NCBI GenBank assembly: GCA_047495785.1
Contig: JBLDXI010000009.1
Location: 1,798,001 to 1,862,000, forward strand
Direction: 5' to 3'
Source of the DNA: Lepidodermella squamata
Taxonomy: Eukaryota; Animalia; Gastrotricha
Length of the DNA stretch: 64,000 nucleotides
A program made the translations under genes and the position numbers. Below the pieces are notes generated by a model that did not search any database, had not been told where the DNA came from, and saw only the letters and a list, made by a program, of their open reading frames with translations. Every line of letters starts with the position of its first letter. Within the stretch, counting starts at the first letter, position 1. Shown piece after piece: positions 1 to 64,000 of this stretch.

Positions 1-461
1 TTTCGCCGTTTTCGGGCGCGTCGACCGTGATTTTCGTCGTCATCTCCACGGACATAGGAGATTTCATCGACATTGATCATAGCCAAATTGAAATGAGCAT
101 CAAAGGCTGCAACTTGGCCGCAACAAATCGCGTGGACGGAGCGATGTGATCGAATCCAAACTCGAACTCTCCGACCACTTCGAGAACATTCCCACAGAAC
201 TCTTAATGGACCGGAGAAAGCGCCGGTTTTAAGTCGAGATAAAATAGTTTTGAACTTCTTAGGCGACCTTTTCTGAGTTCTATCACCCCCTTCATCTTCC
301 TCTTCGTCGTCTTCATTTTCTTTCGATGTGTTGGCCTCATCTTGTTTCACGTCATCCGCATTCAGATCTTCCTCGGAAAAATTTAATAAACCCTCCCAAT
401 CTGGAGTAAGAAACAGCTCGTTTTCATCATTTAAACTAGGCTTTCTCTCTTTTAACGACAT
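1..461 (-). CDS. LSM11: U7 snRNP Sm-like protein LSm11 (5' part; runs off window)
   Basis: Not in ORF track. Manual translation from ATG at 461 gives an acidic N-terminus then GPLRVLWECSRSGRRVRVWIRSHRSVHAICCGQVAAFDAHFNLAMINVDE, matching the LSm11 Sm1 region (GPL..L..C..V.V.IR..CG..AFD..N.A...VDE). Confidence 0.85.
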   Translation of the reverse strand, partial: MSLKERKPSLNDENELFLTPDWEGLLNFSEEDLNADDVKQDEANTSKENEDDEEEDEGGDRTQKRSPKKFKTILSRLKTGAFSGPLRVLWECSRSGRRVRVWIRSHRSVHAICCGQVAAFDAHFNLAMINVDEISYVRGDDDENHGRRARKRR

Positions 462-567
462 TAAACCCCTAAAACAAAAATTGGGACTAGATACAAAAAT
501 GTGAGTTTTGTCGAGAAAAAATCAAACCGGGCTAAAGTAATGAAACAAATTGAGAAAAAATTGAGCG

Positions 568-2324
568 TCAATTGATGTTGAGGTTAAAATTAAAAGAATT
601 AGCTAGAATGAGATCGATTTGTTCGTCGATTTCGGCAGTCGGTGGCCGGCGAGTGTGGCTGATCACCGGCGTAACAGGCGGCGGAACACGCTCGTTTTGA
701 TCCGAATTAGTCGTGCGAGGCGCTCGAGCGCTTTGATACATGTCCTTGAGGCGAGCCATGACGTCTTTATGAGCGGATTTCGGCATTTCTCGCTTCACAG
801 ATGCGAAGTTTTCGGAAACGAACGACGTCCATGCGTTTTTCGGTTTCTCCGAGCGGGGAGTTTCAGGAACTGCCGGCGTTCCTTCCTCAGCAGCAGATTG
901 AGGTAAAGTGCCCACTGCAAGTTTCAAAGTTCCATGACAACGACCGCATCTCTGAAAAATTCGAAAATGTTTTGTATCACCTTAAATATTAAGAATTATA
1001 CCTGCGTGTTGACATCGATTGATTTTGAATGCCTTCCATACTGGTGGGCGCATATTTGGCAGATGTAGACGTACTTCGTCTGAATCGTATAACGATGGCA
1101 AACAGTGACAGGCGGCAACATTGGGAACGTCTTCGCAACAACTCGGGTCCATTTAACCCAAAGAGGGCCGTGACGGTGGTGTAAAACTCCATCAATCATA
1201 GTCACAGCAGCGTGGCATAGTTCGTGGATAAGGGTATCTCGCAGCCGGCCACGAGTATCGCAAACTTTTTCAGCCAATCGAATGCGACAGGTCCTAGAAC
1301 CAACCGCGCCTTTTGTCGTCGTATCCCCAGCGGTTTTGAGCAAGCGCTTCGTGAACTCGATCGCCACAACTTGCATCGGCATTTTGTTTTCAAAGCACCG
1401 TCTGTTCATTATATCAGCTACCCGACTAGCGATTTCAAGTCGGCATTTGTTGAAGGCTCGTTTCTGCTTCTTCGCATCGTCTGTTACGTCATCAGCGGAT
1501 AATTTGTACAAATACTCGGCGTCTTCATCCATCGGTTTTTCCGGTCTGGCTTTGACAGCTGGTTTCACGGCAGTTTTCGGGTAGATTTTCACGGAAGCGG
1601 GTATTGACGGTTGTTTGAAGAGCGAACCATCTGATTCACTGGCTTTTGGCTGCAACGGTTTCCGCTCAGATTCAGGCAATTTCTTCGGTTTTTCCTTCGA
1701 AATCGGAGTTTTAGGTACCAATACCTTCGGCGAAAAGGACTTTTTCGTTACAATTTTCTTTACTAGCCGCTTTTCATCCTCCATTTGAAGTTGAAGAAAT
1801 AATTTTCTAGCATGCGAAATTTCGTCGACAGGAGATTCTGAATCAGATCGGTCTTCCTCGGATTCTTCATTTTCTTCCTCGCTTTCATCGCTGTTATCTG
1901 TCCAAGTCCGCTCCAGATCATCATCAACTTCATCGTCATCGACAATGAAAGAATCCATGGCAGATTTTGACTTCTTCAAAGCGGAATTTTTAGGCTGGAC
2001 ACCGACGCGGTCAGTTTTCAGCGACGAAACAAACATTTCGAATGCGCTCTCGTCGTCACCATCGGATGAGTTGCTAGAAAATCGTCGTTGCCTCGCTATT
2101 TCCCGTTCATCGTCAGAACTATCAACAGTTTTCTCCGGCTCTCGGTAACTTTGAGGAGGCTCGTTTTCGACATTTTCTACGGCGTCGACAAATTCTTCGC
2201 TACCGCTCGAGCTGCTAGTCGCGCCGAGTCGAAATTCGATCGATGCTTTCGCGGGCTTACTACTCTGCTTCAGTGACGAGACGAAATTCTCAAAGGCAGT
2301 ATCGTCATCAGAACTAGACGACAT
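568..2324 (-). CDS. GCNA: GCNA/ACRC: acidic disordered region + SprT-like metalloprotease + Zn ribbon + HMG-like box; 2 exons (intron 952-1001)
   Basis: RLLKTAG...RLRDTLIHELCHAA...HGPLW motif. A 50-bp GT-AG intron joins YICQICAHQYGRHSKSIDVNTQ to RCGRCHG. C-terminal NAWTSFVSENFASVKREMP is HMG-like. Confidence 0.92.
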
Positions 2325-2503
2325 TACAATATTCCAACAACAAAATCTAGGAAAATGTATACATATTTTAGCGGGTGAAGCATTTAGCTTATTTTTTTCG
2401 TGCAAAGACTAAAAGCAGATTTTCGTAAGTAGAAATACTAATCTCTCCACAGAGTAAAAATGCATAATACATATCTTGGTTATATATTTCCGGTCATGAT
2501 TTC

Positions 2504-5399
2504 TTAGTCATTTTTTAACGAATCTTCGCAAGGCAGTGATTGCGTTGAAACAGACGGTGTCAGACTAACGGCAGCGGGTAGTGACGTCGAAGTAGACGAG
2601 ACGAGATCCGATGATATTGGCGGTGGTTTCGACAGCGTCCGACGAGTTGTTTGCACCGAAGGAGTCGGTATAGTGTTCACAGCAGGAGTTGACGAACTTT
2701 CAATCGGCTGAGTTGACGGTACGTTAGCGGCACTCTCACTCGCGCTGTTATTCGTGTGTAACACTCCTCGGTATAGGTTCATGAGAATAACGATCATGCA
2801 TAGTAATACCGGGCCGAGAATAGCACCCTCGAAGCCAAGGCAGGAAACACCGCCAACGATAGCTAGACCTGTCAGGTAAGGATGACCACCTCCCTTAATG
2901 TCACCGTAAATTAACGCGTCCACGAAATACATAGGTAGCATATGAAGAACGAAGAAGAAAATAGCTGCGAGTCCACGGTCAGCAATTAGCCAGAGTTGAA
3001 AAACACCGGGTAAGGAAGCCCAATAAGCGCCGACGATAGGCACCGCGGCGAAAATAGCAGCGCATAGCGAGGGGAGAAACACAATTCCAATTTCGAACAC
3101 TGAATGCAAGAACCAGGTGTAGAGGCCGTAGAAAATTATCATTTTGAAGGTTGCGATGAAAACGCCTCTGATACCACTGTCAACCGCCCGGCCAACGATA
3201 TTAGATCCGCTGCTTTCGTCGTCGAAGGGCGTCAGTGAGATGAGGAGATGGACCGGTTTATAGGTTCGACCACTTGCAGTCAGCAGGTAGTAGAGCGTTG
3301 TCAAAAATACGACTGAAGAAACCGTGTAGCCGAAAACTGCCCAGCTGCAAAGCAGAAATGCGGAGGCGATGTGAGTAAATATTGCTAGGAACAGTCCAGC
3401 GTTTTCTTTCACAACGCCATAAACCGAAGTTCCAACCTAGAAAATGTCAAAAATAAGTAAATATTTGGGAAGTTTTATATATGTAATTTTTTCTCCCAAT
3501 TTTCTATTAAAAGCCGGTCAACTAGCCACAAATATCAACCCTAATCAAGTCGGTTATTTTTTTAAATTACCTGCATTACGGCGTCAATATTTTGCCGGAA
3601 GAAGTGCAACGAATGTGAGAATAGCGAGTCAACTGGTTCGCCATCGACATGTTCGAAAATTTGAACGTGATTCTGTTCAACATGAAGCGCCTTGCCGAAA
3701 TCTTTGCTCCAGCTCTCGAAGAACTTTTTCGACATCAGATCATACGCATCGAGAAGTTGAAGCTTCAACTGATCCCGCTGGGCATCCGGCACAGAGAAAA
3801 CCCATCCATCTACGGTTGAGTTGAAAAATTGCCTGCCGAAATTAGCCGCATTCGTGGCGAAATCATGCAGAGACGTCACGTTCATATCAGCCCGTTCCAA
3901 CCAACGATTCACCTCGGGATGCAATGTCCTATTCAGAAGTTCGTTTGACATAGTGAACACATAGACAGTTTCACGATGAAGCTGCATAGCGGCAATGAAG
4001 AATGTCATGACTACGAGGGCGACAACTCCAACGATTAAAATCACAGAAACGAAACCTTCAACGCAGGATTCTAGTAACTTTCGAATTTTCGCATCCCCTT
4101 TCACCAAATATTTGAAAAGTTTCGCGACTAGCGGAGGTACAAAGCCTTCTCGGCGACTTTCAAACCAGGCCCTCATCAGCCAGTAAACACCTGAAAGAAA
4201 TCCTTGAATTCGCTCAGATCGACCCAGCCAGCGAATGGCAGGCGGTAAAAGAATCAAAGGTATCAGAAATGTCACTAACATCGGATGAGACAGCAAACGA
4301 ACTATAATAACCGCCCAGAGAACTACTAGTATCATCATATTAGCCGGCTTCGCGTCGTTCTCCTTGGGCTTCCCTGATTTTTGAGGCGACTCCACACGGT
4401 AAAGAGCGTTTTCAAGTTCTTTAGCGCCCATATTCGAAAATCTAGGCGAGATAGCTGCAATGAACTGCGAAGCTCGTTTCAAACTGGTTCTAGACGGTCT
4501 CTTCAAGCATCCCGCCGACTTAGATTCTCGCTCATCATCTGGGACTTTCATGTAGACACTTATCAGTTTGACAAACAGAGGTATTAGAAGAGCTGGAAAC
4601 ACCATCATACTCAATGGACCAAGCAAAGCAGAGACTAGCATTGAGAGGCAGGCCCACCAAATCAATGGAAGAATTTTCAGAAGAAGCGGAGGCCAATATT
4701 TCGGCTGAAAAACAACAGCGGCTAGCACATATCCCAAAACCGCCGTAAGATAGACCGGCCATGGCAAGGTTACGACACCCCAAATATCACCGGAAATAGC
4801 TGATAACAAAGACAAAGACGATCGCAACGCGGTGAAATGGGCTATCATTGGGAAGTCGAATCGAACGATAGCGCAAAGAAGGAGGATTAAAACAGAAGCA
4901 GCAGTTAGCGGGATCAGATATTTTGTCACTGTTTTTTGAATGTAAGACACGATTGAAAATGCCAAAGTGAGAGGTGATATCGCAACGTGGTACGACAGAA
5001 TCGGAACAGGTGATGACGAACCAATCTCCCATAGCCACTTCTGGATAGCATCTGTAATTGCCAGCTTCAACGGATGCAAAACTAAAAAATTCGATATTAT
5101 AAAAAATTTTTTTAAAAAATTAGGTCACTCATACCAGTCCCGAGTAGCACAGCCCATAAAATTGGCTTAACAAATGGAGATAAAATGAAGTATAGGCTGT
5201 AGACCCCGGCAAGTCCGAAACAGAGAATGAACATTGTTGCGGCTTGATAAAATGAGGATTTCAGTAGTTTCTCTTCGCCTTTCGGTACGACGTTGTCGAG
5301 ACCCATGGCGGCGAAGGGCGAATCAAAAGTTAGCAAGCGCCGGTAAACATTAGTGGCTGAGCGGTGAAGCAAACTTGCCCCACCAGATGGAGCAGCCAT
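2504..5399 (-). CDS. TMEM245: Transmembrane protein 245 (AI-2E transporter-like), 3 exons
   Basis: N-terminal LYFILSPFVKPILWAVLLG; C-terminal GVFIATFKMIIFYGLYTW and IKGGGHPYLTGLAIVGG..GAILGP. GT-AG introns near 5082-5133 and 3438-3570. Confidence 0.9.
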
Positions 5400-6235
5400 C
5401 TTAATTAATCCCTAATAAAAAAAATACCAAGTAAATTGTTTATGAAACAAAGCAATTTTCAGCATTTTATTCAATGTTAAGTAACTTCAATCGATTGTTA
5501 AGTTGGCACGTCAACGCTGAGTTGAGAAGAACAATTGGAATTCCGAATATTATAAACCTATGACTCCCTTTTGATTGACTGGAAAATGTACCAAAAATAT
5601 GTTACGAGCTTTAATATTAGAATGTATCTTCGTTAGTAAATAGAGCTTATCTCTTTTTCGTGTTAATTTCGTTAATTCGATGTGCTGATTGAAGAGGCAA
5701 ACAACAAGATCACAGCGCTCCAAGTGACGCGTGTTAAATATTATAGAAAAATAGCGCACAACAATTGCTGTTATTATTCTGAATTATAGTTTTGAACAAA
5801 TATCACCATCAACAAATTCGCGATTGACTCGGGCTAGGGTACACTAGCCACGCCACAGTAGATAGGTATACAAATGAGACGAAAAATGAATTCTGGAGAT
5901 TATAATTGCGTAAGTTCAATTCGAGAGGCCGGAGCCAATTATGAATTTTAGAAGCTTCAACAAGATGGTTGACAAGGTAAAAATATAGTGTGCTATTAGA
6001 TTTTTAAGGCGGCATTGGAGGGAAGACGATCGAAACGGAATTTCATCTGAAGTCGAAAGCGTTTGTCTCAATAGAGACCAAATGTGAGGAAGCGCAATTT
6101 AGACAAGATATTGTTCAGTGACTACGAGGAAATGCACCGGATTCCTCATGCATATCAGTTCAATTTATGCAAAACTAGCATAATATGTGGACCAAAATAG
6201 ATGCGATAAAAAATAACAATAGTAATTTGTTAAAG

Positions 6236-9200
6236 CTATGCTGGACACGAATTTCGATTGCTCTCGAGCAGCTCGACCCATTCCTCTTGGTTCTGACTGA
6301 GAAGAGACGAGGGTCGCCTGTTGAAGTCTGGCACAGGGATGGCATGAGAAGCGGACGGCGAGCACAGATCTTGAACCGGAGTTGGTAAGGAACCAGCACC
6401 ATTACCAATCATTACGCGCGACGGAATTGACAGAGCCACGCGGCAAACTAGGTCAGGCAGCAGCGCAAAAGTCATTAAGGCCACCGCGACGAAGTAAAAA
6501 TTCGGAGTTTGGAAGATGTACAGGAAGCTTGCGTCGCATTCGAATCGTAAGAACGCCATTGATTCAGAGCACAGCCAGTGGTCGTAGACGTACATTTGAC
6601 AGAAATAACTCGCAACTGTAAACCAAAGAGCTGCGTGCTGTGGCCAACACCAGTAGCGAGTCAATACAGCCAACTTAAAATATTACATAATTACCCATAA
6701 ATCAGTCTCTTACAATTATTTTACCTTGATTAGGACTACGAACAAGGTTATGGCAAGCGCCATTTGACCGAAAGCATAATGTCCAATAAGCTGATGGAAA
6801 AATTAAAAATTTCATTTTGGGAAATATTATTAGTGATAACGAACCGTTCCATCGTCATTTAGTGCAACATCATGGCCGATTTTCGGACCGTAAACTGTCA
6901 GTAGGCAGCCGTAAAATATGACGACTGAATGGAAAATGGCCGTGAAATTCCAGAAGAAAAACTGCCCCGCCGACATGTAGCTGTTCCGCCGAAGTCGACT
7001 GTACAACGTAACGTCGGTTAACAACTCATTTTCGGAATGCGATTTCTCCACAATTGCGTAGATAAAAATTGGCAAGCTTGTAAACGTGACGTTGTACATT
7101 GTGAGGTGGAAACTTTCGTACAAGCTCTGGAGGAGTAAAGGAATTAATACAATCGATGGTCAAGGTAGAAAATGTATCCAATACCTGAGCGCTGAAGAGC
7201 GAAAAATAAACGTAGTAGATTTGGGAAGCGCTGAACGCGAGGTTCTTGTAGAAGAAGTATAATACCAAAACCGCTAGCCTGGTGTAGTAATAGTAGCCAT
7301 GTACGAAAAACATTCGCCGTAGATGGGAAAATCTCGGAATAGCGTAATCGCTGGATCGAGCCGCACTTGTTCCTGGAAATAATATGGCTCACATATCGCG
7401 CTGACTAATATTTTTAGGTTAGAAGTCAAACTCAGCTGTGAGAAAAATTTAGCGAAATCGTTCTAGGTCATTTAAACAACTTAGGAAATGACCAGTTTTA
7501 ACTTCCGCAACTTGTTAGATAACTATAAAAACTTCAAATTCATACCTTCAGAACCAAAAACAGCGAGTCCGACGTCAGCCTCTAGAATCATCGATACATC
7601 GTTTGCGCCGTCTCCAATTGCAGCACAAACTGGTCTGTGCTTCGTGTTTCGAATGAGAGAAACAACGCGAGCTTTTTCCAGAGGCGCCAATCGGCAGCCC
7701 AAAACAGCAGCAACATTAGCATGCGTAGTGATATAGACGAATTGCTGAGAGTAAACTTGAAGCATCAATTCCAGTGTTTCGCGGTCGAAAACTACACCGT
7801 ATTCAGTGTTTTTAGAGCTCGTTGATAATCTTTGCGTAAATTCATCAATCGCAATTGTGCAATCCGAAATCGTCGTTTTCCCAGTCAAGTTGAGCAACTG
7901 CGTTTTTGCGGTGAATAATTTAGCCGCGCGACATACATTAATAGCAGTTTCCTCTCGATCACCGGTCAGGACCCAACGGCGGATACCACTATTGGCTAGG
8001 TCTTCCATGGTATCGGCCACGCCTTCTTGAAGCTTGTCTTCAACGGCAGTGGCACCGACTAGTTTCAGTCCACATTCGAATTGCTCAGCCGAACTTCGAA
8101 ACATCTGTTCGCGTTCAAGAGTATCGAGACATGAATTCACACGGCGAAATGTTGTTTTCGCCTGCGTGGCACATTCATCTCCGATCTTTTTGTAGGCACA
8201 TGCCATAACCCGATAACCATCTTCGGCTAATAATCCCAAATGCTTCTTAGTCGCATTTGAAGCATCATTGACCTCACAACTTTCGGCCACAGCGGAATCG
8301 GCGCCTTTCATCAAGACGTAAATATCGCCAGCCAACTCATCCTTAGCAATTATGGACATTTTCCTCCGCGCTGGTGACCACGGAAGTTCGGCGATTATGG
8401 AAAAGAAGCGCCTTGTTCCGCGGAAGTCGACACCCATCGAGTAGGCACTTCGGCCGCAAAAGGTGATGCCGTATTTCCTTATAGCATCCAGAAATGCCAG
8501 CTCGTCTGGTGACGCAGCTAAATACTGCCAAGTCGATGGTTGGTGGGGACATTTTACTAAATTATCCGGCGATATAATCAAGCCGCATGTCGTGCACTCC
8601 ACTCTCACGGAATGGCAAAGCGATAAAATGAGGATCGACATTTCCAAATCCCCATCGCTTAATCTTTCCGAATCTTCTGAAAGACAGCAGGGTATGAAAG
8701 GTTTGCCGCAAATCAACCGTCGAGATGAACTAGAAACTTCGCGCAGCCCTTCTGATGAATCGCGATACAAGCGTCCACCAGCTGAACAATAGCGAAATTG
8801 CATGGAATTTTCCGTAAGGGTTCCAGTTTTGTCGCTGAACAAATACTCGACTTGGCCGAGATTTTCGACCAAATCCGATGTGTTTGCCTTCGCATGCAAG
8901 TCTCGTTCGCGATCGTACATTTTCATGTCCCACTTCATAAAATAAGCGCTGATCATCTTCATCGCCTCGATAGTGACGTACAAGGATATGGGAACAACAT
9001 AATTTGTTAACGCTATGAAAGACAGGAAGTCCTCGAAAATCTGGGAAAGGTTGGCGTAACTTTGAGCCATGCCCCATATAGACAACAGAGGCAACTCAGT
9101 CGGACGAGCAAATAAATATTTTGCCAACACCAATAAAAGGTTGAAAGCGACTAATCCAAGCACGTAAACCAGAAGATAGCGATTCAGAGTTCTAAAATCA

Positions 9201-10376
9201 AGTACAATTTATTATAACGACAAAGAGGTATAAAAACTTTCCAACCTTTCCAATCGTGACGTTTTTGATGTCTTCTTTTGAAAGTTGAGTGACATTTTGG
9301 TTTCTAAATATACCGTGGAACAGAATTATCAAGCAGCCTAATAAAATCCCGTCATATGTACCTGGACCAAGAAATACAGCACACCCGTAGGCCCATGCAG
9401 TATTTCTCAATTCTGCGCCACGAGGTAGCAGTTGCTCAGGCCCCAGAGGAAAAATATTAGATTCTGCAGACGAGTCTTCGTGGATCAATTGTCCAGCAAA
9501 TTGGTACAGGTTAGCTGCAGGTTTTTCATATTTAGCAACACAGCGAACTCGCAATAATTGATCGATAGTTCGGCAGGAAGCATATAACTCCGAAGATGTG
9601 CGAGTTTTAAGGGCAGTTTCGCCGTCAAGATTCGCAGTCATCACATGGCATTGCCCTGACGGATCATCGCAAGATAGCAAAATCATGTCACAAGGGAAAT
9701 GCTGATTGGCTAAAACATAAACAATGTCTCCGGTCTGAAAATAGTTAATGATTTATGATTCAGAGCAATTGAGACTGACATGGTCCAAGTATGTACCTTG
9801 ATGTCTTCCGAGAAAATGTTTGTCAGATTTCTGTCCCTCACAACAGACACGGTCCTCTTGTTCACGGCAGTATCAGCACAATGTCGAAGCCAATCTTCAT
9901 AGCCTTGCTTCGCGATTGCAAGAGAAATTACACAAATGAGAGGTACGAAGCTGGTAAGGGGATTGGTTGGAGAATCTTTCAGTGCCAACTGCAAACAAAA
10001 TACATAATTCAAAAAGTTCCATATATATGAGTGCTTTATACCTGAATAACTCCAATGATGAGGAAATAAAAGTTCGCAAGCCTGGTTAGCTGACGGAACA
10101 AGGTTTTGGGCAGAAAATTCCACAAGGTGAACTAAATTGTCGAATAATTGAAAACAGCGGTAGAATGCATGAAATCAATGCATACCTCGGATGTGACAAC
10201 TTTATTCGATGTAATCGGCTGGAAGCCTGAATTTACGTCTTCATCAGTCGAAGGAATTCCGATAGAAACTTTTCGAAAAGGAGCCTCTTCGATAGGCTTC
10301 CAGAAATTCTGCAGGGAAGAAAGATGCGTTCAGCCATAATGAATAAATTTGAATATACCCTCAGAAATCGAGACAT
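6236..10376 (-). CDS. Phospholipid-transporting P4-ATPase (ATP11-like), multi-exon; an alternative first exon (MLR|gtgagt near 10949) is possible
   Basis: [35 protein letters not shown] and [12 protein letters not shown] motifs; exons joined by short GT-AG introns. Confidence 0.92.
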
Positions 10377-11119
10377 CGTGATGCTCGATTGCTACTAGCC
10401 TCCAGATTCGTGAGGGGAAGAATATTGTTGATGATGCGATTGGCAGTATATTTCCGTTAAGGTTGTTCTTTCTTCCCATTCAAAAACATCACCGCATTTA
10501 ACAAATTACTGTTCCGACTTTGAAACAGGTGAACAAAACCACTAGAATTCGTGGAAAATTGCGACTGAATCGCAACAAGTACGCGGTTTCAAGTACCAGA
10601 TCCGAACCTTGTTTGTCTTTATGAACTTGCTCTCAGCAGCATATCGATTGCCCTTTCTCTAGAGGTTTCGCGGACTTGAAACAAATTCAAATTTTGCAAG
10701 ATATATATTTCATTTGGACGTAAGAATCCTATTTTTGTTGGTATTGCTATGTGGATATTATTCAAAGTTAAAGTCAAATGAATCTTCGCATGTCGACTCA
10801 TTCGAGTTTTGACGTTGCGCGGTGCTACGCACGATTGCCGTGTCTGAACTGGGGTGTGATGGTTTCAACGTCTCTGACGTACTCCTAACCGGCAACTGCA
10901 TACTGCACGAAGAAAAGAATCCCCTTAGGCTTTTACTCACGCGCAGCATCGTACTCTTGGCGTAGTTTTGATTTCAAATTCCTATAATTCTGCTGAGTGA
11001 ATCCCACTTTTGCTTACTTTTTGAGAATGTAGCTCAGATTTTAGCTTTTTAACTCGAGAGCCGCTTTCTCCCGAAAGTCATTTCTTGTTTATTCTTCAGG
11101 CTTTTATTGAAGCATTATC

Positions 11120-12943
11120 ATGGTTCTGTTAGCCGCTGCAATCTGTACCAAGTCTGGAAAAGGTAAAGTTCAACATCACCATCAAATTTTAATATCATTT
11201 CTTCTCCTTATCCTTAGCTCTCCTTTCTCGACAGTTCATTGAAATGACTAGGTCGAGAATCGAAGGATTGCTTGCTGCTTTTCCGAAGCTCATCTCTGGC
11301 GGAAAGCATCAGCTGCAACAGCATACCTTTATTGAAACAGATAGTGTGCGATATGTTTACCAGCCAATGGAAAAACTTTACATGTTACTGATGACAACTA
11401 AGGCTTCTAATATTTTGGAAGACCTGGAAACTCTGAGGTTGTTTGTAAAAGTGGTACAAGAATACTGCCGAACAATGGAAGAAATGGATGTCCAAGAGCA
11501 CGCTTTTCAACTTCTGTTCGCCTTTGATGAGATCGTCGCACTTGGTTACAAGGAGTCCGTCAATCTCGCTCAGATCCGTACCTTTACTGAAATGGATTCT
11601 CACGAGGAGAAAGTTTTCCTTGCTGTGCGGCAGGTAAAATATTGAAAAAAAATTAACCATCCTAGTTCAACGACTTCTTTTATATAGTCTCAAGAGCGTG
11701 AAGCTAAGGAGAAGATGAAGCTGAAGGCTAAAGAACTTGAACAGCAAAGACGCGAGGCTGCTCGTCGTGGCATTCCCACTCGCGGATCTGGCTCCTCGAT
11801 GTCGTCCTCATATGGTGGTTTTGGCTCAGGCAGCATGGGCAAAGACATGCCTATTACCGAGTCTATTCCAGAAATCAATCCTATGCCAAGACAACAGATC
11901 CCACAAAGTCAACCGTAAGTTCATTTGTGCTTCATCTCACAATGGTTATAAAATAAGGATGCTCTCTAGTACTCAGTTAAAGTCTGCTGGTGGTCATGCT
12001 CTAAAGCTGAGCTCCAAGTCGAAAGACGTGGATCAATTTGCGAGACAGTTGGGCTTGGAAGGTGAGCATGTTCCTGCCCAGATTCCGACGTCTTCGTCCT
12101 CGAACAGTATCAGTTCTGCTGCTGCAAATAAACCCGTTGCCGTCGTCCGAGGCGTATCTGCTGACGAACCAGTGCACCTTAAGATCGAAGAGAAAATCAC
12201 CCTCACTGCTGGCCGGGATGGCGGCCTGCGAAACATGGAAGTGAATGGCATGATGGGACTGAACATTGTCGACGAAAAGTTTGGTCGTATCACTTGCACT
12301 GTCCTCAGCAACGACGAAAAAGGCGTACAGCTACAAACTCATCCGAACGTCGATAAGAAATTGTTTATGACTGAAAGCAAGATTGGTCTGAAGAACGCCG
12401 CCAAGCCTTTCCCTGCTCAACAAGACGTTGGTATCCTTAAATGGCGCTATCAGACATCAGATGTGAAAAACGTGCCTTTGTCTATCAACTGCTGGCCGAA
12501 CGACGCTCCCGGCGGTGCCTGTGATGTTAATATCGAGTACGAGTTGGAAAGAACGGATCTAGAGCTCAACAGTGTCGTTATTGCGATCCCAGTCCCACCC
12601 TCTCAACAAGTCAAAGTCGAACAATGTGATGGTGACTATAAACACGATTCTCGTCGCAACATTCTCGAGTGGCGCATCGCTCTGATCGACGGAAATAATC
12701 GCTCTGGTAGCATGGAGTTCAGCATGCCCGGTCGGGCTTCTGACTTTTTCCCAGTTTCTGTTACTTTCAGCGTAACAAACAAATCTTTCTGCAGTATCGA
12801 GGTATTGTTACCAGCGGGTAAATTAAGGTTCATCTTTTATTTTTCTTTAATAGGTTGGTCCTGTCGTCAACTTAGAAGACAACTCGCAAGTGAAATTTTC
12901 CGTCGAACGGTCTCTCACAACGGACAAGTACGAAATAGTCTAA
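11120..12943 (+). CDS. ARCN1: Coatomer subunit delta
   Basis: MVLLAAAICTKSGK..RQFIEMTRSRIEGLLAAFPKL, HTFIETDSVRYVYQP, mu-homology domain (QTHPNVDK); 4 short introns; ends TDKYEIV*. Confidence 0.97.
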
Positions 12944-13830
12944 ATTGTGCGACATCAGGCTATGAGGGCCACCAAATTTTGGGCAATTCTTAAATTAAAA
13001 AACAGAAAAACTTTTCGTTTCTATAATCGTTATTTAAAAAAATAAGCATCTCTTGATAAATATGTGAATTTGAAAGTGAATGCTTTGCGTCCCTATTTGT
13101 CACCTTCTCCGCCTCTGGGGTTACTACTTTGTCACACTGCTGGTGGAAAACAAACACCAATCCATGGTCTTGCTTTGTCAAATTATTACAACATTTATTC
13201 TCGAAATTATTTGTCTTGTTGTGTTCGCGCATATTCACACACTTGAAGAAAGAAAAGCGACTTCGATAATTTAAAATCAGTAATTGCTGCTGGCGCTGCA
13301 TTCCGATGTTACCTTTTGTATACCTATGTCGGTGATGAAGAATGATGATGACGTGGTGATGAAAGTGTAATAATATGTAGAGTTATTTCACTAAAATATC
13401 ATACGAAAAAATGTGCATAAATTGAGCTGTTGTGAGTGCTGGAGCCTTTATTTCGGATTCCGGGATGTTTAATTTTTCTCAAAGAAAGTCATCTTATTAT
13501 ATATTATTATTATAATTACTACCGGAATAATTCGACAAATTAATTACTAATTTTAAGGTGGTACCTGTTTTAAGGCGGGCGTGAACCTTCGGCATGTTTC
13601 TTTTTTTTTGGACTTACGCGGTGGGGGTGTCAACTTTTCTGCTCTCTTTTCGTTACTTACACGCGGGATTTGAACTAGCGTGTGTGAAAAAATGGCACGA
13701 ACAGAAAGTAATCTATTATTCATGTCCATTATGCTACCAGTTAGCTTGATCAATAAAAGAAATTTTGTGTGAATAATTTGATAATTTATTTTATTGTTTT
13801 TTTTAGGTTTTATTCTTAAATTATTGGATT

Positions 13831-14264
13831 ATGGCTGGGAAAACTCTAACGACTGACGAGGAGCTTCAGCGAGAAATCGCAGCGGCTGAGTCAAAGAACG
13901 CTCGGCTTTTCGTACTGTTCACTGGCTCGCCTGATCCGTCGACCGGTCAGAGTTGGTGCCCTGACTGCGTTAAGGCCGATCCCGTTATCGACAAGTTCTT
14001 TCATGAAAACGGAGATGATGATATTGTTTTGCTTAAAGTATTGGTCGGAGATAGGCCGACGTAAGCATTTTTCGGAAATCAGTAGCAGTATACTAGATCT
14101 CCTTGTATTGTCTCTTAAGTTACAAAGATCCGAACAATGTTTTCCGAAACAAGTATCCATTCAAGGCTATTCCCACCCTTATCCGCTGGAAAACCAGCAA
14201 GAAACTAGTTGAAGAGCAGTTGCTTGACGTCGGCCTGCTGCAAATGATGTTGGAAGACGACTAA
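13831..14264 (+). CDS. TXNDC17: Thioredoxin domain-containing protein 17 (TRP14), 2 exons
   Basis: GQSWCPDCVKADP active site; exon 2 encodes YKDPNNVFR...IPTLIRW. Confidence 0.95.
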
Positions 14265-14408
14265 ACCCAGCCGGAAAAGACCATACTTATCTTTCAATCA
14301 ACGCTTCTTGCATGCGATTATTCTATTCTGATTCATTCAACGAATAATTATTTTGTCGATTTTCGCAATAGTATAGGATCATATTTTAAATACTGAGCAG
14401 AGGTTTCA

Positions 14409-16327
14409 ATGTCAAAATTTGGTGTGCATGTGGCGACATGGAACGTTGAAAACACCTTACCACCCGAAGATCTGTCCGCCCTCGTCGGGTTACCCGAAAG
14501 CGAATACGTCATAGATGTCCTAGCTGTTGGGTAATTTTTCAATATTTTTGCCGTATTATGTATTTAATTTTGTAATTTGCTCAGTTTACAAGAAATTCCG
14601 TGGAGCTTTCGCGGCTCTTCAGACGCTCTTTCACGATCCAACCCATGGTTACAGCATTTGACTAAAATCCTGGGAAAATCAGAATTTGTTTTGGTATGTC
14701 TTGTCATAAATTGTTACTTGGTTTAAAATCATTTCCTTATTTTGTTAGCTCACCGCTAATCAAATGTGCGGATCCTATCTGGCAATATTTGTGCAACGCG
14801 GCGTTTTGCCTTTCGTCAGTTTCATCGAAACCGCTCATACCCCCACCGGATTTTACGGCCTTCTTGGAACGAAGGGTGTTGTTAGCGTCCGATTCCAGCT
14901 TCACGGCACGTGGTTCTCATTCGTCAACTCACACCTAGCTGCTCATGTTTGGAACTCAATGACCCGCGTCTGGGAATATGATACCATCATAGATTACCAC
15001 ACTTACTCCGATAATACCAAGATTCTGGACCATGAGTAAGTTAACAATCTTCGAACCCATTTTTATATTTAATTTGTTTTATATTAGTTACGTGTTTTGG
15101 TTTGGAGATCTGAATTTCAGAACCGAGGGGATTTCTCGAGAACAGATCGATTCAGCCCTCGCGACAAAGTCCTATGCGAATATCTTTGAGAACGATCAAT
15201 TGATTCGTCTCCAGCGTGAAGGCTTGATTTTCACTGACTTTGAAGAATCTGGGCTGTATTTCCCTCCGACATACAAGAAAGCGCCTGGCAAATATGATGA
15301 ATATATCGTGTGTCCCAAGCGGCTACCTTCTTGGTGTGACCGAATTTTGTATTCCTCGGCCGCCCTACCTTACTCGGTGCACGTTCTCGACTACACCGAC
15401 TTGCCGTCTCTTTCCTCCAGCGATCATACTCCTGTTTTTCTACAAGCGAACGTCGCAATCCCTCACACCGCCTCGAATAGCCTCGTGCGTTTCGGCCCTG
15501 TCTGCTGCGAATCGATGCCACAACTCGCTAACCAATCCAGCTTAATCATGTCTTGTTCATTCTCATTTGCCAACAGTTTCAAGACGTCGCCGAAAGACAA
15601 AGTCAGTTTGTATCCGAAATACTTTGCCAGGCTAGATGACGATGTTCAAAGCTGGCAAGCCACTGAATTCCTGCCCCTTCGAATTATCCGGCTAGATCTT
15701 TCAGCTGAGATAGACCAGCCTCTTCAACCTGGGTTCTACTGCTTGGTCTACCATCACTTCTCGGGCGATCGGTCTCGAGTTGCTGGTATTAGTGATTACT
15801 TCGCGGTTGGCGATGTGACGTCAGACGAAGAAGATTTCGGCGATGAAGCTGGCTTTGTGAATGGGGGTAACGACTCTGCTGATAGTACCGAGTACGGCTT
15901 GGATGAAATCGAAAATACGCGGGGTGGCAGCCCGACCCGGGTCCGGCCGAAGTCTGCCCGTCGGCAGCGAAGTATACCGCCGCGGCCGAAGTCGGCTCGT
16001 GGCTACTACGATGATCTCACATCAACTCCTGGTGCAGTTTCCGGCTCGAATTCTTCGAACGCGTCGTTTTCGATGACCCCGACCATGCAAACACCGAACT
16101 TGCCAACAATTGACGCTACCTGGTCGCCTAGTCCCTCGTCCCCGGCCGTGAGAGATCTCGCCGAAAACTCGTTCAATGAAAGCATCCCGCTTGACGAGGA
16201 ACTCGTAATTGAAGATGACGACGGTGGTGGCGAAGATCTGCTCGATGACGAAATTGAAGAGGTAGACGAAGAAAATGGAGATGGATTGGAAGAACTCGAA
16301 GAACTTGAAAAGAACAACGCAAATTGA
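14409..16327 (+). CDS. Inositol polyphosphate 5-phosphatase, INPP5K/INPP5J-like (catalytic domain + SKICH-like domain + acidic tail)
   Basis: VATWNV, LQE, GTKGVV, FVNSHLAAH, FWFGDLNFR, PTYK, PSWCDRILY and SDHTPV motifs across 4 exons. Confidence 0.9.
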
Positions 16328-16811
16328 ATTTCGCTATTTTTTTGTTTTTATTTCCCTCTCTGCTCTCTGTGAAAAATAACTTGAAAAAATATATCATATC
16401 AATTAGTCAGGTTTTATTTTTTCTTTTGCGAATTGCGTCACGCTACCTCATCATTCCGATAACTGGTGGTGACGTTCGCACTTTTGTGTCCAGCTTGCCC
16501 GTTTTGGGCGATGCGCTTAAACCGTTTGATTTTTTATGTCAAATAATATACGCGAGCCGGCTGTGATACTCGCGGTAACGAAATAATTATGTTATTATTA
16601 ATCTTTGTGTGCGTTCTTGAATCACAACTATCATCAACAAGTATTATTAAACAAATCGAACTTAGCAAAAAGAAAAGGTTATAATTTTATTATATTTATT
16701 TCATCTTTGATTAATGGTTGCGTCTATATCAGCATCTTCTGAACAAAAAGCTATTGAATTGTTTGGTTAAAATTTTTTGCTGTTTCTCTTTTAGTTTTTT
16801 AAGACTCAATC

Positions 16812-17482
16812 ATGGGAGCCTACAAGTACATCCAAGAGATGTATCGCAAGAAGCAGAGCGACGTCCTGCGCTTCTTGCTGCGCGTTCGCTGCTGGCAATA
16901 CCGCCAGGAGGCTGCCGTGCACCGCTGCTCAGCTCCCACCCGCCCCGAGAAGGCCCGCCGTCTCGGCTACAAGGCCAAGCAAGGTGATTTTTCGCGTTTT
17001 GTTAAGGAGGATTTTTTGAATGAATTTGATTTATTTTAGGCTTCGTCATTTACCGCGTCCGCATTCGCCGTGGTGGTCGCAAGCGCCCGGTTCCCAAGGG
17101 TAACACCTGCGGCAAGCCGAAGAATGAAGGTATCAACCAGCTGAAGAACCAGCGGTCTCTGCAGGCGGTTGCCGAAGAGCGCGCCGGTCGCTTCAACCAG
17201 GCCCTGCGTGTGCTCAACTCGTACTGGGTTGGTCAAGACTCGAGCTACAAGTTCTACGAGGTGATCATGGTCGACCCCTTCCACAAGGCCATCCGCCGCG
17301 ACGCCAAGATCAACTGGATCTGCAAGCCGGTCATGAAGCACCGTGAAATGCGCGGTCTCACCTCGGCGTCGAAGAAGTCGCGTGGTCTCGGCCACGGCCA
17401 CCGCTTCGTCAAGACGACTGGCGGTTCGCGACGCAAGAACTGGAAGAAGCGTAACACGCAGCAAATGCACCGGGTGCGCTAA
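16812..17482 (+). CDS. RPL15: 60S ribosomal protein L15 (eL15), 2 exons
   Basis: [18 protein letters not shown]...[17 protein letters not shown]; [18 protein letters not shown]. Confidence 0.99.
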
Positions 17483-17702
17483 GCTCAGAACAACGTTGAC
17501 GGTGGTTATTCTTGCTATTGTCTTCATCAAAATTATGTGCTGCTGTTTTACGAGAGTAGAGTTGTGCGGTCTATATTGAGACATCAAAAAAATAAAAGAG
17601 AAAGATTAATCGCAATAAAATTATATTGCCTCTTGTTAACCAATTCATTATGTTTTCCCATATTTGAAAAGAATCGAAAAGATGCGTCAAAACAAAGCAT
17701 TA

Positions 17703-18652
17703 ACGCCTATCCATGCGTGAATGGCTGTTTTATTACAGACTAATAAGCGAAAAATAATATTTGTCATCATCTCAAGTGTTCATGATAATGATTTAAAAGG
17801 TGCGCCGTGTGATAACAACGTCAAATTTCGGGGGTATATTGGTGATGCTGTGCTTGCCCGCATCCAAGTCGACTTCGTAGCCTTCATTCGGGAAAGCAAA
17901 GTTGCAGCATGGCAACTATGAAGATGAAGTATTCGATGCGAGCAAGCTGCTCGCCCAGGCAGATTCGAGGCCCAACTCCAAAGGGCATGAAGTGTGTTGA
18001 ATTAGTCAGCAGAGTTCCGTCTTCGGCAATCCATCTTTCAGGCCGGAAAACCTCAGGATCTCCCCAATACGCGTCATCATTGTGAACGGTCCAAACGTTG
18101 TACTGAATGGTGGTGTTTGGCGGGATTCGATACCCTGCGATAAATTAATACCGTAAAATCCGGAATAAGAGCGCAGGGGCTTATATTTTCAAAGCAACTG
18201 AAAACTGGGGAGGGGGGGGGGGGGAGGGGATACGGGAGAGGAGCAATTGTAGGCTGTGGTCTTATTTATTCAAATTCTCAAAGATTCCAATGTTACAATT
18301 TAAATTATCAAACATTTAATAAATTTCGAATATCTTATTCGTAGAGGTCGATGAAAAAAGATAAAACTGAACATTTTTGGCTCTTCTGTTGTCGGAAAAA
18401 GATGAGAAATTATTCATACATTTACGAGTCGATCAATTTTCTCAATTAAGCAGCGATTTGTTGGTATTCCAAATCCGGAAATTGGAACGCAATTGAACAT
18501 TATAAGTCATGTGAGGTATGCTAAAGTTTTATTTGCACCCCGCGGTACTATTATATAGGCCTGGGGGCTTATTCGTTCAGTCGTCGTAAAAACTGGGGGC
18601 TTAAATCGGATTGGTCTTATTTAGAATTTTACGGTATTTATGATTTCATATT
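17703..18652 (-). pseudogene. Duplicated 3' fragment (last exon, 3'UTR, part of last intron) of the CYP gene at 48.3-50 kb
   Basis: Near-identical to 48329-48800; has an 8-bp frameshifting deletion (AATCGTTG) near 17903, a MITE in the intron, and is truncated at 18652. Confidence 0.93.
18151..18634. mobile_element. Tc1/mariner-pogo-type MITE with TA target-site duplication
   Basis: TA|CCGTAAAATCCGGAATAAGA ... TCTTATTTAGAATTTTACGG|TA; the empty site is present in the paralogous intron at ~48783. Confidence 0.88.
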
Positions 18653-19740
18653 ACTATAGGCGAAGCTCACATAATAACATAATAACATAATAAGAAACCG
18701 CTTATTTAAGGGGGATTTTTTGATTTTTACAGTGAGCACCGAAGGTGCGAAAACCTTGCCCCGCCGTGAAACGCGAGCGCAGCGAGCATCACGGGGCAAG
18801 GTTTCTCTATAACGAACGCCGCTAGCTGGCTCTGTCGCGCATGAACACATGCTGCTGACCATCGGTATAACGAAATCGGCGGTGAATTTTGGTCACCATG
18901 AAGTCTTCCGGTGAAGAAAGAGTCGTCGATAAGAGCGCTGTTAAGGCTTTCTTTGATGTTTGTGCGTGTCCGAAGTTACTACCTATACCACATTGCCGCC
19001 AGATAGCCTACCTCGGCCCACGCGTTTTCCAGAAGATGCAAACTTTTCGTAACCTTCAATATCTGGTAACACATCTTCATACTTCCAGGTTTCCATGAAG
19101 CCACACATGCTGCTATCCTTCACCATTTAGTCATTACTCCCAACTTCTCAGTGCAATAGCCTTGAATGTTGGCACACCGCACTCGCCACCTTTCTTCTTC
19201 TTTGTTTTCTTTCTCCCCCCGTCATAGGCGACGTGGGCGGAAGTGACCATCAAAGACATACTCGTCACTGTCGACAACCTTCTTCGTAGTCGGGTAATAA
19301 CGCAGTCGCGCAATGCCTTGCTCGTTGACCACTCGCAACCTCATGAACGAAAACCTTGCCCCGTGATGCTCGCTGCGCTCGCGTTTCACGGCGGGGCAAG
19401 GTTTTCGTCCGAGCGAAGCGAGGAGACGCTGATTTTATCGAGCGAAGCGAGAAAAAGCACTCGAAACTCTTCGAGCGAAGCGAGATCACTTTTCGTGTTC
19501 AGCATGAAATTCGTTCAAAAATGCCATTTTCATCGTACAGTTTTAAGGTTGATTTTTTAAAGTCGCATTTCACACCAGAAAATCACCTATTATGTCACAT
19601 TATTCCATTTAAATTGCAGTTTTATCGGGAACGGTGAACGCTTCGCTTTGAGTAATATGTCTAATAAGGCCCTAGGTAAGGCTAGTTTCGAGGAAAAAGT
19701 CACATAATAAGGCGAGGCGAAGCCTTATTATGCGACTATT
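18653..19740. mobile_element. Non-autonomous hairpin-rich element (possibly Helitron/Helentron-like) holding an inverted captured segment
   Basis: Terminal hairpin CATAATAAGGC-GAGGCGAA-GCCTTATTATG (~19703-19732), CATAATAA repeats at the left end, three CGAGCGAAGCGAG motifs, and paired palindromes at 18749-18805 and 19348-19407. Confidence 0.45.
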
Positions 19741-20693
19741 ATGAAAGTCGTGAAGCTTGAAGTCAAGGTTGTGAAGAAGGAAGAGAAAGCTGAAGCTGAC
19801 CTCTACGCCGGAGCGGGGGTGTTGAACGGTGTTAAGGAGGGCGAGGCGGACACTCTGATCAACGCTGTGAAAACAGCGGTGCCGCGACTGCAGGGTGTCT
19901 TCTTTCGTGCCCGCGTCGGCTGGGTCTCAAGACAGACAACATAGCAACCGCCCGATACTGGTGGTCCCTGTCAACAGCGCGATCACCAACGAAAATTTGG
20001 AGGACATGACGAAAGAACTGCCGAACGGCGTTAGGATGCGCCGCTTTGTGCCGGCGAACCTTATGGAGGCTGAGAAAGCTTTCGTTCAAGAGGGCAAGCG
20101 AAGAAACCCGAATAGAGTGGAGGGCATCAGCTACTTCCAGGTCCGGAGCATGAGGTTGCGAGTGGTCAACGAACAAGGCATTGCGCGACTGCGTTATTAC
20201 CCGACTACGAAGAAGGTTGTCGACAGTGACGAGTATGTCTTTGATGGTCACTTCCGCCCACGTCGCCTATGACGGGGGGAGAAAGAAAACAAAGAAGAAG
20301 AAAGGTGGCGAGTGCGGTGTGCCAACATTCAAGGCTATTGCACTGAGAAGTTGGGAGTAATGACTAAAATGGTGAAGGATAGCAGCATGTGTGGCTTCAT
20401 GGAAACCTGGAAGTATGAAGATGTGTTACCAGATATTGAAGGTTACGAAAAGTTTGCATCTTCTGGAAAACGCGTGGGCCGAGGTAGGCTATCTGGCGGC
20501 AATGTGGTATAGGTAGTAACTTCGGACACGCACAAACATCAAAGAAAGCCTTAACAGCGCTCTTATCGACGACTCTTTCTTCACCGGAAGACTTCATGGT
20601 GACCAAAATTCACCGCCGATTTCGTTATACCGATGGTCAGCAGCATGTGTTCATGCGCGACAGAGCCAGCTAGCGGCGTTCGTTATAGAGAAA
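18803..20693. repeat. Long inverted repeat: arms 18803-19346 and 20149-20693 (~545 bp, ~3 differences)
   Basis: Direct comparison; the ORF track gives the identical 69-aa ORF on opposite strands (18889+ and 20606-). Confidence 0.95.
19741..20610 (+). mobile_element. Degenerate non-LTR retrotransposon fragment (ORF1 end and start of the ORF2 APE endonuclease)
   Basis: CANIQGYCTEKL...MCGFMETWKYEDVLPDIEGYEKFASSGKRVGRGRLSGG matches APE motifs (N.xGL, L.ETW, GY, R..GG); frameshifted ORF upstream. Confidence 0.7.
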
Positions 20694-20826
20694 GTTCGGT
20701 ATAAAAAGTTCGTTACAACGAATGTTATTTATATGCAAAAAGGCGTAGCTCGGTACTCGCCAGCCTTTTTGTTCGTTATAGTAAAAGTTCGTTATGTACC
20801 CCGTTCGTTATAACGATTCTGCACTG
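20610..20826. mobile_element. Solo end of a pogo/Tigger-like DNA transposon
   Basis: Repeated TTCGTTATA subterminal motifs ending GTTCGTTATAACGATTCTGCACTG|TA. Confidence 0.6.
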
Positions 20827-21842
20827 TACACTACCTAAATATACAAAATCATCTACTTCCTCTATGTGTTGGCCGTAAATAGTAAAAGGCAAAAATAAAG
20901 TGTAGTCTTTATTTACAACCATGAAATTCGTTTTTCCTTTCTTCGGAATGGGTATTAAAATTAAATTGAGGAACTCATTAATTAATTTGTTGGTTAATTA
21001 ATGAAAAGGTTGATGAATTTGGCAAACCGATTGCTTTCACGTTGATAAGGCAGGTTGTGTAAACTCCGACTTAGGCTTCGCTGAACTTGACATCATAACT
21101 ACAAGTCAGTTCGTCCCGTTTGTTGCTTGGCAAACTTTATTTATCTGAAATTTGCATTATTAATAAATCAACAAACATAAAAACCAGTTTTGATCAATCA
21201 GATCAGCGATGTTGTTCATAAAAGGTAAAAAGCGGGTTCATTCCAGTCGATAAAATGTGTCAGCCTTCAAACAAAGAACCCGAGTATAAACATGAAACAC
21301 AGCCGTCGCAACTACTTTCCAGGCTGCCTGACAGAAATACTGTTACGGAAAAATAATGAGCACATTGCAGTTCAGTGATAGTACCAACCTCATGGTTATT
21401 TCACTTAGATCGTTGCTCATTTAAATGAGGCCGAGAATTTTCAAAGGCGAGATGCGACTTTCATAAAACTGTAAGATTAATCGCAAAAAAGCTGCAGCTT
21501 CAAGCATAGTTAGGTTGCACGTAAGGGACGACAGAAGATAGATTCGCCAGAAAATTCATATCATTCATTTCTTGCATTGCATTATTAGATGAGTAAACAA
21601 TGAAGAGTAAATAAACGGAGGTCTCTCGTGTCCTTGGTGAGATGTAAAACAACAATATTAACGGACGCTTTCAGCTGTGCGTCAAGTTCAACAATTACAG
21701 CAATACACATGCGGAATTTCATGAATTCAAAATAAAGCTGTGAAAAATAAGTTATTCTAGAGAAAAATAATAAGAAACAGCCATTTGTGCTATCCAAAAG
21801 CAAATATGGCGGAAGACAAAGATGAGAAAGTGGGACGCTTTC

Positions 21843-24800
21843 TTAGACCCTTGAGTCAACCTGTTCAGAGCGGTGCGCTGCATCATCTGAGAAATGTAAA
21901 ATAGATAAGCATCGACCAACGGTTTAGGCACAATAAACTAACCATCTTCGATGAAAGCAGTATTTGCTTTTCCTTTGTTTTTTCGACGAGCCGACGACAG
22001 CACCGGATCCAGTTGATAGGGAGCGAAGCCACCAATTTTCACTCCTGAGTCTTCGGTATCTACAGTGCTCCCTTCGGCAGATGTACCATTAATAGCATCA
22101 AGCATTAGCTCATGAATAAATCGGAATTGCTGTTCAGTCTAAACGGAATTCATAATTATAGGGCAGAGAAACTCAAAGCGGTGGTTACTTGAACTAGTTG
22201 ACGGTATTCCCTCAGTTTCCGAACCACGCCAGTAACGTCCAGCGGCCGACCAGCGGCCAGATCCTGAAGAAGTATATCAATCGCGATGAAAGCACCACTT
22301 CTTCCCACACCGGCGCTGCAGCTGTAAAACATTAAAACATTAAATGACATTCCAATCTCTAATTGACTCAACATACTGCACGACAATAGGCTCGACAACT
22401 TGGCCGGCAGTATGGTTCGCTTGGTTGCGAACCATCTTTATAAACCGTAGCAGATGTCCGCGATTTCGCCCGGATGGCACGCCCTGGTCCGGCCATGCGT
22501 TGAATTGATACTGTCGCAAAGTACGCGTTTGTGACGGCTGCGACTCATCATCGTTCGGAAGGCTTATTCGGAAGTCTCTAATCGTCCAAACACCACTGGA
22601 TGTGTCCCGTGAGTTATCGAAGTCGAAATGGTAATTATCAGTGCTTAAGGCCGGTGACGAGATCTCATCCGACTGACTCACCAACTGAACGTTGAGGGGT
22701 CCGAACGGATGCTCTCCTGCGTCACTGTCGACATGAGGTGGCCAGTAACACTCACATTTCCTTACGCCCCCTTCTTTCATTTTTGTCAGCATTACAATGG
22801 ACCCAACTCGTTGCTGCCAGACCAGACGCCAGAAGTCGGGAATAGTCAATGGTAGAGGTCCTTGAGTCGCAATGTACTCGTGATCAGAACACAACCCGGG
22901 AACGAAGTTGGCGTTGATGTAATCACATCCCTCTCCGTTGAGATCAAACTCGGCCGGAGAATTTTTATCGTCTTCGTCATCGTCATCATTAGATGCCAAC
23001 GACCGTCGCATTACGGCGCTCGGCCACGGCATTAATTTCACACGACTGTGATCATAAGGCAGCACGTTCGTAAACCGGTTTTTCAGTCGATTCACAGGCA
23101 GTTCGGCTGCTATAGTCGGTTGTTGCAATCCAACCAATCTAACTTCATCCCAAATTGTTGCATATCCTATGAAGGGAATACATCCCTGTGAAATAAATCT
23201 TTACATTTTCACTCGTAAAACTAACCAAGTCCGGAATTTTTCTCCAAGCTGCTGACATAGCCACCAAATTTATCTGGCGAGATAGCCCCTGGTGGGAACG
23301 AAGAATTCGTCAGATTAGGTGACGACGGAAACGCATCGTCGGCTAGTGCTAATCCAGGCGGCATTGAGACGTTGGCTTGCCATGTTTGTTTTGGTGTGTT
23401 TCGGCGATAGCGGCGCACTACGAAGATGAGCCCGACAACAAGAACTGCGCCGACAACCACGCCCGCTGCCGCTCCACCGCCCGCGGCGGCGGCATTGTCA
23501 ACAACCGCTGAAGAGGAGGGCGGCGCCTGCGTAGCAATACTTCTGCAAATTGAGAGTAAATCACGTCTGAAAGGCGGATTTGACCGCAGTAAAACAAATA
23601 CCCAGTGGGCGCAACGGCAGGGGCCGTGGCCTCAAATGGCAGCACGCGCTTCGTTGACAGTTGCGAGTTTGCGTCCTTGCCGGAAGGATCCCCTGATGCC
23701 GTTATTGTTATTGCTAGCTCATCGATGGAGTCGTTGTCCAGTTTTTTTATTTCGCAGAATACACGTTCGGAGAACTGAACATTTGACCAATACGCCGGCT
23801 CGCAAACCACTGAGGAGTTCTTCCGAGGGTGAGCCAGCTCTACCCAGAGACGCGCCACCAAATTTGTTTGGGACAAATAGAACGGATTTCGAATGTAAAT
23901 CATAGAGGCGGATATGTTCAGCCAATCGCCGAGTTCGGTCTGTAATTTCGGCCCTATTTATGACAATGCTTAAGAAATATTAGGATATAATCACGAATTT
24001 GCTTGCTTTCAAACGGTATCAGCAAAATGAAAGTGGACACTCGGCAGTCCGAAATATCGAAGATCTTTGCGCCAGACTGCCAATAAACAGACACCTAAAA
24101 CCAATCAAATTATTGAATATGAACTGTCTTGAGGACATACTCCTACCTCATACTGCTTGCCAGGTTTGACCGTGAAATCATAAGAAGTGAAGTTGGTGAT
24201 GTGAGTCTTCGAGCGCTCTTCGCTCAGCTCACGGTAAGATACCGTGTACGCCATCTGACTATCCTTAGACGGAAATACAACCCAAGAGCATCGACCGTAT
24301 ATTTCGTTCCTCTCGAAATCCGGGGGTCTGCAATCTAAGTTTTCCACTGAACGGTCGCAAAACTCGGGTCCACTTGTCGTCGATTGCAAATTCCCATTGC
24401 TCGTGGTAGAGGTTTTCGATGAAACGACAGGTGTCGTCGTGCTGAAGTAAACACCACTAGTGGTTACTTTGTAAGTAATAGCGGTTGATGGGATTTTTGC
24501 TGTGGTTATAAACACGGTTGTTTTGACAGAGGCAACGGTTGAGGTCAGCGCTGTCGTGGAGCTATTAGTCGTAGCAGTGGTTAACATTTCTGGTGTCCTG
24601 GTTGGCACAGTAATCGACGTCACGTTTGACAACGCGCTATTGTATGCGATTGTTGAGGTAGTCGGAATCGCAGTGGAGCGTACAAGCGTTGCGTTTAATT
24701 CATTTATCTGACTTTTTGGAATCAGCCTAGTAGCGTTAATTTCGGATTCGGAATTAGATAGCGGTGATATTATATCAGGCATCGCAGTTTCATTGTTGAA

Positions 24801-25589
24801 CGTGGCATTTTTTACTCCGGACTTGATGACAGAATGTTTGGTAACAACGGTACTAGTTTGAACTTCTGTAATCGGATGTACTCGCTCTGATGATGCACTC
24901 GGCGTTGATGAAGAAGGTAGATCGGACTGAAAATCAGCAGTCTTAGAATGTTTACTAGACAGCACCGGACTTGGCAAAGACAAAGTTGATGTCAATAAAT
25001 TAGCATAAATCGACTTGCTATGGATTACGGTTGAAATGGTCACCACTTTCGGAGAAGTAGTTGTGAAATTCGAGAAGTTACTAGGCGACTGAACCTGTTC
25101 ACTGGCATTGAAATCCATTCCCTTTACTGATGAATTTCTCGTAATTGAGGTCTTATCCAAGGTTTCATTGCCAACAAACGCTTTAGAAATGGCATTTTCT
25201 GTCAAATTAGCATTTTCAGGGACTGCAACTGATTTTGCAAGCCCCCGAGTAGCGTTTTTGAAATCAGATTTTTTATCATAAATATTGCCTTTCGGCAATT
25301 TCGAAATTGAAAAATCAGGAGAGCCGATTTTTGTTGTTGCATTGACATATGCCGCGGAAGAAGAATTTATCGGCAGGCTGGTTGGTCCGATGGAAAATAC
25401 GCCGCGAGGTAGTCCGCTTCTTATGTTCAGAACGTTCCGAGAGGCGGCGGCAACTTTTCCAGAGCTGAATGTGGCATTTTTTTCCACCGGCAGCGAATTA
25501 GATCCCGATTTTAAAATGAACGCATCCAACTTGACCGAAATTCCAAAAATAGCGAGCAACAGACAGGACTGAGCAAAAGCCAACTCCAT
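21843..25589 (-). CDS. Receptor-type protein tyrosine phosphatase, R3-like (signal peptide, Ser/Thr-rich stalk, FN3-like region, TM, single PTP domain)
   Basis: [35 protein letters not shown] and WPDQGVP motifs; [10 protein letters not shown] is split by an intron; VQ|TEQQF; [21 protein letters not shown]. Confidence 0.93.
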
Positions 25590-27059
25590 CTATTGAATTC
25601 CGCAGACAGACCTTGAATGTTTAATCCATCACGAAAACTTCATTTTCATTAAAATTCGCAAGGAAGCCTATTTAATGCGCATATTCGGTGTATTCTTCAT
25701 GTTATTATAATTAGTCATTTTCCACGCTCGCGTAATACGAATGTTATACTTCACACTTTACCTATCAGGAAACAAGATTACAAACTGGAAAGATTCCGTT
25801 GACTCTCTACCATCAAAATTCGTTCTGTCTAGCAATGTATTTCTTCGCTCTCCGGATGGAATAATTCATTTTCAAAACTAATTTAAACTGAAAGTATACT
25901 GTCTTTTCTGAGATGCACTAGTGGTTGTTAAGCTCGTATGCGCGTTTTGGTGGATGGGTTTCTAACTTCAAACACAAAATAAGGCCTGAAAGGGGAAAAG
26001 GCGCCACGATTTTCTTACCTATCACGGGGAGAACAATATTTGCAATATCTGACAGATTAGGAGGGGAGAGGGGAGGTCGGTTTGGACTTTACACTGGTCA
26101 TCTGTCAATATCGTTATAGAGCACGGCGAAAAAGCGCAAGTTATATTGAGTTAAAAGGTTTTTCAATAAAACAGAGTATAAGAAAAGGCACATGAAAGAA
26201 TATAATGCAAATATAATATAATACTTACCTAATAGAATACATTTTATCTGACTTCTGATTCTGATCTGATGCTGCAAGCGTTTTAATCAAGTCCTGGCAC
26301 AGGCGTTGACTGCGCTAAACAATAAACAACGAAAAACTTGCGGAACCCATAACCAACTCCACCCCAGGACAAGGCAACAGACAACAAGACCTCATCCGAG
26401 ACGGCCGAGACAGCCTGAGGGCGGTGAGTTCGACTTTTCGTCTCGGCCAACATACTGGGCCGCGCAAATGAGAAAAATAACATATAAATATTTCTAATGC
26501 ATATCAATAAATAAGTAAAAATATGTAAAAAACACAATTTGAAATATTTGTTCATATTATGCGTCACAAAATTATGAAAATATGGCGGTAAAACAAAGTT
26601 TGAAACGTGGGTTTTTTCACCAAAAATAAAACCATAATAAAAATATTGATCCAAAACTCATATTATGTCATCCAATTATGACATTTCTTGGCCCTTAATT
26701 TCATCGTCTGATAAGCATGAAGCCTGCTGGTGGGAAATCTTAAAACGCTGAAGTAGTTGCGCTCCGTCGTTGACCTGAGCAGACGACACGGTTGTATCCG
26801 CAGAGGCCGCTTAAGGATGCACACGTGGGCTGCCATACCTCTCAATGGTTGTCTCGCTCGAGAGCCGGGGAAACCCACAGGTCGATTGACGGTCTTCTAC
26901 GAAAAGGCTTACATAAACTCGAGCGGGGTTTGGCACCACATCCAATGGTGTCGGGTCTTCATTAGAGTGGGAGGAGAGAGTTGGCAGCCAGCTCACTCTC
27001 GGATCTTCCAAACCTGTCATCATCAACATCATCATCATTATAACTTATATTTGTCAGTT

Positions 27060-27300
27060 AGCTCAAAATAAGCTTTTTTGTCCAGGGTAACACCTCGCAG
27101 CTTTTCATGGCTCTATTGCTTTCCGTGTAATCGCGTGGTGGAAGGAGCTGCCGAGTGAGTTGCTATCATCGTCTGACATTTTCAGAATGTTACTGAAAAG
27201 GAAGCTGGAAATGAAATCCGTATCATAAAAAAACCCATGTCATTCTGTCTATATGTAGTATATGTGTATATAGCCCTAACATATACTTGGTATATGAAAT
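27060..27300 (+). mobile_element. 3'-terminal fragment of a CR1/L2-type LINE
   Basis: Translates to GSIAFRVIAWWKELPSELLSSSDIFRMLLKRKL, resembling the typical CR1/L2 ORF2 C-terminus (SF..R....WN.LP.....S...FK..LK). Confidence 0.6.
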
Positions 27301-27765
27301 AATAATAATCACATCATTCAGTTACCAAAGTGTTATTGTTTTTCGGGTGTCGCAGCGTCTAATTGTTTATTTTGTACGATCAAAAGAACGAATTAGTGTT
27401 ATTAGTGCTATGTGCAAAGTGAACAGTAAACGACAAAGTTTGAACTATTAGTTGAATAGCAGTTAGATTTCGATCAAACCCACCATCAGGCGACTGCCCT
27501 GGTTCCCAAGCCTGAATTACCATAAATACCTCTTTTATTTCGTTATCATAAAGAGTGTTATGTCAGATCCCGCGTGCGATGAGCCGCGAAATTCTATCCA
27601 CCTTGTTATCTTGCTATCTCTCGCAAGTTAGAATTTGATGTTTGAAGGTTGCGATTATTCCGCAATCCGCAGCTGTGCAAATGGCAATTTATCGTTACCG
27701 TTGCCTTTTTCTTTACCATTATCTTTTCTCGCCATTAGACGATTTATCAGGATTTTTGTGGCGAA

Positions 27766-28628
27766 ATGTCCTTCTTGCGCCATTCGCTATTCCGGGCATT
27801 CAGTGGCTCAGCAAATATTGATATCGCACGGTACTGTTTCCAATTTCAATTGGAGGCGTTACAAAACTTATTTTGATTAGATCATCCAAGAAGCATTTCA
27901 TCTTCGCCGCTCAAGCTGTCCGATATTCTTCAACTTCTACGAAAAAAGAAAGTGAAGAAAGTGCACCTGAAAATATTCAGCAACCAGGAGTTTCTAACGA
28001 ATCGTCATGTCAAGGCTGTAACGATTTATCGCGTCAACTTGCTGACTCTTTGAAGGCATCTGAAATACATTGTCCGCATAACTTAGCTTACCTTGAAACA
28101 TATTACAGGAACAAAAGGAGATCGAAGCTCGAGTGTCTGACCTGACTGATAAATACAAGCGAGCTCTTGCTGAAATGGAGAATGTCCGCCATCGACTTAT
28201 GAAGCAAGCTGATGATGCCAGATTGTTTGCGGTGCAATCATTCGCGAAAGATCTGCTTGTAGTTGCGGACTCTCTCAATCAGGCTGCTAAGAGTGTATCA
28301 ACAGCTTCGTCAAAAATTAATGATGATGGAAATTTTCGCGCGCTATATGATGGCCTTGTTTTGACGGATAATCAGCTACATCAGGTCATCTATTTAGCAC
28401 CTAGAGTTTCTAAATCTATTAGGTTATTTACAGGTTTTCGGGAAGCATGGGCTCTCAAAAGTCAGTCCCGCAGTTGGTGAAAAATTTGATCCCAAAGTTC
28501 ACGAAGCTCTATTTCAACAAGATCCCACGAAAGGTGAAGCTAGCGGCACCATTGCAGTAGTACAAAAGGTTGGATATGTACTTCGTGAGAGATGCATTCG
28601 TCCCGCTGTCGTTGGAGTCTTCAAATAA
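27766..28628 (+). CDS. GRPEL1: Mitochondrial GrpE nucleotide exchange factor, 4 exons
   Basis: DKYKRALAEMENVRHR...FAKDLL.VADSL; FDPKVHEALFQ...GYVLRERCIRPAVVGV; N-terminus resembles a mitochondrial presequence. Confidence 0.93.
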
Positions 28629-29040
28629 CTCGACCGGTTAATTGAGACGTTTGTTGTTGGTGTCCAATGACTATTGATAATCGCTTCGCCAGCGACCGAA
28701 ATTTTTAAAAATTGTAGATCATATATGGAAATAATTGAGCGAAATGTTAATATTCAGTAAAATAACCGACAGTATCCTTCTTTATCTCATTACAAGGTTG
28801 TGATGCTCTTGAATCGCTCTGGAAGAGGTTGAAGCGATTCGAGAACACATGTCAGCTTTTTTACATACATGGCAGGTGTAGGAGTTAACGGATGGGCTTC
28901 CATGCGCCTCATCCAGTCGTTTAGGTTGCTTACTAGCATCGAGACAAGCGGGCGAGCAACAAATAAACGACGAATAATCAAGCAGCGAATTCAAGCAATT
29001 CAAACATTCGTTGATGAAATTGAGCGCTATAAGTTTATTT

Positions 29041-29080
29041 CTGACGATTCGGTTATTTTCCATATGTAACTATCTTCAGG
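29041..29080 (-). ncRNA. Degenerate minimal hammerhead ribozyme in the Penelope pLTR
   Basis: Minus strand CUGAAGA-U-AGUUA(loop)UAACC-GAAUC-GUC-AG versus the expected CUGANGA..stem II..GAAAC-GUC; two substitutions. Confidence 0.55.
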
Positions 29081-29519
29081 GATACAGAGGATGAATTTTC
29101 TCATGAAGTTAAAATTGTAAAATTAAGGCGGATAATTTAAATTAGTGATAGTAAGGATTATAAGCCTAATCTGATCCAGTAAATACGATTAATCTCTAAC
29201 TAAAGTTATCTCGGCCTGGCTCGCCTGCACAGCTCATGAAAAATAAGCTCCATGAAGAGTTTCGCCTTGATTGAATCGGTTTGTTTATTCATATTCGGTT
29301 TCAGCTCCGTATCGCAAACATCTCCAAGACAAGGCAGTCCCATTTGTTGCGTCCTTTCATTAATACTCTAAAGTTCTTATCAATTGCCTCCTTTGCAACG
29401 CCATGACTTTGCATGTGCTTGCCAATATCCGTATATCTGTGCCCACGTTCAACTCGTTAGTGTAGGTGTCGAGACGTCATCCCGACATAATCGGCATCGC
29501 ACCGATCACATTTAAAGTA

Positions 29520-29950
29520 CCGTCAACTGTCAAGCGACTTTGACGGTGGGGTCACTTTGCCATGGGAAAATGGGGTGACTTAAGCATAGCAATTCTCGAA
29601 GGTAGCCATGCTGATACCCCTCGAGTGGGGTACCCTAGGATGGCCCTAGAAAAGGCAAGCATTGATGTGTATACTACACGTCAATCGGTCGCCTTACCTG
29701 GTGATTAAAGACAGGTGAAGTTTATGAAATTTTTTGTTTTTTTGGCAAAATTACAATGACTCCGCAGTTAAGCAGGTGAGATCGAAATGATTGCACTCCG
29801 TCACATTTGGGCTGCCTTCTATGCGGGCTATCCAACGGTTACCCCACTCGAGGGGTATCAGCCTGGCTACCTTCGAGAATTGATGCTTAAGTCACCCCAT
29901 TTTCGCATGGCAAAGTGACCCCACCGTCAAAGTCGCTTGACAGTTGACAG
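29520..29950. mobile_element. MITE (Tc1/mariner superfamily) with ~115-bp TIRs and TA TSD, inserted in the Penelope GIY-YIG
   Basis: TA|CCGTCAACTGTCAAGCGACTTTGACGGTGGGGTCAC ... GTGACCCCACCGTCAAAGTCGCTTGACAGTTGACAG|TA; excision restores VVYYFKC. Confidence 0.93.
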
Positions 29951-31191
29951 TAATACACGACTCGCTGCTCGTTGATGATAGACGGCTTCGTCTCTTTGGG
30001 ACGAAAATTCTCGATGACCTTCCTGCTGACAAATATGGGTTCCAAACCCAGTTCAACCTTATTGCTGAGATCTCTCAATTGCCGTTTTACTATCCTAGAA
30101 GCTTTTTCATCGATGTAGGGAATAGGTTTCTGCGCCTTCTGATTTCTTATCCTCGCTGGATTTAGGTTTGCCAATTTCACCATTAATTTACCATCATCGA
30201 GAATTTTCGTCCCAAAGAGCCGACAATATGGGTCTCATGGCAAGCTCCTTCTCGTGGGTCTTGGGCAAACCTCTGAGGTGCACACGTCTGGCACCCTTGC
30301 TGTACACCAGTTCGGCAATCGCCTTACAGCTTCTTTACCGTCTCGTTTAGCTGTTTTTCACGCTCGAGGGTGATAGAATTACAGAAATCTTACAAGAAGA
30401 ACTGAGGTCAAAATTGGATTGCTATCTCAAAACAGAGTTTACTGCGCAGAGCAAACAAGCACGATCGGTTTGGTCACCATTCCGTTAAATGACCTGTCTA
30501 GTCATTATAGGACGGCTACATTGGAAGCACAACGCGATTGAGTCCGGATTCCGAAAAGGAGCTGAAGAACATGTTTCATAGATGTACATTTCCTGCAAAG
30601 ATAGCTCGGCCCCATGTTTGCCGAGTGCTTAACTTTGCACTCCCGAAAAAGGTATCCAGGGAAGATGTCATGGCGGCGTTTGAGCGCGGGTACTGGGAGT
30701 TGTACTGGGAATCGGAGGAAAGCGACTTCTCGAACTGGCTGTGAAGGACCAACTATTCCTCTTCCCTCTATTCTTCCCTCTCTCTGTTCCAATCTGTCTT
30801 CCAATCTTCCAGATTGCCTGACGCGGCGCTCTTCCTTTTCTTCCCTTTTATAGAAGAATTTCTGGTGTTTAGAGTCACTGACGAGCCAATCAGCTCGCGA
30901 CAAATTTCAATTTGAAAATTATTAAGGCGCATTTTTTATTGTGTTGCTGCGCAGAAAGCGATTTTATTGTCGCACACACAAAAATGCGTGCATTATTACC
31001 TATTTTGTGTGTGTGTGTTTGTGTATTTGAAACGCAAAATGCAGTGAATGAATACTCAGAAGCTGAAAACAACAGAATCACATCTCTCTCAGCGCAAAAG
31101 CCGCTCGTGCTGCATTTTATTTGACACGAATGACGAATGACGAATGACGAGAGGCAAACCCGCTTAGATACAGCCGCAGAGACTTTTTCCG

Positions 31192-31795
31192 GGATGTCTG
31201 TACTTGCACAAACGATTTTGCACAAAATGACTTGCACAAATGCACATGCATGTATGTATGTATGTATGTATAATAGCGTTGGATTCGCACTAAGGCGGTC
31301 TTCCATCCAACGGACGCAGATGGGCGCGTCGAGGTAAGGTGGCGAGTTACCTCTTCTTTGTGTAGACGAAATCGTCCACAAAATTGTTTGCACAAACTCA
31401 ATTTTCCAAGCGGAATCGATTTGAATATGAAAATTGAATGTACCGAATTGAAGGCAAAGCCATCTGGCATCAAAGACCGATTTCGGGACCTGCCTTATGA
31501 GATATTTTAACGCGTCTGATTCGAATTTAAATTACAAGGGGTGGCGAGTTTCACGTTCGGACCCTCGCCAACGATGAATTGATTGAATTAAGCTAAAATC
31601 AATCAGTCAATGATGCCATGCCCATTTTTTCTGCTAGTATTACTCAAGATCGCGCTGCCCTTGCATTAGCCAGCTTCGCTACGCATTGAATGATGAAATC
31701 CGCTTAGAAAATTGAGTTTGTGCAACAAGTTCTGTGCAACTGCATTTGTGCAGGTGATTTTGTGCATAATTGTTTGTGCAAGTACAGGTAAATCC
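31192..31795. mobile_element. Foldback-type MITE (GG..CC termini, TTGCACAAA subterminal repeats, 8-bp TSD TTTTTCCG)
   Basis: GGATGTCTGTACTTGCACAAAC... / ...GTTTGTGCAAGTACAGGTAAATCC; TSD at 31184-31191 and 31796-31803. Confidence 0.85.
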
Positions 31796-32064
31796 TTTTT
31801 CCGCAGTGTGCTTATATAAACTTTTTGTTGTTCGGTTTTTAGTGTTTATTATCGCAACAGGTGTCAGTAGTGTGTTTCTATTCTGACGTCAGAGATTCAT
31901 CAATACTTGAGCGCGAGTTCAGCAACGGCAAAACCACACGCGAAACAAAACTCATTCACTTGTAGTCAACCAAAAAATGGAAAAAACCGAACCTTGCGAG
32001 CTTCATCATCATCTCTTGCTTTATTATTTCGAACGCACAAATAATGGTTATAACATAGAAACAG

Positions 32065-32664
32065 GGTTGTGTGCGAAAAGAGCAAGCGAAATAAGAGCAA
32101 TGATATTAGAGCAATGACATGAGAGCAAAACGAAATAAGAGCAACGAGATAAGAGCAAGATGACATAAGAGCAATTATATTATATTGGTTTTACACTGTG
32201 AATGTATGACTTAGGAGCAAGCGAAAAAAGCGCAGCGAAAAAAGAGCAAGCGATATGAGAGCAAACGAAAAGAGAGCAAACGAAATAAGAGCATAACGAG
32301 ATAAGAGCAATGTAATAAAAAGAGCAATTTTTTGGTACATTGATATGGCAAAAAAGGGCGTCAAGCACGCGATGTTGCTCATTATTTTTCATTAGCAGCC
32401 CCAAAGCCAATCAAAAAAGCGGGTTTCGTTGCCAATTCTTCGAAGAAAAAAACTGATTGGGCGCGTGCGAACTTATGATAGTGGGACGAAAGCTTGACAG
32501 AAAAAATGGCCGCATAGAAGAATAACATTTATATAGCAACTAGAAATAACAATATTGCTCTTATATTAAATTGCTCTTATCTCGTTGCTCTTATTTCGTT
32601 TTGCTCTTATGTCATTGCTCTTATATCATTGCTCTTATTTCGCTTGCTCTTTTCGCACACAACC
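32065..32664. mobile_element. Foldback-type MITE (GG..CC termini, 15-bp ..ATAAGAGCAA tandem subterminal repeats, 8-bp TSD AGAAACAG)
   Basis: GGTTGTGTGCGAAAAGAGCAAGCGAAATAAGAGCAA... / ...TTGCTCTTATTTCGCTTGCTCTTTTCGCACACAACC; TSD at 32057-32064 and 32665-32672. Confidence 0.92.
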
Positions 32665-33059
32665 AGAAACAGAAGTGCGATAGAAAAAAACCATGTAGAC
32701 TGAAGGGTAATACCAGCAGCAGTAACAACCGGGTTAATTAACAGCACATCAAAAGAGGGAGACGCAAAAGACACAGAAATTTACTAGACAGTCTTATTCC
32801 ACGCACGCACGCGCAACAAACAACGAATCGACAGAGAACAGAGCTCTATGACAACCACGACTGCGGAAATATGAAAAGAGCAGGAATGAGAGCAGCAGTA
32901 TTATCAGGGTTGTAATATTATAAGCGACATCTCAACAGGTATTTATTCAACCACAACCGCAACACGACAAGCTCGATGATAATAACGACGAAAATTACGA
33001 CTCTGTCGGATATTACTACTAAGTACAAAACAAACGACTGTGTGCACTTTGCTTGTTAT

Positions 33060-35659
33060 TCAAACGCGACGGTAGCGCCAAGGCTCACGAAGCACATTTA
33101 TAAGAACGGGGTAAAGAAGGTCAATGAACATCGCTTCGACCTTCTTCAACTCATCGGGAATCGCCAAAATACCGAAGTGGATCGGCAGAGCTGGATAGCT
33201 GCGACCATCTTGGGCTAACAACTGGCGGGCGATAGGTGATGTCAGGTCTACATTTCTAATGCTCGATAGGTGGTGACGGATACGTTCCAGCACGTCGTCC
33301 GACTCGCCAACGTAGAAAAGTCCGAGCCCGATCGTGTCGCTGAAGAAATAGACGCCACGAGCCTTGAAGTTGCAACGATTTAACGCGAAATTTAGCTGAC
33401 GCTCTTCGGCCAATTCACTGATGCGCGGTGTCGACATGACCGCCAAATCGGTTAAATCGGCTGTATTCGGTGCTGCTGCTGATGAATCGATGACCTTCTC
33501 ATCCGCGTTGATGATCTCCTCCACAACAGAGATCAATTCATCGACATCCAATTTGCTATCGTTGAACGGTCGAATGAAGGCCATAATCCGATCAGCGATG
33601 ATGACGTCAAATTGTTGCTGCTGCTGCTGCTGGGTGGTGATAGCATAGATAAGTTGGTGCGGGCTCATGTAATCGCGGTTAAAGTCGCAGTAGTACTTCG
33701 ATTTCCATCTGTTGTTGCCGCTGCCAGCAGTGGAAAAAGCCTTGCGCATGACACTCAACTGCTTCAGCGCATCTTCACCGATGTTGTTTGAGGCGTATAG
33801 GCGACTTTCATGGCCGCCTTCGTGCTCTCCATTAGATCGCCAGTGTAGTAGAAGAACAGCTGTATAATATAATAATAAATAAATTATCCATACATCATAA
33901 TGTCATATTATCATGTTTCAAATACTTTGATAATAATATTAATATCAACTTGCGATTTTAGCCAACTGGTTAGCATTTGGTTGATTATCGGGCTGCCACA
34001 GCACCACCAAACGACGGATATCCGGTGCACTGGCGAGATGAGCCGAAAACTTGGCAGCGCCCTCGTTTGAATACGGCGTACCTGATGGGAAAAGGTACTC
34101 GCGTGTTACCTTTGTTTTCGCGTTGGTTAGCGCGAAGACATGCCGACATCCAGCTGGTTCGTCGGCCTTGTAAAGCGACCAGCCGGTGTTTTCGAGCAAG
34201 ACCGATTTTTCAGCGATGAAACGCGACACGTGAAGCGGCGAGCGCAACACGAGTGCGACGTACTGCATCGGGCTGCCGGGGCAATGCATGCACACTTTCG
34301 TACAATTATCTTTAGGCTGCAACTGAAGTTTGGCGACAAATTCGGCTCGAGTTACATCAGCTGCCACGTTCCAGCAGTAAACAGTTTTATATTCGGCAAT
34401 TTCGGCTTTCGGATCGACCCGATAGCGACCAGCGCCGTTACGAAGTTTGCTGCCGAACAGTTCGACCTCAACTTTAGAGCTAATACTGCCAGCCACTCGA
34501 ACATTCGAGCCGTACATTGACAGAAATAGTGATGCTCTTTCCGAATTTCGAAAAATAGCGACGCCGAAAGCGTAAAAAGCGCCCGGAATCACGACGACAT
34601 TAATTTTCAAAACATCGCCGCGCACGCCTCGTTCAGCGAACACCAGCTCGAGGTCAGCGGTGGTAGTCGAGAGAGGAAGCTTTTTGAAAATTACGCAATG
34701 CTCGCAAAATTTCTCCAGCGAACAAATTTGCTCGAGCGCACTGCGTTCGTTGCGCCTATAATCATCAACGTAGTAAAGCGGAACGATCGAGCGCAAGGCT
34801 TTGAAAAATTCGACATCAGCTAAATTTTTGTCGATGTCAAGGTGCGTCCAAATTTGAAAGAGCTCGAGTGCAGCGGCCTTGCAAAACGGCGATAGTCGAA
34901 GTACCGGGCCGGGTAGTTCGATAATCTCCTGGCGTTGCAGAAATGTGCTAGCAGCCAAAGCGCTGGTGAATCGAATCACTACGCGATAGTGCATGTATCC
35001 CGTCATCGGTACTAGAGCCGAAACTAGAGTTCTGGCATCACACGAAACAGCGACCATAAACTTCCGGAGTTTTGCCAGTTGAGCAGCAGTTGCCACTCCG
35101 TGCACTAGCACCCAACAGTCTGGGTTGAAAGATTGCTGCTGCTGCTGCTGTCGCTTGATGCTGACATCAATAATGCCCGAATCGATTAGCGCGGTGGTCA
35201 TCGCTTCGTCGTCATCATGATCAACATCACCATGACCTGAAATCGAATAAGGCTTGCTAATTTCGCTTCGATCGACATCTCTGAACAAGGATGTGTCAGA
35301 CGATAATAATTCATTGAGGATCGAAGGGTTGACTGGCTGCGGCTGAGTTCTTCTTCCACACTATTGCTGGAATAACGCGAATCATCCCAAAGAAGATCGA
35401 CAAAATTCGAATATTGCAGCTGCTCATCATCACCATCATTGTGATCATCTCTAGTGCTAGGAAAACGCGAGTCGTCCCATAGAACTTCCATAATAAAATT
35501 CGAATAATGCTGCTGCTGCTGCTCATCAAGACCTGCTTCACCGACGAGGAATAAACTGCCATCTAACTGCTGTTGGCTTAATTGGCTACTGCCAACTGAC
35601 TCAGCGAATAAGCCATCATCGGCTAGAGCGGCGAGCTGTGATTCGGAAAACCCGGACAT
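33060..35659 (-). CDS. Predicted 819-aa multi-RRM / GIY-YIG endonuclease fusion protein (exons 35659-35287, 35236-33950, 33859-33060)
   Basis: Phase-compatible GT-AG introns of 50 bp and 90 bp join three ORFs into 2460 nt with no internal stop. RRM-like starts CWVLVHGV, CVIFKKLPLSTTTADL and TVYCWNVAADVTRAEF; GIY-YIG motif GVYFF...FYVGESDDVLERIRHH...VEAMFIDLLYPVLIN. Confidence 0.7.
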
Positions 35660-36996
35660 TGAAATAATTTATCTCAACTCTAATAACATAAATAAAGTAA
35701 TAAGGTTAAAATCGTGCCATAATAATAGGTATTATAACTAAGACTTCGCGTAAAAAAATTCGCCGAGTTTATTGTCACAGTTCGAAAAAAATTGTAGCAG
35801 GTCGGGTAACGAAACAAGTCCGCTCAAAATTTACGTAAATCCCGAAGCCTAAAACAAGAACGAGGGCAGCGAGCGAGAAACACTACCATCAATTAAAGCT
35901 CGCAAAACCGTCGAAGAGCAGGGTTGACACGGCACCCTTTCGAAGGATGCAAGAGATTGTCATCACAATGTAAAAAGTTGAAAATAATCAGAAACAGATG
36001 AAAGATAATAGCAATGAGCAACACAAAAGTTCACAGAACAGTTTCAACTTAGGCCAAATTCAGAGAGCTAAGGTGCTGGTCGTAGATCTAAAAGACACAA
36101 ATGAAAAGAAAATTCTAATAATATTTATCCACACAAAATAGCAAACCTTGAGAGCATCGGTCGAGCTAATTTTTGGGAAGCCGGTAGGGTTCGACTTGTA
36201 CGCTTCTACCACATCGAAAACGACCTCCGTCATCACTTTTGGGTTGTTGACGAGCTGCGCTAATCGCTGGCAGGTTTTCAGCGAATTCTCGCCTGGCGCC
36301 CATTCTTTTGCCGCAATGTAGAAGGCAGCAAGCACGCAGCTTTCGGTAGGCGCCATTCCGAATCGAGTGAAGACGTGATAGGCATTAGCCGCAAAAGCCT
36401 ATCAAATTCGATGAAAATTCGAAGAAAATTAAATAAATTTAAAAAGAATTTAAAAATGTTGCTAAACGAACTATAACATGAATTTTACGAATTTCTAATT
36501 GAATTATCAAAAGCGCGATAGGTACTTGATATATAAAATGCGAAGTCACATGGAAATGGAAAATCTCACCTTAGACAAGAACAGCTGGCCGAGTTCGTGG
36601 CCACGGATCTTCTCGAAATAGGGATTGCCTGCGACTACTAGGGTGTATTTTTTTATTCCCCGCCTCGCCCGGGGTAGCCCGCCGGATTTCACGGGAAAAC
36701 AATAAAAAAATCCGGGCTGGACGGGCAATGAGCACATTTTTTTATTCGCCCGTGTTTTGGTGCGGATGAGCTAGGATTTTCTGAGAATCGCGGGAAAATA
36801 GCAATAAAAAAATCTGGGAAACGCGGGCGCCCGAATGCATTCAGCAATACAGCCCAACTCTCCCGCGGGAAAGCGGGGAAACGCGGAATAATTATTGAAT
36901 GTTATCGGGTAGATCCGGAAAGTAACATCGCCTGAGCGCGTTTTTAACAATGCGCGTGATTCATGCTAATATCAGAAACTCTACCTATATAGTAAA

Positions 36997-38486
36997 GGGT
37001 CTAAATAAGTGCACCACCTAAAATAAGGTTCCAGCACTAAATTTGAGAGTACGTTTACCTAATTTGCAAACAGCTTACACTAAATTATTTGGGCACCTAA
37101 ATATGAGTTCCAGCACTAAATATCAGCATTCAGTGTCTATTACTGCTGTTAAGACCAGGTGAGGCTCTCAGGCATTCTCGACCACGCGTCTTCAGACCAT
37201 GCATGCTTAGGGTTTTACCTTATTCCCATAGAGAAAAAGTCACCAGAATAAGCACTCAAGCTGAAATTTTCATTTGCCTTATTATATTGAGCGCTTCTCC
37301 ATTGTTCAACAAATTTTGAAAGCATGTAGAACGCGAGCTGCTCTTTCATGTGGTATATATAAGATTTGAGGTGGGCAATTGCTCCTCAGTCTTGATCTCA
37401 TCAAAATAAATGAAATCGTAGTAAAAAAGCGGTTTTTGTATCGTCACAACAGTTGGGTTGCCTACCTCAAATCTTGTACCACGAGAAAGAGCAGCTCGCG
37501 TTCTATATGCATGTTCTATATCCGTTTTGAGAAATTCAACTTTAAATAAAAATGAAGATTCTGAAATTTTAGCTTGAGTGCTTAATGCCAGACATGAAAA
37601 TAAGGCCTATTATGCAAATGAGCCATGACGTTGAGATTAGCATCGCGTTATGATACACTCTTTTGCTCACTGCCGACAACTTTGCTCCGAACGCCGCCAT
37701 TGGCTCTTTTACGCGGGACCATCATGGTGGGACACTGAGTTACAGTATGGACTGTATTTCGGTGGCTTCTTCCGAAAACTTATCAGAGCTTCAATAATAT
37801 ATTTAGAGCTAATTGAGACATTGCAATCTCTATTATCGCAGTCATTGTTTAAAGGTTAGGCGTTGCGCAATAATGGTAACAGACGGCTTTTACCTTATGA
37901 AATGGATAGGATAGAGATGGGACTGTCATGATTTGCCACGTCGCGTTTCTGCAGGAGGCGAGCGGCTAGTAGCAAAGACTAAAATAGTATTTGCCCATGG
38001 CTATGGTAGACTATGGTAGACTAATGCTTCCCTCCTAAAAGAGGCCTTCTCAACGTAACTTAGATTTCAACACCCTGCCTTATTTGCATAGGAGCTTATT
38101 TTTTACGGCCTGGCAAACTTTTGACCTTTGACCTGCCAGTGATGCGTGAACCTGCTTGCGATTAGCGGCGGAATAACATTACAACCAAATTTGTGGTTAC
38201 TTAGTGTGGAATTTTTCATGGTTGATTCATCTTGCTTGGGGATAGGGTACAGGGAATAGGCCCCCGGTCGCTTGGCTGATCCTCGAAGTAACTGCTATCC
38301 AGCGGCCTCGCCAGTGCGACATGATGGCATTCCTATCCATGAATTAGGTGGTGGCTTTGTATATTTAGTGCTAGAGTTGCTTATTTAGTCCTAAATAGGA
38401 TTAGTGGGAGCGACTTTCAAATTTAGTGCTGGAGCTCCAAATTTAGTGCTGGAGTCTTTATTTAGGTAGGTGCAGTTGGCACACCC
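36997..38486. mobile_element. Mutator-like non-autonomous element nested in the hAT, 9-bp TSD TATAGTAAA
   Basis: GGGT.. termini, CCAGCACTAAAT repeats inverted at both ends, perfect TSD at 36988-36996 and 38487-38495. Confidence 0.85.
37251..37582. mobile_element. Palindromic MITE nested in the MULE (a second degenerate TIR element follows at ~37589-38113)
   Basis: AGCACTCAAGCTGAAATTT ... AAATTTTAGCTTGAGTGCT; internal arms TAGAACGCGAGCTGCTCTTTC / GAAAGAGCAGCTCGCGTTCTA. Confidence 0.75.
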
Positions 38487-41400
38487 TATAGTAAATTCAA
38501 AAATAAGACATTGTGATGCACATCGACTTCTGCGAATTTTTCGAGTTTACACGAATTAGCTCTGTCAAATACGAATTCCGTTATTTGAAATCGTTTGTTT
38601 TCGGCATCGATGAGGTTGTCATGGACTGTTTAATCTCCTTCGCGCTCTTCCAGGTCGTTCACCGCGTTATTTGCCCTTTTTCGTAACCCCAGGGAAATTC
38701 GAAAAATCGCTTCAGTAATATGACAATCGGTATAATGCGATCACAGATAGATAGGTTAGGCTGAGATGATTAATCTCGTATTCAATTTATTCAAATTAAA
38801 TTAAGTAATTCTTATGATTTTTTGTCAATTTTTTGCTGTGAAATCGCGTGCCTGATCAATTTGTTGCTTCATCGCCCGGCTTCGCCCGGTCTCAAAAGGC
38901 CGCGGGCGTTACGGGCTGGGCGGGAAGTGCGGGAAACTAGAGAAAATTGCTGAATGCTCTGCGAACGATACGGGCGAGTCGGGCTGTGTGGGCAGAATAA
39001 AAAAATGTACATGGGCAGTGCCCGGCTTTTTTGCGTTCGGGCAGGCCGGGCTGAATAAAAAAATACACCCCTATCGACACGAATGTCGTGCGGCGGTCGG
39101 TTGCTGCATCAGTGGACGACGCTTGCTGCGTGAAAAACAGCGCGCGAGAAGCGGAGGCGGACGACGACGAGGACGACGATTTCATCGATTGTGTCATCGA
39201 TGAAGATGAAGCTGCTGCTGGTGCGGCTGGCTGCCACTGTCGTTTTGTAGCCGAGCTGAAGCCCTGTTGTACTGCAGGAACTTGGCTGCGGCTAAACGTT
39301 TGAAAATTAATATCGGCGGCTTGGTGGGACGATTTTTTCTTGAACAACAGGCTGATGTCGTGCGTCATCGAATTGGCCACGCCGATGAAGGTGTTGCCAC
39401 ACGTTGTCACATCACCAGACGGCGATAACTTACACTGAAACAGGACAATTTTCAGATTTTTGTCAGGTTGCCTGTTCAGTCTCGCGAAGAACTCAACATT
39501 CTTCTCGTTCCAGACTGTCACCTCTGCGAATCACAAAACAATAAATTATGGAATTTTGAAAATATTATACTGTATAACGAGGTCTTCTTTCGCAGTATCA
39601 TTAATAAAATTTTCGATAAAAAGATTTCCCGTAAATAAAATGACTTACTTAACTGCGTGTCTCCGCCGTCTCCATCAGAGAGCGTCAGCGATCCGCAATG
39701 GCAAAGCCTGCTATCATAGCTGGCTGGATTGCTGCGAGTCCCGACCTCGGCGAAATCAGCGAACGTCCCAACAATAGAAATAACTATTTCGCGACCGACT
39801 GGCTTGAGGTCGGCCAGCGAGCGAATGTCGACGTAGCCATTCTCATCGTCGACTAACGGCATAAAATCGTCGATGTTAAATCGAAGATTATCACCATCAT
39901 GACTACTCGTAACCAGCAGCAGGTTGCCGGATTCCTCTCGTGCGATCAGGCGATAGCAGGGCCCTGACGAAACCTGAGGGAAAAAGTTTCGCTTTTTTTC
40001 CGGCATGCCTGCGCTGACGTCGCAGTTTTATGTGATACTTGTCACCGTAATGCAGATTTTCATAAAACTCCTTTGAGTTGAAGAAAAGCTCTCCGAGCTG
40101 AGGTTTCCCTTCCTCGCAGAAAACAAAATTCGTCGCAAATTTATGCTTCATGCCGAAGTTGAGGGTATTCATTGGTCCGAGGAATCTCAGGATTCCAATG
40201 AAAGGCTCCGACTGGCAATTTTTCGACATTCTGATGAGAACCTGACAACTTGAAATAAGCAAAACAATAAGCAACTTTCACGAGCAACAAAAATCTAAAA
40301 AAGTTGAAAAAATGTCAAAACTGGTAGCAGAGCCGTTATACGGAAGATGCGAAATTTGTCCATCATTTTATGTAAAAATTAGCTGATAAATGTATCGAGC
40401 AGCATATACAGCACTCATCTGAAAGTTATTTAGAACAATTGGGTTGGCGAAGCAGAGCATCAAAAGAGCGCCATGATGATGGCGATTACTAAAATAAATC
40501 TAGAGCAAAAGTTTTTGAAACTGGCGAAAAAATGAAAAAATTGGCAGCACGTATGCTAGCGGAACGCGATCGAGACATTTTATTGCGATGATGGCAGCAG
40601 AGTGAATCGCACCAACATTAAATACGGCATCCGCAGAGTTCCAAGAAATTTGATGTGTACTGTGCTGTAAAAAGTATCATCAATATGTTGGCAATATGTC
40701 GAAATTGCGACAAGAATCGACGAGTTTCGTGAAAAGTGCGGGAAACTTTTAATGATACGCATCGTCGCGCTGTAATAAGCAATAAAGCCTCGAGACACGA
40801 CGCAGCGCGTGAAAGAATCGCTACGCAAGTTGCTGTTTTTGCACACATTTTGCTGTATTATTACCGCATCAGCGTCAACGCCGATGCTCATATGCAATTT
40901 GAATTATGATGTTGCGTTCGGAAAACTTTGCTGAAACGAATATACGGCATGATCTGAAAAAATCACCGGTGTCATTGTGATGAAAAAGATGCATAAAGCA
41001 CTGCGACGAACATAATTTTTTTTCAACATCATAAGAAATGGATGATTTAATTATTTTTTGTATGCCCCCCCCTATCTAGAATAATTGCAGGCAGTAACAC
41101 TTTTCTTGATCTGATGTAATCTGCGAAGAAAAAATCGCAGCTAAATAATCATCTCATAGTATTCAGAGAGCATCGACTTCATCAGCAGTTTTTGTGACAC
41201 CCAAACACTTGGCATAACAGTTTGATACCAGGAAATTCAGGTCGCTTTTCGAAGCAGGTGCTGGAATCTACTATGCTGTGTGGGAAAGATTGCCTTTGAG
41301 CATTATTATTTTCTATAGACGATAATAGAACATGAGACTTCCTATAATGGAAAAGGAAAACTGTAACATTCAAATGAGGAAAAGGTTTTTTTCATTGATA

Positions 41401-41829
41401 ATCTGGCGACGGCAAAGGTTGGAACTGCGTGTGCGTTGTGTGTTGGAAAATTATAAGGTGATTTGACGGCTGCTGTTACTACATTCGCGTTGTACTACCA
41501 CGTGCATGGCTGATGATGGTATTTTTGTATACAGCTATATAGCTGCTGTAGAGCATGTCGGAGGCTGACACCCTATAATACGCAAAACATTCAGTCATAT
41601 TGCATCTCATCAGCAGTTGTTCATCTTGTTCATTTTTATTTTTTTCATTTTTAATCAGCCCGGGTTTTTCTGGGATTTTATTATTACATTTTATAACAAT
41701 ATTATAATTGGAAGACCAATTGGAAGAGTTGGAAGAAGAAGAAGGGAAGAGGGAGTGGAAGAATAGAGGGAAGAGAGAGGGGGAAGAAAGAGAAGGAAGA
41801 GGAAGATTGCATGAGGTCATGCTTTTTGG

Positions 41830-43150
41830 ATATTATAACTCAGTGCCCTCGATTTCGCTCAAGCTCGGAAAGCACACAATAAAACAAACACCCTCAATTA
41901 AGTACTTGGGTGTCACGCTGACCCCTCAACTCAGCTGGGAGCCTCACATATCCAGCATCTCCGCGAAGTGCCGTCCGAGAGCTGGTGTCCTACGAGGCAT
42001 CATGACACGTAAGATTTTGCCACAGCCACTAGGACTCATGTTTCATAAATCGATGGCCGAAAGCCTGGCCACGTACGGCTCGCCAGCATGGTCCTGTCAA
42101 CCCAAGTCTTCTATCAACAGACTATTTGAAATACAGGCGAACGGGCTTCGCGCTGCCCTCGATCTGCCTTACGACGCCGATTCCTTTGGCACTTTATTTC
42201 TGGCTGATGTGCCCTCAATTGAAGACATCTTCACCGAACGTCTGGAACGCTACGGCCAACGCTGCCTGGCAGCTGGCGATGTCATGGCCGACTACATTAA
42301 ATACATAGCTTCACTATCTTTCGATAGCTTCGGCCATAAGACCATGAACGATCATTCTCCCGCATGGCGCATACGGCACTTGGTCGATTTAATCCCAGTT
42401 ATGCCTCGGCGCAAAAATTTAAACTGGTTGATATTTGAAGTTCGGCCATCATTGCCAGAAACTTCTACTCTACAGCTGTGCACCTCATCCTTGCCTTTAG
42501 ATCCCTAGCCCTCGAGCCTACCGAGAATATCCTGCCCTCGTCTAATTCAGCGTCAGCCAATGCCTGTCCGTGCCCAGAACCCTGAGGCCTCAAATTCAAG
42601 TAACGTTTGCTTATTATGGCTAATTATTGTGCTTTATACACGACAGACATTTTGGCGAGCCTTGACTGAGCCTTTAAGCCTTTGAGCCCAGAGCCTTGAC
42701 TGAGCCTCCACCCTGAGCCCGCGAGCCTGAGCCTGGTTGGAGCCCTGACCGAGCCAACTGGTAAACAATTGTGCTTTGCCTTTTACAGAGCCTTGACTGA
42801 GCCTTCGCCCTGAGCCTACGTCATACGTGCCTTGAGCCTTCATCTGAGCCCTTCATCTGAGAAACTCACCCATCACCTGCAGTCTCGGAAAAATCTTATT
42901 GAGTAAACTTGAGCCTCCCCTCGTGCTTAATTTATTTTGTGTTGAGGACCAATCCCGAAACCCGAACTCGACTCGGAACAACGGAGCAATCCTAATACGA
43001 ACAGAACAAAGCGTCAAGCCAAGCGAACCACCCAAACAAACCAGCTGCAAACCAGTCACTCAGAATCAAAACGAGTCAATATAACAAAAAATAATAATAA
43101 TAAAATATATAATGATAAAAAAATTAATCATAATGATGTATGATAATTTG
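41830..43150 (+). mobile_element. 5'-truncated LINE (RT thumb/C-terminal region, GAGCC-repeat 3'UTR, A/T-rich tail)
   Basis: IKQTPSIKYLGVTLTPQLSWEPHI...LATYGSPAW...IQANGLRAAL, characteristic of non-LTR RT C-termini. Confidence 0.88.
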
Positions 43151-43464
43151 AGGATATGATGAAATACCTGACTCTGCCCCTGGTCCGAGAGCAACTTAAT
43201 ATTTAATGTTGGATGGACTTGAAACAATAAATCTGAAAAACTGCCATCAGCTGTGGGTCACGCACATTGTGTACGCATAGCCAATGCGCGATACACTTTT
43301 CCTGTGTTCACATAGCCACATCCATTTTTTTATTGTCGATTCGGATTTTCGATCATGTGATTTTTCAAAGAATACATCTCGAAAAGTACCTCGAAAAGTG
43401 CTGCTAATTTACCCACAAGGAATCGGCCGTCTCTCAGTTTAGCGATGACCCAGAGCCCGACTCT

Positions 43465-43720
43465 GAGGTGCGTTTTTTATTAAAACCGTGGTGCTATTGT
43501 TCAGCGCTGTGATCAATGTTTCGGTGAGATTCGCAACAGAGGCGGCCAAATGTTCTTAATCCGCGCGGGGATTTGTCTTTTCTGACCGGCCTTGATCGCA
43601 ATTCGAGCCGTTCAGTTCATGATAGACGTGCCGGTTGTGATTTCTCTGTTGCGAATCTCACCGAAAAATTGATCACAACGCTGAACAATAGCACCACGGT
43701 TTTAATAAAAAACGCACCTC
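43465..43720. mobile_element. 256-bp MITE with ~75-bp TIRs
   Basis: GAGGTGCGTTTTTTATTAAAACCGTGGTGCTATTGTTCAGCG ... CGCTGAACAATAGCACCACGGTTTTAATAAAAAACGCACCTC; TSD not resolved. Confidence 0.85.
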
Positions 43721-44029
43721 TGTAATCGATAATCGAAGCGCTGGCGCCAGCGATTTGTGCGATCGATCGATTTGTAATTAGTTCAGTTTTGTACTCCAGG
43801 ACAATAAGTTAATCCCCTGCCATATGGCCCCCATAGCGTTGTATGGTTTTGGTGGGGAGTGAGCACTCTATCATCTCTATGGTACTATCACAATTCCTCT
43901 CTGTCAGATTCTTATTTAGCTGTAATAAGGGCCCTTTCTGTACGGCACGTCTCATTTATGTGTAAAAGTGTATAATTAACGGCTCTGTTGTTCGAGTGGT
44001 TTTGGAAGATCTTACTACTACCGAATTCA

Positions 44030-44253
44030 AGGCTGGAGCAATAAGGCAGCCAAGGCAGCGACTAGCGATTGCTAGTGAAAAAATGGCTGAGCAAGCTGAG
44101 ACAATTGGTAAGGTTCTAGGTGAGGATATTGTGTACCAAACTACGCCTATCGAAGTTTTCCGTAATTTGCCGTTTCCTGGTGCGGCTGATATGGCGAACA
44201 TGTTCCAGTTTTGCCAGGATTTAGCCGCGATTTCGAAGCTACGAAAAAGCTGA
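44030..44253 (+). pseudogene. Isolated fragment of an NmrA-like (NMRAL1) gene
   Basis: EQAETIGKVLG...FRNLPFPGAADMANMFQF resembles the NMRAL1 C-terminal LGFPGA.DLANMF.F motif; no Rossmann N-terminus nearby. Confidence 0.6.
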
Positions 44254-44800
44254 ACCCGAAACTCATGACGTTTGATCATTTCTTGGTGCCTTACGGCAAA
44301 CTTATCAAAGCTTTTGCAAAACGTGGAAATATCAGAAAAATTGATTATTTTATTTGGCTCTTTTAACATTAAGGAAGATCAAAAATGATACAGTTTCTAA
44401 ATGTCACTGTTGGCGAAAAGTCTGCTGGAAAAAAATAAACTTAGGTATGTGATTTGTAATTCGGAATTCAGAGACTTTGAAATTTGTTTCATTCGCCATG
44501 CACCATAACCACGAAAAATAAAGAATAGGCATTAGGCAACAACGGACGAGGCGAGGGATGTTATTGCTTTCCTTATAGTCGGCCTCACTTTTTCCTCTTT
44601 GAAGTGACGACACGCGATCTGACTCGGATGTTGTTACCTCCAATGACTGGGTTGTCCGTTGTCCGACCACACATAGGAGAACCGCACGTGACGATGGTGA
44701 CAAGAGATTCCTGTTATTAAACAAAACATTTCCCTTAATTTCAACCTGTAGAAATCGGTTTATTCTTGTGTTTTGCTTTGATTAATAGTACTAAAAATTG

Positions 44801-47384
44801 ATGAAACTGTTACTCATCCCAACATTGGCCGTGTTTTTCACTGCCATCAACGTGGCGCTAAGCGGCGAATGGTCTCGTTGCTTTTCGCAATTCGATGACG
44901 CATTAACTGATTGCCGGGAAATACCGAACGGCTGTTGGCAATTACGCGAATATCAAGTGAGTTAATATTGGATACTATTATAACGCTTTTTCAGTAACTT
45001 TCTGTACCAACCTCAGAGTTTAATGATTTCTTTCTGGCTAAGGATAGCATAGCATAGGAAAAAACTGTCTTACTGTCCAATAAATGTCTCCAAGGATCAA
45101 GGATAAAAAAACGCCTCCCATCGTAGATTTTCTAATTATTTTACCATGTGTCTCAATTGTTTGCGTTGCTTAAGAGATGAGGCACAATATAGTAAATAAA
45201 TCAATTATTTTTCGGCAGCTTGGAGACAACCAGCCAGATAAAGCCACGTGTATGAAGGCGGTAAGTTTTCTCGCCCTGATAGTTTGCCTTTGAAGGTCTT
45301 GTTTTTTTTTTACCGCAGACGGCCAGGCTGTGCTACAGATTCACCAGTTACGCAGCAACATGTCGACCTGGCAGCCCTGGCTGCGGCAAAAACAACGAAA
45401 TCATGGTTGGTCCATTATTGTTAACCTTATATTTAGGCTACGTTCAGAGAAATTTCCTGGACGGAAACGAAAACATTTTTGTCAAACTATAAATAGCTCG
45501 CACGCGATCGACTTTATTATAGGCTAAAAAGCTCAACCAAAGTCTCTCAATACTTTTCGAAAAATAATCGAAGAATGAGGAAATTAAAATTAAAGGCATC
45601 TAGGTGTAACAGATCAAGCACTCAAACATTATTTCATAAAGCTCCAATAATTTAAATTGTATGTTTACAATCTCCGTTCTTCCCAATCAAGGTTGGCGGT
45701 TCCTATAATGGCGTCTATCCATTCAGGTCAAATTTAGCGGCCTGTGCTAACGATTACAACGCTTTTCCTGTAAGAAGCCTTTTTTACCCTTAAATGAAAC
45801 ATTTAAATTGTTTTATTCTTCAACAGAATTGGAAATTCGACTCGTGTGCTGATTCGGCTCAACGGCTAGTAACTTGCACTCCGAGCAATTTTCCGTGCCC
45901 AACAAATTCGGTAAAATTATTGAAAGCATCGCTCAAGTACCTGTTAATGGGCTTATCAATTCAGACAATAGCTGTGAAGGGATTTCAGAGTTTGGGTGCT
46001 TGTCTGCAAAGCATCAGCAGTAAGTGCTTGGCAAGGCTTGGCTTTTGTTTCCAAATTTCGCTATATTTTCTGCTTCGTAGGCGAAGCTGCTGATGCTGTA
46101 AAGCCGCATATCCGTTGCTTCAACACTGTCACTCGCGAATTCACTGGTTGCCGGTTGAATTGCGTTGCCAATGAGACAGGCGAATTTTCCACTGGTGTCT
46201 ACAGAAACAAAGCAAACTGCTTATCCTGGGTAACGTTCTTCTGGGAAAATACTAGAAATTAAAATTATCATTTCTGTTTTAAAGTTTGCTGTTCAGTGCG
46301 ATACGCCAGACGGCAAAAAATGCTTCAATATCTGCCCGGACGGTTCAACACAGGTAGAGGCTACGGAAACAGTTCTGCCTTGAATCATGATTTAATGTTT
46401 GCCAAAATAGCTGAATGTCTATTCAAACTCGACAAAATTCGCTGAAAACTACGCAGCCTGTATGAAAGATCTAAGGCCTCCAAAGTATTTCCTCGAGCCA
46501 ACGAGACGCTACTTTCGGGATCAAATGAAGGCCTGTAAAGACAGAGGCGGCCGCCTTGCGACTATCTTTTCGAAAGCTGATTTCGATGAGGCTGCAAAAC
46601 TTCCGGAAGTGGTGGGCCTAATCGGGTTGATGGCTGATTACATGTGGGAGGATGGCACTTTGGTCAGCATTAATTCTCCATTTTGGCGGACAGGCGCTCC
46701 ATCAGGCTCCGGAGCAAAATGTGAATTTTGTATTCCCTAAAACCAAATTCTTGCTTCGCTCCATCATTTCTTGCATTTGTCACGACTACTCGTTGAGTAT
46801 CTTTTCTTTGATAATCTTCCAATCAAATTTTCGTATTTTAAGGTATGGCCTTGCAGGCCGAGGACGGCTTCGAGAATGAGCAATGCGATCTTAAAACGAA
46901 TGGTATTTGTGGCGGGAAAGTAATATAATTGCAGCTATCTCGTGATAAATTGATCATTGCAAATATATTCTAGACATTGGCAGACCTGGAGGTTACGCCA
47001 ACCACCGGTGATAGAGATGCAATGGCAGCTTACTGTGCCAGCCGAAACAAATCGCTGGTCATTATCAAGGACCAGGCGACTTACGACGCAGCCAGGGCTA
47101 TTATGAATCAGACTGAATATTACGGATTTTTCATAGGAGGGAAGCTAGTGCAGCCCAGGACCTATTCTTGGATAACGGACGTGCCCTTCAACAACTCGGC
47201 ATTCGCTTTTGCTGAGGATCAAGCAGATCATGCAGATGGCTTGGACTGTAAGCCAGAAACGTCTTCTATCTATTTAACGCGTTCGCTCTTCTACTTTGTT
47301 ATCTAGGTGCGGGACTACTATTCGGTAAATTGGTCAGATTAGGCAACAGTTATGCGTATTCTGCCATATGCGAACGAACCTAGG
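44801..47384 (+). CDS. Secreted Cys-rich protein with two C-terminal C-type lectin-like domains, ~12 exons
   Basis: Signal peptide MKLLLIPTLAVFFTAINVALSG; chain of GT-AG exons; CKDRGGRLATI...IGL...WEDGT..FW..GAP and AYCASRNKSLVII...FIGG...YSW...AICE* CTLD motifs. Confidence 0.8.
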
Positions 47385-47508
47385 GGCTCAACCAAACCAC
47401 TAAAAGTCGAGCCTGCGCAATACTGCTTGGCTGTAGATCTACATTGAATAATTGTGAAAGATGAACCATTAGAGTCTAATTTTCTTGTGCTTAATAAATA
47501 GGGTCACC

Positions 47509-47913
47509 ACCACAGCGTAACAGAAATAACCAAAGTGCAACACAAAATTTAATATTTTGCAGCACACATTTTTGCAACACACAACCTTGTTTTTGGCATT
47601 TGTGAAACAAGTAAAATTCAGGCATACCAATAGATGTTATCGGGGGCGCGGAATACGACCGTGGTAATTGTTTGAATGTCAAGGACGTTGGTACCGGGTA
47701 AACCGGGTAAAAACCGGGTAAAACCGGGTAAAACCGGGTACTACCCGGGTAAAAATTGAAAATCGTCCCTTTCGGTTTTCATATTCGGATTGAGCGTAAA
47801 AAACTGCCCTTATCCTATGTCTTCTTGTTATATCGAACTTACAAGTTACAGAAATAAGTTATGTGTTGCAATTTTATCCTGCTGCAAATTGGTGTTTTGT
47901 GTTGCGCTGTGGT
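47509..47913. mobile_element. MITE containing nested (ACCGGGTAAA)n subterminal repeats
   Basis: ACCACAGCGTAACAGAAA ... TTTTGTGTTGCGCTGTGGT; 6 copies of CCGGGTA at 47694-47751. Confidence 0.6.
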
Positions 47914-48418
47914 TTTAAGTGTAATAAATAAGTATTGATCAGTGTAATCTTAATTTTCATTTTTTCCTTTTTAATTTACAAATATTTTTGAATCTCATGA
48001 ATGAACTGTGAATCAAATAAACGATGTATTCCACCGAGAGCAATAAATTTTCTGAGCCCTGAGTCGCACACTGAACAAAGCCCATTACCTGGCCGGGATT
48101 TCCTGTTATACAAGGATTTCAGCAAAAGACACTTTGTCAGAACGACACTTTAGCAGAAAAAGGGACTCCCAACGGCTAAGACAAAGAAGACGTGGAAACT
48201 GAAAAATGAACTGAGTCAAGCTTCCCAAAATTAGACACACTAAAGCTGCTGCGCACTACGCATTGTCAGAAAAATATCATCATTGTGTGTGATGAATTTA
48301 TTTTACGAATTATAATGCAGTTCAATTGACGCCTATCCATGCGTGAATGGCTGTTTTATTACAGACTAATAAGCGAAAAATAATATTTGTCATCATCTCA
48401 AGTGTTCATAATAGTTAT

Positions 48419-50048
48419 TTAAAAGGTGCGCCGTGTGATTACAACGTCAAATTTCGGGGGTATATTGGTGATGCTGTGCTTGCCCGCATCCAAGTCGACT
48501 TCGTAGCCTTCATTCGGGAAAGCAAAGTTGAATCGTTGCAGCATGGCAACTATGAAAATGAAGTATTCGATGCGAGCCAGCTGCTCGCCCAGGCAGATTC
48601 GAGGCCCAACTCCGAAAGGCATGAAGTGCGTTGAATGAGTCAGCAGAGTTCCGTCTTCGGCAATCCATCTTTCTGGCCGGAAAACCTCAGGATCTCCCCA
48701 ATACGCTTCATCATTGTGAACGGTCCAAACGTTGTACTGAATGGTGGTGTTTGGCGGGATTCGATACCCTGCGATAAATTATTATTTATGATTTCATATT
48801 GACGAAAATCGTTTTTCAAACCTTCAAATTCGATCGATGAGTGTTTTACGGCATGAAACAGCGAGCTCGGAACGATTGAAACTTGTCGCAGAATCTCACA
48901 CATCATGGCATCGATGTAGACCAGCTTCTTACGGTCTTCCAACGACGGCATGCTGTCGGTTTTTATGACCGAATCAATCGCTTCTTGACACTTTTTCTGA
49001 TACTCGGGCCATTTGCATAGGTAGAGAATCGTCCAATTCAAGGATGTTGCCGTTGTTTCAGTGCCAGCTAGCAGCATGTCTCGCATAACGGAAACAAAGG
49101 AATCTAGATCAAAGCCTGCACCTTTCTTGTCGTCACCAGCCAGATACATGTCAATGAAGTCGCTCAGGTTATCTGGTTGGAAAACAGGTCGACGCTCCTC
49201 AACAGCATCAGTAATTAAATGCTTGACGTATTTATCGATATCCATAACGTCGATCACCTGCGGCGGCAGTTTAAATTTAGCGAGTATGGGTAAAGCGAAG
49301 AATATTGCGTTGTCCTGGAAAGGGCGCTCGAAAAATACAGATGTTAGACGGAGAAGTTCGGCGAATTTCGGGTCGCTGTAATCCAGTCTTTGGCCCATAG
49401 CGACCGAATAAATCACGTCGGAAACACTGCTTTGTAGTAGTTTATCGAAATGGCTCTCGACCGTGCCGACGCGGCGATCGATTTCTCGAACTATAGCCGC
49501 AGCTTCGTCTTGAATCTTCGCCACCATTATGTTAGTTCCAAGGCCAAGGTCACGAAGCCCTTTGTGTCCGAATCGACGATTCTTTACCCAGGTTTCACCA
49601 TCAGCAGCTACAATGCCTGGAATCAGCGTGCAGTAGCCGGGCATAAAGGAATCTGGCCGATAGCTAAACTGCTTGGCGGTGGAGATTAGAGCCTTCCGGA
49701 TAAGCTCGGGTGAGCTGAGGTTAACGATTCGCATTTGACCGAAGTAAAACGTGAATATAGGGCCATGTTCTTTCGTCAGTCTCTTGAATATTCGCCATGG
49801 CTTGTCTCTAATTGTATCAGCGAAAATATCGACAGTTCCTTCAACAAATTATTATCAAAATATCGAGTTTGCAGATTTTATAAATTAGTTTTACCGATAA
49901 ATGGCTTCGGTCTGGGGCCAGGTGGCAATCGCCTAAACCAGTCTAAAATGTACACACGCGAACCGTACAGAACGAAAGCAGCCGGCGTTACCAAGTACCA
50001 ATATGACTTGATAAATTCGGCTGCGGCCTGGATTATCAGGTAAATCAT
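48419..50048 (-). CDS. Cytochrome P450, CYP2 clan, intact, 3 exons
   Basis: PPGP, WVKNRRF, AGTETT, EILR, PERW and heme motif FGVGPRICLGE. Confidence 0.95.
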
Positions 50049-51488
50049 TTTTAAATCTGCTATATTTATAAAATAGGAAATCATTATTATGTTCTTCAGG
50101 TGTAAGAAATATAAACAAAATAATGTAAACATATTATTATACCATCTCTGCTTTTTTCAAGGATTGGTCCACCTATTCTCCTTGATAACAGTGTGATAAT
50201 TTAATTGAAAATGCACGAAAAAAGCTTGCAGATAAGGTTTAACCAGTACGAAATCAGCCGCACGATCACTTTAAACTGGATCGCGTGGCGGCTACACAAC
50301 GAAGGAGCTTTAAAAATACATATTATCTCTCTTCCAACGCGGAAACTGGGCGGCATTTCAAGTATGTGCGAATCAAGAACCAGCTTGTCTTGAAGACGAG
50401 AGCAGAACTTATTTTTTGCTACTACGCAACAAAAAAATTGACTAACGACATTATAGCGATGCTGTTCATCTGGGAAAACCTTCTTCCTTAACAAAATTAC
50501 TAGCAACGAGGTGAAATCTTGCGGCTCGTACCTACGTGTGACCAACTTTTATAATAAACACTATGTAAAAAATTGCGTGTTACTTCAGGCTGTACTCAAT
50601 TCGGGGAACATCAGTTTTTTTCTGGGTCGAAGCACTGTTGTTTGAGCGCCGCAAATGCATTGTTCTGAGAGCGGTTTACACTCGGAAACGCACTGATTGT
50701 AGAAATGAACAAAATAGCTCATGAATACGATTCACTACAGGACACTGCAATTTAAAATATGCCGTAGTGCTGCAATTCGTTTAATAATTTACGCCTCGGT
50801 AAATCAGGAGTTTGAAAAATTGAGGAATTTTAACGATTTAACAGGACATCGATCATTTTTACACGAAAACTAGGGCGATTTGAAACAATTATTGCTCGAG
50901 GCTCTTCAGGCTCTCTACGTGATGTAAGCTTTAGAAGCAGGCGTAGGGTTCCAGGTAGCCCAGGAGTCCTCCCTCAAAACTGGTGAGATAAAAAAGTTAA
51001 ATTCATGAAAACATGAAGTAAACGTGCCAATAAATTATGTGACCGTTTTTCACCGTGTAAAAACCATGCAAAAAATTAAGCCTCACTTGAGGCTTTACCT
51101 GGAACATCAGTTTTTTCGGGTCTGCATTATTATTTCAACGGCGCTATAACATAATGTTGATCTGAAAGCGCGAACACGTTATTTATAGAATGGAGTCATG
51201 TAAAAAACTGGAAACCTCCGTTCATTCATTTTTTTACCAATACTCTTCCTTCTCATTCGTCTTCAGCATGCGCAAATCTCGCATCAAAAGAATCATGTCA
51301 CACTTCATCAAATCATCGCAATAAAAAACGGAGCTTATTTCGACTTTGAAGCTTTCAAGCCAGCCGATTTTGACGCTTCGGTTTTGATAACGAAACGGAA
51401 CAGACAAATCTAACGGCTCTCTGCACACTTTTTTGATAATTGCACCTAATTTTCCAAGTCGAGCTCTCAACAATGGGATCAATGCTCT

Positions 51489-51519
<31 letters not shown>

Positions 51520-51587
51520 TTGAATGGTATATTTAGAAAAATCAGAATGACCATCGAATGCTGGAGGACCGTCGCAATTTTATCATG

Positions 51588-54009
51588 TTAGTTATTACGT
51601 CGAGTGATCACAACGTCAAATTTGGGCGGAATGTTCGTCAGGTTATGACGGCCACCGTCCACATCCACCTCGTAATCCTCGGTCGGAAAGGAAAAATTGT
51701 AACGCTGAAGCATGGCAACAACAAAAATGAAGTATTCCAGGCGAGCAAGTTGTTCACCCAGACATATTCTAGGTCCAACTCCAAATGCCATGAAATGCGT
51801 CGTATGGTTCAATAAAGACCCAGCATCATCGATCCATCGTTCTGGTCGAAAAACTTCAGGATCTTTCCAGTACTTCTCATCATGATGAACTGCCCAAATG
51901 TTGTATTGGATGCAGGTGTTTGGAGGAATGCGATAACCTAGTTTCAAAAAGTACAAATCCTATTCATAAAGATAGGATTTCAAGTTATCAACCTTCAAAT
52001 TCGACTGTGGCATGCTTGGTTGCGTGGAATAATCCATTAGGCCCAATTGTTACATATCGCAAAATTTCACACATAAAGGCATCGATGTAGACCAGCTTCT
52101 TCCGATCGTTTAAAGTTGGCATGCTATCGGTTTTTATCACTTGATCTATGGCCTCTTGGCATTTCCGTTGGTATTCCGGCCATTTGCAGAAGTAGAGAAT
52201 AGACCAACCCAAGGTTGTAGCCGTTGTTTCCGAGCCGGCGAGTAGCATGTCTCGCATGATAGCGGCGAAAGTTTCCATGGAGACGGCCGTCTTATCGTCC
52301 ATACTTAAATAAAGATCGAGAAAATCGCTGACGTTATCAGGTTGAAATACAGGTCGGCGTTCTTCGACAGCCTCTTTGACCAACTGAAGAATGTAATTCT
52401 CAATATTCTTCATATCGACGATCTGCGGTGGAAGTTTGAACCTTGCAGTGAGCGGCACTGCAAAGAAAATAGCGTTTTCTTTGAACGGCCGTTCGAAAAA
52501 AGTCGTTGCTAATCGCTGCAGCTCAGTGAACTTGGGATCATCGTAGTTTAATCGCTGGCCCAGACAAAGTGAATAAATTACGTCAGAAACACTGCTTTGA
52601 AGGATTTTGTCAAATCGATGCTCGACTTTACCGATGAAGCGGCTATCAATTTCTGCGCAAAGGGCAGCCGCTTCGTCCTGAACCTTACTCACCATTTGAA
52701 TAGTTCCCATTCCCAAGTCTCGCAAGCCTTTGTGGCCGAATCGGCGATATTTAATCCAAAGTTCGCCATCTGCAGCGACTATTCCAAACGTCTGAGCACT
52801 GAACCCAGGCATAAATGAGTCGGAACCAGGGCCGGATTAACCCTCTGGCGGCCCCTGGGCTTATGACGGTTGGCGGCCCCATTTTTTGTAAATTTCAAAA
52901 AATTGGGGCCATCAATTACTACAATAAAAAGCTAGCAAAAAAACTATTTTGCACCTATGCAAAAGCTACCAATCAAGGCACAAAAATCCATCTCCGGGCG
53001 AGCGAAGCGAGCTTTAGCTAACGATATTTTTTGAAAATTGGACTCAGGGACTAGCTTAGAAATGAAAATTTGTACCCAATTTCTCTGATCTGAGTAGGTT
53101 TTCAAGTTTTCAGGAGTCTCGATCTCAACGAATTATCCCGCATACGGGCGTGGGGCGTCGTAAACCCTCACTACCTGGTTTTAGTGCATTTTTTCCCACT
53201 GCGCCCCCTACCTTGACCGGCTACTTTTGATGATTTTGCAACCTTGTTGATTTTTGAATTGATTTTCGATCCCTGAGAAAGCAGCAAAATCCATTATCAG
53301 AGCGGAAATTTAGACTAGCACCCGTAACGCGAGCGAAGCGAGCTATATCTGGCGCTATTTCTGAGGAGTTTTCAGCATGAATAGCCTAAAAATGCTCCAA
53401 ATTTGGTTGAGAGCTGACATTTACCTGCGGGGCGAGAGCTGTTGGTATCACTTCTTTGGTATAAAAAGACGAAAAATCATTTTCATTGGAAATGTAACAA
53501 GGGAAAATGCGAAGAAAATCTATTAAAATTGACTTTTCTGTCGACGCTGGCGGCCTTTTTTGACTGGCGGCCCCTGGGCTCCAGCCCTCCAAGCCCATGC
53601 GTTAATCCGGCCCTGGTCGGAACGGTAGCCGAATTCCTTCGCTTGTGATATCAGAGCTTTCCTAATGACATCGGAGGAGTTCAGGACAACAGTGCGAATT
53701 TGGCCAAAATAGAGCGTGTAAATTGAACCGTATTCATCGCCCAATTTTTTGAATAGCCACCAAGGTTTTTGCCTTATGTCATCACTTAGTAGATAAAACG
53801 TGCCTGATAATCATAGGAAATATGAGCAGATCTTAGAAACTGGCTTAATTATTACCAATGAAGGGAAGAGGCCGCGGCCCCGGCGGAAGTCGCCGAAACC
53901 AGTCAATTATGTAGAGTTGAGTTCCATAGAGGAAGAAAGCACAGGGTGGTATCAAATACCACCATGATTTCAGCACGGAAGCTGCTGTTTGCACAAGTGG
54001 TTCAAACAT
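51588..54009 (-). pseudogene. Tandem CYP2-clan paralogue with a hAT MITE in exon 2 (probably inactivated)
   Basis: Same exon structure and motifs (AGSETT, FGVGPRICLGE); GYRSD|SFMPG is interrupted by 789 bp plus an 8-bp TSD. Confidence 0.85.
52827..53615. mobile_element. hAT-family MITE, perfect 15-bp TIR and 8-bp TSD
   Basis: GTCGGAAC|CAGGGCCGGATTAAC ... GTTAATCCGGCCCTG|GTCGGAAC. Confidence 0.95.
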
Positions 54010-54729
54010 TTTTGATGGGGGAGAATTTTCCAAAATAATGAGACTTTTCAATCCTTTGTTCGGCTCTTTAATAGGCCAACATTGAACAGGGATGAAAAAA
54101 GTTTTGATAAAAAATTACGTGTTGCCTTTAAGTTTAAAATTAAACCATACCTATTCACATAATTTCCAGGTCAAAGTGTGTGCTGTAGTAGCTGTGTAGA
54201 GATGTTTGTATAATTGGAATGCCATTTTACCGTGATGCCAAACTATGTTCTTGGACATCAACCACATTTTATTATGGGTCAAGTTTTACTAGTTTTTCGT
54301 GATTTTGCAGATGGCTGTGGAACTTCGAAACGTGACGATAATATCATGAAATATTACAGGGAGATGCAGCAAGATGAGCTATATTCAATGGTCAAATTGG
54401 TGGTTGTGGTATGCCTGCGCTCAAAATCAAGCTTTGAACGAAACAAAAATTTGTAAGTAAAAATCTGCTGAATCAATACTTTTATTGTTGGCTATCGCGA
54501 GGCGGACTCCTCTCGGCCAATATCCAAGTACAACCGAGTACCGCGTTATGTACTCCTTCGAATCCATTATATATTACCTTCCTAACACTACAGACAAGAA
54601 GTCAAGAAATGACCCTTTACCAGACAGTTAGATACCTTACTTGCATTTAAACGTAAAGGAAACCGTTGCGAAATTTCCGCGTAATTACCGAAGCAGTCAC
54701 AGAATTCTACCTACAGAAGGTACGGCGCA

Positions 54730-54925
54730 CGGCGACAATACAGCAACTTCGCAGAACAGCAAATGCGACAAAACCGAATATTTTTTATTTCGCGACTTCA
54801 CAGCGAAAATGTACTATGGAAAAGAGAAAATATGCATCTTGTTTCTGCTGTTATGTCGCAAGTTGAAAAATTTGCTGTTTTGTCCCATTTGCGGTTTTGG
54901 CTATTTGCTGTTATGACGACCGCGG
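54730..54925. repeat. Degenerate foldback palindrome (old MITE)
   Basis: ACAGCAAATGCGACAAAAC..CGCGACTTCACAGC versus inverted GCTGTTATGTCGC..GTTTTGTCCCATTTGC. Confidence 0.55.
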
Positions 54926-55085
54926 TCTGCCACAGAATTAACACTTTTTCAAGCTTCTTACTGATCATATAACTACGGCGAGCTTTTATTCAAGTTATCG
55001 ACCAGTGCAACAATTGTTTGACAAATTTCACTAATTTCACATAGGGTTTTATTTTATGCACACGCGGTGTAAAAAATCATTAATT

Positions 55086-56062
55086 TCAATTGTTCTTTTC
55101 CGGTAGGGTTTCTTTGACCTCTACTGCTGGCAAGTCGTTCTGATCGGTTGTATGATCCGGCTTCGTACCAGACAATATTGAGGCGACTCCGAACGGAATC
55201 AAGCGTTCGCATTCAACCGAATGAAATCCGATGTCGCGCATATATCCCATCATTTGGTCCTGAATGGCAAAAATTAACAATTAAAACTGATAATAAGAAA
55301 TGGAGGAAGCCCTACTTGAGTGTGAAAACGACGAATGCTATCGCTGAGATATTGATATGCATTCCAATTTCCGGTAACAACAAAACCAGTTACAGGCAGC
55401 ATATCCAGGTACAAATTATACAGACTCGAGACGGGGAAAGAATCCACCATGAAGAATTCGAGAATAAAAAACCGGCCGCCAGGGCGAATCACGCGATACG
55501 CCTCGTCGACGACTTTCTTCTGATCAGTGCAGTTTCGCATTGAAAACGCCATAGTTACCGCATCGAACTTGTCGTTGGGAAACGGCATTTCCTCGCCCTT
55601 ACCAACAACCCATTCGAGGGCTCGGGTCATGCCCTGCGCATCGGCTCGCTTTCGCCCTATTGCCATCATGGCTTCAGTTGGGTCAAGCACCGTCACGCCA
55701 CCATCAACTACGGTTGTCTGCTTGCGCATGTGATCGACAATTCGCATAGCAATATCACCAGTTCCGCCGCCAACGTCGAGAACGCGCTGTTTTGGGCTAG
55801 GATTGAGCCGGCTTTCGACCAGGTGGTTCTTCCAGCAACGATGTACACCAGCCGACATCAAATCGTTCATTAAATCGTACTTCCGAGCTACAGCTGTGAA
55901 CAAATCGGCAACCTTCTGCGGTTTCTCCTCCTTCGGGATATTTTTCGATCCAAACGGGACATAACCAGGCTGCTGTTCAGTTGACCCAGGAGCGGCGCGG
56001 CTATGACACATTCGAGCCCATGCCACGCTATTAGAAGACCTCAAAGCAACTCTGCGCAGCAT
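55086..56062 (-). CDS. COQ5: 2-methoxy-6-polyprenyl-1,4-benzoquinol methylase, mitochondrial, 2 exons
   Basis: VARKYDLMNDLMSAGVHRCWK, VLDVGGGTGDIA, YQYLSDSIRRF; mitochondrial presequence. Confidence 0.96.
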
Positions 56063-56107
56063 TTTAAAGCAATTCTATGCGGAAAAAGATGCGATCAAAT
56101 TTAACGT

Positions 56108-57618
56108 TCAATGTAAAAATAAAGTTTTAAAGGCATTAAAAATATCTGGAGAAGAAAAATCAGCTGGGATATTTCGATCAGAAGTGTCAACAATTTGCCG
56201 CCTAGTTTCACCAGGTAAGGCAGAGGCCCAAAACAAGGTCTGGCAAAGGTCGCCATGGCCGAGTTGCGCCGCTTCTTCCACGCGCGCCGTCCGGTCGTTT
56301 TGACTCGGAAGACTTTTTCGCTTCTTATCCGTCGAAAAATTAACATCTGGTAGCCGAGTCAGCGAATAAACTAGCTTAGACTCGAGCATAAATTCTGCTT
56401 TGATTAATTTTACAAATTCATTGGCATCAAAGTTTGAGGCGTCGCTATTTGATAGATATATTACTGCACCACTGAATAGGCTTGTGTACCGTTTCCCTAA
56501 ACTACAAGGCCGCTTAGCTTCATCATTTCCGGACTTTAGCAACCATTTTGATAGAAACCGCCCGGTTTTCATGGAAAGAATCAAAGTTCTACAATCGTCT
56601 TCGATAACCGTTTCAGGCACCAAGGCGAGATCGGCGAGAGAGACCAAATTAAACTGCCACGCGTCGGCATACGAGGAATTTGCTAAATCATCACCAATCA
56701 GCTTTGTTTGAGCCAATTTCGCAGGCAAGAGCCCCTAGAAATAAAATTTTCAGGCTTTTGATAAATCACTTCCTGTCAACTTACGGCTAAGGAAGTAACA
56801 ACTTCATCACAGATTCGAGCATCAGCCAGAGAATTCGAAGCTGAAACTGCCACTATTTGATCTCCCTGAACGAGTTTCGTCATCAACAGTAGAAAGTCAA
56901 CTTTTGACATAGTTTTACGAAGCTCAACCAACGGTTGAAAGCAATCGATTGGTAGTTCCGAATCATTCACCGCGAATAAATCACACGGCTTTGCCGGTTC
57001 CCGATTGTGGCACGCCTCTGTCAATAAAATCAGATCTTGGCTCAGTTTTTGAGATGAAACACCGGTGATTTGACAGAAATTTCTCGCATTTTGCTGCTTA
57101 ACAGTCGCCGATTGAAGCCGCCATTCAGTTACGACGTCCTTCTCCGCCTCGAAGACCTCCAAAGCTTTCGATTTATAAAAATTTGCAAAATCCGACATTT
57201 TCGCTGCCGCATTTGCAATGTCCATATGCCGCTCATAAATAGAGTAAAAAACCAAGGACGATCGGCGAACGTTGCCTCTGCCGTAGATATCTTTAACTAT
57301 GAAATGAAGCATGAGGCGCCAGCCATCATTGTCGCTGTATGTCGAAAATTTGCATGCCGGTGATTCGGCAGTCAAGCTGTAGATGCAAGAGTGACGAAGA
57401 ACGGCGAAAAGCTTCTCGTGTACTGGTACAACCGGAATGTTATCTGGTATTGAACAGATTCTGCAACTAGTATCACGGGGTAGAATTGCTCGAGGCTCGC
57501 TGTCTTTATTTGTATCGAAAATCGTGACTAAAATGACTTGAGGACCGCAGTTGTCGCAGAATTGGCACAGGGCGACGGCCGGATAGCCAAACTTAAAATC
57601 GCTACCATTACCATCCAT
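56108..57618 (-). CDS. FLCN: Folliculin (divergent), 2 exons
   Basis: AVALCQFCDNCGPQVILVT, LRHSCIYSLTAE, HFIVKDIYGRGNVR, RNFCQITG and C-terminal LFW motif. Confidence 0.85.
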
Positions 57619-57846
57619 AAAATAAACTAAACATAGAAATAGAACATTTACATCACCGGATGTTTTTAATGATCAAATTTCGTTCAGTCTTCAATGTAAC
57701 AAAGCAAGAATACATGTCGGGTTAAAATCGGAGCTTAGCATGAAGTAGGTAGATTCAAGTGAAATGAGCAGCAATGAAAAAACGGCAGCAGATCATTTGA
57801 CAGTTTGTAAAATGATACACTAAAAAAAAGTTGTTTGAGCGACTTT

Positions 57847-60636
57847 TCAATAGCGTTTGTTTCGCGGACGGAACGAATAACGGTCGGCGAAATCGCCAAT
57901 GGCAGGTGGAGACGGGCTGCGGTTGCTGTTGCGACTAGCAGTTTGACGGCTCGAATTGCGAGATGGAACATCGCGGGAAGACCTCGTAGAACGGGTCGGC
58001 TTGTTGTTGCTGCTGTTCGTCCGCTTCACAGCTTTAGCTTTCGGCCGCGGTGGAGACGGTGAAGGCGGCGAGTCGATGATGACACGTCGCTTCGGCTTTT
58101 TCTTCGCGTTCGTGCAAGCCGAACAGTACCACGTGCCTCGAGGCGGGTATCGCAGAGCCGGCTTGTGGCACTCCAAGTGGTAAGAATGATAACAAATTGA
58201 GCAAGAGATCAATTCTTCGGCATCAGTCGCCTCTCCGCGACACTTTTTACACGCAGTATCAGGCTCGCGAAATTCGTCTGGCTCAGATTCGGAATCTTCC
58301 ATTTCATAAGCGCTAACTTCGTCTTCGTCCGAGCCAAGGTCGATTTCGTCAGCTTCTTCCTTTTTCTCCTTTTTCGAGCAATCCGGGCAGAACCAGTCGC
58401 CCTCCGGTGCTTGTTTCATCGGGGGTTCAAGACACCGCATGTGAAAACTGCGGTTGCATTTATCGCAAAGAATCAAAACGCCGCTATTCGGGCCTCGACG
58501 ACAACGCTTGCAACGCGCATGTTCAGCTGACATTGACCAATTGAGCCAGGTTAAAAACAAGTCAAGAAGGGCCAACAAACGACTAGCGCTTTCCGTTTTC
58601 GCAACCTCCTGCTTCCATTTAGCAAAGTACGAATCAGTAGCAAAAAACAAGCTTGGGATGGCTTCTTCCTTTTTAGGCTTTTCTTCATTTTCATCGTTCT
58701 CGCTCTTTTTCTCCAACGTTTCTGGCGAAACTTTAGCGCGGGGTACGATGACGCGCAAATGGACGGAATTCGCTAGAGCCAACATGCATTGGCCAATAGA
58801 TTTCGCACGATCTTCAGGCGCTGGACTTTTCACACGTTCGCGCCAGTTTTCAACATCATTCAAGGGATCGGCGAACGCTGCAGCGTAGATACGAGCTTCA
58901 GAATCAAGGAGATTATCGCGAAGTTCGTCGAAAATTCCGGCAGAGTAATCGACGTCTTCTTCGAGGAATGACGATTCCGCTTCTTCGCCCTTATCTTTCT
59001 TAGCTTGAAGCTCTTTCAAGACACTTTCCAAGCCGCTCCGAATTCCGTAATTAGCTGAGAACGCATCGCTTTGCATGCTTGAGATGACCTTGAAGAGATC
59101 GTCGAAGTTGTAATAGCACCAATTGGAGTTCTTCGACTCGACTACAACAGCTTTATCCAAGGAAGTTTTGCTGAAAGTCGGGAATTTCCAATAAATACTG
59201 CCTTCGTTGTCAACTCCAATCGGTTGTTGGTGACGAATTTCGTTGTATTCCCGCTCGGCTTTATCAACTGACAACTTCAAACCTGCAACATCGCCAGCTA
59301 GTTTTGAAGAATTAGCAGGCGCAGGTTGTTTGGCTGGTGCGCCTCGTTTAGAAACAGGTTTGTCAACCTCCATATCGTCGGCTCCATCAGCATCCATTTC
59401 CTCGTTTTGTTGATCGTTGCCGTCAGCCGGCTGTAGAGTCTTGGCAGCCTTTGATTCTTTGATGTGCTCTTTACGCAGGCGTAATAGTTCACAGCGCAAT
59501 TTGTGAAGGGCATCCTCTTTCTTAGTCATGTAGTCGATGATTGCCGGGCAGCCCGTCAACCAGTTTACCGCAGACAGCAGCGCATCTAATCTTTGATTGG
59601 GGCTAAGAGCGAAATAACCCTTCTGTTCCCAGACTTCGAACAGCTCGGAAGATAACGCTGGGATCAACGTCTTCAAAGAAAGACTAGCAAGAAAAATTCG
59701 CAAAATCTCTGGGCTGCTTTGGACAGAAAGATCATATTCAGGCAATAGTTGGCCGAGATGTTTTGCTTTTGTGAAAGCCGTTTGCTTCGAAGCGAAAGTG
59801 ACAAGATGGAAAATAATGCCGCACAAATACAAAGGATCTTCATTTGAAGGTCTACCCAGTGCATTAAGCAGGATGTGAAAATCGGGTTCGGGATCAAGCT
59901 TTTTCTTCTTTTGAAACAAGCAGCCGAAATTGTTGAGAAACTCGGTGATTACGAGGACATCAGGAATTCGATTGGGATCAAAATTATCAGGACACTTTAT
60001 TTCTCGTGCAGGTGGCATCGGAACTTTTACAACAACAGGAGCAGGAGGTGGAACTGAGGATGATGCTGTACCCGCAGCGGTGCTATCTGACTTGGCTGGT
60101 CCTGTCGCCTTCTGCTCCACTGCTTTTTTGTTCCAGAGTGACTTCAACTGATGTTGTTCCTTCTCAGATTTCTTCTCGGCCGGCTTTTCAAGCGAAGTTG
60201 CTGGTTTGGCTTCGCTGACGGAAGTTATCACGAAGTCATCTTCACTGTCACTAGAAACCTTCACCGAAGTTTCTTTACGCTCGCCCAGCGATGAAGATTT
60301 TAGAACAGACGGACTATTCAAATCTTTCGGTTTTAATTTGGTGGCAACCGGGCTGTTTGCAAATTGCTTCGCAAATTCGTTCGCTACTTTCTCAGATTCG
60401 TTTTCCTTGGCAAGTTTCGGTTTCAAACTAGGCCGAGTGGTCGTTGGCGATTTCAACAAGGCGCCACTTTGCTGGATGTTGCTAGAACACTTCATCGCCG
60501 GCTTTCTGTCCAATTCATTTTCGGATGATGCTGCTTTTGAAGCTGTAGACACTGGGCTGTTACATGCCGAAGCAACCTTGCGCTGCTGATTTTCTGGCGA
60601 CTTGGCGAGCCATGTGAAGAGTGAAGATTGCTTCAT
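57847..60636 (-). CDS. BAZ1A/Acf1-like ISWI partner (DDT, WHIM1, WSD, two PHD fingers), intronless, no WAC or bromodomain evident
   Basis: DVLVITEFLNNFG (DDT), YFALSPNQRLDAL (WHIM1), PIGVDNEGSIYWKF (WSD), WSMSAEHARCKRCRR..LCDKC..FH..CL.PPM..PEGDWFCPDC plus a second PHD. Confidence 0.85.
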   Translation of the reverse strand: MKQSSLFTWLAKSPENQQRKVASACNSPVSTASKAASSENELDRKPAMKCSSNIQQSGALLKSPTTTRPSLKPKLAKENESEKVANEFAKQFANSPVATKLKPKDLNSPSVLKSSSLGERKETSVKVSSDSEDDFVITSVSEAKPATSLEKPAEKKSEKEQHQLKSLWNKKAVEQKATGPAKSDSTAAGTASSSVPPPAPVVVKVPMPPAREIKCPDNFDPNRIPDVLVITEFLNNFGCLFQKKKKLDPEPDFHILLNALGRPSNEDPLYLCGIIFHLVTFASKQTAFTKAKHLGQLLPEYDLSVQSSPEILRIFLASLSLKTLIPALSSELFEVWEQKGYFALSPNQRLDALLSAVNWLTGCPAIIDYMTKKEDALHKLRCELLRLRKEHIKESKAAKTLQPADGNDQQNEEMDADGADDMEVDKPVSKRGAPAKQPAPANSSKLAGDVAGLKLSVDKAEREYNEIRHQQPIGVDNEGSIYWKFPTFSKTSLDKAVVVESKNSNWCYYNFDDLFKVISSMQSDAFSANYGIRSGLESVLKELQAKKDKGEEAESSFLEEDVDYSAGIFDELRDNLLDSEARIYAAAFADPLNDVENWRERVKSPAPEDRAKSIGQCMLALANSVHLRVIVPRAKVSPETLEKKSENDENEEKPKKEEAIPSLFFATDSYFAKWKQEVAKTESASRLLALLDLFLTWLNWSMSAEHARCKRCRRGPNSGVLILCDKCNRSFHMRCLEPPMKQAPEGDWFCPDCSKKEKKEEADEIDLGSDEDEVSAYEMEDSESEPDEFREPDTACKKCRGEATDAEELISCSICYHSYHLECHKPALRYPPRGTWYCSACTNAKKKPKRRVIIDSPPSPSPPRPKAKAVKRTNSSNNKPTRSTRSSRDVPSRNSSRQTASRNSNRSPSPPAIGDFADRYSFRPRNKRY

Positions 60637-62795
60637 TCAACTAAAATGATTTTAAACGCCAATTCTAAATTAAGCCAAACAAAATGTTTCATTGACACTT
60701 ATAAGCTATGGCTGAATATTACTGCACGAATTAGGAATTTGCTATGTTCCACGCTCTATGAAGCCTGTCAGCGATGTGACGAATAGATAAAATCTATTAC
60801 CTAAAATCTAAAATTCGGCGATGGGACAAAAGCTCTGGGTTCGGCTCAACATGATGAATCATAAGGGCCCAGCTCATGTCAAAGTAACACTGGCTCAGCA
60901 ACTATCTATTCCAGCAGCCCAAAACCTACACAAAATATGTATATCGCGAAAGCTTTGATTACGATGCGTTTCTCTTCAAACCAGCAGAGTTCCGGCTGGT
61001 GAGTGCCTGGCCGGTGGCCGGTGGCGATCCTTCTGAGGCTCTCAGGCTAAGGTCTAACGCCCAAGAAGCAGCCAGAGGCGGAAAAGCGTTTTGCCGCGCT
61101 CTAGAAAAAAATTACGCGCCAAATCATTTATTAATTATTCCGGAAAATATTTATATTAATTTTTATGGACATAACAATATTAGTCTAATTAGTCTTACAA
61201 GGTTAAATGAAAAAATGAGCACCAAATTGAGTTCTTTTGAACGTTCTTTTTCCGACTTGCCGAGGCTGTGAATCAGCGAGATTTCGGCATCTGCCATCTG
61301 GCATCGTAGTTTTTCAAGAGCTAGGTGCCCTCCGATAGCGTTAGAGTAAGCAGTAAGCGATGATCTTCCGCGAATACGATTGCCCGCTGTCGCCATCAAA
61401 ATTCGAAATCGTCATAGTCGCAACACCGCCTGGAGCCATGTAGTTGAATTCGCCTACTTATTCGCTTATTATTAATTTCAGGTAGCTGTCTCAGTTAAAA
61501 GCGTTATCCGTATACAATTTACAGGCTATAGGTTATTCCTAATGTAACATCCACCATCCAAAAATATCTTAATTTTAAACTCACTTCGCTTATTTGAGGT
61601 CCTAGGTCCTAGGCCTCAATATTTCAAGGTGACAGAAAGTTTTTAGAATATCGAGCTTTATCCTAGATCGAGAAACTTTTCGCTCAGGCTTTGCAAATGT
61701 TTGGGGTTGAATAGAGTGCTAGAAGTGTTTATTTAACATAAAAACTGAACGGGTATGACGCCTAAACGTGGAAAACACCAATTCAATGCTAGAAGTCTCA
61801 GAAAAGTTGTTTCACCGCACAGACCTTTATCCTAGATAGTCTAGTAATCTAGGAACTTTCTGCTACCCTGCAATATTTCTTAACTTTGTTTTTTATGGAG
61901 AATTTTTGTTCTGTTTGCGAATTGTAAACAACTAGAACTAGATCATTCATGAATTTTTTAAATATGTAGGTATCGATTATATCGGGAAATACATATTCGT
62001 GCTTGTCAAGCTTGAAGCTTGAAGCACATTTCACTCGAAATTGCACTTGAAACGATATTTGTGTTTATAGCGCAGGGAATCCTAGCCCAACTCCTGAAAC
62101 GTGAAACATTGCATAACTTTCTTATTGCGATTCTAGAGGCTTTCTCGCGAGAACGAGAGCTGAGGCATGATAGCAATTTTCTTTTAAATCACGAGCTTTA
62201 TCCCATCCAAGCGTTTTTCCCCTTAAGTGTAATCCAAGTCTTATTCAGTCTAATTCATAAGAACTTACCCTCTGCCTTTTGCGCTATCCCATTTTTCCTT
62301 GCGATGTCGATGATCAGTCATTTTAACATTTCTAGAATTGTTTGGCGCCTTTATCCTGCCTTAGCCAATCAGCTAATAGCGAGCGCTGTTAGACAGGTTG
62401 GTGACTAAGCTCGCCCTCCCCCTACCCTATATAAAGCACTAAAATAGCGAAGTTTTTATACATTTTGTTGAGAGAAAGCAGTTAACAACTCGAAGGAACG
62501 CGGTAATCTAAGAGGAAGGAAAGATTTAAAAAATGAAATCTCGACTTTCTCCGACCTTTATCCTATCATAGATGGCAGGATTAGAAAAATTTGCTACACT
62601 GAGTTGAGGCGACTGAGATCTGAGATGGAAACGTCTGATTATCAATCTGATTATCAATGATTAACCATGATTCTTATGAGTTGAAAATTGAAAATATTAC
62701 CTGAGAGATTGATTAACATACGTGCTACGTGCTCATTATTTTATTGGCATTCATTGTTTAGATACTTTATGGGTCGCTTCCACGCACCCTAATTG

Positions 62796-64000
62796 ATGGC
62801 GGATTTCTTTGATGCATTAAACGTTCTCGAAGAAGTAAATAAACATGTCGATGAGGTAATTAATTAGCGTAAGCTTCCAATGCACTTTTAATATGTTTCA
62901 CTTTTTTCAGATCGCCCCTGACGCAAATTTAAATGAGGACAACGCTGGTGACAATGATGAACCTGTGCGAAAACGATTGAAGACGGAAGAGCCTTCCGAT
63001 GTTTATACGATTACTGTTGATCCGCCACCTTTTATAACAATACCTGTGGCGGTTAAAATTGATCAGGACGATGTTCCCAAATTAGTGATTCCATCCAGCG
63101 CTCTTCGTGCTCGACTAGCTATTTCACGGCCACAAATACCAGCAGTACAGGATATAACAGAGGAGCAAGTGGATGAAGAATTAGGCGTTGCCGAAACTTA
63201 CTCGGATTACGTGCCTGCCAAACTTAACGTTGGCTATCGGCATCCAGATCCAATTGTGGAAAGCGCGTCACTCGCTAGCGTTGAAGTCCCTGATGTCTGG
63301 TATGAGTTACAAATACCAGAATCCATCATACAAAAGCGTCTGCTGTCTGGCTTACAACTTGAGGCAATCGCCTACTCGTGTCAGAGACATGAAAAGTTTC
63401 TGCCTAACGGACAACGCGCCGGTTTCTTAATTGGCGACGGCGCCGGTGTTGGCAAAGGCCGCTCTATCGCTGGGATTATTTACGAAAATTATCTCCAGGG
63501 ACGGAAACGGGCTGTTTGGTTTAGCGTCTCCAATGATCTCAAGTACGATGCGGAACGCGATTTACGTGATATCGGCGCAGATCGGGTGAAAGTCCATCTG
63601 CTGTCGAAGCTTAAATACGCGAAAATTAGTTCGTCAAACAACGGAAAGATTAAAAAGGGCGTTCTTTTCTCGACATATCTCTCGTTAATCGGCGAGAGTC
63701 AACGCCCAGGCTCAACATACGGAACTCGCCTGAAACAAATCCTGGAGTGGTGTGGTTCTGATTTCGATGGCCTTATTATTTTCGACGAGTGTCATCGCGC
63801 TAAAAATCTTATTCCTTCAGGTTCGCAAAAGCCAACGAAAACTGCGTTGACAGTGATTCAGTTGCAAGAAGCGCTTCCAAACGCTCGAATAGTGTATTCG
63901 AGCGCCACCGGGGCTGTCGAACCTCGACACCTCGCCTATATGACCCGTCTGGGCTTGTGGGGTCCCGGAACAACCTTCCCTAGTTTTATGGACTTCCTCA
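62796..64000 (+). CDS. SBNO1: Strawberry notch homologue (5' part; runs off window)
   Basis: [67 protein letters not shown]; intron 62856-62910. Confidence 0.95.

What the first reader, a model, noticed from the sequence alone, without database searches (positions are those of the whole stretch)
33060..40229. Co-oriented two-gene module: RPA70-like ssDNA-binding gene + RRM-GIY-YIG nuclease (candidate new mobile element or system)
Seen: once the nested TEs are removed, the OB-fold gene (stop 36050) lies ~390 bp upstream of the nuclease gene (ATG 35659). Both are on the same strand, both have introns and low-complexity tracts, and they sit in a TE island between housekeeping blocks. Known: Helitrons can carry RPA70-like genes, and bdelloid Terminons carry co-oriented ORFs including GIY-YIG nucleases and GDSL esterases. 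No Rep/Hel, transposase or RT belonging to this module is visible. Inference: an ssDNA binder plus an RNA-binding nickase looks like the cargo or core of an undescribed large element, or a lineage-specific DNA-processing system.
Basis: partly seen in the sequence, partly recalled or inferred. Interest (0 to 1): 0.85.

Follow-up and report, generated by a model that had tools for sequence, protein, structure and literature searches.

The report
Orphan OB-like plus nuclease gene pair
Two neighbouring, spliced animal genes with no detectable relatives anywhere sit here: one very probably ends in a GIY-YIG DNA-cutting domain, the other is only guessed to bind single-stranded DNA, and nothing at this locus shows that the pair is a jumping element.

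Summary
The layout is real. Two co-oriented minus-strand genes with introns lie 391 bp apart. The upstream one is split by a nested 2,430-bp TIR transposon, and its frame continues across the empty site.

- **GIY-YIG nuclease:** the C-terminal domain is supported by six weak but concordant searches, all at the same residues. The nearest relatives are phage EndoII-type nucleases.
- **RRM:** support is at fold-hint level only.
- **RPA70-like/OB:** no tool supports this.
- **Relatives:** no piece of either gene matched anything in billions of proteins or in metagenome and viral contigs.
- **Mobility:** I found no Rep/Hel, RT or transposase, no bracketing repeats or terminal hairpins, and no second copy in the window. 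Codon usage is host-like, and each gene has its own poly(A) signal.
- **Public DNA run X1:** its contigs hold the locus without the nested transposon, so that insertion is recent or polymorphic.
- **Frame breaks:** each gene has one, bridgeable only by a weak 53- or 55-nt intron.

The scan found this cassette before on other DNA of this genome (for example s1-373947, s1-374030, s1-393990, s1-402137). I could not reach those copies.

My verdict is a lineage-restricted gene pair that is partly damaged at this locus. It may derive from a mobile element, but it is not shown to be one.

The parts
35334..35659 (-). Nuclease gene exon 1. It encodes an acidic N-terminus with two copies of a roughly 31-aa motif (YSNF..LWDDSR).
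   Evidence: ORF from ATG 35659. Direct repeat D6 has 93-nt spacing. X1 shows a length variant between 35413 and 35513.
35281..35333 (-). Frame break in the nuclease gene. It is either a candidate 53-nt intron (GTCAAC..TTCAG) or a genuine frameshift.
   Evidence: The frame changes between ORF 35198-35659 and ORF 33945-35288. Splicing this stretch out gives an open 818-aa model. The donor is weak compared with host introns.
33950..35280 (-). Nuclease gene exon 2. It holds three ferredoxin/RRM-like modules at about 34860-35123, 34434-34703 and 34140-34391.
   Evidence: Atlas feature search gives RRM clusters at 0.82-0.89. The AF2 model has beta-alpha-beta-beta-alpha-beta order for modules 1 and 2 at pLDDT 50-62. 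Foldseek gives weak hits, mostly tandem RRMs. Pfam is blank and there are no homologues.
33860..33949 (-). Nuclease gene intron, 90 nt (GTTGAT..TACAG), phase-consistent.
33060..33859 (-). Nuclease gene last exon. It contains a poly-Q linker and the C-terminal GIY-YIG-type nuclease domain (core about 33063-33410).
   Evidence: Pfam PF01541 E=0.006-0.012. PADLOC PDC-S14 E=3.6e-5. The best phage tblastn hit is annotated as a GIY-YIG nuclease, E=0.01, 32% identity over 111 aa. PDB T4 endonuclease II E=0.06. TIGR01453 E=0.17. Atlas score 0.92. Alignment A1.
32942..32947 (-). AATAAA poly(A) signal of the nuclease gene, about 113 nt after the stop.
40019..40229 (-). Upstream ('OB-like') gene exon 1a, starting at ATG 40229.
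   Evidence: No family or structure match.
39964..40018 (-). Frame break in the upstream gene. It is either a candidate 55-nt intron (GTCAGC..CGTCAG) or a frameshift.
   Evidence: An X1 contig covering 39777-40029 differs from the window only by 3 letters and a 3-nt insertion, so the break is not an assembly error.
39649..39963 (-). Upstream gene exon 1b.
   Evidence: No match in Pfam, PDB, the Atlas or the homologue search.
39524..39648 (-). Upstream gene intron, 125 nt (GTAAGT..CGCAG).
39074..39523 (-). Upstream gene exon 2, 5' part, including the Ser-rich low-complexity tract.
36641..39070 (.). Nested transposon inserted in the upstream gene's exon 2. The outer element has 18-nt perfect TIRs and a CTA target-site duplication. 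Inner TIR elements lie at about 37016-38467 and 37249-37584. The insertion is absent from X1 contigs.
   Evidence: Inverted repeats I22, I8 and I17. X1 joint 36634->39071 skips 2,436 nt in 2 contigs, and the TE bins have very high summed depth. Flanking sequence checked.
36570..36640 (-). Upstream gene exon 2, 3' part. It is in frame with the 5' part once the transposon and one TSD copy are removed.
36399..36569 (-). Upstream gene intron, 171 nt (GTGAGA..GATAG).
36147..36398 (-). Upstream gene exon 3, encoding a C-terminal region that I read as helical (not tested). X1 holds two versions of it, one identical and one 89% alike. X2 holds 68 identical nt.
36088..36146 (-). Upstream gene intron, 59 nt (GTTTGC..TTTTAG).
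36049..36087 (-). Upstream gene last exon, with stop codon TAA at 36051-36049.
35660..36048 (-). Spacer, made up of the upstream gene's 3' UTR and the nuclease gene's 5' flank. It holds an AATAAA at 35773-35768, about 108 nt before the nuclease ATG, and a short dispersed repeat at about 35800-35999.
   Evidence: for the signal. In one search the 35800-35999 bin has summed depth 684 against about 170 beside it, and X2 has a 90% match at 35820-35938.

Best explanation
This is one locus of a lineage-restricted (orphan) tandem gene pair that is resident in the host genome.

**Gene A** is modelled at about 445 aa. It has an N-terminal half whose strand pattern looks OB-like by eye only, then a Ser-rich linker, then a C-terminal region that I read as helical.

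**Gene B** is modelled at about 818 aa. It has an acidic repeat N-terminus, two or three ferredoxin/RRM-like modules, and a C-terminal GIY-YIG nuclease domain of the phage EndoII-like kind. The Tyr, Tyr, Arg, His, Glu and Asn motif positions are all present by alignment and by eye.

**Likely mechanism (inferred).** The RRM-like modules hold a single-stranded nucleic acid and position the GIY-YIG domain to nick or cut it. The partner protein, if it really is an OB protein, coats the exposed strand. The genes are packed like a co-expressed pair: there is a 391-bp spacer, and the first gene's poly(A) signal lies about 108 nt before the second gene's ATG.

**Likely origin (inferred).** The pair probably derives from accessory genes of a mobile element, most plausibly the SSB-plus-GIY-YIG Helitron-like elements that earlier notes report in this genome. 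It probably spread by block duplication rather than by its own transposition.

**State of this copy.** The copy is damaged or nearly so. In the assembled haplotype a young nested transposon splits gene A. Each gene also has one frame break that only a weak short intron could bridge.
For: **Shown**
- Gene structure, phases and poly(A) signals.
- Nested TE with TIRs and TSD, and a TE-free joint in X1.
- GIY-YIG matches, all at the same residues: Pfam E=0.006-0.012; PADLOC 3.6e-5; phage GIY-YIG nuclease, 32% over 111 aa; then about 500 T4-type endonuclease II records; PDB 2wsh E=0.06.
- In alignment A1 the Tyr, Gly and Arg of the core and the C-terminal IDL..P..PW are invariant.
- RRM-like hints.
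- Orphan status: no hit for any piece among 5.8 billion clusters, by phmmer over 1.84 billion representatives, or in metagenome and viral contigs.
- Host-like codon usage in the correct frame.
- No mobile-element hallmarks.
- The coding bins are not high-copy at 80% identity or more in X1.

**Leads only**
- Earlier notes report the same pair duplicated as a block elsewhere in this genome.
Against: - The OB assignment has no tool support at all.
- RRM-likeness rests on a low-confidence model (pLDDT 38.7) and on feature scores below 0.9.
- The GIY-YIG scores are all below curated cut-offs, and the fold could not be predicted (pLDDT 33).
- There is no RNA evidence. X2 is only guessed to be RNA. 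It touches gene A exons faintly and does not touch gene B between 34400 and 35599.
- The two frame breaks and the TE insertion may mean this copy is simply a dying pseudogene.
- Of the 12 X1 differences that the tool listed inside my CDS models, 10 are non-synonymous. The sample is small and biased.
- Earlier notes place the cassette on several scaffolds in TE-rich settings, which a mobile element would explain as well as block duplication does.
Confidence: 0.5

Rival explanations
1. The pair is cargo, or a non-autonomous derivative, of the Helitron-like (HLE2-type) elements of this genome. Earlier notes say those elements carry a separate SSB-like gene and a Rep-Pif1 protein ending in a GIY-YIG nuclease. 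On this reading the RRM-like region stands where Rep-Hel was, and the unit is moved in trans.
For: - Published work finds RPA-like genes upstream of RepHel in HLE2, an endonuclease downstream, and one captured GIY-YIG (PMC11417382; PMC6431247).
- Earlier notes report such elements and 'mini-RPA70' companion genes in this genome, one of them 1.42 Mb from this window. These are leads only.
- The gene order (binder first, then a protein ending in GIY-YIG) is the same.
- The locus sits in a TE-rich stretch.
Against: - There is no Rep or helicase remnant in the window.
- No GC-rich terminal hairpin or short TIR lies near either border.
- The notes describe the Helitron GIY-YIG domain as SLX1-type and well preserved. 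This one barely registers in Pfam, and its nearest hits are phage EndoII-type.
- The OB-like gene matches no RPA profile.
- Codon usage is host-like, and the coding bins are low-copy at 80% identity or more.
Confidence: 0.18
2. The pair is the core of a new kind of selfish or mobile unit. A nuclease guided by RRM-like modules, together with an ssDNA binder, would copy or home the cassette without Rep, RT or transposase.
For: - Several first-stage notes describe the same cassette on other scaffolds, some as 8-10-kb units with extra orphan genes. These are leads only.
- Free-standing GIY-YIG genes of phages are typically homing endonucleases (established knowledge), and the nearest hits are phage nucleases.
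- Both genes are orphans.
Against: - Nothing at this locus marks element ends.
- The genes have spliceosomal introns, host-like codon usage and poly(A) signals.
- In a second sample (X1) the gene sequences recur on fragmented contigs, with no sign of high copy number.
- An earlier follow-up on a sister copy also found no sign of mobility.
Confidence: 0.1
3. This locus is a non-functional relic. Both genes are pseudogenes that keep long open frames only because they died recently.
For: - Each gene has one frame break, and the only bridging 'introns' have weak GTCA donors and are GC-rich, unlike host introns.
- A TE insertion lies inside a coding exon.
- The X1 differences listed are mostly non-synonymous.
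- There is no clear RNA support.
Against: - The long frames are otherwise intact (447 and 232 codons).
- The GIY-YIG motif positions are all kept.
- The indels that could be checked in X1 keep the frame: a 3-nt insertion at 39889, an empty site that is 3 nt shorter than predicted, and a net 87-nt change in the N-terminal repeat. Two weaker joints do not fit: 40029->40160 skips 130 nt, not a multiple of three, and 39389->39609 removes an intron acceptor. Both may be paralogues or spurious.
- The TE is absent from X1 contigs.
- The frame is exactly preserved across the empty site.
Confidence: 0.22

Closest known systems
Phage T4 endonuclease II (DenA) and related free-standing phage GIY-YIG nucleases, e.g. 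Ralstonia phage RSF1 ORF068
   Same: - These are the best sequence matches to the last exon.
- The GIY..YIG hairpin, the Arg of the following helix, and a C-terminal IDL..P..I....PW stretch are shared (alignment A1).
   Different: - Identity is only 22-32% and E-values are 0.01-0.06.
- The phage proteins are small and free-standing, without RRM-like modules.
- This gene is a spliced animal gene of about 818 codons.
- At the position aligned to the Glu that I recall as catalytic in T4 EndoII, this protein has Leu. A Glu lies seven residues upstream, as in RSF1.
Helitron-like elements (HLE1/HLE2) with RPA-like and endonuclease accessory domains
   Same: - An ssDNA-binder gene lies upstream of a protein that ends in a nuclease, in the same orientation.
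- GIY-YIG capture by an HLE2 family has been reported once (PMC11417382).
   Different: - There is no Rep or helicase, and no Helitron termini or hairpin.
- The binder matches no RPA profile.
- The usual HLE2 nuclease is of the AP-endonuclease type.
Penelope-like elements and bdelloid Terminons
   Same: - A GIY-YIG nuclease sits at the C-terminus of a long protein.
- Terminons carry co-oriented accessory ORFs that include stand-alone GIY-YIG nucleases (PMC6431247).
   Different: - There is no reverse transcriptase anywhere near.
- I saw no telomeric or hammerhead-ribozyme signals (Rfam was blank).
- Whether the domain is of the Penelope type could not be tested.
Host GIY-YIG repair nucleases of animals (SLX1, ANKLE1/LEM-3); comparison from general knowledge
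   Same: These are animal, intron-bearing genes in which a GIY-YIG domain is joined to non-catalytic targeting modules.
   Different: - Those families are conserved across animals and are easily recognised.
- This protein has no detectable orthologue.
- It carries RRM-like modules rather than RING, ankyrin or LEM domains.

Membership tests
GIY-YIG nuclease superfamily | Sequence match to the GIY-YIG catalytic-domain profile, including the GIY...YIG hairpin | tested here: inconclusive
   Pfam PF01541 scores 16.3-17.3 bits (E=0.006-0.012), below the gathering score of 22.6. Matches at the same residues agree: PADLOC PDC-S14 3.6e-5, a phage GIY-YIG nuclease at E=0.01, T4 EndoII at 0.06, TIGR01453 at 0.17. 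VYF and FYVG are readable in the sequence.
GIY-YIG nuclease superfamily | Conserved Arg after the hairpin, plus the catalytic Glu and Asn near the C-terminus | tested here: inconclusive
   The Arg is invariant in alignment A1. A Glu (in ..VEAMF..) and an Asn (in ..VLIN..) have canonical spacing by eye, but the column aligned to the Glu that I recall as catalytic in T4 EndoII holds Leu.
GIY-YIG nuclease superfamily | The GIY-YIG alpha/beta fold | tested here: inconclusive
   The single-sequence AF2 model was unusable (pLDDT 33). No homologues exist from which to build an alignment.
RPA70-like / OB-fold ssDNA-binding proteins | Profile match to RPA/OB domains | tested here: not met
   Pfam, NCBIfam, PHROGs, PADLOC and PDB gave no hit at E<=1-10 for any exon piece. 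The nearest Atlas clusters are unrelated transposase fragments. Caveat: both putative OB domains are split, one by an intron and one by a frame break, and had to be searched in halves.
RPA70-like / OB-fold ssDNA-binding proteins | Five-stranded OB barrel by structure | not testable with these tools
There is only an OB-like alternation of strands as read by eye.
RPA70-like / OB-fold ssDNA-binding proteins | Cys4 zinc ribbon of DBD-C | tested here: not met
   The 445-aa model has no CxxC...CxxC pattern.
RRM (RNA recognition motif) | Profile match to RRM families | tested here: not met
   Pfam is blank for the whole 447-aa ORF and for each module alone at E<=10. PDB sequence search is also blank.
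RRM (RNA recognition motif) | Beta-alpha-beta-beta-alpha-beta fold with RNP1/RNP2 aromatic residues | tested here: inconclusive
   The AF2 model gives this order of elements for modules 1 and 2 at pLDDT 50-62. The best Foldseek hits are mostly tandem RRMs at E 1e-3 to 4e-2, mixed with other ferredoxin-like folds. Atlas scores are 0.82-0.89. Only module 2 shows RNP-like motifs by eye.
Helitron-like element | Rep (HUH) plus Pif1-type helicase | tested here: not met
   No such Pfam hit on any ORF of 60 aa or more that I tested between 24 and 47 kb.
Helitron-like element | Defined termini (3' hairpin with CTRR, or short TIRs) shared among copies | tested here: inconclusive
   No GC-rich hairpin lies within 0.4-1.4 kb of either border and no bracketing repeats were found. 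Other copies were out of reach, so the ends cannot be defined.
Penelope-like element / Terminon | Reverse transcriptase of the PLE clade | tested here: not met
   There is no RT profile hit. The only RT-tail-like ORF (41708-42508) is on the other strand and has no Pfam hit.
Mobile element of any kind | Multiple copies with common ends, target-site duplication and an empty site | tested here: inconclusive
   There is one copy in the window. In X1 the coding bins are far below the TE bins in summed depth. Empty sites for the whole pair could not be examined. Other copies are reported only in notes.

The most novel reading that the evidence does not exclude
The OB-like gene and the RRM-like/GIY-YIG gene together form a self-propagating cassette of a kind not yet described. 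It would be either a homing-type nuclease unit adapted to an animal nuclear genome, or a Rep-less offshoot of the GIY-YIG-bearing Helitron-like elements. In either case the nuclease would be aimed by single-strand-binding modules and the partner protein would protect the intermediate. That would explain why the pair recurs on several scaffolds of this genome yet has no relatives elsewhere.
Probability: 0.12. Interest if true: 0.8.

Novelty: new variant of a known kind. Interest (0 to 1): 0.4.

Why it matters
If the nuclease call holds, this is an animal GIY-YIG protein with an architecture (RRM-like modules plus an EndoII-like GIY-YIG domain) that I found in no paper of the held library and in no protein collection. 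It is also consistently paired with a second orphan gene.

A pair like this sits on the border between host genes and mobile DNA. Working out whether it spreads by duplication, by Helitron-like carriage or on its own would show how accessory genes of transposons become host genes, or new elements.

At this particular locus the added value is modest. It is one more copy, and a partly damaged one. It does show a polymorphic transposon insertion inside the coding exon.

Tried and rejected
**Homologue searches, all blank**
- The 447-aa ORF.
- The GIY-YIG region.
- The OB-like piece.
- Metagenome and viral contig scans.

**Structure prediction**
- Single-sequence AF2 failed for the GIY-YIG exon (pLDDT 33).
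- It was poor for the RRM-like region (38.7).
- Foldseek on the latter gave nothing at E<=0.001.

**Other blanks**
- The Atlas search on the OB-like piece returned unrelated transposase fragments.
- The internal-repeat test found that the three modules are not significantly alike in sequence. Only modules 1 and 3 reach z=3.1.
- Rfam and tRNA scans of 30-44 kb were blank.
- Searching earlier findings by sequence was blank.

**Introns for the frame breaks**
- An exhaustive GT/GC..AG scan gave many candidates but none with a host-like donor.
- I kept the 53- and 55-nt candidates only as possibilities.

**Ideas considered and dropped**
- I considered whether the RRM-like region is a decayed HUH Rep domain. 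I saw no His-hydrophobic-His motif by eye and dropped the idea.
- I did not use contig depth as a copy number, because the tool warns against that.

- One coordinate error occurred.

Full report
**1. What is there**

The window is from an animal genome. It has short GT..AG introns and host genes such as SprT/GCNA-like, a P-type ATPase, an AP-mu subunit, PTP, GrpE, a C-type lectin, P450s and a PHD protein.

On the minus strand between 40229 and 33060 lie two co-oriented genes.

*Gene B, the nuclease gene*
- It starts at ATG 35659.
- There is a frame break at about 35333-35281.
- A 1,331-nt exon follows.
- A 90-nt phase-consistent intron lies at 33949-33860.
- The last exon ends at stop 33060, and AATAAA follows at 32947.

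*Gene A, the 'OB' gene*
- It starts at ATG 40229.
- There is a frame break at about 40018-39964.
- A 125-nt intron follows.
- The next exon is interrupted at 36641-39070.
- Two more introns (171 and 59 nt) follow.
- Stop TAA is at 36051-36049, and AATAAA is at 35773.

**2. The nested transposon**

The interruption is a 2,430-bp element with perfect 18-nt TIRs and a CTA target-site duplication. At least two further TIR elements sit inside it. With the element and one TSD copy removed, the reading frame runs straight on.

Contigs of a public run that holds 78% of the sampled words of the locus (X1) include two contigs that join 36634 directly to 39071. This is the empty site. It is 3 nt shorter than predicted and is still in frame. 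The insertion is therefore recent or polymorphic, and uninterrupted versions of gene A exist.

The TE bins carry summed contig depths of about 850-7,100, against about 130-390 over the coding bins. So the genes are not a high-copy repeat at 80% identity or more. The tool warns that depth is not a copy number, and I take it no further.

**3. Domain claims**

*GIY-YIG.* No single search reaches a curated threshold, but six searches point to the same residues of the last exon:
- Pfam PF01541, E=0.006-0.012.
- PADLOC PDC-S14, E=3.6e-5.
- tblastn against 2.3 Gb of phage records. The best hit is annotated 'putative GIY-YIG type nuclease' (E=0.01; 32% over 111 aa in BLASTP), followed by about 500 T4-type endonuclease II genes.
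- PDB T4 endonuclease II, E=0.06, covering almost the whole domain.
- TIGR01453, E=0.17.
- Atlas feature scores of 0.91-0.92 for GIY-YIG clusters.

In alignment A1 the Tyr and Gly of the YIG motif, the following Arg, and a C-terminal IDL..P..PW stretch are invariant. I accept a divergent, EndoII-like GIY-YIG domain as probable.

*RRM.*
- Pfam is blank, even per module.
- The Atlas lists only RRM-clan clusters, at 0.82-0.89.
- A low-confidence AF2 model (pLDDT 38.7) gives beta-alpha-beta-beta-alpha-beta order for two modules.
- Foldseek's best hits, none significant, are mostly tandem RRMs mixed with other ferredoxin-like folds.

'Ferredoxin/RRM-like' is a fair description. 'RNA-binding' is not shown.

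*OB/RPA70.* Nothing supports it in any library. Both putative domains are split and had to be searched in halves, so a blank is weak evidence. The claim nevertheless rests on reading alone.

**4. Orphan status**

No piece of either gene has a detectable relative:
- The word-indexed search of 5.8 billion clusters was blank.
- phmmer over 1.84 billion representatives was blank for the 447-aa ORF.
- Metagenome and viral contig scans were blank.

**5. Is it a mobile element?**

At this locus I found none of the hallmarks:
- No Rep/Hel, RT or transposase profile hit in 24-47 kb.
- No direct or inverted repeats of 25 nt or more that bracket the pair.
- No terminal hairpins near either border.
- No second copy or fragment in the 64-kb window.

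Codon usage in the correct frame is like that of the neighbouring host genes. Each gene has a poly(A) signal.

Earlier notes of this scan describe the same cassette on several other scaffolds of this genome. One follow-up concluded that it is duplicated as a block with no sign of mobility. The notes also describe Helitron-like elements whose Rep-Pif1 protein ends in an SLX1-type GIY-YIG domain and which have a separate SSB-like gene.

These are leads. Published surveys do report RPA-like genes upstream of RepHel in HLE2 elements, and a captured GIY-YIG domain in one family (PMC11417382). This makes a Helitron-derived origin the most concrete rival.

**6. State of this copy**

Each gene has one frame break. 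Each can be bridged only by a short, GC-rich stretch with a weak GTCA donor (53 and 55 nt). Host introns here are AT-rich with GTAAGT or GTAATT donors, although about 53 nt is a normal length.

An X1 contig across the gene A break matches the window, so the break is not an assembly error.

X1 also shows in-frame length variants:
- A 3-nt insertion at 39889.
- A net 87-nt change in the N-terminal repeat of gene B.

It also holds a second version of gene A's exon 3 that is 89% alike. Two weaker X1 joints do not keep the frame: 40029->40160 skips 130 nt, and 39389->39609 removes an intron acceptor. Both may be paralogues or spurious.

Of the 12 X1 differences that the tool listed inside my CDS models, 10 change the amino acid. 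This is too few, and too biased toward linkers, to call selection.

No run on record as RNA holds the locus. X2, which is only guessed to be RNA, touches gene A exons faintly and does not touch gene B between 34400 and 35599.

**7. Verdict**

The anatomy is confirmed. The nuclease call is probable. The RRM call is a fold-level hint. The RPA70 call is unsupported.

The best reading is a lineage-restricted tandem gene pair: a nuclease with single-strand-binding-like modules plus a partner protein. It is possibly derived from mobile-element accessory genes, and this copy is partly damaged.

Noticed in passing
window 36641-39070: Three-deep nest of TIR elements. The outer one has the TIR GGGTGTATTTTTTTATTC and a 3-bp CTA target-site duplication. 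The inner ones lie at about 37016-38467 and 37249-37584. The innermost part reaches summed depths of about 6,000-7,000 in X1, so it belongs to a very abundant MITE family. The whole nest is absent from two X1 contigs.
   Followed up: partly
window 35800-35999: Short dispersed repeat inside the upstream gene's 3' UTR. Summed depth in X1 is 684, against about 170 beside it. X2, from another organism label, has a 90% match at 35820-35938.
   Followed up: no
window 35281-35333 and 39964-40018: The single frame break in each gene is bridgeable by look-alike 53- and 55-nt GTCA....TCAG stretches. These could be an odd intron class or a coincidence. RNA reads are needed.
   Followed up: partly
window 35402-35528: Two copies of a 93-nt coding repeat (motif YSNF..LWDDSR) in the nuclease N-terminus. 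X1 has a variant that replaces about 99 nt with 12 nt, which keeps the frame.
   Followed up: no
window 36138-36409: X1 holds two versions of this exon, one identical (depth 39.4) and one with 29 differences in 272 nt (depth 98.3). Their depths add up to about that of the neighbouring single contig. These may be very divergent alleles or a paralogue.
   Followed up: no
window 29518-29952, 29988-30223, 31198-31787, 32065-32664, 43465-43720: Several MITE-like inverted-repeat units lie around the pair. One has 119-nt arms built of GAGCAA-type short repeats.
   Followed up: no
window 41708-42508 (+): A 266-aa ORF whose sequence reads like the C-terminal tail of a non-LTR (LINE) reverse transcriptase. 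It has no Pfam hit and lies on the strand opposite to the pair.
   Followed up: no
window 24105-25589 (-) and 3562-5079 (-): Two long ORFs (494 and 505 aa) with no Pfam family.
   Followed up: no
window 35660-35773: The upstream gene's AATAAA lies only about 108 nt before the nuclease ATG, with a T-rich ..TTATTAG just upstream of the ATG.
   Followed up: no

Follow-up and report, generated by a model that had tools for sequence, protein, structure and literature searches.

The region at positions 33060-35659 of the stretch that we analysed (64,000 nucleotides of DNA from the gastrotrich Lepidodermella squamata, hereafter the window) is a probable pseudogene, because the splice model that had made it look like one gene appears to cover two frameshifts. 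[quoted passage not shown] The scores of frames and splice sites suggest that this copy is probably doubly frameshifted, with the proposed junctions happening to compensate, and that it would make no nuclease. The fusion of RRM-like units to a GIY-YIG domain probably belongs to intact relatives of ~833 aa, which would be assembled through a single phase-0 intron and would consist of an acidic tail, three degenerate RRM-like units, a linker and the GIY-YIG domain. We regard it as an even chance that the locus is a decayed copy of a multicopy two-gene cassette, whose intact pair would be an accessory of a mobile or duplicating segment. The features are listed in Table 1.

Table 1. Features of the RRM-like/GIY-YIG gene and its upstream partner, in window coordinates.
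Feature	Coordinates	Strand	Basis
N-terminal acidic region, ~105 codons	35345..35659	-	Strong frame preference; ATG at 35659
Frameshift zone 1, probable change from first-ORF to second-ORF frame	35330..35362	-	Switch in frame preference; a zone, not a single base
"Intron 1" of the initial annotation, probably coding	35237..35286	-	Intron, donor and frame scores
RRM-like/ferredoxin-like unit 1	34893..35114	-	AF2 single-sequence, VIA, Foldseek
RRM-like unit 2	34461..34697	-	AF2 single-sequence, Foldseek, RRM-like pattern by eye
RRM-like unit 3, weakest fold prediction, RNP2 motif kept best	34167..34388	-	AF2 single-sequence
Intron of 94 nt, phase 0, GC-AG the most likely type	33860..33953	-	Intron and donor scores; paralogue joint
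Frameshift of 2 nt (probable); window reads TATA	33796..33799	-	Near-identical X1 contig has 2 nt fewer
Linker/middle region, polyQ tract and acidic helix	33411..33795	-	Coding periodicity
Divergent GIY-YIG nuclease domain (likely), Y-Y-G-R-H-E-N	33060..33362	-	Profile, phage and plasmid matches; stop at 33062-33060
OB-fold-like partner gene, co-oriented upstream	36050..40229	-	RPA70-like by eye only
TA-flanked TIR insertion, ~2.4 kb, nested repeats	36639..39072	.	In a coding exon of the partner gene

Genes lie densely in this window of animal DNA. Judging by their translations, they include what we take to be a P4-ATPase, delta-COP, RPL15, GrpE, cytochrome P450s, COQ5 and a BAZ-like gene; for GrpE, Pfam agrees. 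The RRM-like/GIY-YIG gene sits in a transposon-rich gap at ~29-43 kb, with GrpE on one side and an NmrA-like gene fragment (43966-44250, + strand; Pfam E 1.7e-6) on the other. The statement that everything around the gene is decayed holds for this gap only and fails for the rest of the window, which is full of ordinary host genes. MITE-like inverted-repeat elements were found at 31198-31787, 32065-32664 and 43465-43720, and a remnant at 41708-42508 (+ strand) resembles, by eye, the C-terminal part of ORF2 from a non-LTR retrotransposon; Pfam was blank for this remnant. Farther off, a perfect inverted repeat at 18748-20693, with arms of ~550 nt that are 100% complementary, is either a very young element or an MDA or assembly inversion artefact. 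It adjoins the detached 3' fragment of a third cytochrome P450 gene (17795-18140), which lies 30 kb from the two tandem P450 genes at 48429-49734 and 51598-52812. Related contigs came from run X1, which behaves as DNA and is possibly the source sample of this genome. They match parts of the region at ~99.5%, 96%, 89% and 86% identity, and those closest to identity may represent the other haplotype. Some X1 contigs lack 32057-32664, the region of one of the MITE-like elements.

Upstream of the nuclease gene lies a second gene with an OB-fold-like appearance, whose stop is ~390 nt before the ATG of the nuclease gene. Searches of Pfam, PDB and PHROG with pieces of this partner gene were blank. 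It has three ordinary introns (39648-39524, 36569-36399 and 36146-36088), and its putative 45-nt first intron scores as coding (+0.174/nt); a frameshift in an A-run near 40000 is probable. The TIR element inserted in its coding exon has 20-nt inverted ends with 2 mismatches and high-copy nested repeats, and shows a high repeat depth in X1, a depth that does not equal copy number. Both cassette genes at this locus look dead. One X1 contig skips 32045-36550, a span that covers all of the nuclease gene and the end of the partner; it joins 32044 to 36551 with 30 other letters between them and has a short side of only 30 nt, and it is possibly a copy or an allele without the nuclease gene.

The search for relatives outside this genome was negative throughout its scope. 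The middle exon had no homologue among 1.84 billion protein representatives, the GIY-YIG domain, queried alone and as a region, had none in the protein searches, and none was found in metagenome and viral contigs. The gene family is probably a small, multicopy animal family confined to this lineage. Around the cassette we found no transposase, target-site duplication, hairpin, direct repeat or element ends, and for this reason its mobility is only a proposal; no reverse transcriptase, ribozyme, terminal repeat or Helitron end in the window could be assigned to it.

A less probable reading, which nevertheless deserves real weight, is that the two genes are a host pair for genome defence or repair that evolves by birth and death, in which case the intact members would have been domesticated as nucleases that are structure-specific or RNA-tethered, with this copy a dead duplicate. 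The presence of introns and a window lacking transposase and element ends agree with such a pair, and domesticated GIY-YIG proteins are known in ANKLE1, SLX1 and MSH1 (PMC1564403). However, the lack of a homologue anywhere searched would be odd for a core repair gene, the copies are dispersed, and both genes here are decayed and lie in a transposon-rich intergenic zone.

The arithmetic of the 819-aa join was reproduced by script translation. Joining 35659-35287, 35236-33950 and 33859-33060 gave 819 codons with a single terminal stop, and the GT..AG ends, the phase 1 at both joins and the coordinates were all as the initial annotation gave them. All three ORF pieces show codon periodicity, each in its own frame. 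Near the two junctions, 24 and 18 other GT-AG pairs also keep the frame, so that the stop-free join is weak evidence when taken alone. We therefore used simple coding, intron, donor and acceptor models trained on the host genes of this window with leave-one-out, the training set being small (12 introns and 15 kb of exon). Host introns nearby measure 43-59 nt and have 21-36% GC.

By these models, the 50-nt "intron 1" is probably not a real intron. Its GC content is 42%, above that of the host introns, and its coding-versus-intron score is +0.066/nt, compared with -0.04 to -0.23 for 12 of the 12 real introns and with a 5th percentile of 0.027 in host exons. The donor, CTT/GTTCAG, scores -10.3, whereas real donors range from -0.3 to 4.7. 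The frame of the second ORF is open from 35360 and is favoured over that of the first ORF from ~35345, upstream of the claimed donor. Its margin over 35330-35237 is 4.7 log units, which a wrong frame attains in at most 1.7% of host windows; the first ORF's frame reaches a stop at 35200. In the overlap of the two ORFs we found no alternative GT-AG or GC-AG intron resembling host introns. A frameshift at 35362-35330 is probably the simplest way to read the frame switch. Among the X1 contigs listed, none spans this zone.

The second intron stands in part. There is a real AT-rich intron with its acceptor at 33860, with 17% GC and a score of -0.165/nt, within the range of real introns, and a paralogous X1 contig aligns on both of its flanks and not inside it (joint at 33863-33940). 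The donor at 33949 did not hold up: CAA/GTTGAT scores -4.0, whereas the best donor, the phase-0 GC site at 33953 (ATC/GCAAGT), scores 3.8. With the phase-0 intron, the last exon begins in a different frame, which runs into a stop at 33766, ahead of the nuclease domain. Upstream of 33799 the scores do not favour the nuclease frame (-1 to -2); from 33799 on they favour it strongly (+9 to +14). This step falls exactly where the near-identical X1 contig has 2 nt fewer (33796), and deleting those 2 nt would connect the phase-0 frame with the nuclease frame. The 62 nt upstream of 33796 favour the alternative frame by 1.4 log units, as a wrong frame does in 4-7% of host windows. Near 33796 the X1 contig carries two substitutions, one of them synonymous in the phase-0 frame and both replacements in the 819-aa frame.

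The weak donors, the coding character of "intron 1" and the 2-nt difference from the X1 contig indicate that the description of this copy as intact is probably wrong. It is accordingly unlikely that both introns are spliced as drawn to give an 819-aa RRM-GIY-YIG protein. The sound arithmetic speaks for this model, as do the undecayed GIY-YIG residues and an "intron 1" of typical host length that ends in TTTCAG, but both donors lie beyond the range of real ones, the first intron scores as coding with the frame switching ahead of its donor, and the frame step in the last exon coincides with the length difference in a near-identical contig.

It also seems quite improbable that there is no fusion, the RRM-like and GIY-YIG ORFs being separate cistrons of an operon, with 33860 a trans-splice acceptor and a start at 33749. 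The second ORF does have its own stop (33947-33945), and by the standard of local introns the spacer is both long and very rich in AT. However, a consensus donor, GCAAGT, stands just before that stop, the spacer contains neither AATAAA nor ATTAAA, and the 110 nt from the acceptor to the first ATG score as coding.

The published Lepidodermella squamata assembly (122 Mb, 157 contigs, 43% GC) was made with MDA and HiFi (PMC11660948). Since this probable source comes from MDA-amplified DNA with ~3% heterozygosity (PMC11660948), and since the X1 majority path, from what may be the assembly's own run, is without the 2 nt, the frameshifts could be amplification or assembly errors or be limited to one haplotype with an intact allele at the locus, a reading that we consider very improbable given the reported consensus QV of 58 (PMC11660948) and a partner gene broken independently by a real insertion.

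Under the preferred reading of a decayed cassette copy, the domains at this locus represent what the intact relatives would encode. The GIY-YIG domain is likely real, judged by profile and pairwise matches. GIY-YIG was the best or a near-best match in five libraries, with every score below the curated threshold. The Pfam GIY-YIG family matched at E 0.007, with 17.1 bits against a threshold of 22.6, and TIGR01453 reached 14 bits against 56; the NCBIfam matches include a group I intron endonuclease model. The best PDB match was T4 endonuclease II (E 0.019), the best phage match an annotated GIY-YIG protein (RSF1; 33% identity over 84%, E 0.02) and the best plasmid match a GIY-YIG protein, and the top named Atlas clusters were GIY-YIG (0.84). 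An HMM built from five RSF1 relatives gave the domain 15.3 bits, compared with at most 7.1 for 2000 shuffles and at most 5.2 for 353 other window segments, a comparison that is partly circular in that the seed is the query's own best match.

The catalytic residues ascribed to the domain are present, at Y33350, Y33314, G33308, R33284, H33272, E33137 and N33098. The GVY, YVG, R, H and E align with the RSF1 and Burkholderia GIY-YIGs; the Asn is placed from spacing only and comes one residue later than in T4 endonuclease II. In Hpy188I structures the equivalent residues serve as general base, proton shuttle, phosphate contact and metal anchor (PMC3045582). The predicted order of elements fits a hairpin, an Arg helix, a linker strand and a Glu helix, but the pLDDT of this model is 39, and fold searches with it returned noise only. 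All searches and folds were run exon by exon, with each exon as a separate query. For the linker that precedes the domain, profile searches gave no credible family match. At the other end of the gene, an AT-rich leader precedes the ATG, and the acidic-aromatic motif YSNF..LWDDSR is duplicated (35370-35530, - strand). The two WDDSR copies differ by three synonymous changes and 0 replacements, and a duplication with synonymous differences suggests a selected protein-docking motif.

The three RRM-like units are borne out at the level of predicted topology, a beta-alpha-beta-beta-alpha-beta order being predicted three times, although the third is weak, the RNA-binding motifs are degenerate and Pfam RRM gave no match at E<=10. 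The AF2 single-sequence model has a mean pLDDT of 38, with ~50-60 in two units and <45 in the third. The top Foldseek matches are mostly tandem-RRM proteins (U6 snRNP core, HuR, HuD and PABP; E 2e-4 to 1e-3), and ssDNA complexes are also among the matches to this region. Atlas features favour RRM (0.82-0.86), which is a lead only, and the Atlas shape search was mixed between RRM and other ferredoxin-like folds. In VIA the highest ranks go to ACT and ribosomal S6/S10-type folds, with Z 9.4-9.6 for unit 1 to ACT/ferredoxin folds. Units 1 and 3 are alike (shuffle p=0.004). It is fair to speak of an RRM-like fold.

The further proposal that the protein is RNA-binding, RNA-tethered or RNA-directed was not supported. 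By eye, the aromatic at RNP1 position 5 is absent from all three units and that of RNP2 is kept in unit 3 only, and the structure searches could not tell an RRM from an ACT fold. RRM-like folds also bind ssDNA or protein. Rfam found no RNA family or ribozyme near the gene over 29-44 kb. A dead HUH-Rep was considered by eye for unit 1 and was not supported: one His has a motif-II-like spacing by eye, there is no motif-III Tyr/Lys, and searches of Pfam, PDB, PHROG and phage proteins gave no match.

RRMs are joined to a nuclease domain in MARF1, REXO5 and PARN as well; there, canonical RRMs accompany RNases or exonucleases of the NYN or DEDD type, whereas the nuclease here is a putative GIY-YIG DNase. 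With the branch of UvrC, homing endonucleases and T4 endonuclease II, the domain would share, by its predicted elements, a short hairpin between the Tyr motifs, an Arg-x3-His helix, a linker strand, a Glu helix and a terminal Asn (PMC1564403). In contrast to that branch, the gene here is nuclear, intron-containing and from an animal, and its nuclease is C-terminal behind RRM-like units; T4 endonuclease II and the phage and plasmid GIY-YIGs are at most 33% identical to this domain. SLX1, plant MSH1 and ANKLE1 (LEM-3) are likewise eukaryotic multidomain GIY-YIG proteins, and in two of them, ANKLE1 and MSH1, the nuclease is at the C-terminus; there is, however, no RING, MutS, ankyrin or LEM domain here and no sequence match to any of them. 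The SLX1 family is without the C-terminal Asn (PMC1564403), and an SLX1-type Helitron nuclease was rejected on the presence of the terminal Asn and the lack of a match.

Among mobile elements, the Penelope-like endonuclease resembles the domain in being a C-terminal GIY-YIG with R, H, E and N, and intron retention is known in Penelope-like elements, whose CCHH motif has cysteines between GIY and YIG (PMC8557442). A Penelope origin was rejected: there is no CxxC between the motifs and no reverse transcriptase, pseudo-LTR or hammerhead ribozyme, the Hydra and Chlamys PLE clades also being without those cysteines, so that their absence alone does not exclude all PLEs. A true CxxC-type Penelope remnant 3 kb from the nuclease gene differs in appearance from the GIY-YIG domain here. 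This decayed remnant (29280-30234, - strand; by eye, Pfam blank) carries its CxxC between the motifs and is broken up by inverted-repeat insertions.

RPA is found in Helitron-like elements, one family of which also has a GIY-YIG (PMC11417382; see also PMC6431247). The likeness lies in an OB-fold-like gene that is co-oriented with the nuclease gene, spliced and copied as DNA; the difference is that the nuclease here sits on an RRM-like protein, not on RepHel. A Rep/helicase (RepHel) ORF is absent from the window, and no hairpin-CTRR end was found downstream of the cassette, the upstream side having been scanned crudely. That the cassette is a decayed non-autonomous Helitron derivative is still conceivable.

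The initial statement that no tandem-RRM GIY-YIG protein is known agrees with our searches, in that no described protein of this architecture was found in the databases and literature covered. No GIY-YIG-RRM fusion was found by title or abstract, and RRM is never mentioned in the 2006 survey of the GIY-YIG superfamily (PMC1564403).

If the decayed-cassette reading is correct, a cassette limited to this animal lineage, with an OB-fold-like ssDNA-binding gene followed by the nuclease gene, would have been duplicated as DNA, introns included. The GIY-YIG domain of intact members would nick DNA by a one-metal mechanism with Tyr as the general base (PMC3045582). The RRM-like units would replace the targeting modules of other GIY-YIGs and would hold single-stranded nucleic acid, either ssDNA or R-loop RNA, with no sequence guiding, while the OB-fold-like partner would coat the displaced ssDNA. 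The pair would most likely act as an accessory or passenger of an element that moves, or duplicates by segments, at the DNA level, much as Helitron-like elements bring along RPA and a nuclease as cargo. A bolder version, which we rate a long shot, is a two-component system in which a GIY-YIG recruited by RNA (a nascent transcript or R-loop) nicks DNA and the RPA-like partner captures the displaced strand, so that the cassette spreads, or attacks transposons, without a transposase or reverse transcriptase.

GIY-YIG nucleases take their targets from attached modules such as DNA-binding repeats, RING, LEM, MutS and RT. If the fusion is true, tandem RRM-like units would be an attachment not seen before on this nuclease, within the databases and literature searched, and would hint at a DNase steered by single-stranded nucleic acid. 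For study, the present copy is probably the wrong choice: a clone of the 819-aa model would yield a protein that is out of frame in part. Beyond the nuclease itself, the cassette may be the sign of a mobile element not yet classified, in a phylum that has hardly been studied.
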